Shown here: one piece after another, positions 1 to 64,000 of the stretch | Layout of the letters: the number at the start of each line of letters is the position of its first letter | Numbering within the stretch: the stretch's first letter is position 1 | The notes under the pieces: model-generated | Databases searched by the model: none | What the model was told of the DNA's origin: nothing | Seen by the model: only the letters and a program-made list of their open reading frames with translations | Position numbers and translations under genes: made by a program | Assembly: GCA_047639355.1 (NCBI GenBank) | Contig: JBLIOC010000001.1 | Coordinates: forward strand, 3,215-67,214 | Length of the DNA: 64,000 nt | Origin: Minisyncoccia bacterium | Lineage (GTDB): Bacteria > Patescibacteriota > Minisyncoccia > Phycocordibacterales > UBA918 | Direction: 5' to 3'

Positions 1-16
1 GGAAGTTAAATCACTA

Positions 17-43
17 AGCCGGTAATCCATACCGGCTTTTTTT
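17..43 (+). terminator. Rho-independent terminator of the upstream gene, which lies outside the window
   Basis: Hairpin AGCCGGTA-atcca-TACCGGCT at 17-37, followed by TTTTTTT at 37-43. Confidence 0.6.
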
Positions 44-56
44 ATTATCCAGGGCG

Positions 57-2099
57 GTGTATAGTACATACGTGAAATTCGAAATCTCTACAGACAAAAC
101 TCCAGCCGGCGACCAACCAGCTGCAATAAAGGCGCTGGTTGATGGCATTAAGGCTGGCAATCAAGCCCAAACTCTCTTGGGTGTTACCGGATCTGGTAAG
201 ACCTTCACCGCCGCTAATGTTATTCAGCAAATACAAAAACCAACTCTTGTTATTGCTCACAATAAGACATTAGCTGCTCAGCTGGCACAGGAATATGCTG
301 ATTTTTTTCCAAATAATGCAGTGCACTATTTTGTTTCTTACTACGACTATTATCAACCTGAGGCGTATATGCCAACTTCTGATACGTATATTGAAAAAGA
401 ATCGCAAATAAACGAAGAAATTGACAGACTCCGACATGCATCAACACAAGCACTCTTGACTCGTGAGGACGTAATTATTGTCGCTTCAGTATCTTGTATT
501 TACGGGCTAGGTTCTCCAAAGGAATATGAAAAACGACATCTAAAGATTGAGGTTGGTTATGATGCAACCAGAACAGAAATGCTCCGAACATTAATTGGAA
601 TGTATTTTGAAAGAACAAATGCAGATTTGAAGCCAGCTCAATTTCGAGCGGTAGGGAACACGATTGAAGTAATGCCCACCAACGAACGAGTTATATATAG
701 GCTGAAATTTTCCGGAAGCAAAATCACTCACATAACAAAAATTGATGAAATAACCAGAGCCATAATTGATGAGCCAGATGTGTTTTTCTTGTTCCCGGCC
801 AAGCACTTTGTGACACCTGAAGAAGTACGTAAGGTAGCAGCAGCTGATATAAAGGCTGAGCTTGATTCACAGTTACGAAAATTTAAAAAGGAAGGAAAAT
901 TACTGGAAGCGGAGAGAATAAAGCGCCGTACAGACCACGACTTGGCTCTTATTAGAGAAATGGGTTTTTGCAATGGTATAGAAAACTACTCGAGACACTT
1001 TGATCGACGTGCTCCAGGGGAAGCTCCGTACACCCTGCTTTCATATTTTCCACATACACCAGAAGGAAAACCAGACTTTTTGACTATTATTGACGAATCA
1101 CACGTTACAATTCCACAACTTAATGGAATGTATGCCGGTGACCGCTCACGCAAGGTCACGTTGGTAGACTATGGATTTAGACTTCCAAGTACCGTAGACA
1201 ACCGTCCGTTACGATTTGAGGAGTTTCAAGAAAGGGTTGGTCAACAGATATATACCACCGCAACTCCAGGCAAGTTTGAGGCAACAGCAATGAAAGCCGA
1301 AAACTTGAAACCGATTGAACAAATCATTAGACCAACTGGCTTAATAGACCCAGAAATTGAGGTACGAGGTATTGTGGAAGATGGTGCATATCCGGGCCAA
1401 GTGAAAGATTTTATTGCAGAATCAGAGAAAGTAATTGAAGGTGGAGCCAGAGTGCTGGTGACTACTTTAACTAAACGTATGGCCGAAGACTTGGCAGAAT
1501 TTTTGTCTGAAAAGAATATTAAAACCAAGTATATTCACAGTGATGTGAAAACGATGGAACGAATTGAGATCCTGACAGACTTTAGAAAAGGAATATTTGA
1601 CTGTTTGGTAGGTGTGAACCTGCTACGAGAAGGACTCGATTTACCGGAAGTTGAACTTGTAGCTATTCTTGATGCAGATAAAGCTGGATTTTTGCGTAGT
1701 GAAACAGCTCTTATTCAAACAATCGGACGAGCCGCACGAAATGTAAACGGAAGAGTAGTATTATATGCAGATGAGATGACGGTAGCCCTTGAGTATGCAA
1801 TAGGTGAAACAAATCGGAGACGAGAAAGACAAGTTATATATAACAAGAAACATGGTATTACTCCTAAAACAATCGTTAAGGAAATAAAATCAATTGCCGA
1901 TCAAATGCGATCTGAGCACGATGAAACTGTGGAAACGCTTCTTAAAGTGGATATGGAGCTATATAAAAAAAATCCCAAGAAAACTCTTAAAGATAAAAAA
2001 AGACAAATGGAAGAAGCTGTTTCATTGCTTGATTTTGAAACAGCTGCAATAATTCGAGACGAATTAAAATACCTAGAAGAATCAGAAATTGAAAAATAG
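57..2099 (+). CDS. uvrB: Excinuclease ABC subunit B (UvrB)
   Basis: The 680-aa ORF has an N-terminus typical of UvrB (GDQPAAI, LLGVTGSGKTF). It carries the FVSYYDYYQPEAY helicase motif, and a UVR domain (ETAAIIRDEL) at the C-terminus. Confidence 0.95.
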   Translation: MYSTYVKFEISTDKTPAGDQPAAIKALVDGIKAGNQAQTLLGVTGSGKTFTAANVIQQIQKPTLVIAHNKTLAAQLAQEYADFFPNNAVHYFVSYYDYYQPEAYMPTSDTYIEKESQINEEIDRLRHASTQALLTREDVIIVASVSCIYGLGSPKEYEKRHLKIEVGYDATRTEMLRTLIGMYFERTNADLKPAQFRAVGNTIEVMPTNERVIYRLKFSGSKITHITKIDEITRAIIDEPDVFFLFPAKHFVTPEEVRKVAAADIKAELDSQLRKFKKEGKLLEAERIKRRTDHDLALIREMGFCNGIENYSRHFDRRAPGEAPYTLLSYFPHTPEGKPDFLTIIDESHVTIPQLNGMYAGDRSRKVTLVDYGFRLPSTVDNRPLRFEEFQERVGQQIYTTATPGKFEATAMKAENLKPIEQIIRPTGLIDPEIEVRGIVEDGAYPGQVKDFIAESEKVIEGGARVLVTTLTKRMAEDLAEFLSEKNIKTKYIHSDVKTMERIEILTDFRKGIFDCLVGVNLLREGLDLPEVELVAILDADKAGFLRSETALIQTIGRAARNVNGRVVLYADEMTVALEYAIGETNRRRERQVIYNKKHGITPKTIVKEIKSIADQMRSEHDETVETLLKVDMELYKKNPKKTLKDKKRQMEEAVSLLDFETAAIIRDELKYLEESEIEK

Positions 2100-2153
2100 A
2101 TATTCTGTGAGTTATTATCCAGTAAAATCTGGTTTAGATGATAGTATATAGAT

Positions 2154-2960
2154 ATGTCAGTTCTCGCAGGTAAACATTTTCTAATAGTTGGTAGTGAAAA
2201 TCTTCAAATTAGGAATTTGAAAGAAACTCTACAGTCACATGGCGTAATTGCTTATGAAATGTCTTGTGACGAATTATCTCCAGAAAAGGTTCATGAATTA
2301 AATATTGATTTCATTTTTCTTAATTATTTGGACGATAGTAGGAATTGTAAGAATCTGTTAAGCATACTTAGAATGACCGACTTCAGTAAGTTAATTCCAT
2401 CTTTTATACTTGTCGATAATGTAATTTCTAGAATTGAAGAAGTTATTTCATACGGAGCAACTGATTACTTAACACCAGAAGAGTCAACTGAGACTACTCT
2501 TCAAAAAATAAGAACAATTTTTACCGAGGATAATAAATTTACAGGCAGTTCCTCAATAGATATTACTCCCATGGAAACTTCGCCTACAGCAAAAGGAACC
2601 AGAGTATACGTAGTCGAAGATGATCCTCTACTCAGAGACTTGCTTTCAATGAAATTTGTTAAATCTTCTTTTCCGTTTGCCTTTAGTAAAGATGGAAAAC
2701 AGGCCATCGCACACATAAAGCAATTTCAGCCAGATGTAGTTATTTTAGATTTAATGCTCCCAGGAGTGGACGGTTTTGATTTACTTTTTGAAATAAAAAA
2801 TGATCCATTGGTAAAAGATATACCTGTCATAATTTTCTCAAATAGAGATGTTAGTACCGATAGACAAAAAGCACAAGAAATGGGAGCTGCTGCCTTTTAC
2901 GTTAAGGCAATGACGGACCTTTCTGAACTGGTAAAGAAGATAGAGTTGCTAAAAAAGTAA
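2154..2960 (+). CDS. Response regulator made only of receiver domains (degenerate N-terminal REC plus canonical C-terminal REC), with no output domain
   Basis: The C-terminal half reads VYVVEDDPLLRDLL ... VVILDLMLPGVDGFDLL ... VIIFSNRD, the CheY-like acidic pocket. The N-terminal half is REC-like but lacks the canonical Asp pair. No DNA-binding domain follows. Confidence 0.75.
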   Translation: MSVLAGKHFLIVGSENLQIRNLKETLQSHGVIAYEMSCDELSPEKVHELNIDFIFLNYLDDSRNCKNLLSILRMTDFSKLIPSFILVDNVISRIEEVISYGATDYLTPEESTETTLQKIRTIFTEDNKFTGSSSIDITPMETSPTAKGTRVYVVEDDPLLRDLLSMKFVKSSFPFAFSKDGKQAIAHIKQFQPDVVILDLMLPGVDGFDLLFEIKNDPLVKDIPVIIFSNRDVSTDRQKAQEMGAAAFYVKAMTDLSELVKKIELLKK

Positions 2961-2977
2961 TATTATAATTTAATTCC

Positions 2978-5467
2978 ATGGCTGCTGTAAAAAAAATATT
3001 TACGAAATCAAGTACAAAGCTTGTGAAAAAAACACCAGCCCAAAAACCTGTGGCTGTTAAAACCAGCGCAAGTAAAATTTCTAATAGATCGTCTCCAGGC
3101 GCAGCCTCAGAAAGAAAGCCAGTTACAAAAAAGACCACATTAAAGAAAAAGCCTCTAAATAAGAATAGAAAAATTTCCCGCATAAAAAAAGTCGACTCTG
3201 TTTCTTTGCCTAATAATATGAGCTTACGCGCTGTCGAAAAAACTTTTGTTTTCAAGCGTGAGTTCGATAAATTTTTAAGGCAACCAATGTATAGAATTGC
3301 TTATGTAGCAGGCCTTTCTTTCGTACTCGTTGGTTCTTTTTTTGCAGTTAGTCATATTGTCCCGTCTAACTTGCCTTACTTGATGTTGGGCCAGCTAGCA
3401 ACCAATGATTCAATTGACACTACTTCTGATTCTATTTTAAATAGTAGCACGGATCTAGTAACCACTGAGGTGGCAGTTCCTAATCCAACATTTAAGTTTA
3501 TTAGTAACATTCCCGATGAAATCAGTGATGATTTACGAATGACTTTTATTGTCACGAATGCTGAAATGGTTTCTTCCAGACTTGCACGAATTGGCCATCA
3601 TGATTTTTCTAGTTTAAAAACAACTATACTTTCTGATAATAAATATCGAGTTAACATTTCCGTAGCTAATCTCCCAGACGGCATTTATAATTTGAAAATT
3701 TACGTAAAACCATTAAATGGCAACAACGGTACTGTTTTTGAATCAAGAGAATTCAGTGTGGTTAACGATTCATTCGTCGATATAGCTGACGTTTCAATCA
3801 TCTCTGGTACAGAAGATGGACAGATAAACCTAGCTACTGGCACTGAATCTACAGAAACTGGAACCACCCAATTACTTTCAATTACTCCTGATTATGTCGT
3901 CGAAAATCAAGATGTTAGTCGTCCGCCAGACAATGGCCCAACGATAGCCACAACTAATGATACTGATGATGACAGTACTACTGAAAAAGTTGTACCTCCT
4001 TCTTCCAGTGAGCGGTCAGTTACTCCGTTTGCTCTCTTCGTACCCGATGATTCAGTTTTAAATGGTGTAAAAACTGTCAAAGTGTCTGCTCTTAAAGAAT
4101 ATCTGTGGATTGAACTTTACGCTCGACCAATCAGGTCTCTTGATACGATCTTTGTAGCCCGTGCTGTAAAACGAAGCGGGGAATGGTATTTTGTGATCGA
4201 CTCAACTAATCTTCCAAACGGAAAGTATGAGTTTACAGCTAAAACTGATTTTAACAACTCAATCATTAAAACCAGACCGATTCTAGTTTTGGTAGAAAAC
4301 AGCGTGAAACCTTACGTAAAAGAAACTGTTTTGCCAGATGTTTCTGTTGATACAGAGAAGAAAGAAATTTCTGTCCGTGAACTGCCTCCCAAACTGGAAG
4401 ATCAGAATTTTGTTCCTACTGTCAACTTGGACGATGATGTGAAAAGAGAAACTGATGATCTTTTGGTAAATAACGTAGATGATTTTAATACGCTTTTTAG
4501 ACATTACGCAACAGCTCAACAGTCTGGAGATGAGATGCTCATTCGAACAGCGAAAGAAGCACTGGAAGAAAAACGCAAAGCCCTTGTAACGATTACTCTT
4601 CATAACGAAAGGCTTAGATATATATCAGATAATATTGACGAGGAACTTACCTTAAGAGTCATTGAATTGGAAGAGAAAATAAACGTCTTTGAAAAAATCC
4701 GACGTGAAAAAAGTCAAGGCAAAACCGCCATAGATACAGACAAGGACGGAATATCCGATTTTGACGAGATTCACCTATATAATACGAACCCTGAAGCTGT
4801 TGATACAGATAATGATGGTATTACCGATGGAATTGAAATCATGCGTGGTTATAACCCTAATAACGCAGCACCTGAAGCTATTGTCGAGTTTGAGTCGCCA
4901 CGTGAGACTGTAGGACTACTGCGAGATGATGTGTTAACAATGAAAGAAGTCTTGCCTGTTATACAAATAAGTGACGCAAATGATGCACAGATTGTAAAAA
5001 CTGAAATTAGAGGTAAGGGCTTACCAAACAGTTTTGTTACTTTATACATTTATAGTACACCCACTGTAGTAACAATCAGAACTGACGCTGATGGTGAATT
5101 TGTTTACACTTTCGACAAAGAGTTAGAAGACGGGCAGCATGATATCTATATTGCTATGACTGATAATGCGGGAGAAATAATAGCGCAAAGTAGTCCTTTC
5201 TCTTTCTTTAAGCAAGCGCAAGCTTTTACTGTTGTTAATGATACTGGTGCAGGTTTAGTTACTTCAGATAGTGTGAAAGAGTCTGTAAAAAGTTCTTATA
5301 GCACAGTGGTGGGTATGGGAATTTTAGCACTTGGTCTTATTCTACTTATGTTAGGCATGACTCTTCGTCCCAAAAATGATGATTTAAACGAAGACTCAGA
5401 CTATGTGTCCAATCCTAACGCTGACAGAGTTACATTTGATGATAATAAGCATCTAGAATCATCATGA
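2978..5467 (+). CDS. Large membrane-anchored surface protein with thrombospondin type-3 (Ca-binding) repeats and Ig-like domains
   Basis: 829 aa. The N-terminal ~100 aa are Lys-rich and basic (KKTPAQKPVAVK ... KKKPLNKNRK). A TM helix follows (IAYVAGLSFVLVGSFFAV). The TSP3-type repeats read DTDKDGISDFDE ... DTDNDGITDGIE. A C-terminal TM helix is present (VVGMGILALGLILLMLGM). Confidence 0.7.
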   Translation: MAAVKKIFTKSSTKLVKKTPAQKPVAVKTSASKISNRSSPGAASERKPVTKKTTLKKKPLNKNRKISRIKKVDSVSLPNNMSLRAVEKTFVFKREFDKFLRQPMYRIAYVAGLSFVLVGSFFAVSHIVPSNLPYLMLGQLATNDSIDTTSDSILNSSTDLVTTEVAVPNPTFKFISNIPDEISDDLRMTFIVTNAEMVSSRLARIGHHDFSSLKTTILSDNKYRVNISVANLPDGIYNLKIYVKPLNGNNGTVFESREFSVVNDSFVDIADVSIISGTEDGQINLATGTESTETGTTQLLSITPDYVVENQDVSRPPDNGPTIATTNDTDDDSTTEKVVPPSSSERSVTPFALFVPDDSVLNGVKTVKVSALKEYLWIELYARPIRSLDTIFVARAVKRSGEWYFVIDSTNLPNGKYEFTAKTDFNNSIIKTRPILVLVENSVKPYVKETVLPDVSVDTEKKEISVRELPPKLEDQNFVPTVNLDDDVKRETDDLLVNNVDDFNTLFRHYATAQQSGDEMLIRTAKEALEEKRKALVTITLHNERLRYISDNIDEELTLRVIELEEKINVFEKIRREKSQGKTAIDTDKDGISDFDEIHLYNTNPEAVDTDNDGITDGIEIMRGYNPNNAAPEAIVEFESPRETVGLLRDDVLTMKEVLPVIQISDANDAQIVKTEIRGKGLPNSFVTLYIYSTPTVVTIRTDADGEFVYTFDKELEDGQHDIYIAMTDNAGEIIAQSSPFSFFKQAQAFTVVNDTGAGLVTSDSVKESVKSSYSTVVGMGILALGLILLMLGMTLRPKNDDLNEDSDYVSNPNADRVTFDDNKHLESS

Positions 5468-6816
5468 TCTCTCGAGTTCTCACGGCTCTTGAAAGAGGAC
5501 TTCTCGTGATGAGACTAAATTCTCACATGTTATTGGTAGGAGCTCTAGTGTTTGTCTTTCCATTACTATTTGTGTGGGTTACAAATTCGCTTTTTGAGTT
5601 TACAAGCAGCAGTATTGATACGGCTGATAGACATCGTATTGGTGTATTGCATGACTCCATCACAGCCCTGGTGCTCTCTAATGCTCCGACCGAGATAATC
5701 CAGTCTACTATTGAATCAGTTGCTAAGAGGGTCGAGCCCGAGGATCAAATAAAAGTATCGGATATTAAATTATTCAAGGAAGTTAATGGAGAACTTGTTG
5801 TTTTAAATGCTTTCGACCGCGAAACTATCGGAACAACTACAGATTCTGGTGTAAAAATACTCAGGAAGACGCCTTTTTCAGATGTCTTCGACTTCCATAG
5901 TTCAGACTATGATATAGGTAAGAGTATTATTCGCCAATCTTACCAGCGAATCGCAACGCCAGATGGATATTTCTACCTTATGTCCGAGCACGACCGAACA
6001 TCTTTCGAATCCCTTTTGATGTCAAGAAAGCAAACGTCCTATCTCATTCTTTCAGTAATATTTTCTTTTCTTATTGCTTTGGCATACTGGCTTAATAAGC
6101 AAGTTGATTGGAAAAAGAATCATAGTGAATTAGAGGAGCAGCTAAATGAACGGGATCTTTTTTCAAATATGATTGCCCATGAATTTCGTTCCCCATTAAC
6201 TGCCATTAAAGGTTATTCTAGTTTTTTGCAAGAATCTAATAGTTTAAGTAAAGACGAATTACGTTTTGCAGCCAATATCTACAATTCGGCTGAAAGGTTA
6301 GTGGTATTGGTAAACGATTTTCTTGAAGTCTCACGCTTACATTCTGGAAAAATAAAAGTTGAAATCAGTGAGGTAGATTTACGTGACATCCTTACTTCGG
6401 TTAGCGAAGACCTTAAAGGGTTAGCTGAAGGAAAGAACCTAAGACTTGTTTATCAAAAAAGTGCAAACCAAATTTTGTTTAAAACTGACCCTGCAAGAAT
6501 GACCCAAGTTTTAATTAATATAGTTAGCAATGCCGTTAAGTATACTGATAGTGGAACGGTAGAGCTTGAGTGTTCACAGATGCCAGGTGAGGTAACGATT
6601 ACCGTCAAGGACACTGGTACGGGTATTAGTGCTGAAGATCAACAGAAACTGTTTGCCCCATTTACTAGAGTTGGGGATGTAGATGAAGGTTCTACTACTG
6701 GAACTGGTTTAGGTATGTGGATTACTAAACAGCTAGTCGCATTATTGAATGGGACTATCGGCGTCGAATCTATTAAAGGTGTTGGCACACACATTGTTAT
6801 AAGGTTTAAACAATGA
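5464..6816 (+). CDS. Sensor histidine kinase (two TM helices, HisKA plus HATPase_c)
   Basis: H-box HEFRSPLTAIKGY. N, G1 and G2 boxes are present (NAVKYT, VKDTGTGIS, GTGLGM). The start overlaps the preceding stop by 4 nt (ATGA). Confidence 0.9.
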   Translation: MISRVLTALERGLLVMRLNSHMLLVGALVFVFPLLFVWVTNSLFEFTSSSIDTADRHRIGVLHDSITALVLSNAPTEIIQSTIESVAKRVEPEDQIKVSDIKLFKEVNGELVVLNAFDRETIGTTTDSGVKILRKTPFSDVFDFHSSDYDIGKSIIRQSYQRIATPDGYFYLMSEHDRTSFESLLMSRKQTSYLILSVIFSFLIALAYWLNKQVDWKKNHSELEEQLNERDLFSNMIAHEFRSPLTAIKGYSSFLQESNSLSKDELRFAANIYNSAERLVVLVNDFLEVSRLHSGKIKVEISEVDLRDILTSVSEDLKGLAEGKNLRLVYQKSANQILFKTDPARMTQVLINIVSNAVKYTDSGTVELECSQMPGEVTITVKDTGTGISAEDQQKLFAPFTRVGDVDEGSTTGTGLGMWITKQLVALLNGTIGVESIKGVGTHIVIRFKQ

Positions 6817-6900
6817 GATTCCATCAATACTAAGACCGCGTACTACTATAAATTGAATTCTACCTTTGTACACCGTAATTTATTCGGGTAGCTTCTATAA

Positions 6901-6928
6901 TTGCGAATAAGCAGTTTATCAGTATAAT
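6901..6928 (+). promoter_or_regulatory. Candidate sigma-70 promoter upstream of uvrA
   Basis: TTGCGA, a 16-nt spacer, then TATAAT. It lies 24 nt upstream of the GTG start at 6952. Confidence 0.35.
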
Positions 6929-6951
6929 GACCACTAAATCTTCATCACCAT

Positions 6952-9645
6952 GTGGAGAGGCAAAGTAGTGTGAAATCGCTACTAATTCAAACGAAAGAAC
7001 TTATGTCAACATCAAAAAAGAAACCAATAACTGCATGGGAAGAGCCGTCAGGTGCTGAGGCACCCAAGATTATTGTTCGTGGTGCCAGGACTCATAATCT
7101 CAAAAATATTGATGTTGAGATGCCTCGCGGAAAAATGATAGCTATTACCGGCCCGTCAGGCTCTGGAAAGTCATCACTTGCCTTCGATACTATTTTCGCT
7201 GAGGGTCAACGTCGATATGTTGAGTCTCTCTCACCCTATGCCAGACAATTTTTGAATAAAATGCAAAAACCTGATGTTGATGAAATTTCAGGTCTTTCGC
7301 CAGCAATATCAATTGATCAAAAGTCTGCTTCTCGAAACCCTCGTTCTACAGTCGCTACAATTACAGAAATTTACGACTACCTACGTATTGTTTATGCCAG
7401 GATCGGACAACCGTACTGTTTAGATGTTGATGTACCAATCCAAAAGCTATCCCAAGATGAAATCCTAGGTATAATTTTAAAATCAATTGAGGACAAAGAA
7501 GTAAAAAAGGCAAAAAAACAGCAGTCAGAAAGTGTGTTAGGAATAGAACTATCAAAGGGTAGGGTTTCAATATTTTCACCTGTCGTAGTTGGCCGGAAGG
7601 GTGAGTATTATCAGATGCTCTATGATTTGCTAAACAAGGGCTACGAGGCAGTAAAAATTGACGGTAATATAAAGCAATTAAGAGAGAAAATTGTTTTAAC
7701 AAAGACTAAACGGCATGATATAGATGTACTGGTTGATGAAATATACGTAAGTGAGTTTATTAACGACCCAAAAGGTTCACGTGAACGATTGTCGGAAGCT
7801 GTTGAATTGGCTTTGGCTGAATCAAAAGGCCTTGTAAAAATTGAAAGTCCTGATGGCGCAGAGAGAACTCTTTCCGCAAAATTTATTTGCCCAATTGACG
7901 GTTCATCTTTTCCTGAAGTTGAACCTAGATTGTTTTCCTTCAATTCACCGTACGGAGCCTGTCCTGAGTGTAACGGACTTGGAGTTATAGGTATTTTTCA
8001 AAGCGATGAATGTCCAAAATGTGAAGGAGCCAGACTACGTTCTGAGGCCCTTAGGGTATATCTAGGTGGAGATGATGAACATCTTGGCACGAACATTGTT
8101 GATTTTACTCGAATGACGGTTGGCCAAGCCGCTGATTTTGTTTCTGGACTAAAGCTTTCAAAAAAAGATCATGACATAGCTTGGCCAGCTTTGCGGGAAG
8201 TTATTGAGCGTCTTGATTTTATGAAAGATGTTGGAATTGAATACCTAACTCTTGATCGTCGAGCAAATACTTTATCTGGCGGGGAAGCGCAGCGAATTAG
8301 ACTAGCTTCACAGCTGGGTTCTGGTTTAGTGGGTGCGCTGTATGTTCTTGACGAACCAACCATTGGTCTTCATCAGCGAGACAATGACAAGTTAGTTAAA
8401 ACTCTATTAGAACTGCGAGATCTAGGAAATACTATCATCGTTGTAGAACACGATGAGGACACTATTCATGCTGCTGATTATCTAATTGATATCGGACCAG
8501 GAGCTGGTGTACGCGGAGGCGAGGTTATAGTGGCTGACTACATGCAAAAACTTTTGTCTGAGAAAACGAATACTTCTGGTTCTGTCACTCTTGATTATCT
8601 TCGTGGTGACAAAAAAATTGCAGTGCCTGAGCGTCGCACTAGTGAAAAAGGGAAGATTAAAATAACTGGAGGAAAGGCTTTTAACATTAAAAATCTTAAC
8701 GTTGATATTCCACTTGGTCGGCTGATTTGTGTGACGGGCGTGTCAGGCTCTGGCAAGTCTACCTTTATGTACGAAATCCTAGACAGAAACTTGAAAGCTA
8801 GATTGGAAAAACGTCATCGTACAGCTAAGACATATAATTGTAAATCTATTACGGGCACGGAGTATCTAGGTCGGTCGGTGCTGATTAATCAGTCACCGAT
8901 TGGTCGCACTCCACGAAGTAATCCAGCTACGTACACCGGTGCCTTTACACATATTCGTGATTTATTTGCGGCCACAAGTGAAGCTAAAGCGCGGGGTTGG
9001 AAGCCGGGAAGATTTAGTTTCAATGTTAAAGGTGGACGCTGTGAAGCCTGTCAAGGAAATGGAGTCATTGCGGTGGAGATGCATTTTTTACCAACCGTCT
9101 ATGTTACATGTGATATTTGTGACGGCAGTCGTTTTACAAATGAAACACTAGAGGTGACTTTTAGAAAAAAGAATATTTATGAAGTTCTTCATTTAACTAT
9201 AGAAGATGCTCACAAATTTTTTGTTGATATACCAGCTATTCAAGAAAGATTAAAAGCAATGCTTGATGTTGGTTTAGGTTATCTAGAGCTAGGTCAAAGC
9301 GCCACCACTCTATCGGGAGGTGAAGCGCAGCGTGTAAAAATTGCTTCTGAACTGTATCGACCGCACACCCAAAAAACAATTTACCTTCTTGATGAGCCAA
9401 CTATTGGCTTACACTATGAAGACGTAAAAAAGCTTATTGAAATTTTACAGAAACTTGTGAATGCGGGGAATACTGTCATGGTTATTGAACACAATCTGGA
9501 TTTAGTCAAAAGCGCAGATTATATTATTGATATTGGTCCCGAAGGAGGACAAAAGGGCGGTCAAGTTGTAGCAAAAGGTACTCCTGAAGAAGTTGCTGAT
9601 AATCCTAAGTCATATACTGGAGCTTACCTTAAAAAAGTTCTCTGA
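6952..9645 (+). CDS. uvrA: Excinuclease ABC subunit A (UvrA)
   Basis: Two ABC ATPase modules ([22 protein letters not shown], two LSGGEAQR signatures). Zn-finger cysteines are present ([16 protein letters not shown]). The frame opens at GTG 6952; an alternative ATG start is at 7003 (MSTSKKK). Confidence 0.93.
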
Positions 9646-9684
9646 TTGACCAGCTTTCTATAAAAAGAAGTTTAAAATACTTAA

Positions 9685-10920
9685 ATGAATAAGTCTGATC
9701 TAGCAAGAAAAAAATTGCCTGACAAACCAGGTGTCTACTTCTTTCTTGGTACAAGAAAGAAAATTCTTTACATCGGAAAAGCAACTTCACTTATGAATCG
9801 TGTGCGTAGCTATTTTACGAGTGATATTAAAGAGAAACGATCCTCCTTGATTGAAAAAATGGTGCTAGAGGCAAAGACCATTGAGTACACAAAAACTGAC
9901 AGTGTTTTGGAAGCCTTAATTCTTGAGACTAATCTCATACGTACACATAAGCCCTTTTATAATACGCGAAGTAAAGATGATAAAAGTTACAATCATTTAA
10001 TTATTACAAATGAGGGATTTCCTAGAGTATTAGTGGTGAGGGGTAAGGATTTGACTGAGCAGTTTGTGGAGTCAGCTATTAAATATCACTTTGGGCCGTT
10101 TCCAAGCGGTCAATTATTTCGTGAAGCTTTAAAAATAGTTCGTAAATTATTTCAATTTTATGACACTAAAGCCCCAATTGGTGAAGAGAAAAATAAGATG
10201 GCCAAAGGAAAGATTGATTTTAATCGGCAGATCGGCCTTTATCCAGAAAAACAATCAAAGCGTGAATACAACAAGACAATTCGACACTTGCGACTATTTT
10301 TTGAAGGGAAGAAGCACCAGCTTATTAAAGAGCTAGAAATGGAGATGGTCACTTTGGCCAACGTCGAAAAATTTGAAGCTGCTAATGTGATAAAGCAACG
10401 TATATTTGCTCTTAATCATATACAAGATATTGCCCTTATAAAAGATGAATCTCGAGTCTACCGTGATGAGAAACGTGTGCGGATTGAAGCCTATGATATT
10501 GCCCACCTTCAAGGTGAAGACATGGTTGGAGTAATGACTGTTCTTGAAAGTGGGGAACCTGTCAAAAGTGAGTATCGTAAATTTAAAATTGGAAACTTCA
10601 CTAAAGCCAATGATACAGGCGCTCTAAAGGAAGTTCTCAGTCGAAGACTGAAGCACGAAGAATGGCCAATGCCACAAATTATAGTTGTGGATGGTGGTGC
10701 GGCCCAAAAGAATGCAGCTCAGCTTATTTTGAGCCAAAAAAATATGGTGATTCCGGTTGTGGCTGTCGTCAAAGACGATCGTCATAAACCAGTCCGCCTA
10801 ATCGGTCAAAAAATAATTCTCGAATTGCATAAACATTCCATTTTGTTAGCTAACGCTGAGTCACACCGTTTTGCTGTTAACTATCATCGAACTAAGAGAA
10901 GTAAGCATTTACGTGCATAA
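9685..10920 (+). CDS. uvrC: Compact UvrC (GIY-YIG, UVR and RNase H-like endonuclease domains; no C-terminal HhH2)
   Basis: GIY-YIG N-terminus (GVYFFLGTRKKILYIGKA). UVR-type helix (VTLANVEKFEAANVIKQRIFAL). C-terminal nuclease domain (RIEAYDIAHLQGEDMVGV ... VVDGGAAQ). It is 411 aa against about 600 in canonical UvrC. Confidence 0.8.
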   Translation: MNKSDLARKKLPDKPGVYFFLGTRKKILYIGKATSLMNRVRSYFTSDIKEKRSSLIEKMVLEAKTIEYTKTDSVLEALILETNLIRTHKPFYNTRSKDDKSYNHLIITNEGFPRVLVVRGKDLTEQFVESAIKYHFGPFPSGQLFREALKIVRKLFQFYDTKAPIGEEKNKMAKGKIDFNRQIGLYPEKQSKREYNKTIRHLRLFFEGKKHQLIKELEMEMVTLANVEKFEAANVIKQRIFALNHIQDIALIKDESRVYRDEKRVRIEAYDIAHLQGEDMVGVMTVLESGEPVKSEYRKFKIGNFTKANDTGALKEVLSRRLKHEEWPMPQIIVVDGGAAQKNAAQLILSQKNMVIPVVAVVKDDRHKPVRLIGQKIILELHKHSILLANAESHRFAVNYHRTKRSKHLRA

Positions 10921-11211
10921 CCTTTTAATTCTAAACAACTGACACACTATTATTCAAACAATAATCATCTCTTGAGAAGTTCAAGCAAAATCTTGATTTG
11001 CTTAAGTGGTCTATTCGGCAAATAATAAGTCCGGGATTACATTAGTGGAATATGCACACCATACCCCAAACCTTACTTAATGAACGTGGTATCATTATTA
11101 ATGATAGTTTGCTTATTAACAGTAGTTATTTACTATCTTATAGATCCTACCGATATAATTCTGCTCTATATATTCTCGCCGTATTAAACTTTTATTAAAT
11201 CAGCTCCAGTC

Positions 11212-12480
11212 ATGTTCTTCATTGCCGTATTAAACAAATCTAAAATGCTTAAAATTCACACAAAATTTTGTTACCTAGCAATCATTTCAATACTAACGGT
11301 TTTATTCTTTGCAGCTAGTCTTTCATTCATCAACACAGCTAATGCTGGTTCTGCAGACAGTCTGACTGGCTACGCCTGGAGTGATAATATTGGCTGGATA
11401 AGCTTCAATGATACAAATAATTCTGGAACGGTCAATTACGGTGTTGATGTTGCTACCGGGTCGGGTTTATTCTCTGGCTACGCCTGGAGTGATAATATTG
11501 GCTGGATATCCTTTTGGCCTGGTGACGTAATTGGTTGCCCCTCTGGTCCCGGTACTTGTAACCCTACTCTTGACTGGAACACTGGTGTAATTACCGGCTG
11601 GGCTCGTGCTTGTGCTGGAACTGCAGACGCGGCCTGTGCACTTACCTCTTCCCGAACAGACGGCTGGGACGGCTGGATTAGTCTTTCTGGAGTAGCTACC
11701 GATTCTTCAGCTTCAACGTATGGAGTTCTTGTTAATGTTACCACTGGTGCTTTTTCTGGACAAGCTTGGGGTAGCACCAATGTTGGTTGGATTTCGTTTT
11801 CAGGTACAGAAGGTACAGGATGGGGTGTTGATGGTATTCTCCCCCCTGCATCTGCAACCCTTAGTTCAGATCCAGTACCCGGCTGCATCATTCCGAATGG
11901 TGATAGTACTTGCCCTGTAGATTTAACCTGGAGTATACTATTCTCAAGTGACACAAGTGTATACAATTTCTCGCTTGGTACCACAATCTCAACCGTTGCT
12001 GCTGGTACAGAACCTTCTTACCCACTAAACCCTGGAGTAAACGTTATTGAAGCTCGAGACGGTAGTAATATCCTCAGGACTATTACTCCTACTGCTGGCT
12101 GTTCCACACCACTCGATTTCTGGGACAGTGCTGAGTGTGGTACTATACCTACTCTAGATATTACTCCCAGTCTGTCTGCTGGCTCTCAGATAATTAGATC
12201 TGGTGAATCAGCTGATGTAGAAATTGTCATTATTTCAGATTACAATTTAACTTGTCAACTGAATGGAGCAGAAATAACTCCTGTCGATCTTACTTACGAT
12301 TCTGCAACTAGTGAAATCAGAAATAGTTCAAATAGCGCCATACCTGCTACTGGTTACCCTACAAGACAACTTTATTCTAAGCAAGCTATTTCCATTGTTT
12401 GTACAGTCGACGCAGACCCAACTATCTCACTTTCAGGTGAATACATTATTGAGGTGATTGGTACCGTACAGGAGATTTAG
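11212..12480 (+). CDS. Secreted tandem-repeat protein (four GxAWSxNxGWISF repeats plus an Ig-like C-terminal region)
   Basis: Signal peptide with probable cleavage at TANA/GS; the probable start is at the internal Met near 11245. Four repeats of (G)YAWSDNIGWISF / GQAWGSTNVGWISF. An exact 35-nt DNA repeat occurs at 11366-11400 and 11474-11508. Confidence 0.6.
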   Translation: MFFIAVLNKSKMLKIHTKFCYLAIISILTVLFFAASLSFINTANAGSADSLTGYAWSDNIGWISFNDTNNSGTVNYGVDVATGSGLFSGYAWSDNIGWISFWPGDVIGCPSGPGTCNPTLDWNTGVITGWARACAGTADAACALTSSRTDGWDGWISLSGVATDSSASTYGVLVNVTTGAFSGQAWGSTNVGWISFSGTEGTGWGVDGILPPASATLSSDPVPGCIIPNGDSTCPVDLTWSILFSSDTSVYNFSLGTTISTVAAGTEPSYPLNPGVNVIEARDGSNILRTITPTAGCSTPLDFWDSAECGTIPTLDITPSLSAGSQIIRSGESADVEIVIISDYNLTCQLNGAEITPVDLTYDSATSEIRNSSNSAIPATGYPTRQLYSKQAISIVCTVDADPTISLSGEYIIEVIGTVQEI

Positions 12481-12515
12481 AGAAGAGTGATGCACATCAT
12501 GTTAAAATTCTCAGT

Positions 12516-13478
12516 ATGAACAATAAAAGGGTAGCGGTTCTACGTGGTGGTCCAAGTGAAGAGTATTCCGTATCTCTCAAGTCAGGAACAGCTGTTTTGA
12601 ATGCTCTGAAAGAACTTGATTATCCACACAAAGATATAGTTATAACCAAAAAAGGAGAGTGGTTAGAAAATGGTGTGGTGCGAAAACCAGAAATAGCACT
12701 AGAGGCTGTCGACGTAGTTTTTGTTGCTCTACATGGACATTATGGAGAAGACGGGCAGGTTCAACGAATTTTAGAGCGTAAAAATATTCCTTTTACTGGT
12801 AGCCGATCTCTTTCTTCTGCTATCGCCTTTAACAAAGAGCTAACCAAACGTACTCTTATGTCTCATAACATAAGTATGCCACGCCATCGTCGTATGGACC
12901 GTGTGGAACTGGATAGATTAGATGAAGAAATTCCTAACATTTTCTCTGAGTTGGGAAGTGAGTTATTTGTAAAGCCGTTAGATAGCGGTTCGTCTGTAGG
13001 AGCAAGATATGCCCCTAACGAGGAGACTCTGCGAATGGTTCTTGCTGAATTGCTCGAAAACTATGACCAGGTTTTAATAGAGCAATTTATTCGAGGCCGC
13101 GAAGCAACAGTTGGAGTTTTGGATAACTTTAGAAACGAACCAACTTATATATTACCCGTTATAGAAATTATTCCACCTGGTGGAGAACCTTTATTTTCGT
13201 TTGAAAATAAATACAACGGAAAAACTGAAGAGATTGTACCAGGTCGGTTTTCTTATAGAGAAAAGGCTATGTTGTCAGAAGCGGCGGCCACAATTCATAA
13301 AGTCATTGATTGTAAAAGTTATTCACGTAGTGATTTTATTGTTCGTGATGGCGAGATTTACTTCCTTGAAGTGAACACTTTGCCTGGTCTGACTCCGGAA
13401 TCACTTTTTCCGAAAGCGGCTGCAGCGATAGGTCTACAGTTTCCACATCTGATTCAACACTTAGTAGAAAACGCGTAG
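12516..13478 (+). CDS. ddl: D-alanine--D-alanine ligase
   Basis: N-terminal VAVLRGGPSEEYSVSLKSG, plus LHGHYGEDGQVQ and the ATP-grasp C-terminal E..N motif (FLEVNTLPGLT). Confidence 0.9.
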   Translation: MNNKRVAVLRGGPSEEYSVSLKSGTAVLNALKELDYPHKDIVITKKGEWLENGVVRKPEIALEAVDVVFVALHGHYGEDGQVQRILERKNIPFTGSRSLSSAIAFNKELTKRTLMSHNISMPRHRRMDRVELDRLDEEIPNIFSELGSELFVKPLDSGSSVGARYAPNEETLRMVLAELLENYDQVLIEQFIRGREATVGVLDNFRNEPTYILPVIEIIPPGGEPLFSFENKYNGKTEEIVPGRFSYREKAMLSEAAATIHKVIDCKSYSRSDFIVRDGEIYFLEVNTLPGLTPESLFPKAAAAIGLQFPHLIQHLVENA

Positions 13479-13488
13479 TTAAAAAACC

Positions 13489-13517
13489 TTGACTTCAAGA
13501 CCTGTTCACCTTATTAT
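13489..13517 (+). promoter_or_regulatory. Candidate sigma-70 promoter (TTGACT-17-TATTAT) about 100 nt upstream of tRNA-Ala
   Basis: Near-consensus -35 and -10 elements with a 17-nt spacer. Confidence 0.35.
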
Positions 13518-13618
13518 AGTGCGCACTAAGGTACTTGCCTTAATAAATTCTGGCTTAGAATAACGTTTCTAACCAAACATACTTAAAGAATAAAAGTAAA
13601 CTTTTATTTCCGTCATTC

Positions 13619-13691
13619 GGGCTCGTAGCTCATCTGGTAGAGCGCCTCATTTGCACTGAGGAGGTAGCGGGTTCAAGTCCTGTCGAGTCCA
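13619..13691 (+). tRNA. tRNA-Ala (anticodon TGC)
   Basis: Cloverleaf by eye: acceptor stem GGGCTCG/CGAGTCC with a G3:U70 wobble (the Ala identity element). D-arm GCTC-ATCTGGTA-GAGC. Anticodon arm CCTCA-TTTGCAC-TGAGG, giving TGC. T-arm GCGGG-TTCAAGT-CCTGT. Discriminator A; no encoded CCA. Confidence 0.9.
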
Positions 13692-13696
13692 CAATA

Positions 13697-13721
13697 AAAC
13701 AGCCCTCAGGGGCTGTTTTTG
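13697..13721 (+). terminator. Rho-independent terminator after tRNA-Ala
   Basis: Hairpin CAGCCC-tcag-GGGCTG followed by TTTTTG. Confidence 0.7.
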
Positions 13722-13856
13722 TGTGTGGACTCGAAGAAGAGTGCCTGCGCACTCTTCGGCAGGACTTGAACGCCGGAGTGCTGTGAGTCTGCGAACAAGT
13801 GAGGTGTGTCCCGCGGCAACTGCTAGTTTGTGACTGTAGGGAAACGAAATAGCTTG

Positions 13857-13885
13857 GTGACCGTCAGGACAAGTCCTGTCGAGTC
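13857..13885. repeat. Direct repeat of the tRNA-Ala 3' end (copy 1), a putative att-like scar
   Basis: The 16 nt CAAGTCCTGTCGAGTC at 13870-13885 are identical to tRNA positions 13674-13689. Flanking gtgaccgtcaggac resembles copy 2. Confidence 0.6.
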
Positions 13886-13955
13886 TCAAATTGACAATAA
13901 TATTTAGAGGTGGTATTTTCTGTTTAGTTATAGCAATCACTGAGGAGGTGTAGAA

Positions 13956-14180
13956 ATGAAAGATATTAAAATTGTATGGGTGTTACAGGGGATACTTATA
14001 GGTTTTATGATAGGTATTATCTTAATTACTATCAAATCTTACGTGTTCCATTCTGGAATAAGCTCAATATTAACACCTCCATATGGAGAAAATGTGCTTT
14101 TACTTATATCTCAAATACTGATGGCGGCATATTATTATCCACGTGTGTGTCGATTTAAGAGTCGTATAGCAATGTATTAG
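13956..14180 (+). CDS. Small hypothetical membrane protein (74 aa)
   Basis: Single hydrophobic helix. Its first 15 nt (atgaaagatattaaa) are identical to the start of the thioredoxin-like gene at 14803. It is followed by a terminator. It could be a remnant. Confidence 0.35.
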   Translation: MKDIKIVWVLQGILIGFMIGIILITIKSYVFHSGISSILTPPYGENVLLLISQILMAAYYYPRVCRFKSRIAMY

Positions 14181-14197
14181 CTGTAACAGAGTACGCA

Positions 14198-14223
14198 GAA
14201 AAGCTCCCAAGGGAGCTTTTTTT
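14198..14223. terminator. Bidirectional intrinsic terminator
   Basis: AAAAGCTCCC-aa-GGGAGCTTTTTTTT, with an A-tract and a T-tract, between convergent small ORFs. Confidence 0.6.
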
Positions 14224-14411
14224 ATAAGTATCCTAACATCACTGAATAATACTTGCGATCAAGAATATAAAAATTAGTCAGATTAATGCACGTCTGGAAA
14301 GGTCGGTAACAAAAACAAAGACCCAGAAGAGAATCTCCTGGGTCAGTCAATTAAAATCTTGTCTCGCTTTTTTTGCAATAGTCACACAAGTAGTTATATT
14401 AAAGTTTTTTC

Positions 14412-14654
14412 TTAACTTTTTTTGAAAATCATCATAGCTTGGCTCTTTGTAGGTTGCGACAACTTCACCCAAGAGTTTAGTACTTCTGCTTTCTTTCCAG
14501 TGCTTCCACCACGACGTTCACCATGACTTCTCTTTGAAGCAGTTTTTCTATTATTGATCTTTCGGTAAGTCTTAATTATCTCTCCAAGTTCTTGCAACTT
14601 AGGAACTTTTTTGTACACGCACCTCTCCTTTGAGATATGGTTCAAATACTCCAT
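14412..14654 (-). CDS. Small basic hypothetical protein (80 aa)
   Basis: Lys/Arg-rich ORF. Its start abuts tRNA-like repeat copy 2. No recognisable domain. Confidence 0.35.
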   Translation of the reverse strand: MEYLNHISKERCVYKKVPKLQELGEIIKTYRKINNRKTASKRSHGERRGGSTGKKAEVLNSWVKLSQPTKSQAMMIFKKS

Positions 14655-14657
14655 TAG

Positions 14658-14686
14658 TGGCCGTCAAAACAATCCTGTCGAGATGA
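14658..14686. repeat. Direct repeat of the tRNA-Ala 3' end (copy 2, degenerate)
   Basis: gtggccgtcaaaacaatcctgtcgag shares TCCTGTCGAG with the tRNA and the ccgtca...acaa...tcctgtcgag frame with copy 1. Confidence 0.5.
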
Positions 14687-14802
14687 TTTGTAGTAACTCA
14701 TTAATGTTTGATTTAGCTTTGTTTCTACAATTGGGCACAATTCGCAAATACGGACTAGTCAACTGATATAATAAAGTTATATTATTAAACGTGTAGGTTT
14801 AT

Positions 14803-15069
14803 ATGAAAGATATTAAATTAGAAGAAGTATCATCTCCTGGCTGTTCTCACTGTGCAGCTTTCAAGGAGTATTGGGAAGGTGAAGCTATAAACTGGCCCAA
14901 CGTTACCTTTAGAGAGTTGAGTCTCGTGGATCCTGAGGGGCAAGAAATGGTCCAGAAACACCAGATATTTGCTTCTCCAGGCATTATTATTAATGGGGAA
15001 TTGTTTGCTACCGGAGGTGTAGACAAGATCGCCTTCAAGAAGAAACTTCAAGAACTTTCAGAAGAATAA
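14803..15069 (+). CDS. Small thioredoxin/glutaredoxin-fold protein with a CxxC motif
   Basis: 88 aa with SSPGCSHCAAF (CxxC) near the N-terminus. It lies immediately upstream of the CcdA-MCO fusion. Confidence 0.7.
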   Translation: MKDIKLEEVSSPGCSHCAAFKEYWEGEAINWPNVTFRELSLVDPEGQEMVQKHQIFASPGIIINGELFATGGVDKIAFKKKLQELSEE

Positions 15070-15072
15070 AAT

Positions 15073-18000
15073 ATGATTGATACAAAGTCCCCAGCTCCTT
15101 CTACAACTCCAACATCAAAGTCAGCTCGATCTTGGCTTATTATGGCAGCGGTGGGTGTTTTTGCAGCTATTGCTTTCGGTGTTTTATACCTATTCGTTCT
15201 AGCCCCATCCATTCCCGACGGAAATATTGGATGGTTTTTGTTTTCATTTGCGACAGGTCTTACGATGATCGTTATGCCGTGCACACTTCCACTGGCATTT
15301 GTAATCGTTCCTCTGTCTATGGGAAAGGGTCTTATTCGCGGTATCGGAATGTCTCTTGCATTCGGTCTTGGTATAGCTGTCACTCTTTCTCTTTATGGAG
15401 TAGCGGCAGCTCTTCTTGGAGGTGTAGCTATCGACGCTCTTGGTGCTGATCTTGATTCAATTAAAAACTGGGTCTATACAGTCGCTGGTGTCTTTGCTCT
15501 CGTTTTTGCATTGAGTGAAATTGGTTTGATGAATTTTCATATGCCCACATACAAGGGTGCAGCTCCGGCTTCGATACAGAAGCATGGAGAGTTGATAAAA
15601 GCTTTTATGTTGGGGCTTTTCCTTGGAAATGTTGGAGTAGGATGTCCTCATCCAGCTACTCCACTTATTTTGATAGAAATCGCTTCAAGTGGTGACGTGT
15701 TATACGGATGGCTTCTATTCCTGACTCATGCAATCGGCCGAATACTACCGTTGCTTCTATTAGCATTTATGGCAATCATTGGTGTAAATGGACTCAACTG
15801 GCTAATGTCCCGAAAGGATGCTGTTGAACGAACAACCGGCTGGGCAATGGTTTTCGTAGCAGGCTTTATTCTTACTCTAGGATTGTTCTCTCACGATTGG
15901 TGGGTCAATTCTGGAATTCACAGCGGACTTGAGACACTTACGCAAGAAGCTAGGTTCAACGCGCTTATAAACGAAACGCTTGATACCAATGTAGCTCACG
16001 CGCACGGATTAGAAGAAGGGGCTGGTCTATTTGGGTTACCTCTGGAGTGGGGTAATTGGTTCTTAGTGACGGTTTGGCTATTGCCAATGTGGTTATGGTA
16101 TAGAAAAAAGAAGAAGGACATTGAAGAAGGAGCTGACTTGTGTCAGGAAAAAGTCTTAAAGATAAAGAGAAATTTCCTTATTGTGATTGCTATATTTATC
16201 ATAATGATATTCACGCACTTTTTACCACAGAATTTTTACCTGAATTCTATTAGTGGTGGTGGTCACGGTGAAACGACTAGCCACGATGGTGCTGACGGCC
16301 ATCATGATGAAGGTGCATCAGCTAACCCTGACGGTATCCATGCAATGCCAGACGGCACAATCATGAATGCTAATGGAGACGTGCTAAAAGGTGGACATCT
16401 AATGCCGGACGGCACAATCATGCTTGCAGACGGAACGACGATAGGAGGTACTCCTTCGAACATACCTGCAGAAGCAACGCTGTATGGAGTTGATGTAGAA
16501 GATCTTCCGTTTGCTAACGTCCCTGAGACAGTAGAATTGGTAGATGGTGATAGTTATGATATCACTGCATTCTATGTACAGAAAGAGATAGGGAACAGAA
16601 CACTTCGTATGCTCGCATACAACGGCTCGGTTCCTGGACCCTTTATTAAGGCTCCGCAAGGAGCTGAGGTGACAATCAACTTTACGAACAACACAGACTT
16701 GGACCAAACCATCCACTCACACGGTCTACGATTAGACAACAACTTTGATGGAGTACCTGGTGTAACCCAGAATGTTGTTAAGCCTGGAAATTCACACTCT
16801 TATACTATTAAGTTTGAAGATGCCGGGGTTTATTGGTATCACCCACACACTCGTGATGATTACGGACAGGAAATGGGTCTGTACGGTAACTATATTGTAG
16901 AACCAATTGATGGTTACACATCACCAGTTAATCGACAAATTCCACTGGTTATTGATGACATTCTCATTGAGAACGACAAGATCTTTGACTTCTATAAAGA
17001 AATTACAAATTTTGCTTTACTTGGTCGATTCGGAAACGAATATTTGGTAAACGGTGAACAGGATTACTCACTCGAACTAGAGAAAGGTGAAGTTGTAAGG
17101 TTCTTGGTTACAAATGTTTCAAATGCAAGATCGTACAGTCTGTCGCTGCCAGGCGCGGAAATGAAAATGGTCGGTGCTGACATTGGACACTACGAGCGAG
17201 AGGAATTTGCAGAAGATTTCTTGATTTCGCCTTCTGAGAGAATGATTGTAGAAGCTTACTTCAAAGAATCGGGTACTTATTCTTTGACTCACACCACTCC
17301 GGACGGTGAGGTCGTACTTACTGAGTTTGTGGTTGGAGAAGAGTCAGTAGATGAATCATATGCTGAAGAATTCGACATTCTAAACGAAAACCAAGACGTA
17401 ATAGAAGAGTTCAGCACTTTCCGATCATATATTAGTAAAGACGCAGATAAGAAGCTATTACTTACTGTTGACCTAGAAGGACAGGTAGATCATAGTGCCC
17501 ACGGACATGCTACTGATGATGCTGCAGTGGATCCATATGCTGGTATTCATGCAATGCCTAACGGTGACGTTATGCTCGGATCTGGAGAAGTTATAACAGG
17601 TGCTACCGTAATGGATGACGGTACGATTGTCCTTGCTGACGGTACTGTTCCTGGCGCTCCACCTGTTCCAAAGACAAGACTTGAATCACTACAATGGAAT
17701 GACGAAACAATGTCCGACAAGGTAAACACTTCAGAGAATGTTACTTGGAAGATGATCGATGAAGAGACAGGAGCAAGCAGTATGATGATTCCAATAGCTG
17801 ACTGGACTTTCGTAGAGGGAGACATTGTCAAGATCCGATTAACTAATGATTCAACAGCCGATCATGTAATGCAACATCCAATCCACCTACACGGACAACA
17901 ATTTGTTGTTCTGACTGAAAATGGAGAGATTAATGACAATATGGCATGGAAGGACACTGTATTAGTATTCCCTGGTGAAGTCGTTGAAATATTAGTAGAC

Positions 18001-18834
18001 ATGAGCAACTTAGGGGAGTGGATGAGCCACTGTCATATTTCTGAGCACTTGCATGCCGGGATGATGATGCAATTTAGGGTAGAAGATGAATCTGGTTATG
18101 CAACAGGAGATGAATTCAGGTCTACTGTAACGGCTGGAATGGTTCACAAATCAAACGCTCCTACTATAAAGAAAAGCTCACGAGAATTTACCTTTGAGTC
18201 GGAAACTTCATCATTTGGCTACACAGTTTATGCTGAAAAAACCAGGTTCAAAGTAGGTGAAAAACAAGAGATCACACTGACTTTGTTTGATCCTGAGTTA
18301 AATGGTGTTGTGTTGTCTGAGAAGTATCCCGACCCACTTGGAATAACATTTGTGAAGAGTAATAATACTCAGAACTTTTACACTTACCCTGGGAACACAA
18401 CCTTCGATGCCGTCGATCATGGAGGATCAGCTCACGACAATAGTGATGGGCATCACAACGACACGATAGCTCCCTCATCAGAGCCGGTACATGACAACAG
18501 TGACGGGCATCATGGGTTTAATCTAATACCTACAGCTCACGCGCACGGCGGCACAGATGATGGTCACGCAGATGCTACTGGTCAAGTTTACACTTATACT
18601 GTGCCTGTAGCCTTCCCGGAAATTGGTGCGTACAAAGCCTTTGTTGAATTCGTGCCAGAAGGTGTAGATAAGCCGATTATTTTGAGTATGGATATAGAAG
18701 TGATCTCCTCGAACTTCTCAGTAGACAACTATGGTTGGAGCGTAAGTATGAAGTGGTGGATATTACTCATAGCCTCCCTGATCCTGACTGTACCTTTGGT
18801 GATCGGAGTTCGTAAGTACATTAACGTTAAATAA
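15073..18834 (+). CDS. Giant fusion of a CcdA/DsbD-like thiol-disulfide transporter TM domain with a multicopper oxidase, His/Met-rich Cu-binding repeats and a C-terminal TM anchor
   Basis: The N-terminal ~340 aa are polytopic with CcdA-type Cys motifs (IVMPCTLPLAF; GVGCPHPATPL). Multicopper oxidase motifs present: HSHGLR, WYHPHT, HPIHLHGQQF, HCHISEHLHAGMMM. Repeated GIHAMP(D/N)G..M and DNSDGHH segments. Final TM WWILLIASLILTVPLVIGV. Confidence 0.8.
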   Translation: MIDTKSPAPSTTPTSKSARSWLIMAAVGVFAAIAFGVLYLFVLAPSIPDGNIGWFLFSFATGLTMIVMPCTLPLAFVIVPLSMGKGLIRGIGMSLAFGLGIAVTLSLYGVAAALLGGVAIDALGADLDSIKNWVYTVAGVFALVFALSEIGLMNFHMPTYKGAAPASIQKHGELIKAFMLGLFLGNVGVGCPHPATPLILIEIASSGDVLYGWLLFLTHAIGRILPLLLLAFMAIIGVNGLNWLMSRKDAVERTTGWAMVFVAGFILTLGLFSHDWWVNSGIHSGLETLTQEARFNALINETLDTNVAHAHGLEEGAGLFGLPLEWGNWFLVTVWLLPMWLWYRKKKKDIEEGADLCQEKVLKIKRNFLIVIAIFIIMIFTHFLPQNFYLNSISGGGHGETTSHDGADGHHDEGASANPDGIHAMPDGTIMNANGDVLKGGHLMPDGTIMLADGTTIGGTPSNIPAEATLYGVDVEDLPFANVPETVELVDGDSYDITAFYVQKEIGNRTLRMLAYNGSVPGPFIKAPQGAEVTINFTNNTDLDQTIHSHGLRLDNNFDGVPGVTQNVVKPGNSHSYTIKFEDAGVYWYHPHTRDDYGQEMGLYGNYIVEPIDGYTSPVNRQIPLVIDDILIENDKIFDFYKEITNFALLGRFGNEYLVNGEQDYSLELEKGEVVRFLVTNVSNARSYSLSLPGAEMKMVGADIGHYEREEFAEDFLISPSERMIVEAYFKESGTYSLTHTTPDGEVVLTEFVVGEESVDESYAEEFDILNENQDVIEEFSTFRSYISKDADKKLLLTVDLEGQVDHSAHGHATDDAAVDPYAGIHAMPNGDVMLGSGEVITGATVMDDGTIVLADGTVPGAPPVPKTRLESLQWNDETMSDKVNTSENVTWKMIDEETGASSMMIPIADWTFVEGDIVKIRLTNDSTADHVMQHPIHLHGQQFVVLTENGEINDNMAWKDTVLVFPGEVVEILVDMSNLGEWMSHCHISEHLHAGMMMQFRVEDESGYATGDEFRSTVTAGMVHKSNAPTIKKSSREFTFESETSSFGYTVYAEKTRFKVGEKQEITLTLFDPELNGVVLSEKYPDPLGITFVKSNNTQNFYTYPGNTTFDAVDHGGSAHDNSDGHHNDTIAPSSEPVHDNSDGHHGFNLIPTAHAHGGTDDGHADATGQVYTYTVPVAFPEIGAYKAFVEFVPEGVDKPIILSMDIEVISSNFSVDNYGWSVSMKWWILLIASLILTVPLVIGVRKYINVK

Positions 18835-18835
18835 T

Positions 18836-19333
18836 ATGAATAAGTTTGCAGTTCTTGGGATCGTACTAGTACTCATCTTAGTTGGTGGGGTAGCTTACAA
18901 GCAGCTTGTCGGTAGTGCTGACGCGCCAGTTGAGACAGGGATAGTGAAAGAATACACAATTATTTCTAAGAAACTTGAGTGGAGATTTGAACCGGAATCT
19001 ATCGAGGTCGAGCAAGGAGACAGAATTATCGCAACAGTTATCAACGAAGATAATTTTGATCACGGTTTTGCTATTGACGCCTTCGGTATTAGTCAAAGAC
19101 TTCCGGCTAACGGGACGATTGTAGTGGAGTTCGTAGCGACTAAGTCTGGAGAGTTTCCTTTCTACTGTTCTGTTTCCTGTAGTAGTAGTGATAACCCCAC
19201 TTTTGATTTACTAAATGGCGAAGTGCAGACTGGTCCATACGCAGGCACATTTCAGGGTCACTTCGAACACGTAGGTAGGTTTGTTGTTAAAATGTTGCTA
19301 ACGGCAGGGATTCTGAACGAAGAAGAAAATTAG
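18836..19333 (+). CDS. Membrane-anchored cupredoxin-like (CuA-type?) protein
   Basis: N-terminal TM helix, beta-rich domain with HGFAIDAFG ... FYCSVSC ... H..M spacing reminiscent of CuA/cupredoxin ligands. Its position in the copper cluster supports the call. Confidence 0.45.
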   Translation: MNKFAVLGIVLVLILVGGVAYKQLVGSADAPVETGIVKEYTIISKKLEWRFEPESIEVEQGDRIIATVINEDNFDHGFAIDAFGISQRLPANGTIVVEFVATKSGEFPFYCSVSCSSSDNPTFDLLNGEVQTGPYAGTFQGHFEHVGRFVVKMLLTAGILNEEEN

Positions 19334-19368
19334 AACAAAGAAGCACATTAAAAATTTATCTATAAAAT

Positions 19369-21729
19369 ATGACAAAACTCGTACTTAAAGTAAAAGGGAT
19401 GCATTGCGCTTCTTGTTCGATACTTATAGACAAATTGCTTAAGAAACAAGAGGGTGTAATTAATTCTGCAACAAGTTACGGAGCTCAGAAAGTAGCTTTA
19501 GAATTTGATGAATCAATAATTACACTTGAAAAAATTGATGAGTTTGTAAACAAGCTTGGTTATGACGTCATCCGACCTGACGAGGACACTGGTTCATTAG
19601 AAGAAGCAGAAGCTGCTGAAGAAAAGGAACGTTTGGTTGCAAAGAAGAGAGTTATTGCTTCGTTTGCAATAGCGTCACCAATCATTGCCTACTACATGGG
19701 TGTTCACATGTTCAACTTACCTCACATTCACCAACTGTGGGGGATTGATCTTAACTACTTCTATTGGGCTCTTTCGACTCCTATTCAATTTGTAATAGGG
19801 TGGACATTCTACAGAAATGCTTGGGCGGCTGTGCGTATTGGCTCTGCTAATATGGACGTACTCGTAGTATTAGGAACTAGTGCTGCTTACTTCTACAGTA
19901 TGATCGGTTTCTTGTGGTTCAACATCGATCATCCTTTCTGGGAGAGTTCCGCCGCACTTATTTCATTTATTCTTCTTGGACGCTACGTGGAAGTAGTGGC
20001 TAAAGGCAAGGCTAGTAGTGCCATCAAGGAACTACTTAAACTTGAAGCAAAGGAAGCTAATGTCATTCGAGATGGCACTGAAGTCACTATCCCACTAAGC
20101 GACCTTGTCGAAGGTGATGTTATTGTAGTGAAGCCGGGAGGTAAGATTCCAGTTGATGGAATTATCGTTGATGGGGAAACTCATATTGATGAAAAGGTTG
20201 TTACAGGTGAATCGTTTCCAGTTAAAAGAGTTAAAGGAGATGAGGTTATTGGAGCAACCGTAAACTTAGAAGGAAGATTTAAATTTAGAGCAACAAAAGT
20301 TGGTAAAGACACACTGCTCAATCAGATCATAACCATGGTTGAGGAAGCTCAAGCTTCACGTGCTCCGGTTCAAGACTTGGTAGATAAGGTAAGTGAGTAC
20401 TTTGTACCCGCTGTAATTGTTATTTCTGTAATTACTTTTGTCGGCTGGGTATTCATTGCAGAACTACCAGTTAGAGCCGGAGTTCTAAGAATGATTGCCG
20501 TATTGGTTATCTCATGCCCGTGCGCCATGGGACTTGCTACACCAACCGCTTTAGTTGTAGGTATTGGACAAGCTGCAAAATATGGAATTATCCTCAAAGG
20601 AGGAGAGGCTTTGGAGAAAGCTTACAAGATTACAGCCATCTGCTTAGATAAAACAGGGACACTAACAATCGGAAAGCCAATCGTTACAGACTTCGTTCTT
20701 GTATCTAAAATGACAGAGTCTGATGCCTCCATTCTCGCAGCGTCAGCTGAAATGGGGTCTGAACACCCACTAGCTCGAGCCGTGATAGAGCATGCAAAGG
20801 ACTTTGGAAAGACTACGGAACCTAAAAACTTCGAAGCTGTTCAAGGTATGGGTCTAAAAGCAACGATAAAACTTAAAGGTAAGGATCATCAGGTTGCAAT
20901 TGGAAATCCTAAGTTTATGGAGAAACTTAAAAAAGACATAACTTCATATAAATCAGAATTAGATAGACTACAATCAGAGGCAAAAACAACTGTATTCCTA
21001 GTTGTAGATGGCAAGATAGTTGCTTTGATAGCAATGGCTGATGCATTAAAGCCTTTTGCAAAAGAAGCAATCACAGCTATGCGTAACATGAACAAGGAGG
21101 TTATCATGATTACTGGTGACAACCAAAAAACGGCTGACGCTATAGCTAAAGAAGTTGGTATTGAGAGGGTGCTTGCAGAAGTATTACCACAAGACAAAGC
21201 AGCAATGGTGAAAAAGTTGCAAAGTGAGGGAATGAATGTTGCGATGGTAGGGGATGGTATAAATGACTCACCAGCGCTAGCTCAGTCGAATCTAGGTATA
21301 GCAATTGGTTCAGGTACAGACGTAGCGATAGAGACTGGAGATGTTGTTCTTGTTAAAGATGACTTAAGAGACGTAGTTACTGCAATACAGCTTTCTAGTA
21401 AGACAATCAAGAAAATTTGGCAGAACTTGTTTTGGGCATTCTTCTACAACGTTGCAGCAATCCCTATTGCAGCTGGTGGTCATTTATTGTTTACTCAAGA
21501 ATCGTTTGGTATTGCAGCTGGGTGGGTGGTAGCTATACAAGATAAGTTTGGTTCAGCTGGACAGATTTTCTTCAACCTTTCACAAGCGACACTACGTCCA
21601 GAAATTGCCGGGTTTGCAATGGCGTTTAGCTCGGTATCAGTGGTTGTAAACTCGATGGTACTGCGGTTGTACACACCACCAATGGAAAAACTATCAAACG
21701 CTCAAGATAAAAAAAAGCAAGTCAAATAA
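19369..21729 (+). CDS. copA: Copper-translocating P1B-type ATPase
   Basis: N-terminal HMA domain (GMHCASCS), TM CPC motif (SCPCAMGLATP), DKTGTLT phosphorylation site, hinge GDGINDSPAL. Confidence 0.93.
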   Translation: MTKLVLKVKGMHCASCSILIDKLLKKQEGVINSATSYGAQKVALEFDESIITLEKIDEFVNKLGYDVIRPDEDTGSLEEAEAAEEKERLVAKKRVIASFAIASPIIAYYMGVHMFNLPHIHQLWGIDLNYFYWALSTPIQFVIGWTFYRNAWAAVRIGSANMDVLVVLGTSAAYFYSMIGFLWFNIDHPFWESSAALISFILLGRYVEVVAKGKASSAIKELLKLEAKEANVIRDGTEVTIPLSDLVEGDVIVVKPGGKIPVDGIIVDGETHIDEKVVTGESFPVKRVKGDEVIGATVNLEGRFKFRATKVGKDTLLNQIITMVEEAQASRAPVQDLVDKVSEYFVPAVIVISVITFVGWVFIAELPVRAGVLRMIAVLVISCPCAMGLATPTALVVGIGQAAKYGIILKGGEALEKAYKITAICLDKTGTLTIGKPIVTDFVLVSKMTESDASILAASAEMGSEHPLARAVIEHAKDFGKTTEPKNFEAVQGMGLKATIKLKGKDHQVAIGNPKFMEKLKKDITSYKSELDRLQSEAKTTVFLVVDGKIVALIAMADALKPFAKEAITAMRNMNKEVIMITGDNQKTADAIAKEVGIERVLAEVLPQDKAAMVKKLQSEGMNVAMVGDGINDSPALAQSNLGIAIGSGTDVAIETGDVVLVKDDLRDVVTAIQLSSKTIKKIWQNLFWAFFYNVAAIPIAAGGHLLFTQESFGIAAGWVVAIQDKFGSAGQIFFNLSQATLRPEIAGFAMAFSSVSVVVNSMVLRLYTPPMEKLSNAQDKKKQVK

Positions 21730-21820
21730 CCTAGCAGATAAGAAGAGTCGCGGACTTATTGTTCTCGGCTCTTTCTGTGTATTGCAATAAAAGACACGCA
21801 ACCAGTGATATACTTACAGT

Positions 21821-22036
21821 ATGCAAAAAATAGAATTAAATATAGAAGGGATGCACTGCGGTGGATGTTCCACAGGAATACAGATGGTTACAGAAATGCT
21901 AGACGGGGTAACTTCATCATTTGTTGATTTAGATGCCAAGAAGGGAACTTTCGAGCTTGATGGAACTGGTGCCAAAGTAGAAGATATTATTGGAGAAATC
22001 ACTAAACTAGGTTACACAGCAACAGTCATTGAGTAA
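21821..22036 (+). CDS. copZ: Copper chaperone, HMA domain
   Basis: 71 aa with the GMHCGGCS metal-binding motif. Confidence 0.85.
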   Translation: MQKIELNIEGMHCGGCSTGIQMVTEMLDGVTSSFVDLDAKKGTFELDGTGAKVEDIIGEITKLGYTATVIE

Positions 22037-22038
22037 TT

Positions 22039-22557
22039 ATGGATATTTTCACCTTACTTATTATTGGTCACCTGGTTGGGACTGTTTTAGGAGTCGGTGG
22101 AGCAACGATGATTGAGTTTCATCTAAATAAAGCTTTGAGTGACGGAAATATGTCTTTGGACGAACGTAGTATGCTCGGTCTAAACTTTGTAGTTTTGAGG
22201 ATAGGTTTAGTTTTAGCTTTAGTAACCGGCTTTGGTTTTCTTGTGTATTACGTCACACATGGTCAAGCGTTCCGTCTTCAAAACCCTGTGCTATGGGCAA
22301 AACTGTTTATGGTTGTGATTGTTGGTGTAAATGCTCTGTTACTTCAATCACATAAGATTGGGTTGTACTGGGGGAGCGCTCTATCATTTGTTACTTGGTG
22401 GGCGACCATGATTTTAGGAATATTCTTAACCAACAACGTCCGGTTTGATTTTATTACAATAATGATTGGTTACTTACTAGCAGTTGTGGCCGGAGCATTT
22501 ATACTCCACAAGATACGCGATTACGTTAAATTAAGATATAAAGCGAAAAATGCCTGA
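22039..22557 (+). CDS. Small polytopic membrane protein, paralog A
   Basis: 172 aa with 4-5 TM helices. Clear similarity to the ORF at 24339-24860: LGVGGATMIEF ... DERSMLGLNFVVLRIGLVLALVTG versus LGVGSSTLAIV ... ETERRMMGVVYVVLRVATLMILLTTG. Confidence 0.6.
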   Translation: MDIFTLLIIGHLVGTVLGVGGATMIEFHLNKALSDGNMSLDERSMLGLNFVVLRIGLVLALVTGFGFLVYYVTHGQAFRLQNPVLWAKLFMVVIVGVNALLLQSHKIGLYWGSALSFVTWWATMILGIFLTNNVRFDFITIMIGYLLAVVAGAFILHKIRDYVKLRYKAKNA

Positions 22558-22948
22558 TATTACTTTCCCAATACAAATATTTTCCTCAGTAACAGCTCTT
22601 ATTTCTTCTTATGCTTTCCTAATGGCTGTTCTCAACAGGGAACCAAAGACTGTATGGTTAAGAGGCGCGTCATCACTGATGCTCCTTTCTAGCGGTATCT
22701 CATTTGCTCTTTACTATAGTAATTTATTTAGTTCAGACGCATATCTAGCCTTTGGCTCGGCAGCCTTTCTTTTGCTGACAGTATTGATTAGCTTAGGCAT
22801 TGCTGTAGTACACTGGTACGAAATGAGAAGCGATACCCTTAACTATCCACAAAACCTCTTGCTAACCACAAAAGTAGTTGCCGTTACTAGCTTTACAACT
22901 ATTACAATTCACTTACTGCTACAAATCGCATCTCTTGGTTGGGGGTAG
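22550..22948 (+). CDS. Hypothetical membrane protein
   Basis: 132 aa, hydrophobic, overlaps the upstream gene by 8 nt (operonic). Confidence 0.5.
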   Translation: MPDITFPIQIFSSVTALISSYAFLMAVLNREPKTVWLRGASSLMLLSSGISFALYYSNLFSSDAYLAFGSAAFLLLTVLISLGIAVVHWYEMRSDTLNYPQNLLLTTKVVAVTSFTTITIHLLLQIASLGWG

Positions 22949-23552
22949 CGAAATTATTTTTTTCTCCTTACATTTTTCTAAACCATGAAGATCTTCACTC
23001 ATTTGTTAGTCACGGTGCATTGTTCGTAACATGGTGTTAAATTTTTATTACTGTACTTTCTATATAAAAGTTCTAACGCAGTATTAACCCAAAAAGGGGA
23101 TGCCTGGGAACGTATCAACAGGAATGTGTTTCTAACTGCACAACAGTCAAATAAAGTTAGCAACATGCTGAAATATATTTACTGCGTCGCAGCTGGACAA
23201 AATCAGATATTTTACATGTTGGAAAACTAGGAGAGGCTACAGAACTAATTCTTGTTGAGCTGTACAAAATAATCCTAATTAAAAGTGTTTTTATTACTCA
23301 GGATTCCTCTCGATCTATAACTCATGCAGAGGTTAGTGTTAATCTTCCGTAAACAATATTGGAGTAAACTGCAATCATGTTGATTGGTCGACTTCTCGCC
23401 TTTTTGAAAACGTAGACAAAAACTTTAGTTGCCCGTATACACCTTTAAGTCCATATATGAAATTCGTAACAACGGCTCTATATTGTCACAGTCTTGTTGG
23501 GTAGCTGTTCAGCGAGCATGGTGTTAGTTAAGTTAGAAACTTGAAACCTGTA

Positions 23553-24263
23553 TTAGAAAAGCAATTTTATAAGTTTTTTGTAGGTGTCGTTGTGGTCATC
23601 TACTGCTATCGTTTCGATTACACCAATTACCGCTTCGTCGTTGCCTCCAGGGTATAGAGCATCACCAAAGTAAACACATTCTTCTTTATTCCAACCTTTT
23701 AGGTCGATGAGTTTTTGTACGTTGGTCCCCTTATGTCTGTCTTTATGTATGTAATCAAGGCTGGTTGAACCACCTATTTTTACAACTAGTTCTTCAGAAT
23801 TAAAGGGAACCTTTTCCATAAGGTACTCACGCTTCTTTCTGTTAGGATCGTATTTTTTTTTGGCTTCTACTGGGGCTGTGTTACCGATTGGGCTAAAGGT
23901 AATTTGTGAACCTCTGTCCTCTACTGGATTCCAGTCGGGATTCGGCTCGTGGTCAATTATTTCAACTATGGCTTTAATGTGTGACAAAATTTCTTGCCTA
24001 TGATGATTGTCGAGAGGAATGTTCCATAGCTCCTCATTTTCAACATTTGTAGCATGATTACCGTTTTGTCCAAGTGTGTAGGCTGGCAAATTACTGATCT
24101 GCCACCCAATTTTTGAAACTTCCTGTCCAGACACGATTATAACGTCGTGGTCAAGGGAGTCTAGTAGGTCATACATTTCTCTCAAAATGGGCTGCCTAGA
24201 GGGAGCAACGGTCTGATCCATGTCAAAAAATAAGTGTTTGTATTCTTTCATGTTTAGTAGCAT
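23553..24263 (-). CDS. HAD-superfamily hydrolase (subfamily IIB-like)
   Basis: N-terminal FFDMDQT (DxD motif) and C-terminal GD..N acidic motif (YFGDALYPGGNDEAV). The start codon is ambiguous: Met at 24338, 24263 or 24251. Confidence 0.65.
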   Translation of the reverse strand: MLLNMKEYKHLFFDMDQTVAPSRQPILREMYDLLDSLDHDVIIVSGQEVSKIGWQISNLPAYTLGQNGNHATNVENEELWNIPLDNHHRQEILSHIKAIVEIIDHEPNPDWNPVEDRGSQITFSPIGNTAPVEAKKKYDPNRKKREYLMEKVPFNSEELVVKIGGSTSLDYIHKDRHKGTNVQKLIDLKGWNKEECVYFGDALYPGGNDEAVIGVIETIAVDDHNDTYKKLIKLLF

Positions 24264-24338
24264 AAACCTATTCGCTCTTCCTGTAAATCCACAACTCTGT
24301 AATTTTTTTTTGTAAATAATACTGCTATCATATACCAT

Positions 24339-24860
24339 ATGACACTTTTTATTACTCTAGTTGCAATCTTGCAGCCATTTTCAATTTCACTTGGGGTTGG
24401 TTCCTCTACCTTAGCTATTGTAAATTTTTTCGTGACTATTGCAGATGGAGCTATAGATGAAACAGAACGAAGGATGATGGGAGTTGTTTACGTCGTACTG
24501 CGCGTAGCAACGTTGATGATCCTCCTTACTACTGGTGCACTAGTCTCAATTGAGTTTACAAACGGAGGCATCGTTGGATTCTCTACTATTATTTACGCAC
24601 AACTACTAACTCTCATTATGCTGTTTGTAAATGCTTCACTTATGACTGCTCGAGTGATGCCCAGCACCTATGGTCCAGCATTGCAGGCAGGGAGCTGGTA
24701 TACACTAGGCACACTTTCAGCATTACAGATTGTTGGGATTGTAAACTTTAGTTTCTTAAACTTCTTGTTTGGATATATTACTTGGCTGATATTAGCAGTT
24801 GCAATAGTAAATGGGATCATGTCAGTTCTAGCTGCTAGAAGAAAAGGAAAGTTACATTAA
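24339..24860 (+). CDS. Small polytopic membrane protein, paralog B
   Basis: 173 aa, homologous to the ORF at 22039-22557 (see that entry). Confidence 0.6.
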   Translation: MTLFITLVAILQPFSISLGVGSSTLAIVNFFVTIADGAIDETERRMMGVVYVVLRVATLMILLTTGALVSIEFTNGGIVGFSTIIYAQLLTLIMLFVNASLMTARVMPSTYGPALQAGSWYTLGTLSALQIVGIVNFSFLNFLFGYITWLILAVAIVNGIMSVLAARRKGKLH

Positions 24861-24871
24861 AAGTAGATTCT

Positions 24872-24901
24872 AAAAAACACCTCAATATGAGGTGTTTTTT
24901 C
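24872..24901. terminator. Bidirectional intrinsic terminator between convergent genes
   Basis: AAAAAA-CACCTCA-ata-TGAGGTG-TTTTTT. Confidence 0.7.
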
Positions 24902-24908
24902 ATTGCTT

Positions 24909-27900
24909 TTATTTTTCCACTTCTCCTGGTCGTCGACTGTATGTGATTGGGATAAGTACTAGGGTAATTATTACTGAGAATACTAATCCAAACATCACTG
25001 AATACGCAAGGGGAGCCCATAGATCTCCTGCATAGGTAAGAGGTACCATGCCGAACACTGTAGTGATGGTTGTCAGCAGAATCGGTCGTAGGCGGTTTGC
25101 TGCTGCATCTAATACAACTTCTCTCACTGGCTTACTCGGATTTGCTTTTCGCATTTTGTTCATCATGTCTATCAAGAGGATAGAGTTATTTACTACAATT
25201 CCAGACAGAGCTATGAATCCCATCATTGAAGGGAAAGAAAGTGTGCTTTGTGTAATCGCAAGACCTGACAAAATACCAATCAATGAGTACGGCAAAATAG
25301 AAAGCACGTACCGCATGTGCAAGTAGGAGTTAAATTGTAAAGTAAGAATACAGACCATCAATGCGATGCCGACAATTAACGCCAAGCCCATTTCGATGAA
25401 CGCCCGGTTTGAATCTTCTGTTTCACCACCACCCGTACTGATTATTACATCAGCTGGTACATTAAGCTCTTCTTCAATTTGAACCAATGCTGCTGCTTGG
25501 ATTTCTCGAGCATTTCCCTGCGCGGAAGCATCAGCTGATATTGTCACCACCCGCTTGCTGTCCTCGTGATTAATGACCGAACTAGACTCTCTTAAAGCAA
25601 CTGTTGCTAATGTTGAAAGTGGTACCTGTCCAGACTGAGTAGGGATTATTATCGAACTCAACGCATTTATTGATGTAATTTTCGTACTTTCTGCTGTTGG
25701 ATTATCTACGTTGTCTACGTTTAATTTAACAATCACATCAATGTCTTCATCGAGAGTAGTGAGTGAAGTCGCTTCTGTCCCAAAGAGGGCAGTACGGGCG
25801 ATCTGTGAGACTACTAGAGGACTAACACCGAGTGCAGCTGCTTTATCTCTATTTAGTTCTAGTACGAACTCAGTACTGTTGTTATTAGTACTCGTTTCAA
25901 CATTAACGGTGTTTGAGATATTTTTGAAGATTTTTGCTACACCATTTGCTAAGGTAGTAAGTTCTGTAAGATCATCACCCAAGAACTTTACTATGATCGC
26001 TGCTCCGGTCGGAGGACCATCACTTGGCTGATTGACAGTGACTTTGATGTCATTTAAGACTAAAAACTTTCGTCTCAAGTCGTCAACAATTACTGTACTA
26101 GTACGTTCACGCTCAAGATCAAGGTTTACAAAGATATTGGCAAACTTTTCACCGGTACCCCCAGATCCAAACTGACTACCACTTCCAACTGTGACAGTAA
26201 ATGAGTCAATCTCTGATTCTGCATATAGAATTTCCTCTACACGCCTAACGGAAATATCGGTCACTTCTTTAGTCGTCCCCTCAGGCTCTTCAATTTCAAT
26301 GATAACGAAATCGATATTGCTTTGTTCGAAAAAGATAACCTTTACTAGACTAGTAGAAGGGAGAAGTATTCCTGCTACAAACACAGACAACATGATAGTA
26401 ATGATTGTGGTTGGAATCCAAGCAAGCTTTCTCTTAAAGTCTGACCACCCTCGTTTTTTCTTAATAGTATGTGATTTGAGTGATACAAAGTATACAAGTG
26501 GTGCTGCAATAAGACCTGCGAAGACATTGACTGGAAGGAAGATAGAGAACAGAAGTAGTGAAAAGATGGCGGAAAGGAATTTATTCTCCCTGTCTTGATT
26601 ACCAACAATTAATTCCATTTTGCCTCGGTACCAATCGGCGAACTTGTTTGCAAACACTGCTTGTTTTTCTTCAAGTACTGATTCGTTTCTCCGCTTTAAG
26701 AACGTAGAGGCAATCAAAGGCAAAATAGCAAGTGCCACAAAGAGTGATGCAAAGAGTAGGAAGATAAGTGTAAATGGAATACTGGCAATAAATTGTCCTG
26801 TTACTCCTGACACAATAAAAAGACCAACGAACATCGATACGGTAGTGAGTGTACCGGCAATAAGTGGTGCTTTGAATTCTCGAATGGTGGTAATAGCCGC
26901 TTCTCGTTTGTCTATAGTTGGTTCGTCTTTCATTTTCTTGTTGATACCTTCAATCATCACAATTGCCGAGTCCACAAGAATTCCAATACCGAGAATAAGT
27001 GAAAACAGACTCAGGAAGTTAATTGTATTGCCTGAAAAGTACAAACCAATAAACCCAAACAAAAATGAAAGGGGAATAGCCGCTCCAGCCAGTAACCCCT
27101 CTCTCCAGCCGATCGCGAGCATTAGAAGCAACACCACTAGGATGACTGTCTGCAAACCAGATGTGGATAGCTGTACAAGATCATTTCTTATGTCCTTTCC
27201 CGCATCTAATACTGTTACTGCAGTGACTCCATCAAGTAGCTCATCTTGAACACTTAGTGCAGTTACGCGCTTATTTACTGCTGCTGCAATAGTTGTGATG
27301 TCTCCACCAGATTGCTTATATACGTTTATAGTTACTGAGTTTAGAGAGGGTTCTCCATCAACACTTAGTCTTGAAAGTAATGTGGATACAGCTAAGCCAT
27401 CTTCTACTGTAGCTAAGTCTTTAATATAAATTGGTTGTCCTCCTCGATTTGTAATACCAATATTTTTGATTTGTGTTGAGTCCTCGATGTCTCCTTCAAA
27501 GGCGACGTTGTATGAAACTCCGTTGTTTACAATCTGTCCGATTGGAAAAGTAAGATTGGCACTTGAGATTGCATTAGTTATTTCAGATAGTGAAATGTTA
27601 AACCGTTGTAGTGACACCTGGTCTACGATCACTGTTACTTCTCGGTCACGAATACCACTAAGCTCAACACGTGATACTCCAGCAACAGATTCAAGCTCGC
27701 GCTGAACATCGTCGGACAACTGGGTGAACGCAAAGTCTGAGATGTCAGCTGAAAGCGCAATGGTAAGGATTGGTTGATTTACAAAATCAACTTCCAAGAC
27801 AACAGGCTCTGTTGCATCGGTTGGTAAATCTGTCTTTATCTTATCAACCTGGTCTTTGAGGTCTGCGATTGATTTGTCTAGATCTGCACTGGCATCAAAT

Positions 27901-28175
27901 TCAATCATTACACTTGACACACTCTCGCGCGAAGTTGAAGTAATCTTTTTTACGTTTTCTAGACTCGTTAATCCACGCTCTATCTCGTTAGTAATGAGAG
28001 ATTCTATATCTGCAGCCGGCGCACCGGGCAAAGAAATTGAGACTACTCCAATCGGCACTACCACTTCTGGTGCTGATTCTTTTGGAATAGAGATGAGACT
28101 GTAGCTACCGATGCCAATCAAGGCTATGAGGAATAAGTAGGCGAACTTACTGTTTTTTATGAAGAATTCCCACAT
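24909..28175 (-). CDS. RND-family efflux transporter (AcrB/CusA/CzcA-like inner-membrane pump)
   Basis: 1088 aa with 12 TM helices, two large extracytoplasmic loops and an AcrB-like N-terminus (MWEFFIKNSKFAYLFLIALIGIGSYSL). Confidence 0.9.
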   Translation of the reverse strand: MWEFFIKNSKFAYLFLIALIGIGSYSLISIPKESAPEVVVPIGVVSISLPGAPAADIESLITNEIERGLTSLENVKKITSTSRESVSSVMIEFDASADLDKSIADLKDQVDKIKTDLPTDATEPVVLEVDFVNQPILTIALSADISDFAFTQLSDDVQRELESVAGVSRVELSGIRDREVTVIVDQVSLQRFNISLSEITNAISSANLTFPIGQIVNNGVSYNVAFEGDIEDSTQIKNIGITNRGGQPIYIKDLATVEDGLAVSTLLSRLSVDGEPSLNSVTINVYKQSGGDITTIAAAVNKRVTALSVQDELLDGVTAVTVLDAGKDIRNDLVQLSTSGLQTVILVVLLLMLAIGWREGLLAGAAIPLSFLFGFIGLYFSGNTINFLSLFSLILGIGILVDSAIVMIEGINKKMKDEPTIDKREAAITTIREFKAPLIAGTLTTVSMFVGLFIVSGVTGQFIASIPFTLIFLLFASLFVALAILPLIASTFLKRRNESVLEEKQAVFANKFADWYRGKMELIVGNQDRENKFLSAIFSLLLFSIFLPVNVFAGLIAAPLVYFVSLKSHTIKKKRGWSDFKRKLAWIPTTIITIMLSVFVAGILLPSTSLVKVIFFEQSNIDFVIIEIEEPEGTTKEVTDISVRRVEEILYAESEIDSFTVTVGSGSQFGSGGTGEKFANIFVNLDLERERTSTVIVDDLRRKFLVLNDIKVTVNQPSDGPPTGAAIIVKFLGDDLTELTTLANGVAKIFKNISNTVNVETSTNNNSTEFVLELNRDKAAALGVSPLVVSQIARTALFGTEATSLTTLDEDIDVIVKLNVDNVDNPTAESTKITSINALSSIIIPTQSGQVPLSTLATVALRESSSVINHEDSKRVVTISADASAQGNAREIQAAALVQIEEELNVPADVIISTGGGETEDSNRAFIEMGLALIVGIALMVCILTLQFNSYLHMRYVLSILPYSLIGILSGLAITQSTLSFPSMMGFIALSGIVVNNSILLIDMMNKMRKANPSKPVREVVLDAAANRLRPILLTTITTVFGMVPLTYAGDLWAPLAYSVMFGLVFSVIITLVLIPITYSRRPGEVEK

Positions 28176-28179
28176 AAGA

Positions 28180-29733
28180 TTATTCGCTAACTTCTACTTC
28201 GTCTCCTTCGACTAAGCCCCGTGCATCAATAACGAAAGCATCATCTTTTGCAATACCTTTCATTACTTCAACAGAGCCTCCAAGAATATTACCCAGAGAA
28301 ACAGATTTACTTACTAATTTGCCATCTTCTACAATAAATACAGAGCCGTTACTTCGGTCAAACTTCACGGCAGTGAGTGGTACCTGGATGGTGTCAGTAG
28401 ATGTTATCTCAGCATCAAACTGCTTTGTTATCCGGACGGTGTCACCGTTTGTCAGATTTGCATCTTCTGTTGCAATTCTAACTTCAGTCTTCCTGGTAAC
28501 AGAATCCACCGCTGGTGCGATTTCTGTGACTGTTCCGACAATTGTTCCTTCCACTAATACTGAATCTCCTTTAGCTAAAAGATTTTTTTCCGAGTCACTA
28601 ATATAGGTGATTACTTCCAACGCATTGTTGTTGGCTACTATAGCTACTTCTGCAAAAGAATTAATGAAGTCACCGGTTCGGATAGGCAGAGCATTTACTG
28701 TTCCACTGATTGGTGTTCGTAAAATAGTTTTTGCTAGGTTAGCTTGTGCTGCCCCAAGGGCTCCAAGTGCTTGTTTTACTTGAGCATCAGCAACAGATAT
28801 GACTCCACCGACAGCCGCTAGTTCAGCACGACGTACTCCGTCAGCAGATGACGAAAGACCAGTTAATGAAGTATCAAGGCTAGATTGTGTTTCGATTAAA
28901 GTTGATCGTAAATTTGTAAAAGAATTACTAAAACCTTGCAATTCAGTATCAGTATATCGTTTTGAATTATCATGTTGATTAAAAATTTCCAGAAATGTAT
29001 CTATGAAATTAATTGTGCGCTCAACATTTTGCTTTGCATAACCTAACTCTGTTTCTAAGTTAGAGTTGCTAGATATTACGTTGACTTGATTTTGCCATGT
29101 TGGTAAAAGTGTTTGATAAGCAACTCGTTCATCATTTAATTCACTCGTAAAACCTCTCCCACTTATTCGTAAGCCAGGAATTCTACTATTAGGATTTGCA
29201 AAAAAGGAATCAATTGAATTTACTACTACCCCGTTAGTTGTGTTGTAGGCAGACTTAAATGCTGAAACAGCCGTGTCTTGTGTTCGTTTTAGTGAATTTT
29301 TTGCTTCGTCTAAACCAACTCCACTTTGGGCTGCTGCAGCGACCGCAGCGTCATATATTCCTTCTGCTTGAAGTACAGAAGCACGTTCAGAGGCATTTTC
29401 AAGTGTTGCAAGAATTGTGCCGGCAGGTATTTGCTGACCTAGATTGACGTTCACAGCAGTCAAGCTCCCAGCTCGTTCAGAAGTAACTTCAGCTTCGGAG
29501 AATGCGCGTACATTTCCAATCAAAGAAATTGACTGACCCCCAGAATATTTTATGGGTGTAGTTAGGGTCACTATTGGCTTTTGTTGGACAACCAAGTCAT
29601 TTTTTGCAATAGGGTCACCTTTTAAAATCACTATTAACACAACGATTCCCAAAAAAACCACAGCTCCGTGTATTGTTTTACGGTTAATAAATAATTTAAG
29701 TCGTTCTGTTATTTTCATAAGATTTTGTTTCAA
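28180..29733 (-). CDS. Efflux periplasmic adaptor (membrane fusion protein, HlyD/RND-MFP family)
   Basis: 517 aa: N-terminal TM anchor, long coiled-coil, and barrel-sandwich/beta-barrel C-terminus. The stop is 5 nt from the start of the RND gene. Confidence 0.85.
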   Translation of the reverse strand: MKQNLMKITERLKLFINRKTIHGAVVFLGIVVLIVILKGDPIAKNDLVVQQKPIVTLTTPIKYSGGQSISLIGNVRAFSEAEVTSERAGSLTAVNVNLGQQIPAGTILATLENASERASVLQAEGIYDAAVAAAAQSGVGLDEAKNSLKRTQDTAVSAFKSAYNTTNGVVVNSIDSFFANPNSRIPGLRISGRGFTSELNDERVAYQTLLPTWQNQVNVISSNSNLETELGYAKQNVERTINFIDTFLEIFNQHDNSKRYTDTELQGFSNSFTNLRSTLIETQSSLDTSLTGLSSSADGVRRAELAAVGGVISVADAQVKQALGALGAAQANLAKTILRTPISGTVNALPIRTGDFINSFAEVAIVANNNALEVITYISDSEKNLLAKGDSVLVEGTIVGTVTEIAPAVDSVTRKTEVRIATEDANLTNGDTVRITKQFDAEITSTDTIQVPLTAVKFDRSNGSVFIVEDGKLVSKSVSLGNILGGSVEVMKGIAKDDAFVIDARGLVEGDEVEVSE

Positions 29734-29826
29734 GCGGGTTATTTTCGATGGAAATTACCATAAAAAATTCTTTTTGTATATAACCCTCAGGGGTTTTAAC
29801 TCTAGTACGCACTGTATGGTACAATC

Positions 29827-30150
29827 TTGCACATGTTTGGAAAAATTAAAAACTTTGCGATGAAGAAGATTCTTCAGAAGCAAATGAAAAATGTACCAGA
29901 GGACCAGCAAAAGATGATAATGGAAATGTTGGAAAAAGATCCAGTTTTGTTCGAGAAGATTGCCAAAGAAATGCAAGTAGAACTCAAGGCTAATGGTAAT
30001 AATCAAATGGCTGCTGCTACCAAAGTTTTGCCAAAGCACCAAAAAGAAATTATGGCCGTTATGAGTCCTGAAATGAAGGAAAAGTTGATGAAAATGCAAG
30101 GTGGCGGAGGAGCTGGACAATTTAATCCCAATGGAAGCATTCGTAGGTAA
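29827..30150 (+). CDS. Small Met/Lys-rich hypothetical protein
   Basis: 107 aa with repeated MxxM-like spacing (MKEKLMKMQ, MIMEML), a GGGGAG tail and no signal peptide. Divergent from the RND operon. Confidence 0.4.
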   Translation: MHMFGKIKNFAMKKILQKQMKNVPEDQQKMIMEMLEKDPVLFEKIAKEMQVELKANGNNQMAAATKVLPKHQKEIMAVMSPEMKEKLMKMQGGGGAGQFNPNGSIRR

Positions 30151-30233
30151 GGTCCAAAATAGACAACTAAACTCGTCTAGTAATCAACAGGGTGCGGGCT
30201 TTGCTCGCGCCTTTCTGAGTTATAATATTTAAC

Positions 30234-30815
30234 ATGCAACCAAAAAAGATTGTGATTATTTGCGGTCATCCAGACGCGGATACTTTTACTGGCGGATTAT
30301 TAGACCACTACCAAGCTGCTGCTGAGGAGGCGGGTCACGAAGTAAAGCGTTTTAACTTAGGAGAACTACAATTCGACCCAATTCTTCATAAGGGTTATAA
30401 AGAAATTCAATACCTTGAACCGGACTTAATAACACTGCAAGATGCAATTCGTGAATGCGAACATCTAGTGATTGGTTACCCTAACTGGTGGTGCACAATG
30501 CCAGCTATTCTCAAAGGACTGTTTGACCGTTTCTGGTTACCAGGTTTTGCCTTCAACTGCAATAAGGAAACAAATAAAATTGATAAACATTTAAAAGACA
30601 AAACAGCACGTGTTTATAGTCTGTCTGGGTCTAACAGTCCCTTCTATACTTGGTGGCGTTTTGGTGATTATACTAACGAAATTCAGTACGGTATCCTTGA
30701 ATTCGCAGGCATTAAAACTACCGTCACAACTTACGGCCCTACAGAAAAAGTCACTGATAAACAACGTACGACTTGGTTAAAGCAAGTTGACTGTCACGGG
30801 AAGCGGGGTATCTAG
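30234..30815 (+). CDS. Flavodoxin-like fold NAD(P)H:quinone oxidoreductase-family protein
   Basis: N-terminal KIVIICGHPDADTFTGGL resembles the Flavodoxin_2/NQO family. Confidence 0.65.
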   Translation: MQPKKIVIICGHPDADTFTGGLLDHYQAAAEEAGHEVKRFNLGELQFDPILHKGYKEIQYLEPDLITLQDAIRECEHLVIGYPNWWCTMPAILKGLFDRFWLPGFAFNCNKETNKIDKHLKDKTARVYSLSGSNSPFYTWWRFGDYTNEIQYGILEFAGIKTTVTTYGPTEKVTDKQRTTWLKQVDCHGKRGI

Positions 30816-30912
30816 CTTGACATCAACTGTATTTAGTGTATATAAATCAAGGTAAAGTTCAGTATCTTGCTGAGCTTCTGTAATTTAACATACACAACCG
30901 TGGGAGGTTGCT

Positions 30913-31248
30913 ATGGGTACTAAAAAAACTTTAGGTTTAATTCTTTTGCTCGGATTACTGTTACAAATCGGATGCGCTGTTCTTCCGCTACATAGCACAA
31001 ACCAAACTGGTGTGCAGCAAAAACAACGTTCTAATGCTCACGCACAGGTCGCGGGTGAAGCGCATATCATAGCAGTCGGCGTTCTCGCACGAAAACTTCA
31101 GAGTGAGCAGCTCTGTATTGGTGGTCTTACTGAAAAGAGTAGTGATCCAAAAGTCAACATCAGTATGGGTATTACCGATGATGCTGGTAACGTTACCTGG
31201 CTTAGCAGCAGCAGTACTAGTCGTGAAACTACATGTTCATTTAAGTAA
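30913..31248 (+). CDS. Small lipoprotein
   Basis: Signal peptide with lipobox LQIGC; strong SD GGGAGG 8 nt upstream. Confidence 0.55.
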   Translation: MGTKKTLGLILLLGLLLQIGCAVLPLHSTNQTGVQQKQRSNAHAQVAGEAHIIAVGVLARKLQSEQLCIGGLTEKSSDPKVNISMGITDDAGNVTWLSSSSTSRETTCSFK

Positions 31249-31260
31249 TCGGGAGGATGC

Positions 31261-31510
31261 TATGAAGCTTGAAATGTTTCTGTTAGCAGTTCTACTCCTG
31301 ACAGGCTGTGCCAGTCAGGGGGCGTATTTCGAAAGCGATATTCCTGGACTAGCGACAGTAATGATGAATGGCTACAATGTTCCTTTAGCCAAATGTGGAC
31401 CTGGTGAAACCGCAACGTTATCTGGAGATGTTACTTCTAAAAAAACCCGGATTAATCTTAATAGAGAGAGATTGGAGTATCATATTATTTGCCGATCTAC
31501 AAGCAAATGA
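31261..31510 (+). CDS. Small lipoprotein
   Basis: MKLEMFLLAVLLLTGC lipobox; SD GGGAGG. The ORF track extends to 31103, but the SD-preceded Met at 31261 is the likely start. Confidence 0.55.
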
Positions 31511-31542
31511 GCGCTGTATACATAATATACAGCGTTCTTTTT
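31510..31542 (+). terminator. Rho-independent terminator
   Basis: GCGCTGTATA-cataa-TATACAGCGT followed by TCTTTTTT. Confidence 0.75.
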
Positions 31543-31591
31543 TATATCCAACTTTTTCCCGTTTGGTCTAGCGTGTTATTATCTTTAAATT

Positions 31592-32431
31592 ATGCAAAAA
31601 TCTTTTTTACGAGAAACAGCAGGTGTGATTATGCGCGCTGCAGTAGTAGTTCTAACAATCGTAGTTGTACTTCTTTCAATTTCTGCCCTCTATGAAGTTG
31701 AGCTTGGCATTAGTGATGGTAGCTGTAACATTGCCGTTTTACCGATAGAGGGAGCAATTCTCCCGTACCACGGTTTAGCTGGTTACGATTTGGTAATATC
31801 ACCAGAAGCGGTGGGATCATTCATGGCTACAGTAGAAGAAGACGGAAATATTCACGGAGTGATGATTGAAATTAATTCGCCCGGTGGTACCCCAGTTGCT
31901 TCAGAAAGGATTGCTGAACGTTTACGAAATAGTCCCCTCCCAGTTGTTGGACTTGTTGGAGACATTGCTGCTTCTGGTGGGTACATGGTGGCGGCCGCGA
32001 GCGACTATTTGATTGCATCACCAATGTCAGACATTGGAAGTATAGGTGTCACGATGTCATATATTGAAGAGTCTAAAAAGAATGAAGAGGAAGGACTTAC
32101 GTACGTCCAGTTAACAACTGGGGAGTATAAAGACATTGGAAGCCCAAACCGTCCAATTACAGATAGTGAACGAGAACTTTTGCAGACTGACTTAGAAACC
32201 ATACATGATGAATTTGTGAGTATAGTGGCTGAATATCGAGATATGGAAGTATCGGAGGTTGATGCACTTGCGGACGGATCTACTATGCTAGGGCAACGGG
32301 CGGTTGATGCAGGATTGATTGACTCACTTGGTAGTCGAGCAGAGGCGAAGTCTATTTTTGCTGAAATTCTGGAAACAGACATTGAGAATATTAGTTTCTG
32401 TGAGTATAAAAATTCATTTTTACCCTTTTAG
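31592..32431 (+). CDS. sppA: Signal peptide peptidase SppA (S49 family, 36K type)
   Basis: N-terminal TM helix and the S49 active-site region GDIAASGGYMVAAASDYLIASPMSDIGSIGV. Confidence 0.85.
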   Translation: MQKSFLRETAGVIMRAAVVVLTIVVVLLSISALYEVELGISDGSCNIAVLPIEGAILPYHGLAGYDLVISPEAVGSFMATVEEDGNIHGVMIEINSPGGTPVASERIAERLRNSPLPVVGLVGDIAASGGYMVAAASDYLIASPMSDIGSIGVTMSYIEESKKNEEEGLTYVQLTTGEYKDIGSPNRPITDSERELLQTDLETIHDEFVSIVAEYRDMEVSEVDALADGSTMLGQRAVDAGLIDSLGSRAEAKSIFAEILETDIENISFCEYKNSFLPF

Positions 32432-32622
32432 TGAACATAGTGTACAAACTCAGAAAAAATGGTATATTCATTGGGTGAGGGGTGACCAACACATGTGCAG
32501 ATTATCTTGTCTTAGCTCCCGCACCCACTAGGCTAATACATAACCTCTGGTAATATGCCCATACTGGCATCCCTCACACATGACCCGCTTTTTGTCGGGT
32601 CTTAATTTTAATAATTCATTAT

Positions 32623-33723
32623 ATGTCATTATCTGTCGGTATTGTAGGACTTCCTAATGTTGGTAAGTCAACGCTTTTTAATGCTCTTACCAAAAATTCA
32701 GTGCCGATGGAAAATTACCCGTTTTGTACAATTGACCCAACTGTTGGAGTAGTAGCGGTACCCGATGCCCGACTAGCCACTCTGTCAGCTATTTCTGCCT
32801 CAAAAGAAATTTTGCCAGCCATAGTAGAGTTTGTAGATATCGCAGGTCTTGTGAAAGGCGCGTCGACTGGAGAAGGTTTAGGTAATAAATTCCTCGCAAA
32901 TATTCGTGAAACCAACATGATTGCCGAAGTGGTGCGTATTTTTGAAGACGGAGATATTCACCACGTATCTGGCGGAGTTGATCCGATGGGAGACATTGAA
33001 GTAATTAACTTGGAGTTAATAATGGCTGATGGTGAGACTGTGTCCAAGCGCCTTAACAGTGTCGAGAAAGAAGTTAAGCGTGGCGATAAGACTGCATTAG
33101 ACGAAAAGGAGGCATTAGAAAAATTGCTAACACACTTAGAGGCGGGACAGCTTGCTAACAGTCTTGAGCTAACCGACGAAGAGAGTGTGTTGCTAAAAGG
33201 CCTTCATTTGCTTACGATAAAACCTTTTCTATATATCTGCAACAAAAAGCAAGACTCGTTTAATCTAGATGAACAGGACGATGAGCGTTGGCATAAACTG
33301 CTCGAATTCTTTGAAAAGAGCGGTTCCGAATATGTGATGGTTGATGCTGGCATGGAACACGAACTAAAAGATCTGCACGATGATGAGAAGAATGAATTTC
33401 GCCGCGAGTACGGAGCGCAAGGCAGTGGGGTAGAGTCGCTTATTCGAGCTTGTTATAACCGACTTGGTTTAATGAGTTATTTTACAACTGGAGAAGAAGA
33501 GACTCGTGCTTGGACCGTACCGATTGGTAGTACTGGCCCAGAAGCTGGTGCGGCAATTCATAGTGATTTCCAAACTAAATATATACGTGCCCAAGTTGTA
33601 ACTTTTGAGGACCTAGTAGCAGCTGGCTCAAGGTCTGTTGCTCGAGACCAGGGAAAATTGCGCACTGAAGGGAAGGGGTATACCGTTCAAGACGGAGACG
33701 TAATTGAATTTATGCATTCGTAA
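32623..33723 (+). CDS. ychF: Ribosome-binding ATPase YchF (Obg-family GTPase)
   Basis: GIVGLPNVGKSTLFNALT P-loop, and a TGS-like C-terminal domain. Confidence 0.92.
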   Translation: MSLSVGIVGLPNVGKSTLFNALTKNSVPMENYPFCTIDPTVGVVAVPDARLATLSAISASKEILPAIVEFVDIAGLVKGASTGEGLGNKFLANIRETNMIAEVVRIFEDGDIHHVSGGVDPMGDIEVINLELIMADGETVSKRLNSVEKEVKRGDKTALDEKEALEKLLTHLEAGQLANSLELTDEESVLLKGLHLLTIKPFLYICNKKQDSFNLDEQDDERWHKLLEFFEKSGSEYVMVDAGMEHELKDLHDDEKNEFRREYGAQGSGVESLIRACYNRLGLMSYFTTGEEETRAWTVPIGSTGPEAGAAIHSDFQTKYIRAQVVTFEDLVAAGSRSVARDQGKLRTEGKGYTVQDGDVIEFMHS

Positions 33724-33944
33724 CACCGGAGGTCACAAGTGGCTGCAAGGTTATCGAAAGTTTTAAGTAAACGCTTTTTTGATTGGCGTGACGGAATACT
33801 CATCCCTAAAGGGTGACCAGGTTGCTTATATGGCATTGGGTGCCTTGGCAACGATGGAATACGTAAGGATCAAGAAATTACTTTCATTCCGAAAGTGAAA
33901 AAGTAATTAAACCCTGATTTGCGCAAGCAAGTAAGGGTTTTTAG

Positions 33945-34244
33945 CTAACTCAATTCTCCTGGAGGGTTGACTCTCTGTACTGGGCTGACAATATTAGGAT
34001 CCCATTTAGCGTCAATTTCTCCGTGCTTAGTTTCAAATTCCTTAACTTGATGAGACAGGTACTGTTCCAAACGCTTTGCGTGTTGCGGAGTAAGGGTATA
34101 AATAGAGCCTTGGTTACCAGAAGTTAAACCAACAACAAAGTATTCAGGGGTAAAGGCAACGTTAATACTTTCACAGAACAGCTTTGGAGCTTTTTTCAAA
34201 TCTTCTTGTTTCATTAATGTAGTATACAACAAATCTATTTTCAA
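33945..34244 (-). CDS. DUF3467-like small protein
   Basis: 99 aa. The segment TPQHAKRLEQYLSHQVKEFETKHGEI matches the conserved core of DUF3467 as recalled from memory (no search was run). Confidence 0.5.
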   Translation of the reverse strand: MKIDLLYTTLMKQEDLKKAPKLFCESINVAFTPEYFVVGLTSGNQGSIYTLTPQHAKRLEQYLSHQVKEFETKHGEIDAKWDPNIVSPVQRVNPPGELS

Positions 34245-34320
34245 ACTAGATTACTGCACAGAAAGTTTACACATCCTGAAATCAATGGCAAAATAAGGTC
34301 TTATTCGTTGGTAAATTTAG

Positions 34321-37170
34321 ATGTTTATGCATAAGCGTTTTAAGCACAATGAAATAGAGGAGAAGTGGCAGACTAAGTGGAAAACTGACAAACTTTACCG
34401 AACCACAAACAACTCTGCCAAGCCAAAAGCTTATGTGCTTGACATGTTCCCGTACCCATCTGGTGAAGGTCTACATGTAGGACACCCTAAGGGATATATC
34501 GCCACCGACATCTATTCCCGGTTCAAGCGCATGACTGGCCACGAAGTTCTTCACCCAATGGGTTTTGATGCTTTCGGCTTACCGGCTGAAAACTATGCGA
34601 TTAAAAACAAAGTGCACCCACGAGAGGCAGTAGAAACAAATGTTGCTCGTTTTAAGGAACAGCTTGAGGTTCTAGGTTTTGATTATGATTGGGATAGAGA
34701 AGTAAACACCACTGACCCTGAATACTACAAGTGGACACAGTGGATTTTCATACAGCTTTTCAAAAAAGGATTGGCATACGAAAGTTATGAGCCAATCAAC
34801 TGGTGCCCCGGCTGTCAGACTGGCTTGGCAAACGAAGACTTGGAAGCAGACGGCACTTGTGAGCGTTGTGACTCAGTTGTAGAAAAACGACCGATGAGAC
34901 AATGGGTTTTAAAGATTCGCGAGTATGCTGACCGAATGCTTGAGGATTTAAACACGTTAGACTGGCCTGAACATATAAAAGAGGCCCAGCGCAACTGGAT
35001 AGGGCGCTCTGAAGGCGCAGAAATCGACTTTGAGCTGTCTGTAGGTGAAAAGCTATCAGTATTCACAACCAGACCAGATACTCTCTACGGAGCGACTTAC
35101 ATGGTAATTGCTCCAGAGCATAAGCTTGTTCAAAAATACAAAGAACAAATCACTAACTGGACGGAAGTCGATACCTACATCACAGAGGTGAAAGACAAGA
35201 AAGAGATGGACAGACTGGATGACACTAAGGAAAAGACAGGGGTAAAACTAGAAGGAATCACAGCAACAAACCCAGCTAGCGGAGAAGAGATTCCTGTATA
35301 CATCGCAGACTACGTACTAGCAAGCTACGGAACAGGAGCGATTATGGCTGTTCCTGCCCATGATGAGAGAGATAATGCTTTCGCTAAGAAGTTTGGGATT
35401 CATATCAAACAAGTCGTAACTACAATTTTTAACCATAATTCTGAACGTGATGAAAAGGTAAGACGTGGTGTATATGCACTACTTGAGAATGATGATGATG
35501 AGTATTTGATTCAACAAATTACCCTGCCTGCAAAGAATGGTGATGGTGCTTTCTATTGGCTACCTGGAGGAGGTGTAAACGAAGGTGAAAATGATACGGA
35601 TACTCTAAAAAGAGAAGTTTTGGAAGAAACAGGATATCTTGATTTTTGTGTCAAAGAAAAAATTACTAGGGTTCTATATGACTACTCCGATGGAGCACCA
35701 AGACAAGGTAGAAAGGTTGTTGACGTTTACCATGTAAAACTAAAAAGTGAGAAGAGGGAAGAAATTCAATTAGACGAAGACGAAATTAAATGGGGTCTCG
35801 AATCACAATGGGTTAAAAAAAGTGATCTGCAAAGCACTCTAAAAAATGGATCTCCCGAACGATCAAAATTGATACAGTTTGTTGTTGATGTACACAACGG
35901 TCTGGTTTCTACACAATCTGGAGAACTAATGAACTCAGAAAAATTTGATGAAATGACTTCTAAAGAAGCAGGCAAAGCCATTGTAGAAAAAGTTGGTGGA
36001 CGAATGACTACTACTTATAAGATTAAAGACTGGGTATTTTCTAGACAACGTTATTGGGGAGAACCGATTCCAATAATTCACTGTGAGAAGTGTGGACCTG
36101 TTGCTGTGCCAGAAAGTGAACTTCCTCTCGTCCTGCCTGAGGTTGAGAACTACGAGCCAGCTGGTGACGGACAATCTCCTCTCTCCAACATTGATGAGTG
36201 GGTAAACACTACTTGTCCGGCTTGTAACGAACCTGCAAAACGAGAAACCAACACCATGCCACAATGGGCGGGTTCTTCGTGGTACTACTTGCGATACATG
36301 GATCCTAACAATGATAAGGCGTTAGTTTCGAAGGAAAATGAAAAGTATTGGGCACCAGTTGATGTCTATGTAGGAGGTGATCACGCTGTTCGTCATCTTA
36401 TTTATGCTCGTTTCTGGCACAAATTTCTTTACGATATTAATGTCGTAAGTACTATCGAACCGTTTCAACGACTCGAATTTCTAGGTTTCATTCTCGCTGA
36501 AGACGGACGAAAAATGAGTAAGCGGTGGGGTAACGTAATCAACCCGGACGACATTGTAAAATTAGTTGGAGCTGATACGTTGCGCGTTTATGAAATGTTC
36601 ATGGGACCGTTCGAGAACGTTATCGCATGGAGTCAGGACGGTTTGGCTGGTTCTCGCCGCTTCTTAGAACGAGTGTATGGTTTGTCGCAACATATTCAGG
36701 ATGAAGAGCCAAAGGAAGTGACAACTCTACTGCACAAGACAATAAAGAAGGTTACAGATGATATTGAAGGTTTTAAGTTCAATACTGCAATTAGTGCGAT
36801 GATGATATTACTTAATCAGGCTGAAAAGACAGGTATTAGTAAGGAAGGGTACAGGTCATTTCTTAAATTTTTGGCCCCTTTCGCTCCGCATCTAACTGAG
36901 GAGTTGTGGGCGGAAAATGGAAATATGACCAGTGTTCATACAGACGACTGGCCAGTTTACATCTCTAGTTTGGCCCAAGATGATGTGGTAACTATTGGCG
37001 TCCAGATCAATGGCAAAATGCGTGGAGAAATTTCTATTTCCCCAAAAGCAACACAGGTAGAAGCAATGGAAGAAGTTGGTGGAAATCAGTCTCTTTTGGC
37101 AAAGTTTGATAGCGCTAAAATTAAAAAAATAATCTATGTTCAGGGTAGAATCATCAATCTCATAATTTAG
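34321..37170 (+). CDS. leuS: Leucyl-tRNA synthetase carrying an inserted NUDIX hydrolase domain
   Basis: HIGH motif (HVGHPKGY), CP1 editing motifs (TTRPDT; GTGAIMAVPAHDERD), KMSKS (RKMSKR). An inserted ~150-aa domain at about nt 35440-35905 carries a perfect Nudix box (GGVNEGENDTDTLKREVLEETGY). Confidence 0.93.
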   Translation: MFMHKRFKHNEIEEKWQTKWKTDKLYRTTNNSAKPKAYVLDMFPYPSGEGLHVGHPKGYIATDIYSRFKRMTGHEVLHPMGFDAFGLPAENYAIKNKVHPREAVETNVARFKEQLEVLGFDYDWDREVNTTDPEYYKWTQWIFIQLFKKGLAYESYEPINWCPGCQTGLANEDLEADGTCERCDSVVEKRPMRQWVLKIREYADRMLEDLNTLDWPEHIKEAQRNWIGRSEGAEIDFELSVGEKLSVFTTRPDTLYGATYMVIAPEHKLVQKYKEQITNWTEVDTYITEVKDKKEMDRLDDTKEKTGVKLEGITATNPASGEEIPVYIADYVLASYGTGAIMAVPAHDERDNAFAKKFGIHIKQVVTTIFNHNSERDEKVRRGVYALLENDDDEYLIQQITLPAKNGDGAFYWLPGGGVNEGENDTDTLKREVLEETGYLDFCVKEKITRVLYDYSDGAPRQGRKVVDVYHVKLKSEKREEIQLDEDEIKWGLESQWVKKSDLQSTLKNGSPERSKLIQFVVDVHNGLVSTQSGELMNSEKFDEMTSKEAGKAIVEKVGGRMTTTYKIKDWVFSRQRYWGEPIPIIHCEKCGPVAVPESELPLVLPEVENYEPAGDGQSPLSNIDEWVNTTCPACNEPAKRETNTMPQWAGSSWYYLRYMDPNNDKALVSKENEKYWAPVDVYVGGDHAVRHLIYARFWHKFLYDINVVSTIEPFQRLEFLGFILAEDGRKMSKRWGNVINPDDIVKLVGADTLRVYEMFMGPFENVIAWSQDGLAGSRRFLERVYGLSQHIQDEEPKEVTTLLHKTIKKVTDDIEGFKFNTAISAMMILLNQAEKTGISKEGYRSFLKFLAPFAPHLTEELWAENGNMTSVHTDDWPVYISSLAQDDVVTIGVQINGKMRGEISISPKATQVEAMEEVGGNQSLLAKFDSAKIKKIIYVQGRIINLII

Positions 37171-37241
37171 AAAAATGTGGTATACTCAAAACATTGACCG
37201 ATTTAGGCTGATATGTTATAAACTAGGCCACGCATTGAAGA

Positions 37242-38300
37242 TTGAGCAATCAAACCCAACCTTCTAATATTAATATGATTTCATTTAAGCCTAAACAAAT
37301 AAGTAAGACATTGCTTGAAGTTCTCCCTGAAAGAGCTTGTGACGTACTCGAAAAACGCTATGGTCTTGGTAAAGATGGTGAGACATTCACACTTGAAGCT
37401 ATTGGCCAGTCTTACGGGATTACACGTGAGCGTGTTCGTCAGATTGAGAATTACGGTATCCAGTCAATTCAAAAGTCTGAAGTTTATAAAAAGAGTTGTG
37501 ATCTTTTTTTAGAAATGCAAAAACTCATTGACCAACTTGGTGGAGGACTTATAGCCGAACACGTTTTGCTGGATGAACTTAGTGATGACCCAATTACACG
37601 TAACCACCTCTACTTTATTTTGATAGTAGGCGATCCTTTCTACAAAAGTAAGGAGAACCCTCATTATACTCATCGATGGTTTACAGAACGAAAGACAGCT
37701 GACTCTGTAGAAAAAGCACTCAAAAATGTTTATAAAAATCTTAATCGCGACGAGTTAGTCAGCGAGATCGATATTATAAGTCGCTTCAGAACAGAATTGG
37801 TCGAATTGTCAGATAGTCACGACGATCAAGTGTTAAGACGCTGGTTGCAAATCTCTAAACAGATCGGCTGTAACCCGTTAGGTGACTGGGGTCCTGCAGA
37901 AAGTCCAAATATTCGCGTTAAGGGAATTCGTGACTACGCTTATTTGTCAGTTAAACGTCATGGTTCTCCAATGCACTTCCGTGAAGTGGCAAATACTATC
38001 AACGACCTTTTTGATCATCAGGCTCATGTTGCAACGACTCATAATGAGCTAATTAAGGACTCACGTTTTGTATTGGTTGGACGAGGGCTATACGCTCTAA
38101 CTGAATGGGGATACACAGCTGGTGTAGTAAAAGATGTCCTTCACGGAGTTCTAGAACAAGAGGGTCCACTTTCCCGTGAAGAACTAATCGATAAAGTTCG
38201 TAAGGAGCGATACGTGAAGGACAATACTATTCTTGTTAACCTACAGGACACCAGTCTATTCAGAAAACTTGCAAACGGTACTTATACATTAGCTGAATAA
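37242..38300 (+). CDS. Hypothetical protein with an N-terminal sigma-70 region-4-like HTH and a C-terminal HARE-HTH-like winged helix
   Basis: N-terminal LEAIGQSYGITRERVRQIENYGIQSI (sigma r4 signature). C-terminal MHFREVANTIN ... SRFVLVGRGLYALTEWGY resembles the RNAP-delta/HARE-HTH motif (..F..VGRGLFGLREW). Confidence 0.55.
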   Translation: MSNQTQPSNINMISFKPKQISKTLLEVLPERACDVLEKRYGLGKDGETFTLEAIGQSYGITRERVRQIENYGIQSIQKSEVYKKSCDLFLEMQKLIDQLGGGLIAEHVLLDELSDDPITRNHLYFILIVGDPFYKSKENPHYTHRWFTERKTADSVEKALKNVYKNLNRDELVSEIDIISRFRTELVELSDSHDDQVLRRWLQISKQIGCNPLGDWGPAESPNIRVKGIRDYAYLSVKRHGSPMHFREVANTINDLFDHQAHVATTHNELIKDSRFVLVGRGLYALTEWGYTAGVVKDVLHGVLEQEGPLSREELIDKVRKERYVKDNTILVNLQDTSLFRKLANGTYTLAE

Positions 38301-38336
38301 GTTTCTTGTAGAGTAAGATCATAACTTCTGCTTGTT

Positions 38337-38375
38337 AAACGAGCGACTGGACATCTGTCTAGTCGCTCGTTTTTC
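38337..38375 (+). terminator. Rho-independent terminator
   Basis: 11-bp stem AACGAGCGACT / AGTCGCTCGTT, followed by TTTTT. Confidence 0.75.
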
Positions 38376-38395
38376 ATGGTGTACAATACTAATAT

Positions 38396-39715
38396 ATGAA
38401 GGATTCGTATAAATCTTTAATAGTAAATCTAGCAGCCCCATTTTTTCTACTGATTGCCTTTTGGGTAATGTATGAAGCCTTTACTTTACTGCAGGTTGAT
38501 TTAAAACCAATTCTAGCTATAGTTTTGACACTGTCGCCAGTCTGGCTACCTATATTGTTGTTTTATATTTTATTTGATATGTGGTCCTGGTTTATACACT
38601 TAAAGTTTCAAGTAGAAAATGGAAGAACAACACTTCGTATCAAACTTCCTCAGGAAGTTTTCAAATCACCAGAAGCCATGGAAAGTGTTTTTTCACAAAT
38701 TCACAACTCGGGTCGGGCTGATAACCTTATGCAAACATATCTAGACGGTAGGCATGCACTTATAAATAGCTTTGAACTTGTCTCGATCGGGGGAGATGTT
38801 CGTTTCTACGTTAATGTTCCCACCAAAAAAATAAAAAACACCGTAGAGGCACAGCTCTATGCTCAATATCCTGGCATTGAAGTGGTGGAAGAACCGGTAG
38901 ACTACACTTCCGAAGTTGTTTGGGATCCAAAAATATGGGATTTCATTTCTTTTCATTTGGTAAAGAAGGATGAAAGTTTGTTTCCAATCAAAACGTACGT
39001 TGACTTCGGTATGGATAAGCTTCCGAAGGAAGAGTTAAAATTCGAACCAATGGCGGCGTTAATAGAACATCTCGGTAAAGTAAAACCGCACGAGCGGATT
39101 TGGGTACAAATATTGATGACGGCGCACGACAAAGAATCGTTCACCACTGGAAGTTTAAAAACTGTTCCGACTTGGGAAGGAAAAGCGTACTCTAAAATTA
39201 ATGAGATTATGAAACGGGATCAGTCTCATTTGGGTGCTGAGGAAACAGAAAGCAGGCCAGTTCTTACAATGTCAGAGCGAGACACTATCGCTGCGATAGA
39301 GCGTAACGTATCGAAACATGCTTACAATGTATCAATTAGAGCGATGTACATAACCGAAACAGGAAAATTCGACGCTGATATGATTAGTCCGTTGCTGAGA
39401 TCATTTTCGCAGTACGATGTTATTGGTAGGTCCGGTATCGGTGTACGGTGGCGAACTGATTTTAACTATAATTTTATTTCTGATTACTCTGGACGAAGAA
39501 AATACTTTATGAAAAAAAATGAACTTGAATCATACAAAGCTCGATTTTACATACCTGGTGATAAGAAGAAAGGGGCAGATGCTATGAAAGTTATGTCCGT
39601 TGAAGAATTAGCTACTATTTACCATATTCCAGGTACTTCAGTTGTGACTCCTAATCTCTCTCGAGTTGAATCAAATCGAAAAGAAGCGCCACCTAACCTA
39701 CCTATTGAACAATAA
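38396..39715 (+). CDS. Hypothetical membrane protein (2 N-terminal TM helices plus a ~370-aa soluble domain)
   Basis: Hydrophobic N-terminus. No P-loop or other recognised motif. C-terminal SVEELATIYHIPG. Confidence 0.5.
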   Translation: MKDSYKSLIVNLAAPFFLLIAFWVMYEAFTLLQVDLKPILAIVLTLSPVWLPILLFYILFDMWSWFIHLKFQVENGRTTLRIKLPQEVFKSPEAMESVFSQIHNSGRADNLMQTYLDGRHALINSFELVSIGGDVRFYVNVPTKKIKNTVEAQLYAQYPGIEVVEEPVDYTSEVVWDPKIWDFISFHLVKKDESLFPIKTYVDFGMDKLPKEELKFEPMAALIEHLGKVKPHERIWVQILMTAHDKESFTTGSLKTVPTWEGKAYSKINEIMKRDQSHLGAEETESRPVLTMSERDTIAAIERNVSKHAYNVSIRAMYITETGKFDADMISPLLRSFSQYDVIGRSGIGVRWRTDFNYNFISDYSGRRKYFMKKNELESYKARFYIPGDKKKGADAMKVMSVEELATIYHIPGTSVVTPNLSRVESNRKEAPPNLPIEQ

Positions 39716-39727
39716 ACTTACTCTTGT

Positions 39728-40759
39728 ATGACTGACGAACCGTTTCAATTCACACCTGAGTGCCGTAATAAAAACAAACATAAGAAAAGTTCTTATGTTG
39801 GCAAAGTACTGAGCTTGACTGCTGCATTAATATTCGTTGCAATTATTTTATTAGGTGTATCATATTGGTACGCAAGTGTATTAAATGAACCTCCGGCAAA
39901 TTTTCCTGTCAATAAATCAATCATTATAGAAAAAGGGACTGATGTTATGGAAATCACTGAAATACTTGAACAGGAGGGTGTGGTCAGGTCTAGTGTATTA
40001 TTGTATTACACTTTAGTTTTATTTCATGATTCAACTGACGTTAAGGCCAGCTCCTATGTTTTTGAAAACCCACTCTCAGCTTTTGCTGTAGCAGAACGTC
40101 TGACTCAGGGAGATTTCGACACAGACTTAATACGCTTTACTCACTTTGAAGGAGAAAGGGTGACGATATTGGCCAAGAGAGCAGAACAAGCTCTGCCCAA
40201 CTTTGATGTAAAAGCATTCATAGCAAGTTCCACACCGCATGAAGGTAAGTTGTTTCCTGACACATACTTCATTCCAACTGAATATAATGACGCTGAGCTG
40301 CTGATTTTACTGTTAGATACTTTTGAACAAAAAATTGCAGGATTTGACGAGCAGATTCAAGTATCGGATTTAACTCTAGATGAAATACTAGTTCTAGCTT
40401 CCATTATCGAACGCGAGGCTAACACAGCTGAATCTAAAAAGGCAATTTCAGGAGTCTTCAAAAACCGAATGAACATCGGTATGGCGCTACAAGCTGATGC
40501 TTCAATTGAATATATTTTAGACAAGCCGTTATCAGAACTTACCCCTGACGACTTAGAAATTGATTCCCCTTATAATACTTACCTCTACCTCGATCTACCT
40601 CCGACCCCAATTGGAAATCCTGGCTTCGATGCAATTGACGCTGTTCTTAACCCTACAGAATCTGAATATTACTATTACATAACTGATAATGACGGAGTCT
40701 TTCATTACTCCAAAACATATTCCGAGCATCTACGTAATATTGAGTTGTATTTACGGTAA
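39728..40759 (+). CDS. mltG: Endolytic murein transglycosylase MltG (YceG family)
   Basis: N-terminal TM helix; YceG core (LASIIEREANTAESKKAISGVFKNRMNIGMALQADAS ... PPTPIGNPG). Confidence 0.85.
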   Translation: MTDEPFQFTPECRNKNKHKKSSYVGKVLSLTAALIFVAIILLGVSYWYASVLNEPPANFPVNKSIIIEKGTDVMEITEILEQEGVVRSSVLLYYTLVLFHDSTDVKASSYVFENPLSAFAVAERLTQGDFDTDLIRFTHFEGERVTILAKRAEQALPNFDVKAFIASSTPHEGKLFPDTYFIPTEYNDAELLILLLDTFEQKIAGFDEQIQVSDLTLDEILVLASIIEREANTAESKKAISGVFKNRMNIGMALQADASIEYILDKPLSELTPDDLEIDSPYNTYLYLDLPPTPIGNPGFDAIDAVLNPTESEYYYYITDNDGVFHYSKTYSEHLRNIELYLR

Positions 40760-40785
40760 GTAAAACACGTGATAGCGTAACCATT

Positions 40786-41847
40786 ATGAATCAAGAGCAG
40801 ACAGTTTTTGTCGGTCTATCGGGGGGAGTAGATTCTTCCGTAGCGGCCCTTCGTTTAAAAAAACAAGGCTTCAATGTCGTTGGTGTTTTTATTAAAGTCT
40901 GGCACCCAAATTTTATGCCATGTAACTGGGAAGGTGAGCGGCTAGATGCAATGCGTGTAGCTGCTCATCTTAACATACCCTTTTTGACGTGTGACGCGGA
41001 GAGAGAGTACCTTGATGACGTAGCAAAGTATTTTATTTCAGAATATAAAGCAGGACGTACACCAAACCCAGATGTCATGTGTAACCAACATGTTAAATTC
41101 GGCGCTTTTCTACGTTTTGCAAAATCCCGCGGAGCTGATTTTATTGCTACTGGCCACTATGCACAAAGAGTAGAAAGTGAGAAGGGTCTAGAACTTCATC
41201 GTGGTATAGACGACAATAAAGACCAGACGTATTTCCTGTGGACATTATCAAAGGAGCAGTTAGAAGCTACTTTATTTCCAATTGGCAATACATCGAAAGA
41301 CAAAATTCGTACTGAAGCTGATGTTGCAAGAATACCAACTGCGCAAAAAAAAGACAGCCAAGGAATTTGCTTCTTGGGACATGTAGACATTCCAGAATTT
41401 CTTTCACACTACATTGAACTAGTTCCAGGCCCAGTTCTCGATGATGAGAATAATGTTATTGGTCGACACGTAGGAACTTTGGTATATACAATAGGACAGC
41501 GCCATGGTTTCACTTTAGATACACAAAATACTGAACGCCAAGCCATGTATGTAGTACATAAAGACAGTATTAATAATACAATAACTGTTTCATCAAAAAA
41601 GCCGACACTCAATAGTTTAGAATTAATAACCTTAGAAAATTTTGTACTTAGACAACTAATTAAGCCGGGTGACACTTTTGAGGCCCAGGCTCGTTACCGG
41701 CAAACGGCATTTGAAGTTTGTGTTGTTAATATCGACAACAGCCAGCTATGTCTTGAGTCAAGAGAAAAAACCGAACAACCAGCTGTAGGGCAGTCATGTG
41801 TACTATATAGGGGAACGGAATGCATTGGAGGTGGTATAGTTGTATGA
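40786..41847 (+). CDS. mnmA: tRNA-specific 2-thiouridylase MnmA
   Basis: PP-loop VGLSGGVDSSVAA, catalytic Cys region (DSQGICFLG) and a C-terminal beta-barrel. Confidence 0.9.
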   Translation: MNQEQTVFVGLSGGVDSSVAALRLKKQGFNVVGVFIKVWHPNFMPCNWEGERLDAMRVAAHLNIPFLTCDAEREYLDDVAKYFISEYKAGRTPNPDVMCNQHVKFGAFLRFAKSRGADFIATGHYAQRVESEKGLELHRGIDDNKDQTYFLWTLSKEQLEATLFPIGNTSKDKIRTEADVARIPTAQKKDSQGICFLGHVDIPEFLSHYIELVPGPVLDDENNVIGRHVGTLVYTIGQRHGFTLDTQNTERQAMYVVHKDSINNTITVSSKKPTLNSLELITLENFVLRQLIKPGDTFEAQARYRQTAFEVCVVNIDNSQLCLESREKTEQPAVGQSCVLYRGTECIGGGIVV

Positions 41848-41921
41848 ACAAAGGAGTGTAAACAATTATTATGAAGTTTGTCAGTAATGTGCTCTTGTTG
41901 AAGCTAGAGTTATAACCATAT

Positions 41922-42800
41922 TTGTTAAAAAGCCTCTCTTGTAGAAACCCCATTTTCATACCCATGCCAATCAAAATTAAAAAAGCCGATGGAAAATTAG
42001 AGTTTTTTAAAGTAGAGAAACTCAGACGTTCTCTTCGTCGAGCCGGTGCAGGTCCAGATGAAATAAATGAAATTGTAAGTAATGTTGATAATACGCTTTA
42101 CGACGGTATTCAAACTCAAGAAATCTACAGAAATGCTTTCAATTTACTCACTCATAGCCGTTCGCCAGCAGCAGCTCGTTATTCACTGCGACGTGCTCTT
42201 TTTAACCTAGGTCCGACCGGATTTCCCTTTGAAAAATTTTTAGCCCGGCTTTTCCAGGAAGATGGCTATTCAACACGGACAGGAATCATGCTTCAAGGTA
42301 ATTGTGCACCTCATGAAATAGACGTTGCTGCCTACACTGAGAACCATAGTTTTATCGGTGAAGCTAAATTCCATTCTAGACCTGGTATTAAGTCTGATCT
42401 TCAAGTAGCAATGTACTCGTACGCTCGTTTTCTCGACCTTCGTGACCAAAAAATTTGCCATGAGGATATTTGTGGAATAAAGGAATTTTGGCTAATTACT
42501 AACACAAAGTTTACTAGTACTGCTCAAGACTATGGTAATTGTGTCGGCTTAAATATGCTAAGTTGGGATTACCCAAAACGAAATAATCTACACGATCGGA
42601 TACAGCGTAGTGGAATTTACCCCATTACAGTCCTTCAAAATATTTCTTCGTCCCAAGCTGAGACTTTAATTGCTAGAGACATTATTCTTTGCCGTGACAT
42701 TGTTGATCAAGAGCATGTACTGAGACACCTCCATCTGTCCAAACCAAAGCAAGAAGCTTTGATGCAAGAGGCTCGTGAAATATCCAAGTTCCGATCATAA
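41922..42800 (+). CDS. ATP-cone domain fused to an Mrr-type (PD-(D/E)XK) restriction endonuclease-like domain
   Basis: ATP-cone (IKIKKADGKLEFFKVEKLRRSLRRAG ... TQEIYRNAF). Mrr_cat-like core with D...EAK (HEIDVAAYTENHSFIGEAKFHS). The probable start is the internal Met near 41964. Confidence 0.65.
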   Translation: MLKSLSCRNPIFIPMPIKIKKADGKLEFFKVEKLRRSLRRAGAGPDEINEIVSNVDNTLYDGIQTQEIYRNAFNLLTHSRSPAAARYSLRRALFNLGPTGFPFEKFLARLFQEDGYSTRTGIMLQGNCAPHEIDVAAYTENHSFIGEAKFHSRPGIKSDLQVAMYSYARFLDLRDQKICHEDICGIKEFWLITNTKFTSTAQDYGNCVGLNMLSWDYPKRNNLHDRIQRSGIYPITVLQNISSSQAETLIARDIILCRDIVDQEHVLRHLHLSKPKQEALMQEAREISKFRS

Positions 42801-42893
42801 GCAGTTAAAACTACCATTCTGTCAATGTTTCCGCTGTTTTTTCCTGTGATATACTCTCAATATTACTTAATCAACAAATCATAATCTTTACGT

Positions 42894-43448
42894 ATGGTAG
42901 AAGAAACACAGGACGTGCAGAAGACACTAGTAGCATTTGCCGTCGGACTCCTTATTGGTGGAATGTTGGTATGGGCATTCTCTGGACCAACAGTCAATGC
43001 ACCAGAGGCAACCAATGAAGACGAAGCTGAAGATGTGAACGCTCAAGTAAGAGATACAGACTCACTTATCTCATCTGAAGCAATTGAGTCCGAAGACACA
43101 AAGGCGGAAGAAGTTCCAAAAACGGAACTTAAGGTTGGTAAGGGTAACGTAGTTGTACCAGACCAGAAAGCAAGCGCATCTGTCAAACTGGACAGTGCAA
43201 CTTTCCCTGTCAGTGAAGGTTGGATTGGGATTCGTGAATATGACAATGATCAGCTGGGATATATCCTGGGTGTAGTTCGTTTTAGTGAATCACAAGATCT
43301 GGTTCCTTCCACAATAACTCTCCAGAGGCCAACCTCAGTAGGTAGTCGTTATGCGGTCGTTGTCTTTACTGAAGACGGAGATTTTGCCTTCAATCTAGCC
43401 GGTGACGTACAAATTGACACAATTTTTGATACTTTTGTAGCAAAATAA
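42894..43448 (+). CDS. Membrane-anchored acidic extracytoplasmic protein
   Basis: N-terminal TM helix (LVAFAVGLLIGGMLVWAF), then a Glu/Asp-rich linker and a beta-rich domain. Confidence 0.5.
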   Translation: MVEETQDVQKTLVAFAVGLLIGGMLVWAFSGPTVNAPEATNEDEAEDVNAQVRDTDSLISSEAIESEDTKAEEVPKTELKVGKGNVVVPDQKASASVKLDSATFPVSEGWIGIREYDNDQLGYILGVVRFSESQDLVPSTITLQRPTSVGSRYAVVVFTEDGDFAFNLAGDVQIDTIFDTFVAK

Positions 43449-43530
43449 CTAGTGTTCGAACTTAAGGTTGAAAAGAGCTGGCTTTAGGTCAGCTTTTTCT
43501 TGTCTCCTGTCATAATGCTATACTACAAAC

Positions 43531-44316
43531 ATGGCAGAATATACATACAAATATAATCCAAACAGAAGTGCCGAATGGAACTATGGAGGTGCAAAGTGGA
43601 AGCTTTCGCGCTCCAAAATAGATTTTTTCTTTGAGTGTCCACGATGCTTCTATTTAGATAATGTACTAGGTACAAAACGTCCTGGATTCCCTTCCTTTAA
43701 TCTTAATATTGCTGTCGATGAGCTTTTCAAAAAGGAGTTTGATGTCCATCGTGAAGGACAAACAAAGCACCCGATAATGGATGAGTACGGTATAGACGCT
43801 GTACCATTTCAACATGAAATGATCGACACGTGGCGCGATCCATTTGTCGCGATAACTACAACTCACGAACCAACCGGCTTAACGGTTAGTGGAGGAGTCG
43901 ACGACATCTGGGTAACACCAGAAAAGAAGCTTATAATTATCGACTACAAAGCAACATCTAAAAACGGTAAAATTGATAAGCTCGGTGACAGTCCATGGGA
44001 ACTACAGTATGCAAGACAACTCGGTGTGTACAGATGGCTTTTAGAGCAAAACGGCTTTACAGTCGAAGATACTGGCTATCTTGTCTACGCTAATGCGAGC
44101 AAGGATGAACCAGGGTTTGATAACAAGCTTGTCTTTGAAACTACATTAGTGTCAGTTGAGACAGATGTTGACTGGATCGAACCAGCAATCTACGATATTA
44201 AAAACTGCCTAGATCAAAAAGATTTACCTAAAATTGGCGAAAAATGTGAATTCTGTCCCTACCGTGAAGCCTCAGGAAAGAAGCTCCAGGCTGTTCACTT
44301 TGCTAACAAAAAGTGA
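43531..44316 (+). CDS. Cas4-like Fe-S PD-(D/E)XK nuclease (DUF83/RecB-nuclease family), stand-alone
   Basis: N-terminal ECPRCFYL (compare Cas4 YCPRKFYL). Nuclease motifs GGVDDIW ... IIIDYK and QYARQLGVY. C-terminal CEFCPYRE. Four Cys bracket the nuclease core. Confidence 0.65.
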   Translation: MAEYTYKYNPNRSAEWNYGGAKWKLSRSKIDFFFECPRCFYLDNVLGTKRPGFPSFNLNIAVDELFKKEFDVHREGQTKHPIMDEYGIDAVPFQHEMIDTWRDPFVAITTTHEPTGLTVSGGVDDIWVTPEKKLIIIDYKATSKNGKIDKLGDSPWELQYARQLGVYRWLLEQNGFTVEDTGYLVYANASKDEPGFDNKLVFETTLVSVETDVDWIEPAIYDIKNCLDQKDLPKIGEKCEFCPYREASGKKLQAVHFANKK

Positions 44317-44366
44317 TAAATTAAAATCCTAACAGGAAAAATAAAATCAATATTACTTTTTAAATT

Positions 44367-45140
44367 TTACCTGCGAAAATTCCATCTATTGAAAGCTAGA
44401 AGCAAAAGCGATAACAGTAATCCAAAGAAAAATACACCTCCTCCATCACCCCATAGTCCAAAGCCATTTACGAATAACACAAACAGTACGATTGTGACCA
44501 GAAGCTGGACAGTTACATATTTTTGTCTGAATACAGTTTTTCTAGTTTTGGGTGCATACGCTAAAGCAGTCGGTAACAAGGTAAATAAGAATACAATTGA
44601 GAACATTGCAAAAACTGATTTTTTATAAGAAAAATGACTACTTACAGCAAGTATTTCTTGATCAGCTCTAATTTCTTGATACTTATTAATATCTCCGTCA
44701 GAAATATATTTTGCCATTGAAACAACCTTCTGCACATCCCCATCACATCCTTTAAAATAGTCAGAATCAAGTTCTGCTGAACATCGATTAGATGCTCCTT
44801 GGAGTGAAATGCGCCCACTGATTACGTAAATACCATCAATAGTAAAAACCGAGCTTGTTGCCTGAACCATAGAGACAAATTCTACGCTCAAAGTATTTTC
44901 TCTCATCTCATCATAAGAAGATCCGCAATTCTCGCCATTTGGTCTAGGAACAATCGAAAACGAATCAACACATACGCTGTCTTTACAATACACGTACGAC
45001 TCCTGATGCAGGTTGCCACACCTATACGCTTCAGTATTTGAGGGGTAAGAAAGTACAATTAAACAAGCAAAGGACAAACAAGCAAAAAGATTTTTCATAA
45101 ATAAATGGTACCATGACAGCATGAATGATTTTACACTCAC
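44367..45140 (-). CDS. Secreted Cys-rich protein with C-terminal TM helices
   Basis: Signal peptide (ACLIVLSYPSNTEA), 10 Cys in the ectodomain, two C-terminal hydrophobic helices. Confidence 0.5.
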   Translation of the reverse strand: MSVKSFMLSWYHLFMKNLFACLSFACLIVLSYPSNTEAYRCGNLHQESYVYCKDSVCVDSFSIVPRPNGENCGSSYDEMRENTLSVEFVSMVQATSSVFTIDGIYVISGRISLQGASNRCSAELDSDYFKGCDGDVQKVVSMAKYISDGDINKYQEIRADQEILAVSSHFSYKKSVFAMFSIVFLFTLLPTALAYAPKTRKTVFRQKYVTVQLLVTIVLFVLFVNGFGLWGDGGGVFFFGLLLSLLLLAFNRWNFRR

Positions 45141-45378
45141 GGTTCGCGAAGTGGTCCGTAAAATCCCTAGGGGGAAAGTTATGACCTATTCTGAGGTCGC
45201 CAAAGCAGCTCGAAATCCTAAGGCAGCGCGGGCAGTGGCTAATGTTATGGCTAAGAATTTTGACGAAGGTGTACCTTGTCATCGAGTTATTAGGAGTGAT
45301 GGTAAACTCGGAGGCTACAACAGAGGAGGGGAGGCTGTTAAAAGAAGTTTGTTACTAGCCGAGGGTGCTGTATTATGA
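45121..45378 (+). CDS. Mini O6-alkylguanine-DNA alkyltransferase-family protein (C-terminal DNA-binding/active-site domain only)
   Basis: 85 aa carrying VPCHRVIRSDGKLGGY (the PCHRV active-site motif of the MGMT/Ogt family). Confidence 0.7.
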   Translation: MNDFTLTVREVVRKIPRGKVMTYSEVAKAARNPKAARAVANVMAKNFDEGVPCHRVIRSDGKLGGYNRGGEAVKRSLLLAEGAVL

Positions 45379-45405
45379 TGTTATTAATTTCTTGAACTAA
45401 AATTA

Positions 45406-46008
45406 TTGCGTATGTATACATATAAATTAGAACAAGCTATTAAGGCGGCGGGAATCTTACATCAAGACCAGTTACGAAAAGGCTCTGTACCTTTGCCATA
45501 CATAACGCACCTGATGGCCGTTATGCTTATTTTACGTGATTACACTTCCGAGGAAGACACGCTAGTTGCCGCCCTCCTCCATGACACACTAGAAGACACT
45601 GACTACACAGCTGAAGAATTAAAGGTTGATTTTGGTGAAAATGTAGCTGTTCTAGTTCAAACTTTGACCGAACCGAAAGTTAGGAATGGAGTAGAGGTTC
45701 CCTGGTTGGAGAAAAAAAAGGAATATGCTAAACAACTTCGTAAGGGGAGAATAGAAGCAGTAATGATAGCTGCGGCAGACAAGGCTCATAATTTTCGCTC
45801 ATTAGTAGAGGAATACTACGAAGACCACAACAGATTTCTGCAAGATTTTGGACCACATTTAAGCGATAGGCTAGAAGCGTACCAGACCATATCTAATGCC
45901 ATTAACAGCCGCTTGCCAGATGGTATAGTACATGAGTTCAACAACACTTTTCAAGAATATAAAAATTTCATTTACGATGTCCAAAAATCCCTCACTAAAA
46001 CTGACTAA
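45406..46008 (+). CDS. HD-domain protein, Rel/Spo-type (p)ppGpp hydrolase-like (small alarmone hydrolase)
   Basis: HLMAVMLIL ... VAALLHDTLEDT matches the Rel/SpoT HD_4 signature; 200 aa. Confidence 0.7.
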   Translation: MRMYTYKLEQAIKAAGILHQDQLRKGSVPLPYITHLMAVMLILRDYTSEEDTLVAALLHDTLEDTDYTAEELKVDFGENVAVLVQTLTEPKVRNGVEVPWLEKKKEYAKQLRKGRIEAVMIAAADKAHNFRSLVEEYYEDHNRFLQDFGPHLSDRLEAYQTISNAINSRLPDGIVHEFNNTFQEYKNFIYDVQKSLTKTD

Positions 46009-47299
46009 AAAGAATTTGTTTCCAGGCTTTGTCTTCGTATCGAGCGCTGCTGGAGTTAAAGAATATCTGCTAAAATCAAACGGTCTAAGGGTTTTATACT
46101 TCCATCGGCCTGACACTGGAGTCATTACTACTAATATCACCTACTTGGTTGGAGCTAGAGACGAAGCTCGGGGCGAAACTGGGCTGGCTCATATGCTTGA
46201 GCATATGCTCTTTAAGCCAACGACTTTTGATGTGGCAAATGGTGTCGCGGCCGGTGGAGCGATGCAGTTTGAACGAGAAACTGGTTGTATCCTAAACGCC
46301 AACACTTGGACAGACCGCACTACTTACTTTTTTAATTATCCGGTAGAGTATTTAGCTAACGCTCTTCGAATTGAGTCAGAACGTATGGTTGGTACAATCT
46401 TAACTGACAAAGAACTTAAGCCCGAACAAGGAAATGTGCTGAGTGAATTTGATATGTACAATGGTGACCCTTATTTTGCTCTAGATGTGCAAATGATTAG
46501 TGCTGCTTTTCAGTCGCATCCTTATGGACACGAAACAATAGGCTTCCGTGAAGATATTGAGGATTATAATGCTGAAAAACTGGGTCGATTTTATCGAGAC
46601 TACTACCGACCCGACAACGCTATAATGATGGTCATCGGTGACGTTGATTTAGAGACAGCTCTTAAGTCTGTAAAAAAAGAGTTTAGCTCTATCAAAAAGC
46701 CCTCTTCACCAATTCCACGATTCTCTATTCGTGAGCCCAAACAGGAAGGTTTGCGCCGGGTTGAAATAGAGCGCAATTCAAGTACTAATGTTGTGTCGAT
46801 AGGCTTCAAAAGTGCCCCGTTCCCCTCAAAGGAGTGGTTTATAGCCGGCATAATGTCGGACGTTTTAACCATGGGTCCAGAAAGTATTCTTCATAAATTA
46901 CTAGTTGATACTGGTAAAGCGTCAAGTGTGACTAGCTCTGTAGGGCCTTGCTCTGAAGAATACTTAGTACAAATTATTATTACTTTGGCAACAGATCAGA
47001 ATCATAGAGAAATAGAAGAGTTAACTCTTAATGAAATTAAGACACTGACTTCTAAAACCCTCACTTCATTGGTAAAAAAAGTTAAAGCCAAGATGGTTAC
47101 CGATGAACTCTTTGGACGTTCCCGGTCACTCAGTATTGCTCAAGAACTTACAGAGTACGTAGCTTCGGGAAATTGGGAAATGTACGCCAAAACACCAGAA
47201 ATGCTGGCGAACATCACTGTCAAAGAGGTTGTAGACTGTGTAAAAATGAGTTTCACGAACACTCAGATGACTATTGGCTACTTTAAAGGAATATCTTAA
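45977..47299 (+). CDS. M16 (pitrilysin/insulinase) family zinc peptidase, active subunit
   Basis: Inverted zinc motif HMLEHMLF ... E. The start is chosen at MSKNPSL, giving a 32-nt overlap with the upstream gene. Confidence 0.8.
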   Translation: MSKNPSLKLTKKNLFPGFVFVSSAAGVKEYLLKSNGLRVLYFHRPDTGVITTNITYLVGARDEARGETGLAHMLEHMLFKPTTFDVANGVAAGGAMQFERETGCILNANTWTDRTTYFFNYPVEYLANALRIESERMVGTILTDKELKPEQGNVLSEFDMYNGDPYFALDVQMISAAFQSHPYGHETIGFREDIEDYNAEKLGRFYRDYYRPDNAIMMVIGDVDLETALKSVKKEFSSIKKPSSPIPRFSIREPKQEGLRRVEIERNSSTNVVSIGFKSAPFPSKEWFIAGIMSDVLTMGPESILHKLLVDTGKASSVTSSVGPCSEEYLVQIIITLATDQNHREIEELTLNEIKTLTSKTLTSLVKKVKAKMVTDELFGRSRSLSIAQELTEYVASGNWEMYAKTPEMLANITVKEVVDCVKMSFTNTQMTIGYFKGIS

Positions 47300-47301
47300 A
47301 T

Positions 47302-48588
47302 ATGAAATACCAAATTGACGACAAGGAATCATATTCCTTTGCTAGTATCACGCAAAATAAATCACCAATTGTAACCGCATACTTAACGGTAGATATACAT
47401 AAAGAAAGGACTGTCATCGAACAGGCTGTGCAACAGATGTACTCAGACGCTCTTTTATCGGGTGCTGGAAAGTACACTAGAGACGAATTCTTGAGTGCTG
47501 TTAACTTATTAGGTGCCGGGTTGAGTATATCTATTTCTGATAGCGTACTTACAATTAAGCTAATGTCGACTCTTGCAGAATTTAGTAAATTGCTAAAACT
47601 CACTGAGCTTATGCTTGCCCAACCTAGTTTTCCCAAAGCTCAACTAAATCGGATAAAGAGCACTACGGTTAATCAGCTACAAGAGTCAAAAGAAGACAGT
47701 AAGACGATTGCTATGCAAAAATTACGTAATAATATTTATGGTCAAAATGACCGAAAATACTCATCTGAAACTGATGTGGTTATTTCGACAATCGAGTCGG
47801 TAACAGTGGGTCATTTTAAAAGTTTACATAAGACCGTCTTAGCACAACCTTGGACCTGCTCAATTACTGGTGAGTCCGACGCTGTTAAAGCTTTTGAGCA
47901 AGTTGTCGCTAGACTTAAAAAAATTAAAGGGGGGAGTGTTCCTTTTGTTGGTGTCCACCAGCAAAAACCACCACGACATACCGTAGAAATTAAAAACATT
48001 CCCAGTCGCCACAATATTGATTTCGTTATCGGAGCACCACTACCAATCACACTTCACCATCCAGACCTCATTCCTCTAAGTTTTGCTATTGCGGTACTTG
48101 GAAAGTGGGGAGGTTTTACCGGTAGGCTAATGAGTACTGTGCGTGAACTTGAAGGCCTCACCTACGGTATCTACGGCCGCCCAGAGGGCTTCTCTGGTAC
48201 CGAGCAGGGGTACTGGCAAATTACTACTTTTTTTGCACCAGAGAAAGCTTTACAGGGACTCACTTCGACATTTCGCGAGATTACAAAACTTTACAAAAGC
48301 GGTATTACTGAAGAAGAGTTGGTTAAGTTTAAAACCATCTTGCTGACGCAGCAAACACTTTTAAATGATTCTGCCAGTAGCCTATTGTCTAATTTGCACA
48401 CCTACCATTGCCAAAAATTCACTTTGGAGGAAATGATTACCCATAAGGCGCGCATATCTACAGTTACTCTTGATGAGGTAAATGAAACAATTAAAACTTA
48501 TCTAGATCCAGCAACCCTCACCATCAGCGCAGCTGGTCCGGTTGGCACTGTTAAAAAAGACATCCAAAATTTTATTAATAGTGTGTAA
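47302..48588 (+). CDS. M16 family peptidase, second (probably non-catalytic) subunit
   Basis: Length and position fit an M16B pair; it lacks the HxxEH motif. It starts 3 nt after the partner's stop. Confidence 0.7.
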   Translation: MKYQIDDKESYSFASITQNKSPIVTAYLTVDIHKERTVIEQAVQQMYSDALLSGAGKYTRDEFLSAVNLLGAGLSISISDSVLTIKLMSTLAEFSKLLKLTELMLAQPSFPKAQLNRIKSTTVNQLQESKEDSKTIAMQKLRNNIYGQNDRKYSSETDVVISTIESVTVGHFKSLHKTVLAQPWTCSITGESDAVKAFEQVVARLKKIKGGSVPFVGVHQQKPPRHTVEIKNIPSRHNIDFVIGAPLPITLHHPDLIPLSFAIAVLGKWGGFTGRLMSTVRELEGLTYGIYGRPEGFSGTEQGYWQITTFFAPEKALQGLTSTFREITKLYKSGITEEELVKFKTILLTQQTLLNDSASSLLSNLHTYHCQKFTLEEMITHKARISTVTLDEVNETIKTYLDPATLTISAAGPVGTVKKDIQNFINSV

Positions 48589-48598
48589 TAATACTTAT

Positions 48599-48874
48599 AT
48601 GAATTTACTATTTTGGGGGTTGACTATAAGTATGCTGGGGAAAGTTATGCTCGCAGTTGGTGTATTAATTGCCCACACAGAGTTAGCTCATGAACGAAAA
48701 ATTGACCAACTCGTATTAAAAAGCTTTAGGATTGAGCACACACTAACTATTGCGGGTCTAGCTTTGATTGTGACCGGTTACGCAATGGAGGTTTATTTTT
48801 ATGATTTTGTGTCCATGCTTACTTGTTTTGGTGACGAGTGTGCACTAGCTGCTTCTGCAATTCTCTCACAGTAA
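48599..48874 (+). CDS. Small membrane protein
   Basis: Three hydrophobic helices. The ATG at 48599 is preferred over the overlapping upstream extension. Confidence 0.45.
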   Translation: MNLLFWGLTISMLGKVMLAVGVLIAHTELAHERKIDQLVLKSFRIEHTLTIAGLALIVTGYAMEVYFYDFVSMLTCFGDECALAASAILSQ

Positions 48875-48971
48875 TTACAGAATAAATGAAGAAGTGCTGT
48901 AAATTTCTACGGTTCCTCTAGACGTACTTGGTTAATTTGTATATATTCAAGTACTTAATTGGTAAAAATAC

Positions 48972-50912
48972 ATGACAGGCAACGACATTCGAAAAAAGTA
49001 TCTAGATTACATGGCCGAAAATGGTCATGCTGTTATACCGTCGGCAGCCCTTGTTCCAGACAATGATCCGACTACACTTTTTACTGGTAGCGGTATGCAG
49101 CCGCTTGTACCATATCTGATGGGCGAGACTCATCCTAAAGGGACTCGGCTAACTGATTCACAGAAGTGTTTCCGCGCTGAGGACATTGAAGAGGTGGGCG
49201 ATAATCGTCACACAACTTTCTTTGAGATGCTTGGTAACTGGTCACTTGGTGACTATTTTAAAGCTGAGCAAATACCCTGGTTCTATTCATTCCTAGTAGA
49301 CAAAGTTGGACTAGATCCGGAAAGAATCTACGTAACAGCCTTTATTGGAGACGAAACAGCCAATGTCCCAAAAGACAAAGAGGCGGTAGAAATTTGGCAA
49401 AGACTCTTTGCTGAAAAAAACGTTTCTAGTGAAGTGGTTGAAATAGGTACGGAAGAACAGGGAGGTGAAAGGGGAATGAAAGATGGTGAACGTATCTTTT
49501 ACTACGACGCTGCTAAAAACTGGTGGACCAGGGCCGGTAAAATTGAAAATATGCCCGTCGGTGAAATTGGTGGCCCGGACAGCGAGGTGTTTTACGATTT
49601 CGGTACCGAACACGATCCCAAGTTTGGTCAACATTGCCACCCTAATTGTGACTGTGGCAGATTTCTTGAGATCGGAAACTCAGTCTTCATGGAATACGTC
49701 AAAACTGAAGATGGTTTTGAAAAGATGCCAAAACAAAACGTCGACTTCGGCGGGGGACTAGAACGTATCTCTGCTGCCGCTAATAACAGCGGTGACATGT
49801 TCAAAATTGATTTACTCTGGAATGTTATTGAGCAAATTCAGACTATTTCGGGTAAAAAATACGAAGAAAACTTAGAGGCTTTTAGGGTCATTACCGATCA
49901 CATTCGTGGTGCTGTATTTATGATTGGTGACAATATTCACCCGGGTAACACAGAACAGGGTTATTTTGTACGCCGTCTATTACGCCGAGCTGTACGTTAC
50001 GCAGATATTTTGGAAATTCCAGCCGGTGAACTTAAAAACTTGGCTGAGAGTGTAATTTCCACCTATGAAGACCACTATGGTAACCTAGCTGAAAAGCGTG
50101 GAGAGATTAAAACTGCTATTACAACCGAGGAGGAACAGTTTCGTAGAACTCTTGAGAATGGCTTGAAACAATTTAATAAAATTTCTCTTCAGGTTCATGT
50201 CGAAACAATAGAAGTTGATGGTAAAAAAGTTATAGATAAAAACAAAGCACCGGTTACAAAAAAAGCCATTAGTGCGCAAAATGCATTTGACCTGTTCACT
50301 ACATACGGGTTTCCAATTGAGTTAACTGTAGAGATTGCCACTGAAAAGGGTTTATTGGTTGATCGACCAGGTTTTGAAAAATTAATGGTGGAACATCGCG
50401 AAAAATCTCGAGCCGGAGCTGAGCATAAATTTAAGGGTGGCTTGGCAGATCATTCAGATAAAGTTGTCGAGTACCATACCACTACACATCTTTTGCTAGC
50501 CGCTCTTCGTCATTTTGTTGGTGACCATGTTCACCAAGCTGGATCAAACATAACAGGGGAAAGATTACGGTTTGATTTTACACATACAGAAAAAGTTGAC
50601 CGTGATACGTTAAATAAAATTGAAGAATGGGTAAATACAGCGATTAAAGCAGGTGGTGATGTGAACTTCGACACAATGACTAAAGAAAACGCAGAGACAG
50701 ACTCAACTATAGAGGGTAGTTTTTGGGACAGATATCCAGATGAAGTGAAGGTCTATACAGTTAAAGGAAAAGACGGTACTGTATTTTCTCGAGAACTTTG
50801 TGGTGGACCACATGTAAGTAAAGTAGACAATATAGCCGGAGTCTTTAAGATTAAGAAAGAGGAGTCATCATCAGCTGGTGTCAGGCGTATTAAAGCAATC
50901 TTACAAGAATAG
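48972..50912 (+). CDS. alaS: Alanyl-tRNA synthetase, short form (646 aa, lacks the C-Ala domain)
   Basis: Class II AlaRS N-terminus (FTGSGMQPLVPY, FRAEDIEEVGDNRHTTFFEMLGNWSLGDYFK). The editing-domain HTTTHLL motif is present. Confidence 0.9.
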   Translation: MTGNDIRKKYLDYMAENGHAVIPSAALVPDNDPTTLFTGSGMQPLVPYLMGETHPKGTRLTDSQKCFRAEDIEEVGDNRHTTFFEMLGNWSLGDYFKAEQIPWFYSFLVDKVGLDPERIYVTAFIGDETANVPKDKEAVEIWQRLFAEKNVSSEVVEIGTEEQGGERGMKDGERIFYYDAAKNWWTRAGKIENMPVGEIGGPDSEVFYDFGTEHDPKFGQHCHPNCDCGRFLEIGNSVFMEYVKTEDGFEKMPKQNVDFGGGLERISAAANNSGDMFKIDLLWNVIEQIQTISGKKYEENLEAFRVITDHIRGAVFMIGDNIHPGNTEQGYFVRRLLRRAVRYADILEIPAGELKNLAESVISTYEDHYGNLAEKRGEIKTAITTEEEQFRRTLENGLKQFNKISLQVHVETIEVDGKKVIDKNKAPVTKKAISAQNAFDLFTTYGFPIELTVEIATEKGLLVDRPGFEKLMVEHREKSRAGAEHKFKGGLADHSDKVVEYHTTTHLLLAALRHFVGDHVHQAGSNITGERLRFDFTHTEKVDRDTLNKIEEWVNTAIKAGGDVNFDTMTKENAETDSTIEGSFWDRYPDEVKVYTVKGKDGTVFSRELCGGPHVSKVDNIAGVFKIKKEESSSAGVRRIKAILQE

Positions 50913-50973
50913 GTATCCACGATAAAATACATTTTGAATCTATCAGAGGGACTGACACTGCTATAATAAACAC

Positions 50974-52206
50974 ATGTCGCTATTTCAATTAGGGAAAACT
51001 ACCTGTCACTATGGTGTGGTAGTTGATATTGGTTCTGGCAGCGTTTTGGCTGCAATAGTAAAATCTGCACCTGAAGAAAAATACCCACACATTGTTTGGT
51101 CTTATCGTCAACATGCATCATTAAGCAACATAGATTCATTAGAGAAGAGCGCTAAGGCTGTTATGGCAGCCTTAGTGACAGTGCTGATGAAGCTTGATGC
51201 AGAAGGAAGGAAAGTGTTGTACGACCATGACAAGAAAGCAAAATTGACAGATATGCAATGCACTATTTCTGCACCTTGGTCATATACGGTAACTAAAACT
51301 ATTAGTTACAAGCAGGAGAGTGAGTTTATTGTTACAAAGGGTTTGATTGATGAACTAACAACTACAATACAAGAAAAAGTGCAGGCTGATCTAAAAGAAA
51401 ATGAGGTACTTCAGGAGCTGGGACTTAGTACTATAACTCGAGCGACTTTAGGAATGATGTCCAACGGTTATAGTGTTAAACACCCCGAAGGTCAAAAGGC
51501 TAGCAAATTAGCCATTTCACATACAACGGTCGTAACGCACAAATATTTAGTTGATGCCATAGATGAAATGCATGAAAAACTATTTGTTCAATCTGAATTG
51601 AAAAAAGTTTCTTTTATTCTTCTACTTTTCTGCATTACCCGTGAATTACTTTCAAAAAAACATGACGTTTGTCTAGTTGATATCACTTATGAAGCTACTG
51701 AAATTGGCGTGATCAGAGATGGTATTTTAAAGTATAGTACACACACACCGTTCGGTTCATTTTCTTTGGCTCGAGAAATTTCAAGTATTACTGGGGCACC
51801 ACTAATTGAAGCTTTTGGCTATCTGCATACTGAAAAACCGTACTCCTTTACAAAGACTCTAACTGAGTCAAAAAAGAAAGCTATCGACACTATTTTTGAA
51901 GCATATATTGACAGAGTGGCAAGTCTATTTCGTGAAACTGGAGATTCTCTATCTATACCAAGAAGAATATCTCTTCACGCAGACCTAAATAGTGAAATGC
52001 TATTTCTTGATTTAATTGAAAAAGCTGCAAAAAGAAGCACTAAAGTAGCACCGAATATTACACTTATTTCAAACGAACTTATTAATCAAACGCATGATTT
52101 GACAAAAAATAATACAAAAGATATCTCCTCAACAGACACTGCGTTGCTGCTCTCGGCACAGTTTTTCCACATACAATCAAAACATCAAACATTTGATTAC
52201 TTATAA
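50974..52206 (+). CDS. Actin-like (ASKHA) ATPase of the FtsA/PilM family
   Basis: Phosphate-1 VVVDIGSGSVLAAIV and phosphate-2/adenosine CLVDITYEATEIGVIRDG ... GSFSLAREIS align to FtsA/PilM motifs. Confidence 0.55.
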   Translation: MSLFQLGKTTCHYGVVVDIGSGSVLAAIVKSAPEEKYPHIVWSYRQHASLSNIDSLEKSAKAVMAALVTVLMKLDAEGRKVLYDHDKKAKLTDMQCTISAPWSYTVTKTISYKQESEFIVTKGLIDELTTTIQEKVQADLKENEVLQELGLSTITRATLGMMSNGYSVKHPEGQKASKLAISHTTVVTHKYLVDAIDEMHEKLFVQSELKKVSFILLLFCITRELLSKKHDVCLVDITYEATEIGVIRDGILKYSTHTPFGSFSLAREISSITGAPLIEAFGYLHTEKPYSFTKTLTESKKKAIDTIFEAYIDRVASLFRETGDSLSIPRRISLHADLNSEMLFLDLIEKAAKRSTKVAPNITLISNELINQTHDLTKNNTKDISSTDTALLLSAQFFHIQSKHQTFDYL

Positions 52207-52230
52207 AGAGCTATACTGTACAATATACAT

Positions 52231-53556
52231 ATGACACAAAAATGGAATCTTCAGGACATTAGACCTGCCACACCACGTAAACGGCGACCAATCCAACCCC
52301 AAGAGATGAACTATTCTCTTGAGCAGTCAAAAAATACTCTTATGCAGAGAGAAGAGATTCCTAATATTGTCATCGAAAATGGTTCCAAAAAAGGAACTAG
52401 TCGTTTGCTGATTTCGATTGTTTTGTTCGTTACTATTGTTGGAGGTGCTGTTGGACTTAGTGCACTGACAGGAAAAACAGAGCTTACAATTTATCCGGAC
52501 CACCGTGAACCAAACATTAGTGCTGAATTCACAGCCTATCCAGACAAAAGGGAGGACTCCCTAAGCTACGAAATAATGACACTGGAGTCGACCAATGAAA
52601 GTCAGGTTAAAGCCACTGGTCAAATTCAAGTCGAAGTACAGGCTATTGGAACAATTGAGATAATAAAGACTTCTCCCGGAGCAGAGAGACTAATTAAAAA
52701 TACTCGTTTCAGAACCCCTAGCGGCCTTGTCTATCGTATTCAGGAATCTGTAGTTGTGCCAGGATCAGTTAAAGATGGCGAGGGCACTCTTTTGGCAGGT
52801 ACTATACGAGCCGAAGTATTTGCGGACGAAACGGGGGATAAATATAACATTCCTGCTGGTACAGCTTTTGATATCCCCGGCTTTAAAGAAGGTGGCTTTA
52901 CAGACCTTTACGATGATATTACAGCACGCAATCCAGAGTCAATAAATGGAGGTTTTTCCGGGCCGCAGTTTGAGATTAACGAAGATGAACTCAGTACCGC
53001 CAAGCAAGCGCTTGAAGTCCAATTGAGAGAAACTCTTTTGGCCCGTATCGAGAATGAGAAACCAGCTGGTTTTGTTATATTTGAAGGAGCGGTTAGTATT
53101 GTTTACAACGAACTTCCAGCTATAGAGTATGGTCAAGATTTAGTAACAATTCGCGAACAAGCTGTTTTACAAATCCCCCTCTTTAAGGCAACTGAGCTCG
53201 GTTCATTTCTTGCCAAGGAGGCAATTGCAACTTACGACAGAGGTCCTGTTAGAATCGATGATCCAAGTGTTCTAACTTTTAGATACACCTCGGCAACAAC
53301 TAGTTTCAGCGTTATTGCAAACGAACCTTCCTTAAGCTTTAGTTTAAATGGTAAACCTTTACTTATCTGGGAATATGACATAGATAAACTTACAGCAGAC
53401 CTGGCAGGGTTGCCAAAAACAGCTATTAATAACGCTGTTTTAGCCTATCCAGGTATAGACGGAGCACGGGCTCACATAACTCCTTTCTGGAAAAGAAATT
53501 TTCCAGAAGATGAGAAAGATATTATCTTCATTGAAGAATTAAAAGAATTAGAATAA
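52231..53556 (+). CDS. Hypothetical single-pass membrane protein (441 aa)
   Basis: One TM helix (LLISIVLFVTIVGGAVGL) near residue 60 and a large extracytoplasmic domain. Operonic with the FtsA/PilM-like gene. Confidence 0.5.
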   Translation: MTQKWNLQDIRPATPRKRRPIQPQEMNYSLEQSKNTLMQREEIPNIVIENGSKKGTSRLLISIVLFVTIVGGAVGLSALTGKTELTIYPDHREPNISAEFTAYPDKREDSLSYEIMTLESTNESQVKATGQIQVEVQAIGTIEIIKTSPGAERLIKNTRFRTPSGLVYRIQESVVVPGSVKDGEGTLLAGTIRAEVFADETGDKYNIPAGTAFDIPGFKEGGFTDLYDDITARNPESINGGFSGPQFEINEDELSTAKQALEVQLRETLLARIENEKPAGFVIFEGAVSIVYNELPAIEYGQDLVTIREQAVLQIPLFKATELGSFLAKEAIATYDRGPVRIDDPSVLTFRYTSATTSFSVIANEPSLSFSLNGKPLLIWEYDIDKLTADLAGLPKTAINNAVLAYPGIDGARAHITPFWKRNFPEDEKDIIFIEELKELE

Positions 53557-53622
53557 TATGAACAGTCAGGATAGAGAATCAGTTGACTCTTTCATGTTAT
53601 TTGTTATACTCACCCTCGTTTA

Positions 53623-53850
53623 ATGGATCAAGAGACATCAGCGGTTAAAGACGAACTTGTATACGGCATAGTAGAGGAAGCTCTACCTAATGCTATGTTT
53701 CGTGTGACTCTAGAAGAGTCCGACGAAACGATACTAGCGTACCTAGCAGGCAGAATGCGACGTTTTCGTATTCGTGTTCTAGTAGGAGACAAAGTCGGGA
53801 TGGTTACTGACCCTTACGGAGGAAAAGCAAGAATCACAAAGCGTCTCTAA
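53623..53850 (+). CDS. infA: Translation initiation factor IF-1
   Basis: S1-like [35 protein letters not shown]. Confidence 0.93.
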
Positions 53851-53861
53851 AACAAGTATTT

Positions 53862-53978
53862 ATGAAAGTTCGATCATCAGTTAAAAAAATGAGTCCAGAT
53901 GACAAAATCGTCAAACGACGAGGTGTCGTATTTGTCATCAATAAAAAGAAGCCGCGACATAAACAAAGACAAGGTTAA
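53862..53978 (+). CDS. rpmJ: 50S ribosomal protein L36
   Basis: 38-aa [41 protein letters not shown], not in the supplied ORF track (it is under 60 aa). Conserved infA-rpmJ-rpsM order. Confidence 0.85.
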
Positions 53979-53983
53979 AACAT

Positions 53984-54361
53984 ATGAGAATCTCTGGTAT
54001 TACAATCCCCGACGAAAAACAACTCCCGTACGCACTTACCGCGGTGTACGGTATTGGTCTACCTCGTTCAAGGGAAATCCTCGATGAACTATCTATCGAG
54101 CACACTAAAAAAGCAGTCGACCTTTCGACAGATGAAGAAATCGCTATTCGAGAAAAAATAGAAGTTTTCACCACTGAAGGTGAGTTAAAGCGTCTTGTAG
54201 CAGGTAACATAAAACGTCTTAAAGACATTAGCTCATATCGCGGCTCACGTCACACCAAGCGACTCCCTGCACGCGGACAGCGTACTAAAACTAACTCACG
54301 TACACTCAAGGGTGCCAAGAAGACTATGGGTAGTGGGCGACGTAAGTTAGAAAAGACTTAA
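53984..54361 (+). CDS. rpsM: 30S ribosomal protein S13
   Basis: MRISGITIPDEKQLPYALTAVYGIG. Confidence 0.95.
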   Translation: MRISGITIPDEKQLPYALTAVYGIGLPRSREILDELSIEHTKKAVDLSTDEEIAIREKIEVFTTEGELKRLVAGNIKRLKDISSYRGSRHTKRLPARGQRTKTNSRTLKGAKKTMGSGRRKLEKT

Positions 54362-54393
54362 AATTTTATTAATCATTCATTATCGTACGACAT

Positions 54394-54825
54394 ATGGGTA
54401 AGAAACGTATCATGAAAAAAAGCGGAGGGTCAGATGTGGCTGGCACATCACGAGCTCTAAACCGCATTCCAAAACGAAAGCTTCTGTCAGGAAAACTGAA
54501 CATCTTGGCAACTTTCAATAACACTCTCGTCACTTTATGCGACAGTAAAGGTAATTCTGTAATGGCCGCATCTAGCGGGGCACTTGGTTTTAAAGGTTCT
54601 CGTAAGAGCACTCCTTTTGCTGCTGCGAAAGTAGGTGAAATCATTGGTGAAAAAGCTCAGCAGATGGGCATGAAAGAAGCTGAAGTAATCGTTCGTGGTG
54701 TTGGAGCTGGTCGAGAATCAGCCCTTAGAGCTTTTTCTGGAATGGGAATTAACGTGACCAAAATTTCTGATAAAACACCTATGCCGTTTAATGGACCGAA
54801 GCAACCTAAGCCTCGTCGAGTATAG
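54394..54825 (+). CDS. rpsK: 30S ribosomal protein S11
   Basis: ATFNNTLVTLCDSKGNSV ... SGALGFKGSRKSTPFAA. Confidence 0.95.
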   Translation: MGKKRIMKKSGGSDVAGTSRALNRIPKRKLLSGKLNILATFNNTLVTLCDSKGNSVMAASSGALGFKGSRKSTPFAAAKVGEIIGEKAQQMGMKEAEVIVRGVGAGRESALRAFSGMGINVTKISDKTPMPFNGPKQPKPRRV

Positions 54826-54835
54826 TTTTTAGTAT

Positions 54836-55447
54836 ATGAAAATAGGACCAAAATTTAAAATCGCAAAACGTCTTGGAGCACCAATCTTCGAGAAGACACA
54901 AACGGTGAAGTTTGAACAATCTGTTGCTCGTCGTGCCAACCAGCGAACAACGCGTCGCCCAGGGCAAATGAGTGACTATAAGCGTCAGTTGATAGAAAAG
55001 CAAAAGATGCGCTTTAGTTATGGCATTACTGAGAAGCAGCTCCGGCGTTACGTAGATGAAGCAGTAGAAAAAAGTAATCAGCCAGTTGCTCTACTTATGA
55101 ATCGTCTTGAGTCAAGACTAGATAACGTTATTTACCGAATGGGATTAGCAAAAACTCGACGTTTGGCTCGTCAAATCGCTTCACATGGACATATTTGTGT
55201 AAATGGAAAGAAAATGACAATCCCGTCACATAGAGTCAAAATTGGTGACATTTTATCTATCCGTGAGGGTAGTCGTCAGACAGGTCTCTTTATTACTTTG
55301 GGCGAGACTCATGAAGCAGCAGGTCTACCAGGTTGGGTAACCTACGATGTTAAGAAGATGGAAGGAGAAATGAAAGGGGATCCAATTTACAATCCAGCCG
55401 AAACCCTGTTCGATCCTGAACAAGTGATGGAATACTACAGTCGATAG
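54836..55447 (+). CDS. rpsD: 30S ribosomal protein S4
   Basis: N-terminal KIGPKFKIAKRLG and the S4 domain (LESRLDNVIYRMGLAKTRRLARQIASHGHICVNGK). Confidence 0.95.
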   Translation: MKIGPKFKIAKRLGAPIFEKTQTVKFEQSVARRANQRTTRRPGQMSDYKRQLIEKQKMRFSYGITEKQLRRYVDEAVEKSNQPVALLMNRLESRLDNVIYRMGLAKTRRLARQIASHGHICVNGKKMTIPSHRVKIGDILSIREGSRQTGLFITLGETHEAAGLPGWVTYDVKKMEGEMKGDPIYNPAETLFDPEQVMEYYSR

Positions 55448-55487
55448 AATTAGAGGTTTACGAAAAATAATAAGTTCAAAACAATTT

Positions 55488-56450
55488 ATGTTAGAAACAA
55501 ATGTAACTCTCCCGTCAAAGCCACGTGTTGTATCTGAAGAAGGTAACCGCGGAATCTTTGAAATAGATGGGCTCTATCCAGGCTATGGACACACACTTGG
55601 TAATTCATTACGACGTATCATCCTTTCCTCATTGCCAGGAGCTGCTATTACTCAAGTTAAAATTGATGGGGTTGAACACGAATTCTCAACCCTGGATGGA
55701 GTGCAAGAAGATGTAATCACTATCCTTCTCAATTTGCGCCGAGTTCGGTTACACATGTTTTCGGATGAGCCAATGACTATTTCTCTTAAGAAGAGTGGAG
55801 TCGGCCCTGTGACAGCTGCAGATATTGAAGCTCCGACTCAAGTTGAAATCTTAAATGGTGACCAGCATATTGCTGAAATAACTAACAAAACTGCTAAGTT
55901 GAACATTGAAATTACAGTTGAGCAAGGTCTTGGCTATATTCCGCGCGAAGTTCACCAGAAAGATAAAATGGAAATTGGAGCGATTGCCCTTGATGCAGTA
56001 TTTACACCAATAAGAAGAGCTAACTATGAGGTTGAAAACATGCGAGTAGGAGACCGCACAGACTATAACCGTCTTCGTGTTGTCATCGAAACTGACGGAA
56101 CCTATACGGCCCGGGAAGCTCTTGAGAAATCAATCGAAATAATGATTCATCAGTTAAAATCTATTATTGGTTTCCAGGAACAACACACAGAAGAAGTATC
56201 TGTAAAAACTACTGATGAAGTAAAAGAAGTGAATGATGAGCCTGACCAAGAAGTGCTGAAAACTAGAATTGAAACAGTTGATCTAACCAGTCGAACATTA
56301 CAATCACTTGAGGAAGCGAGTATTAGAACTATAGGAGGCCTTGTGCGAAAGAAAAAAGATGATATTCTAGCGCTCGATGGTATTGGGCCAAAAGGACTAG
56401 AAGAAATAGAGGCACTCCTTGCCAAAATTAGCCTCAAGCTAGAAGAATAA
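55488..56450 (+). CDS. rpoA: DNA-directed RNA polymerase subunit alpha
   Basis: N-terminal dimerisation domain (GYGHTLGNSLRRILLSS-like) and C-terminal alpha-CTD (DLTSRTLQSLEEASIRTIGGL). Confidence 0.95.
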   Translation: MLETNVTLPSKPRVVSEEGNRGIFEIDGLYPGYGHTLGNSLRRIILSSLPGAAITQVKIDGVEHEFSTLDGVQEDVITILLNLRRVRLHMFSDEPMTISLKKSGVGPVTAADIEAPTQVEILNGDQHIAEITNKTAKLNIEITVEQGLGYIPREVHQKDKMEIGAIALDAVFTPIRRANYEVENMRVGDRTDYNRLRVVIETDGTYTAREALEKSIEIMIHQLKSIIGFQEQHTEEVSVKTTDEVKEVNDEPDQEVLKTRIETVDLTSRTLQSLEEASIRTIGGLVRKKKDDILALDGIGPKGLEEIEALLAKISLKLEE

Positions 56451-56459
56451 GAATGAATT

Positions 56460-56816
56460 ATGAGACACGCAAATAACAAACGAACCCTAAGCAGAAGCCG
56501 TAGCCAACGAACCGCCTTGATACGTGGTTTGGCAGTGTCTCTTATTCGGGACGGGCACATTAAGACTACTCTAGCTAAAGCCAAGGAGCTTCAACCAAAC
56601 ATTGAACGTCTGATCACTCATGCAAAAATTGATTCAATTCAATCCCGCCGGCTAGTTGCATCTAGACTAGGTGAACCGAAGGACGTAACAATCCAAAAGC
56701 TTTTTTCAGATATTGCGCCAAAGTTTAAAGAACGAAACGGTGGCTACACTAGAGTTGTAAAACTCGGTCGAACATCACCTGGTCGCGATGAAGCTATAAT
56801 CGCTTTTGTTGAATAA
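56460..56816 (+). CDS. rplQ: 50S ribosomal protein L17
   Basis: MRHANNKRTLSRSRSQRTALIRGLAVSLI. Confidence 0.95.
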   Translation: MRHANNKRTLSRSRSQRTALIRGLAVSLIRDGHIKTTLAKAKELQPNIERLITHAKIDSIQSRRLVASRLGEPKDVTIQKLFSDIAPKFKERNGGYTRVVKLGRTSPGRDEAIIAFVE

Positions 56817-56821
56817 ATATT

Positions 56822-57184
56822 ATGACTACTGAAACTACAACAAGATCCTACACAATCGACGCAACAGGGAAGCGTCTTGGAAAGGTTGCGACTGAGGCTG
56901 CCTCTTTACTAATCGGAAAGAACGACCCAAATTTTGCTAAGCACATCATGGCAGATGTTAATGTAATAATTAACAACGTTAGCAAACTTGATGTTCCCGA
57001 CAAAAAGGAAGGTGAGATTTATCAAAGATACACTGGCTACCCCGGAGGCCGTCGAACTGAAACCCTAATTCACCTTGCTGAACGGCGGGGCTACGAGGAG
57101 GTGGTCCGTCGTACCATTGGAGGGATGCTTCCAAATAATAAGCACAAGAAGCCTCTGTTAGCCAAATTAACCATCACTGAATAA
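56822..57184 (+). CDS. rplM: 50S ribosomal protein L13
   Basis: YTIDATGKRLGKVATEAASLLIGKN, 120 aa. Confidence 0.9.
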   Translation: MTTETTTRSYTIDATGKRLGKVATEAASLLIGKNDPNFAKHIMADVNVIINNVSKLDVPDKKEGEIYQRYTGYPGGRRTETLIHLAERRGYEEVVRRTIGGMLPNNKHKKPLLAKLTITE

Positions 57185-57191
57185 TTCTCGT

Positions 57192-57602
57192 ATGTCTGCA
57201 ACTAAAAAAACAACCTACGTAGAAGGAATCGGACGACGAAAAACATCGTCTGCACGAGTTCGTCTTACTCCAGCAACAAAGACTGAAATTACTGTTAATG
57301 GTAAGCCATTACTAGAATATTTCACTAATCTTTCGCACCAGAAAGACGTTCAGTCTGTATTAGATACTAAAGAAGCTGGTATTGAGGACTACACAATTAC
57401 AGCTAAGGTAGTTGGTGGTGGTATCTCATCACAAGCTGAGGCTATTCGTCTTGGAATTGCTCGCGCTCTGGTAAAAGAGAAAGCTGACCGACGTAGCCCA
57501 CTTAAAGCTGAAGGATTCCTTAAACGTGATCCTCGTTCAGTCGAACGAAAGAAGTTTGGTCTTAGGAAGGCTCGAAAACGACCAGCCTGGTCTAAGCGTT
57601 AA
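57192..57602 (+). CDS. rpsI: 30S ribosomal protein S9
   Basis: GGGISSQAEAIRLGIARAL ... C-terminal KFGLRKARKRPAWSKR. Confidence 0.95.
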   Translation: MSATKKTTYVEGIGRRKTSSARVRLTPATKTEITVNGKPLLEYFTNLSHQKDVQSVLDTKEAGIEDYTITAKVVGGGISSQAEAIRLGIARALVKEKADRRSPLKAEGFLKRDPRSVERKKFGLRKARKRPAWSKR

Positions 57603-57610
57603 TTATAAAA

Positions 57611-57645
57611 TAACCCCATATAATATTGGGGTTATTTTATTTTGA
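57611..57645 (+). terminator. Rho-independent terminator after rpsI
   Basis: AACCCCA-tataatat-TGGGGTT followed by ATTTTATTTT. Confidence 0.7.
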
Positions 57646-57670
57646 CATTATCCGTTTATAGCTTTATAAT
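57642..57670 (+). promoter_or_regulatory. Consensus sigma-70 promoter for grpE-dnaK-dnaJ
   Basis: Perfect TTGACA, a 17-nt spacer, perfect TATAAT. The -10 ends 9 nt before the grpE start, so the transcript would be nearly leaderless. No CIRCE inverted repeat was seen. Confidence 0.55.
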
Positions 57671-57679
57671 ACGATCCCT

Positions 57680-58282
57680 ATGGTGAATATGAACAACGAT
57701 CAGGCTGACACAGAGTTAGATGTCACCAAACACGAAGATTTGGAAATAGATGAAACTGAAGTAGTGGACATCGAAGAGAACAGTGGTGCCAAGCTTAAAA
57801 AAATGCGTGAGAAGTTGGCTCGCTGTGAAGAAGAAAAGAAACAGATTCTGGACGAATCTCAGAGAACACGCGCTGACTTTTTAAATGCTCGTAAGAGACT
57901 TGAGGAGGAGAGGACTAGAGATAGAGCCAGGCACCAGCAGCAACACATAATGGAATTACTACCACTTTGTGATAGCTTCCAAATGGCTATGAACAATACT
58001 GAGGCTTGGGAGAAGGCTGACAAAGCCTGGCGAACTGGCGTGGAAGGAATCAGTACACAGCTATTAAACATTCTAGAATCATATGGTGTCAAAGCTGTAG
58101 ACCCTCAGGGGGAACACTTTAATCCACATCGTGATGAAGCCATAGGAACCGAAGATGTTGATGACAAAAAATTTGTTGATACCGTTGTCACGGTTATACA
58201 GCGAGGGTACGAGATGAAAACAACCGACTCTTCAGAAATTATCCGTCACGCACGTGTCACAACTGGAAAATTGAAAGAATAA
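57680..58282 (+). CDS. grpE: Nucleotide exchange factor GrpE
   Basis: Long coiled-coil N-terminus and a C-terminal beta-domain. It sits in a grpE-dnaK-dnaJ operon. Confidence 0.88.
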   Translation: MVNMNNDQADTELDVTKHEDLEIDETEVVDIEENSGAKLKKMREKLARCEEEKKQILDESQRTRADFLNARKRLEEERTRDRARHQQQHIMELLPLCDSFQMAMNNTEAWEKADKAWRTGVEGISTQLLNILESYGVKAVDPQGEHFNPHRDEAIGTEDVDDKKFVDTVVTVIQRGYEMKTTDSSEIIRHARVTTGKLKE

Positions 58283-58304
58283 ATTTGAAAATTAATAAAT
58301 CACT

Positions 58305-60215
58305 ATGGCAAAAATAATTGGAATTGACTTAGGAACAACTAACTGTGCCGTGGCCATCATCGAAGCTGGTGAACCTGTCATTATAGAAAATAGTGAAGGT
58401 ACGCGAACCACACCTTCAGTTGTAGCTATTTCAAAAACTAACGAAAGACTAGTCGGACAAATTGCAAAAAGACAAGCTGTTACCAACCCAACAAATACCA
58501 TTTATGGTATTAAGCGCTTCATGGGTCATAATTTTGAAGATGAAGTAGTACAAAAGGACAAAGATATTGTTCCGTATATAATCAAAAAGGGGACAGATGG
58601 TGGCGTTGTTGTAGTTTTAGATGATAAAGATTATCGCCCGGAAGAAATTTCTGCGATGATTTTGAGCAAGATTAAGACTGATGTTGAAGCGAAGCTTGGT
58701 GAAAGAATCACAGAGGCTGTTATTACTGTGCCAGCATACTTTGACGATTCCCAACGAAAAGCTACTCAGGACGCAGGAAAAATTGCTGGACTTGAGGTTA
58801 AGCGAATTATTAATGAACCCACGGCAGCAGCTTTAGCGTACGGTTTTAACAAAAAGAACGATGAGAAGATCGTAGTTTATGACTTTGGCGGAGGAACTTT
58901 TGACGTGACCGTACTTGAAGTTGGTGACGGTGTTGTGGAAGTTCAGTCAACTGATGGAAATGCGCACATGGGCGGGCGTGACATCGATCAGGGAATTGTT
59001 CGATTCTTGATTGAAGAATTCAAAAAATCATCTGGTGTCGATTTAGGTAAAGACAAGCTAGCTCTACAACGACTCGATGAGTCTGCCGAGAAGGCAAAGC
59101 TTGAACTATCGTCAACCCCAGAAACTAGCATCAACATTCCTTTTATTTCTCAAGGGTCAGATGGGCCACTACACATGGACGAAAAGCTTACACGTACTAA
59201 GCTTGAAGAAATTGCACACGAGTATGTTGATAAATCAATTGAAATAACCAAGCGTGCATTGGAAGCTTCTGGTTTTAAAAAAGAAGATATTGATGAAATT
59301 ATTCTAGTTGGTGGCCAGACAAGAATGCCAGCTATTCAAAACGCAGTAAAAGAACTGTTCGGCAAGGAACCAAACCGTACTATTAACCCAGATGAAGTTG
59401 TGGCTCTTGGTGCCGCTATCCAGGCTGGGATCTTTCAGGGAGACGTGCAAGACATAACTCTAGTAGATGTAATCCCACTCTCTTTAGGTATAGAGACAAT
59501 GGGAACCGTAAATACTAAAGTTATTGAAAAAAATACTCATATTCCAACTAAGAAACAACAGGTTTTCTCAACAGCAGCTGATAATCAAACTTCGACTGAA
59601 ATTCACATTGTCCAAGGAGAGCGGCCAATGGCAAACGACAATAAATCCCTTGGAAAATTTGTTCTCGACGGAATTCCCCCAGCTCCGCGTGGAGTCCCTC
59701 AGGTAGAAGTTACTTTTGATGTCGACAGTAACGGAGTACTAAACGTAACTGCTAAAGACAAATCTACTGGTAAAGAACAATCTATCCGAATAGAAGCTAA
59801 CTCTGGACTCACAGAAGAAGACATTGAACGTATGAAGAAAGAGGCGGAGGAGCACGCAGGGGAAGATGAAAAAAAGAAAGAACTTATTGAAGCTAAGAAC
59901 CAAGCTGAACAAATGGTTTACACAGCGGAAAAGTCTCTTAAGGATCATGAGAAGGAGGTCCCAGAAGACGTCAAGACTGAAATTAACGAGAAAATAAAAA
60001 ACGTTAATGAAGTTAAAGACAAAGACGACAGAGATGAAATTCAAAAAGTTGTGGAGGAGTTAACTACTTCACTACAAAAAATTGGTGAGATTATGCAAAA
60101 GGCAGCTGAGGAAGCTAAGAAAACAGGTGATGAAAATCCGGCTGAACAAAAAGAAGATGAGCCGGTCGTTCATGATGCTGAAGAATCCGAAAAAAAAGAC
60201 GTCGATAGCAAATAG
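58305..60215 (+). CDS. dnaK: Chaperone DnaK (Hsp70)
   Basis: [21 protein letters not shown] and [11 protein letters not shown] motifs. Confidence 0.97.
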
Positions 60216-60292
60216 CTAAAACATCTTGACCAAGTTCTATTCGTAGACTCCTTACGCACTTGAGAAAGACAGCTTAATTATCAAATTCACTT

Positions 60293-61348
60293 ATGAAAGA
60301 CTATTACGAAATACTAGGCTTAGAGAAAGGTGTTCCAAAAGACGAGGTGAAAAAGGCTTTCCGTAAATTGGCTGCAAAGTATCATCCTGACAAGAAGACC
60401 GGTGACGAAGATAAATATAAAGAAATCACTGAGGCCTATGCTGTTCTTGGTGATGAAAAGAAAAAGGCTGAGTATGACACCTACGGACACTCCTTTAGTG
60501 GCGGAGGGCAGGGAGGCGGCGGGTTTAATTGGCAAGATTTTCAAGGTCAAGGCGGTGGACAGAGTTTTGAATTTGACCTCAACGATATATTTCAAAACTT
60601 TGGCTTTGGCGGCGAACGTCAGCAACCAGCTCGTGGCCGTGATGTTTCAATCGACATTAATCTTAAGTTTGATGAGTCAATTTTCGGAGTCACTCGTAAA
60701 GTTCTTATTACCAAAAATAATACCTGTAAAGAGTGCACTGGGAGCGGTGCTAAAAAAGGTACTAGTCTTGATACTTGCAATACATGTAACGGTCAGGGAA
60801 AAATTCGAGAAAACCGTCAAAGTGTCATGGGTAGTTTTTCTACAGTACGCGAATGTTCTACTTGTCGCGGAACTGGAAAAATTCCAAAGAATCGCTGTTC
60901 CACTTGTGTGGGTGCCGGTGTAGCCAGAACAGAAGAAGAAATTTCTATCAATGTTCCAGCCGGGATTCAAAATGGAGAAGTAATCCGTATGACAGGACAA
61001 GGCGAAGCGACACCAGGAGGTCAACCTGGTGACATGTACATAAAAGTCCATGTAGAATCTCATCAGACAATTAAACGTGAAGGTTCAACACTTACCACCA
61101 AGCTACCAATCAAACTCACTGACGCTCTTCTGGGAGCTACCTACACGGTTGAAACTCTTGACGAGACAGTTAATATTAAAATCCCTGCAGGAATAACTCA
61201 CGGGGAGCTAATTCGTATTAAAGAAAAAGGGGTCCCGGTTGAACGCGGCAGGGGGGACTTCATGGTAAAAATCTCTATTGAGACTCCAAAAAAACTATCA
61301 AAAAAGGCGCAAAAATTAGTGGAGGACCTACAGGGAGAAGGAATTTAG
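60293..61348 (+). CDS. dnaJ: Chaperone DnaJ
   Basis: J-domain with HPD (KYHPDK), G/F-rich linker and four CxxCxGxG zinc-finger repeats. Confidence 0.95.
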   Translation: MKDYYEILGLEKGVPKDEVKKAFRKLAAKYHPDKKTGDEDKYKEITEAYAVLGDEKKKAEYDTYGHSFSGGGQGGGGFNWQDFQGQGGGQSFEFDLNDIFQNFGFGGERQQPARGRDVSIDINLKFDESIFGVTRKVLITKNNTCKECTGSGAKKGTSLDTCNTCNGQGKIRENRQSVMGSFSTVRECSTCRGTGKIPKNRCSTCVGAGVARTEEEISINVPAGIQNGEVIRMTGQGEATPGGQPGDMYIKVHVESHQTIKREGSTLTTKLPIKLTDALLGATYTVETLDETVNIKIPAGITHGELIRIKEKGVPVERGRGDFMVKISIETPKKLSKKAQKLVEDLQGEGI

Positions 61349-61370
61349 CACAACCTCTAGAACTTTTTAG

Positions 61371-61411
61371 AAATAGCTCATTAGTAATCTGTTACAAATG
61401 AGCTATTTTTG
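61371..61411 (+). terminator. Rho-independent terminator after dnaJ
   Basis: 11-bp stem AATAGCTCATT / AATGAGCTATT followed by TTTTT. Confidence 0.75.
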
Positions 61412-61488
61412 TGATTGCCGTTCATAGTTATGTCAATACTTAACTATTTATAAGTCTGCGCACTTTAAAAGTTTGATACTATGGAAGT

Positions 61489-61905
61489 ATGCCTCAACAA
61501 TCTACGCGATTTGATTTTGAAAATAAGAAGATTCCACTGAGTAGTTTTGCTTTGCACGAACAGATAATCGAAGATAGGGGCAGCCAGTACTCGGTGAGTT
61601 TTGGGTTAGTAAAAGGAAGGGAAGACATCAAACTATTCATAAAGCAGCTAAAGAAAAACAAGAAATATGCTAAAGCCACCCACAATAGTTGGGCAGCAAG
61701 AATTTCAAACGAAGGTGCGATTTACGAAACTAAATCAGACGATGGTGAGACAGGCTCAGGGATGGTTATCTTAAGGATAATGCAAAAAGAAGAAGTGAGT
61801 GACTGTGTGATTTGCGTTACACGATGGTTCGGAGGAGTTAAACTAATGGGAGACAGATTCAAGCATGTCCAAGACGCCACCAAATATGCAATTGCACAGA
61901 TGTAA
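61489..61905 (+). CDS. IMPACT/YigZ-family (UPF0029) protein, N-terminal domain only
   Basis: Conserved ATHNSWAAR motif; 138 aa. Confidence 0.7.
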   Translation: MPQQSTRFDFENKKIPLSSFALHEQIIEDRGSQYSVSFGLVKGREDIKLFIKQLKKNKKYAKATHNSWAARISNEGAIYETKSDDGETGSGMVILRIMQKEEVSDCVICVTRWFGGVKLMGDRFKHVQDATKYAIAQM

Positions 61906-61941
61906 ACAAATTGTTTAAAGTATTGATTTTTTAATCGAAAG

Positions 61942-62445
61942 ATGCACTATAATAGATATATGGACTGGGGATACATATTAAACTTCTTATATGAAATTGC
62001 ATATCTACTTGGAGTCTTTGGATTTTTTTTGTTTTTTTCAATATTTAAAGGTAGGCAGGCAATAATAAATGTTACTGTTGGTTTGTATTTAGCCCTATTG
62101 ATTTCAATAGAATTTCCAGGTTACGATGTGATTTTTAGAAGTATAGAAAGTACAGCATCATTAGCTGCAGCAAAATTAACTTTTTTTGCTCTCATAACAC
62201 TCCTCACTACAATTCTTTGTTACCGAATCATGCCTGATGAATTTAGAGAAGAAAATTTTGAAAGCCTGGGTAAAAAATTACTACTAGCGGCTGGTGCTTC
62301 TATTCTAGTGATGACTTTTAGTTTCAACGTCCTTCCAGTGACAGAATTCCTCACCCCTGGCACTCCACTCCAATTAATCTTTGCTCCCGAAACCTACTAC
62401 TTCTGGTGGCTCCTAGTACCACTAGTAATTTTGTATGTTGTATAA
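61942..62445 (+). CDS. Hypothetical membrane protein
   Basis: 167 aa with 4 hydrophobic helices. Confidence 0.45.
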   Translation: MHYNRYMDWGYILNFLYEIAYLLGVFGFFLFFSIFKGRQAIINVTVGLYLALLISIEFPGYDVIFRSIESTASLAAAKLTFFALITLLTTILCYRIMPDEFREENFESLGKKLLLAAGASILVMTFSFNVLPVTEFLTPGTPLQLIFAPETYYFWWLLVPLVILYVV

Positions 62446-62574
62446 TGGAAGTATACCTATTTACACTTAGTGAATATAAATTGTAATTAAATCAATAATA
62501 TATCTCGGTATTGTTCAAAAGTAAATTTGTTATCGATATAATATGTTATAATATTCTAAATAATTTTTTTATAT

Positions 62575-62970
62575 ATGAAAACAGTACAATTCGGCTTGCA
62601 TTATATGCTTGATGGATACGGAGCATCTCGCGAGCTTCTTAAAGACAAAGATGCATTACTTAATATTCTAAAGACTTTACCTACTGAAATGGGGATGCAT
62701 ACTATTTGTGAACCAGTGGTAGTTGAAGTTGGTCCAAAAAACGATAAAGACCCAGGAGGGTTAAGCGGCTTTGTTTTGATTGCCGAGAGTCACATAAGTT
62801 TTCACACATTTCCAAATCGTGGTTTTGTCACAATTGACGTTTATACATGTCAAAATGAACTTGATACTGATAAATTGACGAAGAAATTTACTGAAGCTTT
62901 TCAACTTACAGAAGTTGACGAATCAGTTATGGCAAGGGGAACAAAGTACCCTATAGATAACATTTACTAA
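62575..62970 (+). CDS. speH: S-adenosylmethionine decarboxylase proenzyme (class 1B, SpeH type)
   Basis: LIAESHISFHTFPNRGFVTIDVYTC, including the self-cleavage ES dipeptide context. Confidence 0.8.
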   Translation: MKTVQFGLHYMLDGYGASRELLKDKDALLNILKTLPTEMGMHTICEPVVVEVGPKNDKDPGGLSGFVLIAESHISFHTFPNRGFVTIDVYTCQNELDTDKLTKKFTEAFQLTEVDESVMARGTKYPIDNIY

Positions 62971-62985
62971 TATTTAGTCACACTT

Positions 62986-64000
62986 ATGAAATTAAATAAA
63001 AAACAAAAAACGCAGAAGGCAGATTTGCTTTCGAGAGCAGTTGGTCATTTTGATATAAAAAAACACGATACGCGAGATATTGTAAAAGCAATGGCAAAGA
63101 TGTCCTTTTCTGCCCGTGATCTATCGCGAGCATGTGAAATATACGATTTAATGCTTCGAGATAACAACTCTGCCGTTATTCTTTCCCTAGCTGGTAGCAC
63201 TAGTGCTGCGGGATGTCTTGATGTTTACACTGAAATGGTAGAAAGCAATATGGTAGACGCTATTGTGGCAACAGGAGCTTCCATAATTGACATGGACTTT
63301 TTCGAAGCACTCGGCTTTAAGCATTATCAAGGTAGTTCTAAAGAGGACGATGCAAAACTTAGAGAGTTGTATATAGACCGAATTTATGACACCTACATTG
63401 ACGAAGTTGAACTACAAGAAGTAGATTTAACAATAAAGGAAATTGCTGATAGTCTAGAAAAACGACCTTACTCCTCACAAGAATTTATTTGGGAGATGGG
63501 TAAGTGGATGTCAAAAAATCCAAAAAGGGTTAAAAAATCTGGATCACTTATTGAATTAGCTTACAAATACAATGTACCTATTTTCTGTCCAGCATTCTCT
63601 GATTGTAGTGCCGGGTTTGGTCTAGTGGCACATCAGGTAGAGAATCCAGACTCGTACTTATCAATTGACTCTGTAAAAGATTTTCACGATTTAACAAAAA
63701 TAAAGCTAGATTCAGGTAACACTGGGGTAGTGTACATTGGAGGAGGGGTACCCAAAAACTTTACTAACGATATAGTTATATGTGCTGAAATCTTGGGTAC
63801 AAACGTACCAATGCACAAGTACACTATCCAATTAACCGTTGCGGACGAACGAGATGGTGCGCTGTCAGGATCAACCCTAAAAGAAGCTCATTCCTGGGGT
63901 AAGGTTGGTCTAACTTACGAGCAGATGGTGTTCTCAGAAGCAACGATTTCGCTTCCAATCTTAGCCGGACACGCTTATCATTCTGGAGGATGGAAACGAC
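62986..64000 (+). CDS. Deoxyhypusine synthase-like protein (DHS/homospermidine synthase family), 3'-truncated by the window edge
   Basis: NAD-binding Rossmann-like SLAGSTSAAG ... ATGASIIDMD and overall DHS-like order. The ORF runs off the end of the window. Confidence 0.6.
   Translation, partial: MKLNKKQKTQKADLLSRAVGHFDIKKHDTRDIVKAMAKMSFSARDLSRACEIYDLMLRDNNSAVILSLAGSTSAAGCLDVYTEMVESNMVDAIVATGASIIDMDFFEALGFKHYQGSSKEDDAKLRELYIDRIYDTYIDEVELQEVDLTIKEIADSLEKRPYSSQEFIWEMGKWMSKNPKRVKKSGSLIELAYKYNVPIFCPAFSDCSAGFGLVAHQVENPDSYLSIDSVKDFHDLTKIKLDSGNTGVVYIGGGVPKNFTNDIVICAEILGTNVPMHKYTIQLTVADERDGALSGSTLKEAHSWGKVGLTYEQMVFSEATISLPILAGHAYHSGGWKR

Follow-up and report, generated by a model that had tools for sequence, protein, structure and literature searches.

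The open reading frame at positions 43531 to 44316 of the 64-kb stretch of DNA analysed here (hereafter the window) encodes a stand-alone Cas4-like PD-(D/E)XK nuclease; most likely the gene has nothing to do with CRISPR and belongs to the core genes that Paceibacteria-type Patescibacteria inherit vertically. The reading that we favour, and hold to be probable without being sure of it, is that of an active RecB-like enzyme with a four-cysteine metal staple, which would act 5′→3′ on the ends or flaps of single-stranded DNA as part of housekeeping repair or recombination, and would be functionally coupled to Ogt. The gene and its landmarks are:

43531..44316, forward strand: Cas4-like PD-(D/E)XK nuclease gene, ATG start, 261-aa product
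43636..43647, forward strand: N-terminal CxxC (C36, C39) within ECPRCFYL; C36 invariant, C39 conserved in at least 90%
43657..43851, forward strand: family-specific module, about residues 43-107, with conserved L58, D63, K67, E69, D71, R74, P92, W101 and G107
43900..43950, forward strand: predicted catalytic core, D124 (motif II, VDDIW) and D138-x-K140 (motif III, IIIDYK), assigned by conservation
44017..44031, forward strand: RecB-family QxxxY motif (Q163, Y167); Y167 invariant, Q163 conserved in at least 90%
44245..44274, forward strand: C-terminal CxxC (C239, C242) and S248; C239 and C242 invariant, S248 where the canonical pattern has its last Cys

The ORF is confirmed as real, with motifs far beyond chance. 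All of those quoted in the preliminary description were found in the translation (ECPRCFYL at residues 35-42, VDDIW at 123-127, IIIDYK at 135-140, QYARQLGVY at 159-167 and CEFCPYRE at 239-246), and the opposite strand across 43531..44316 is closed by many stop codons. More than 7,800 homologues were found at E ≤ 1e-3, matching over the full length; the best 120 of them share 72-100% identity with the protein and have a length of about 261 aa, and the named sources among these 120 are Patescibacteria (Paceibacteria, Kaiserbacteria and Nomurabacteria). An identical protein, from a Ca. Paceibacteria MAG, is already public as MFT7644397.1, named "CRISPR/Cas system-associated exonuclease Cas4 (RecB family)".

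An exhaustive search gave 231 clusters (50% identity) at E ≤ 1e-30 and 1,615 at E ≤ 1e-3, and conservation was scored in an alignment (A1) of 92 family sequences with identity down to 32%. Eight residues are invariant in it (C36, R74, G121, D124, K140, Y167, C239 and C242), and C39, D125, D138 and Q163 are conserved in at least 90% of the sequences. Judged from these positions, the predicted PD-(D/E)XK catalytic set is complete (D124, D138-x-K140 and Q163-xxx-Y167), and the Cas4-type order of nuclease motifs, D ... (D/E)xK ... QxxxY, is present. A further block, S26, R27, L58, D63, K67, E69, D71, P92, W101 and G107, is specific to the family and also conserved in at least 90%. Most of it falls in the module of residues ~43-107, for which the AlphaFold2 model predicts helices at 57-76, 81-85 and 98-102, and which is left uncovered by the Cas4 models PF01930 and TIGR00372, since these align from residue ~122-130 onward.

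The best Pfam model is PF12705 (PDDEXK_1), with 49.8 bits against a gathering threshold of 22 (E = 5.8e-13, residues 92-246). Three other models fall below their cut-offs for this protein: PF01930 (Cas_Cas4) with 21.1 bits against 22.7, TIGR00372 (cas4) with 39.5 against 65, and PF12684 (DUF3799) with 19.5 against 26. A precomputed PF01930 match is present in some homologues at 72-85% identity, and the family therefore straddles the Cas4 threshold. The PADLOC Cas4 models matched with E values of 1e-9 to 5e-12, and the top PHROG is a family of unknown function. Searches of PDB sequences with the single protein and with two profiles stayed near noise (best 4ic1, E = 0.0027), and their alignments are too weak for a residue-level equivalence of the N-terminal Cys. 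The AlphaFold2 model, built from the 92-sequence alignment, is confident (pLDDT 93.9, pTM 0.90), and the predicted fold is equally far from Cas4, Dna2, AdnA, MGME1 and Exo5. The protein has a RecB-like alpha/beta core with Cys-bearing N- and C-terminal helices, and we therefore place it in the RecB-like, metal-stapled 5′→3′ exonuclease class. Because both curated Cas4 models score below cut-off and the fold is equidistant, we call it "Cas4-like" and not demonstrably a member of the Cas4 family. The profiles, the conserved residues and the lack of a partner in the window thus support the preliminary description in its claim of a stand-alone Cas4-like PD-(D/E)XK nuclease, whereas Cas4 identity by profile did not stand, the best profile being PF12705 with PF01930 and TIGR00372 under their cut-offs.

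Among the close homologues 119 of 120 have all four cysteines, and so do nearly all of 113 representatives whose sequences span both motifs. In Cas4, AddB and Csa1 the canonical arrangement is one N-terminal and three C-terminal Cys (C...CxxCx5C) (PMC3466216); the family described here shows instead a 2+2 pattern, CxxC...CxxC, which is unlike every characterised Fe-S staple. The position of the last Cys of CxxCx5C, residue 248, is a Cys in only 17 of 271 sequences; it is Ser here and elsewhere Ala, Ser, Arg, Val or Ile, and every profile alignment stops at residue 246, 3-6 positions short of the model end. In the alignment with SSO0001 the CKYC of that protein falls on C239-C242. On the sequence evidence, C36 would be the counterpart of the canonical N-terminal Cas4 ligand and C39 a family-specific extra Cys, so that the fourth ligand may have been relocated to the N-terminal helix junction. 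The claim that the four Cys are placed to hold an Fe-S cluster stands for the four conserved residues, which are arranged 2+2 and not 1+3, and an Fe-S cluster at this site is plausible; the DUF3799 structure 3L0A, a structural neighbour, binds Zn at the equivalent site (PMC3466216). The presence of the CxxC...CxxC set across the family poses the question of Fe-S versus Zn in the evolution of the metal staple in RecB-like nucleases.

The window is ordinary chromosome, with UvrB, UvrA, UvrC, Ddl, LeuRS, YchF, YceG, MnmA and AlaRS, together with DnaK, DnaJ, an RND pump and copper-handling genes. Around the nuclease lie:

41922..42800, forward strand: fusion of an ATP-cone and an AF1548-type restriction-endonuclease-like domain (Pfam; PDB 1Y88, E = 6e-36)
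42894..43448, forward strand: 184-aa protein with no assigned function and a TM-like segment at its N-terminus, directly upstream
44367..45140, reverse strand: lineage-specific 257-aa ORF between the Cas4-like gene and ogt, outside the conserved unit
45121..45378, forward strand: minimal Ogt/MGMT of 85 aa with a PCHRV active site (PF01035, 7.7e-29; TIGR00589, 78.3 bits against 46.4)
45406..46008, forward strand: stand-alone RelA/SpoT-type HD hydrolase domain (HD_4), from profile matches

A single gene order is shared by 27 genome loci, which all come from Patescibacteria MAGs: LeuRS, sigma-like, 439-aa, YceG, MnmA, ATP-cone/AF1548-like, 184-aa, Cas4-like, ogt, HD_4, (M16 peptidases), AlaRS. 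Mean identity is highest for the Cas4-like protein (75.3%), followed by AlaRS (72.0), the AF1548-like protein (69.9), MnmA (64.4), Ogt (63.6), LeuRS (58.4) and YceG (50.7). With 80 metagenome loci added to the genome loci, the persistence of the neighbours with declining identity of the nuclease is:

Loci at ≥66% Cas4-like identity: AF1548-like upstream 34/34; ogt downstream 32/39; HD_4 downstream 30/30
Loci at 55-66%: AF1548-like upstream 12/12; ogt downstream 14/19; HD_4 downstream 3/16
Loci at 45-55%: AF1548-like upstream 3/30; ogt downstream 4/38; HD_4 downstream 1/29

The 184-aa gene, whose product gave no significant family match, is found upstream at 35 of 36 loci at ≥66% identity and at 6 of 17 at 55-66%. 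In the relatives ogt lies directly downstream of the Cas4-like gene, with a gap of usually 5-30 bp, and the pair is retained in a 58%-identical member despite different farther neighbours. In the window the two genes are separated by the inserted minus-strand ORF, which lies in a region with a local GC of 0.36, had no homologue in the first 27 related loci and no family match, and is absent near the Cas4-like gene in all 122 loci. It should be said of the ogt adjacency that it may be mere synteny, and this counts against a repair role for the nuclease, which rests on it.

Two signals lie between the 184-aa gene and the nuclease:

43471..43498, forward strand: hairpin and T-run after the 184-aa gene, terminator-like, read from sequence
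43516..43524, forward strand: TGcTATACT, an extended -10-like box whose end lies 6 nt upstream of the ATG

A similar GC-rich hairpin with a T-run was seen by eye in most related loci, and a -10-like hexamer stands at equal distance from the gene in 42 of 50 of them, their spacers being otherwise unalignable. A simple promoter and terminator scan gave no more than background level and missed the features seen by cross-locus comparison. There is no Shine-Dalgarno motif in the sequence before the Cas4-like ATG; across the window an SD-like motif precedes only 2 of 55 ORFs, and an abutting -10 box is found in about 13. We infer that a transcription unit, probably leaderless, begins with the Cas4-like gene and ancestrally took in ogt as well; the AF1548-like gene probably belongs to the preceding, separate unit.

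In the mechanism that we propose by analogy, the four Cys (C36, C39, C239 and C242) would bind one metal centre, Fe-S or Zn, and this centre would staple the N- and C-terminal helices together as in Cas4 and AddB. The nuclease would work 5′→3′, as characterised enzymes of this class do, and cut or resect ssDNA at ends or flaps; the characterised Cas4 SSO0001 digests ssDNA 5′→3′ as an exonuclease and has an Fe-S staple held by 4 Cys (PMC3466216). Its role would be to process ends, perhaps those of damaged or alkylated DNA, in housekeeping DNA repair or recombination, and not to serve in immunity; we prefer such a basic role because of the core-gene conservation, the fixed locus and the pairing with ogt. 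It could also be that the protein represents a distinct, essential-like subfamily of the Cas4 class, with a ligand moved to the N-terminal CxxC (the cofactor being maybe Zn or 2Fe-2S), that works with Ogt and replaces AddAB/RecBCD in Paceibacteria. We put this forward as a tentative and rather doubtful extension; if true, the enzyme would be the main nuclease processing DNA ends and alkylation damage in Paceibacteria, standing in for AddAB/RecBCD-type machines in their reduced genomes.

Outside the close relatives the picture of the family changes. The neighbours of members at ≤55% identity are not conserved (125 Pfam families among 112 flanking proteins), and several distant members sit in restriction-modification-like modules:

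L038: N6_N4 methylase, ResIII, nuclease, PIF1
L090: type I methylase/S subunit, AAA_13, nuclease
L039/L040: Eco57I/MmeI-type methylase
L028: SNF2, methylase, ResIII, nuclease-HD_4 fusion
L035/L036: HNH and Dcm

One member (P0138) is a nuclease fused to HD_4, and other members are fused to NUDIX, to GYF+TIR or to DUF2779. The context of another (P0141) includes a Por_Secre_tail gene, and since this domain is typical of Bacteroidota the family probably reaches beyond CPR. The distant members in R-M-like islands and the TIR-fused one point to defence in part of the family, an observation that also counts against a repair role.

Such contexts bear on the possibility that the protein is a defence nuclease, an effector or accessory of an uncharacterised innate immunity, which maybe degrades invading DNA with its AF1548-type neighbour. 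The divergent members (43-54% identity) that lie beside methylases together with ResIII, SNF2, AAA_13 or PIF1 ATPases, or beside HNH and Dcm, speak for it, as do the fusion of one member to GYF+TIR, the restriction-endonuclease fold of the upstream neighbour in the window and the proposal of defence for some solo-Cas4 by Hudaiberdiev et al. in 2017. However, in the clade studied here the gene is fixed among housekeeping genes and has no methylase or ATPase partner, it is conserved above the level of aminoacyl-tRNA synthetases, which is not typical of defence genes, no compositional island is seen, and the terminator-like hairpin and the gene's own promoter separate it from the AF1548-like gene. 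We regard a defence role for this gene as unlikely.

The second alternative is a nuclease of nucleotide salvage, which would degrade imported or damaged DNA together with the HD hydrolase in a host unable to make nucleotides. In its favour are the HD_4 gene downstream in all 30 close loci, the fusions of the nuclease with HD_4 and, independently, with NUDIX, and a proposal of nucleotide recycling for a related lineage: the Ca. Nealsonbacteria study (10.1101/2022.04.20.488981) notes that nucleotide synthesis is lacking and suggests that host DNA may be recycled by a system for DNA degradation. Against this, the HD link is gone at 55-66% identity (3/16) where ogt is still there, and the HD protein is of the RelA/SpoT (p)ppGpp-hydrolase type and not a known nucleotidase. 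Moreover, the characterised enzymes of the Cas4 class process ends and are no bulk DNases, and the nuclease has neither a signal peptide nor a membrane anchor, all of which makes salvage an improbable account of the gene.

A connection with CRISPR would have to be made in trans. The absence of a CRISPR array and of cas1/cas2 from the 64 kb, as claimed in the preliminary description, was borne out by repeat, Rfam and Cas-model searches: no repeat arrays and no CRISPR-DR Rfam families were found in the window, no Cas1, Cas2, Cas3 or effector model matched the 58 other window ORFs, and the pairing of cas1/cas2 with a nearby array that defines an adaptation module is thus lacking from the window. 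Nor were array-like repeats found in 1.08 Mb (the window and 122 related loci), and cas families are absent from the 25 most frequent Pfam families around divergent members. That the protein serves CRISPR adaptation as a true Cas4, working in trans for a CRISPR-Cas locus located in another part of the genome, could be argued from its public name, from the E values of the PADLOC Cas4 models and from the type V-A systems with cas4 that are known in some Parcubacteria. It is nonetheless very improbable, given the scores below the curated Cas4 cut-offs, the non-canonical Cys pattern, the lack of cas models in the window ORFs and of arrays in the window and the 122 loci, a 2017 tree in which CAS-associated CPR Cas4 are labelled apart from the solo clade, and a published CRISPR-Cas rate of only 2.4% of Parcubacteria/Microgenomates set against a widespread Cas4-like gene. 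A "Cas4" annotation should not be taken as evidence of CRISPR.

The related claim that no RecBCD/AddAB partner is encoded in the window also held, there being no helicase-nuclease partner among the large ORFs, and the only helicase-like gene found in it is UvrB, 41 kb from the Cas4-like gene. A split helicase-nuclease encoded nearby, which the preliminary description had given as an example of a result that would overturn it, was looked for and rejected: the protein is a single 261-aa domain, and its neighbours are the AF1548-like protein, the 184-aa protein of unknown function, Ogt and HD. A genomic island or prophage was rejected as well on the basis of GC (0.40-0.41 at the gene, as in the flanks) and conserved synteny. 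Searches of viral contigs and related loci were run with an alignment (A2) narrower than A1, and gave only five relatives in 2.9 M viral contigs. A recent origin from a phage or mobile element, as an anti-defence or recombination exonuclease, is favoured by these five relatives, by a full-length but weak match to phrog_31195 and by phage exonuclease PHROGs that also matched, but is effectively refuted for this locus by synteny held across wide divergence, flank-like GC, the absence of integrase and phage genes nearby and the remoteness of the viral structural matches (TM ≤ 0.53, ≤ 17% identity), so that the phage and anti-defence option raised earlier lacks support here.

Both published work and public annotation already record a solo Cas4-like gene in CPR. 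Hudaiberdiev et al. (2017, PMC5704561) found solo-cas4 genes to be over-represented in environmental bacteria with small genomes, Parcubacteria and Nomurabacteria among them, and in CPR these genes show mainly vertical evolution and an uncharacterised function, for which repair or defence has been proposed (PMC5704561). To regard a solo Cas4 as unusual is therefore outdated, since CPR solo-Cas4 was published in 2017 (PMC5704561) and this very protein is annotated as Cas4. Our results do not overturn the current understanding, such CPR genes having been known since 2017; they add to it the 2+2 Cys, the neighbourhood with ogt and AF1548, the high degree of conservation, the layout of the promoter and the division of the family into housekeeping and R-M-island members. 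Among the DNA enzymes of ultra-small bacteria and archaea that still await characterisation, solo Cas4-like nucleases are some of the most widespread.

Compared with the Cas4 of CRISPR systems (SSO0001, 4IC1; Pcal_0546, 4R5Q; type I-C, 8D3L), the protein is only 14-19% identical and differs in its extra conserved module of ~65 residues, in its N-terminal fourth Cys (C39) and in having no cas1/cas2 or array. The AddB, AdnA, Dna2 and Exo5 nucleases have helicase domains or partners and a 1+3 Cys arrangement, whereas here there is neither a helicase domain nor an adjacent helicase. The DUF3799 exonuclease (E. rectale EUBREC_2131, 3L0A) belongs to a phage-related family with another context, and PF12684 is below cut-off here, while ACE1 (9IAB/9IAC), an Argonaute-associated enzyme of the Cas4 family, is co-encoded with pAgo and no Argonaute was found among the 58 window ORFs. 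With regard to the solo-Cas4 of CPR/DPANN genomes, the published tree, which gives GI numbers only, has a CPR solo clade that probably matches, and the 4-Cys module is stated there for all Cas4 with this clade not detailed (PMC5704561). That work (PMC5704561) does not mention the 2+2 Cys, the extreme conservation or the neighbourhood with ogt and AF1548. The gene fits the definition of solo-Cas4 in the sense of that work, Cas4-family homologues that lie outside cas loci and MGEs and evolve mainly vertically, in its conserved synteny free of cas and MGE genes, and shares with them a stand-alone position away from cas genes, vertical inheritance and the same public name.

The gene for the Cas4-like nuclease (43531-44316, +) has three reading frames of note in its neighbourhood:

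41922-42800, + strand: fusion of an ATP-cone with an AF1548-type restriction-endonuclease-like domain (PDB 1Y88, E = 6e-36)
44367-45140, - strand: Cys-rich ORF of 257 aa with C-terminal hydrophobic segments
45121-45378, + strand: Ogt/MGMT protein of 85 aa (ogt), consisting of the C-terminal DNA-binding/active-site domain only, with PCHRV present

Every one of the 46 loci that have at least 55% identity to the Cas4-like protein, and an upstream flank long enough for the test, has the first of these frames upstream of the Cas4-like gene. The product of this frame carries a PD-(D/E)XK-like signature of its own (EIDV...GEAKF). On the other side, the Ogt/MGMT protein is without the usual N-terminal domain, and its start is overlapped by 20 bp by the 257-aa ORF. 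That ORF has a local GC of 0.36 and occupies precisely the point at which, in relatives, ogt adjoins the Cas4-like gene. No homolog of it was found in the first 27 related loci, which are Patescibacteria genome loci, none was observed close to the Cas4-like gene at any of the 122 related loci, and a search for a family match found none. The 257-aa ORF could be a lineage-specific insertion or, alternatively, a spurious ORF.

The Cas4-like gene start, at 43531, was also among the examples in a survey of translation starts across the window (the others being 21821, 30234, 38396, 50974 and 52231). Only two of the 55 ORFs had a Shine-Dalgarno-like motif, and in approximately 13 a -10-like box, with TGnTAtAcT as a frequent form, ends 5-8 nt upstream of the start codon; leaderless mRNAs are thus suggested to be common in this genome.

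Elsewhere in the window, the UvrB, UvrA and UvrC genes all lie within the first 11 kb (57-2099, 6952-9645 and 9685-10920, +), so that this reduced genome appears to possess nucleotide excision repair. One protein of 1253 aa has both a DsbD-type transmembrane domain and three multicopper-oxidase domains; since its gene (15073-18834, +) adjoins that of an HMA-domain P-type ATPase (19369-21729, +), the two probably form a copper-handling cluster. Two short direct repeats, one of 40 nt (11366-11513, 95% identity, 108 nt apart) inside ORF 11212-12480 and the other of 39 nt (16339-16434, 79% identity, 57 nt apart) inside the multicopper-oxidase gene, are likely internal protein repeats. In the leucyl-tRNA synthetase (34321-37170, +), a NUDIX domain (aa 381-517) is inserted directly after the CP1 editing domain. 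Among the 15 related loci compared, six or seven carry an insert of about 150 aa at the same site, detectably NUDIX-like in three of them, and the remaining loci have 8-80 aa only.

In regard to known defence systems, the PADLOC models mad3 (3e-92) and mad8 (2e-31) matched one or more proteins of the window; what they matched is probably not a defence system but the housekeeping proteins DnaK and DnaJ. Divergent members of the nuclease family (43-54% identity, loci L028, L035/L036, L038, L039/L040 and L090) lie inside restriction-modification-like modules, in which methylases are accompanied by ResIII, SNF2, AAA_13 or PIF1 ATPases. At L028 the nuclease forms a fusion with an HD_4 domain, and in the family representatives P0127, P0190 and P0223 the fusion partners are NUDIX, GYF plus TIR, and DUF2779, the last being a second PD-(D/E)XK-type domain.
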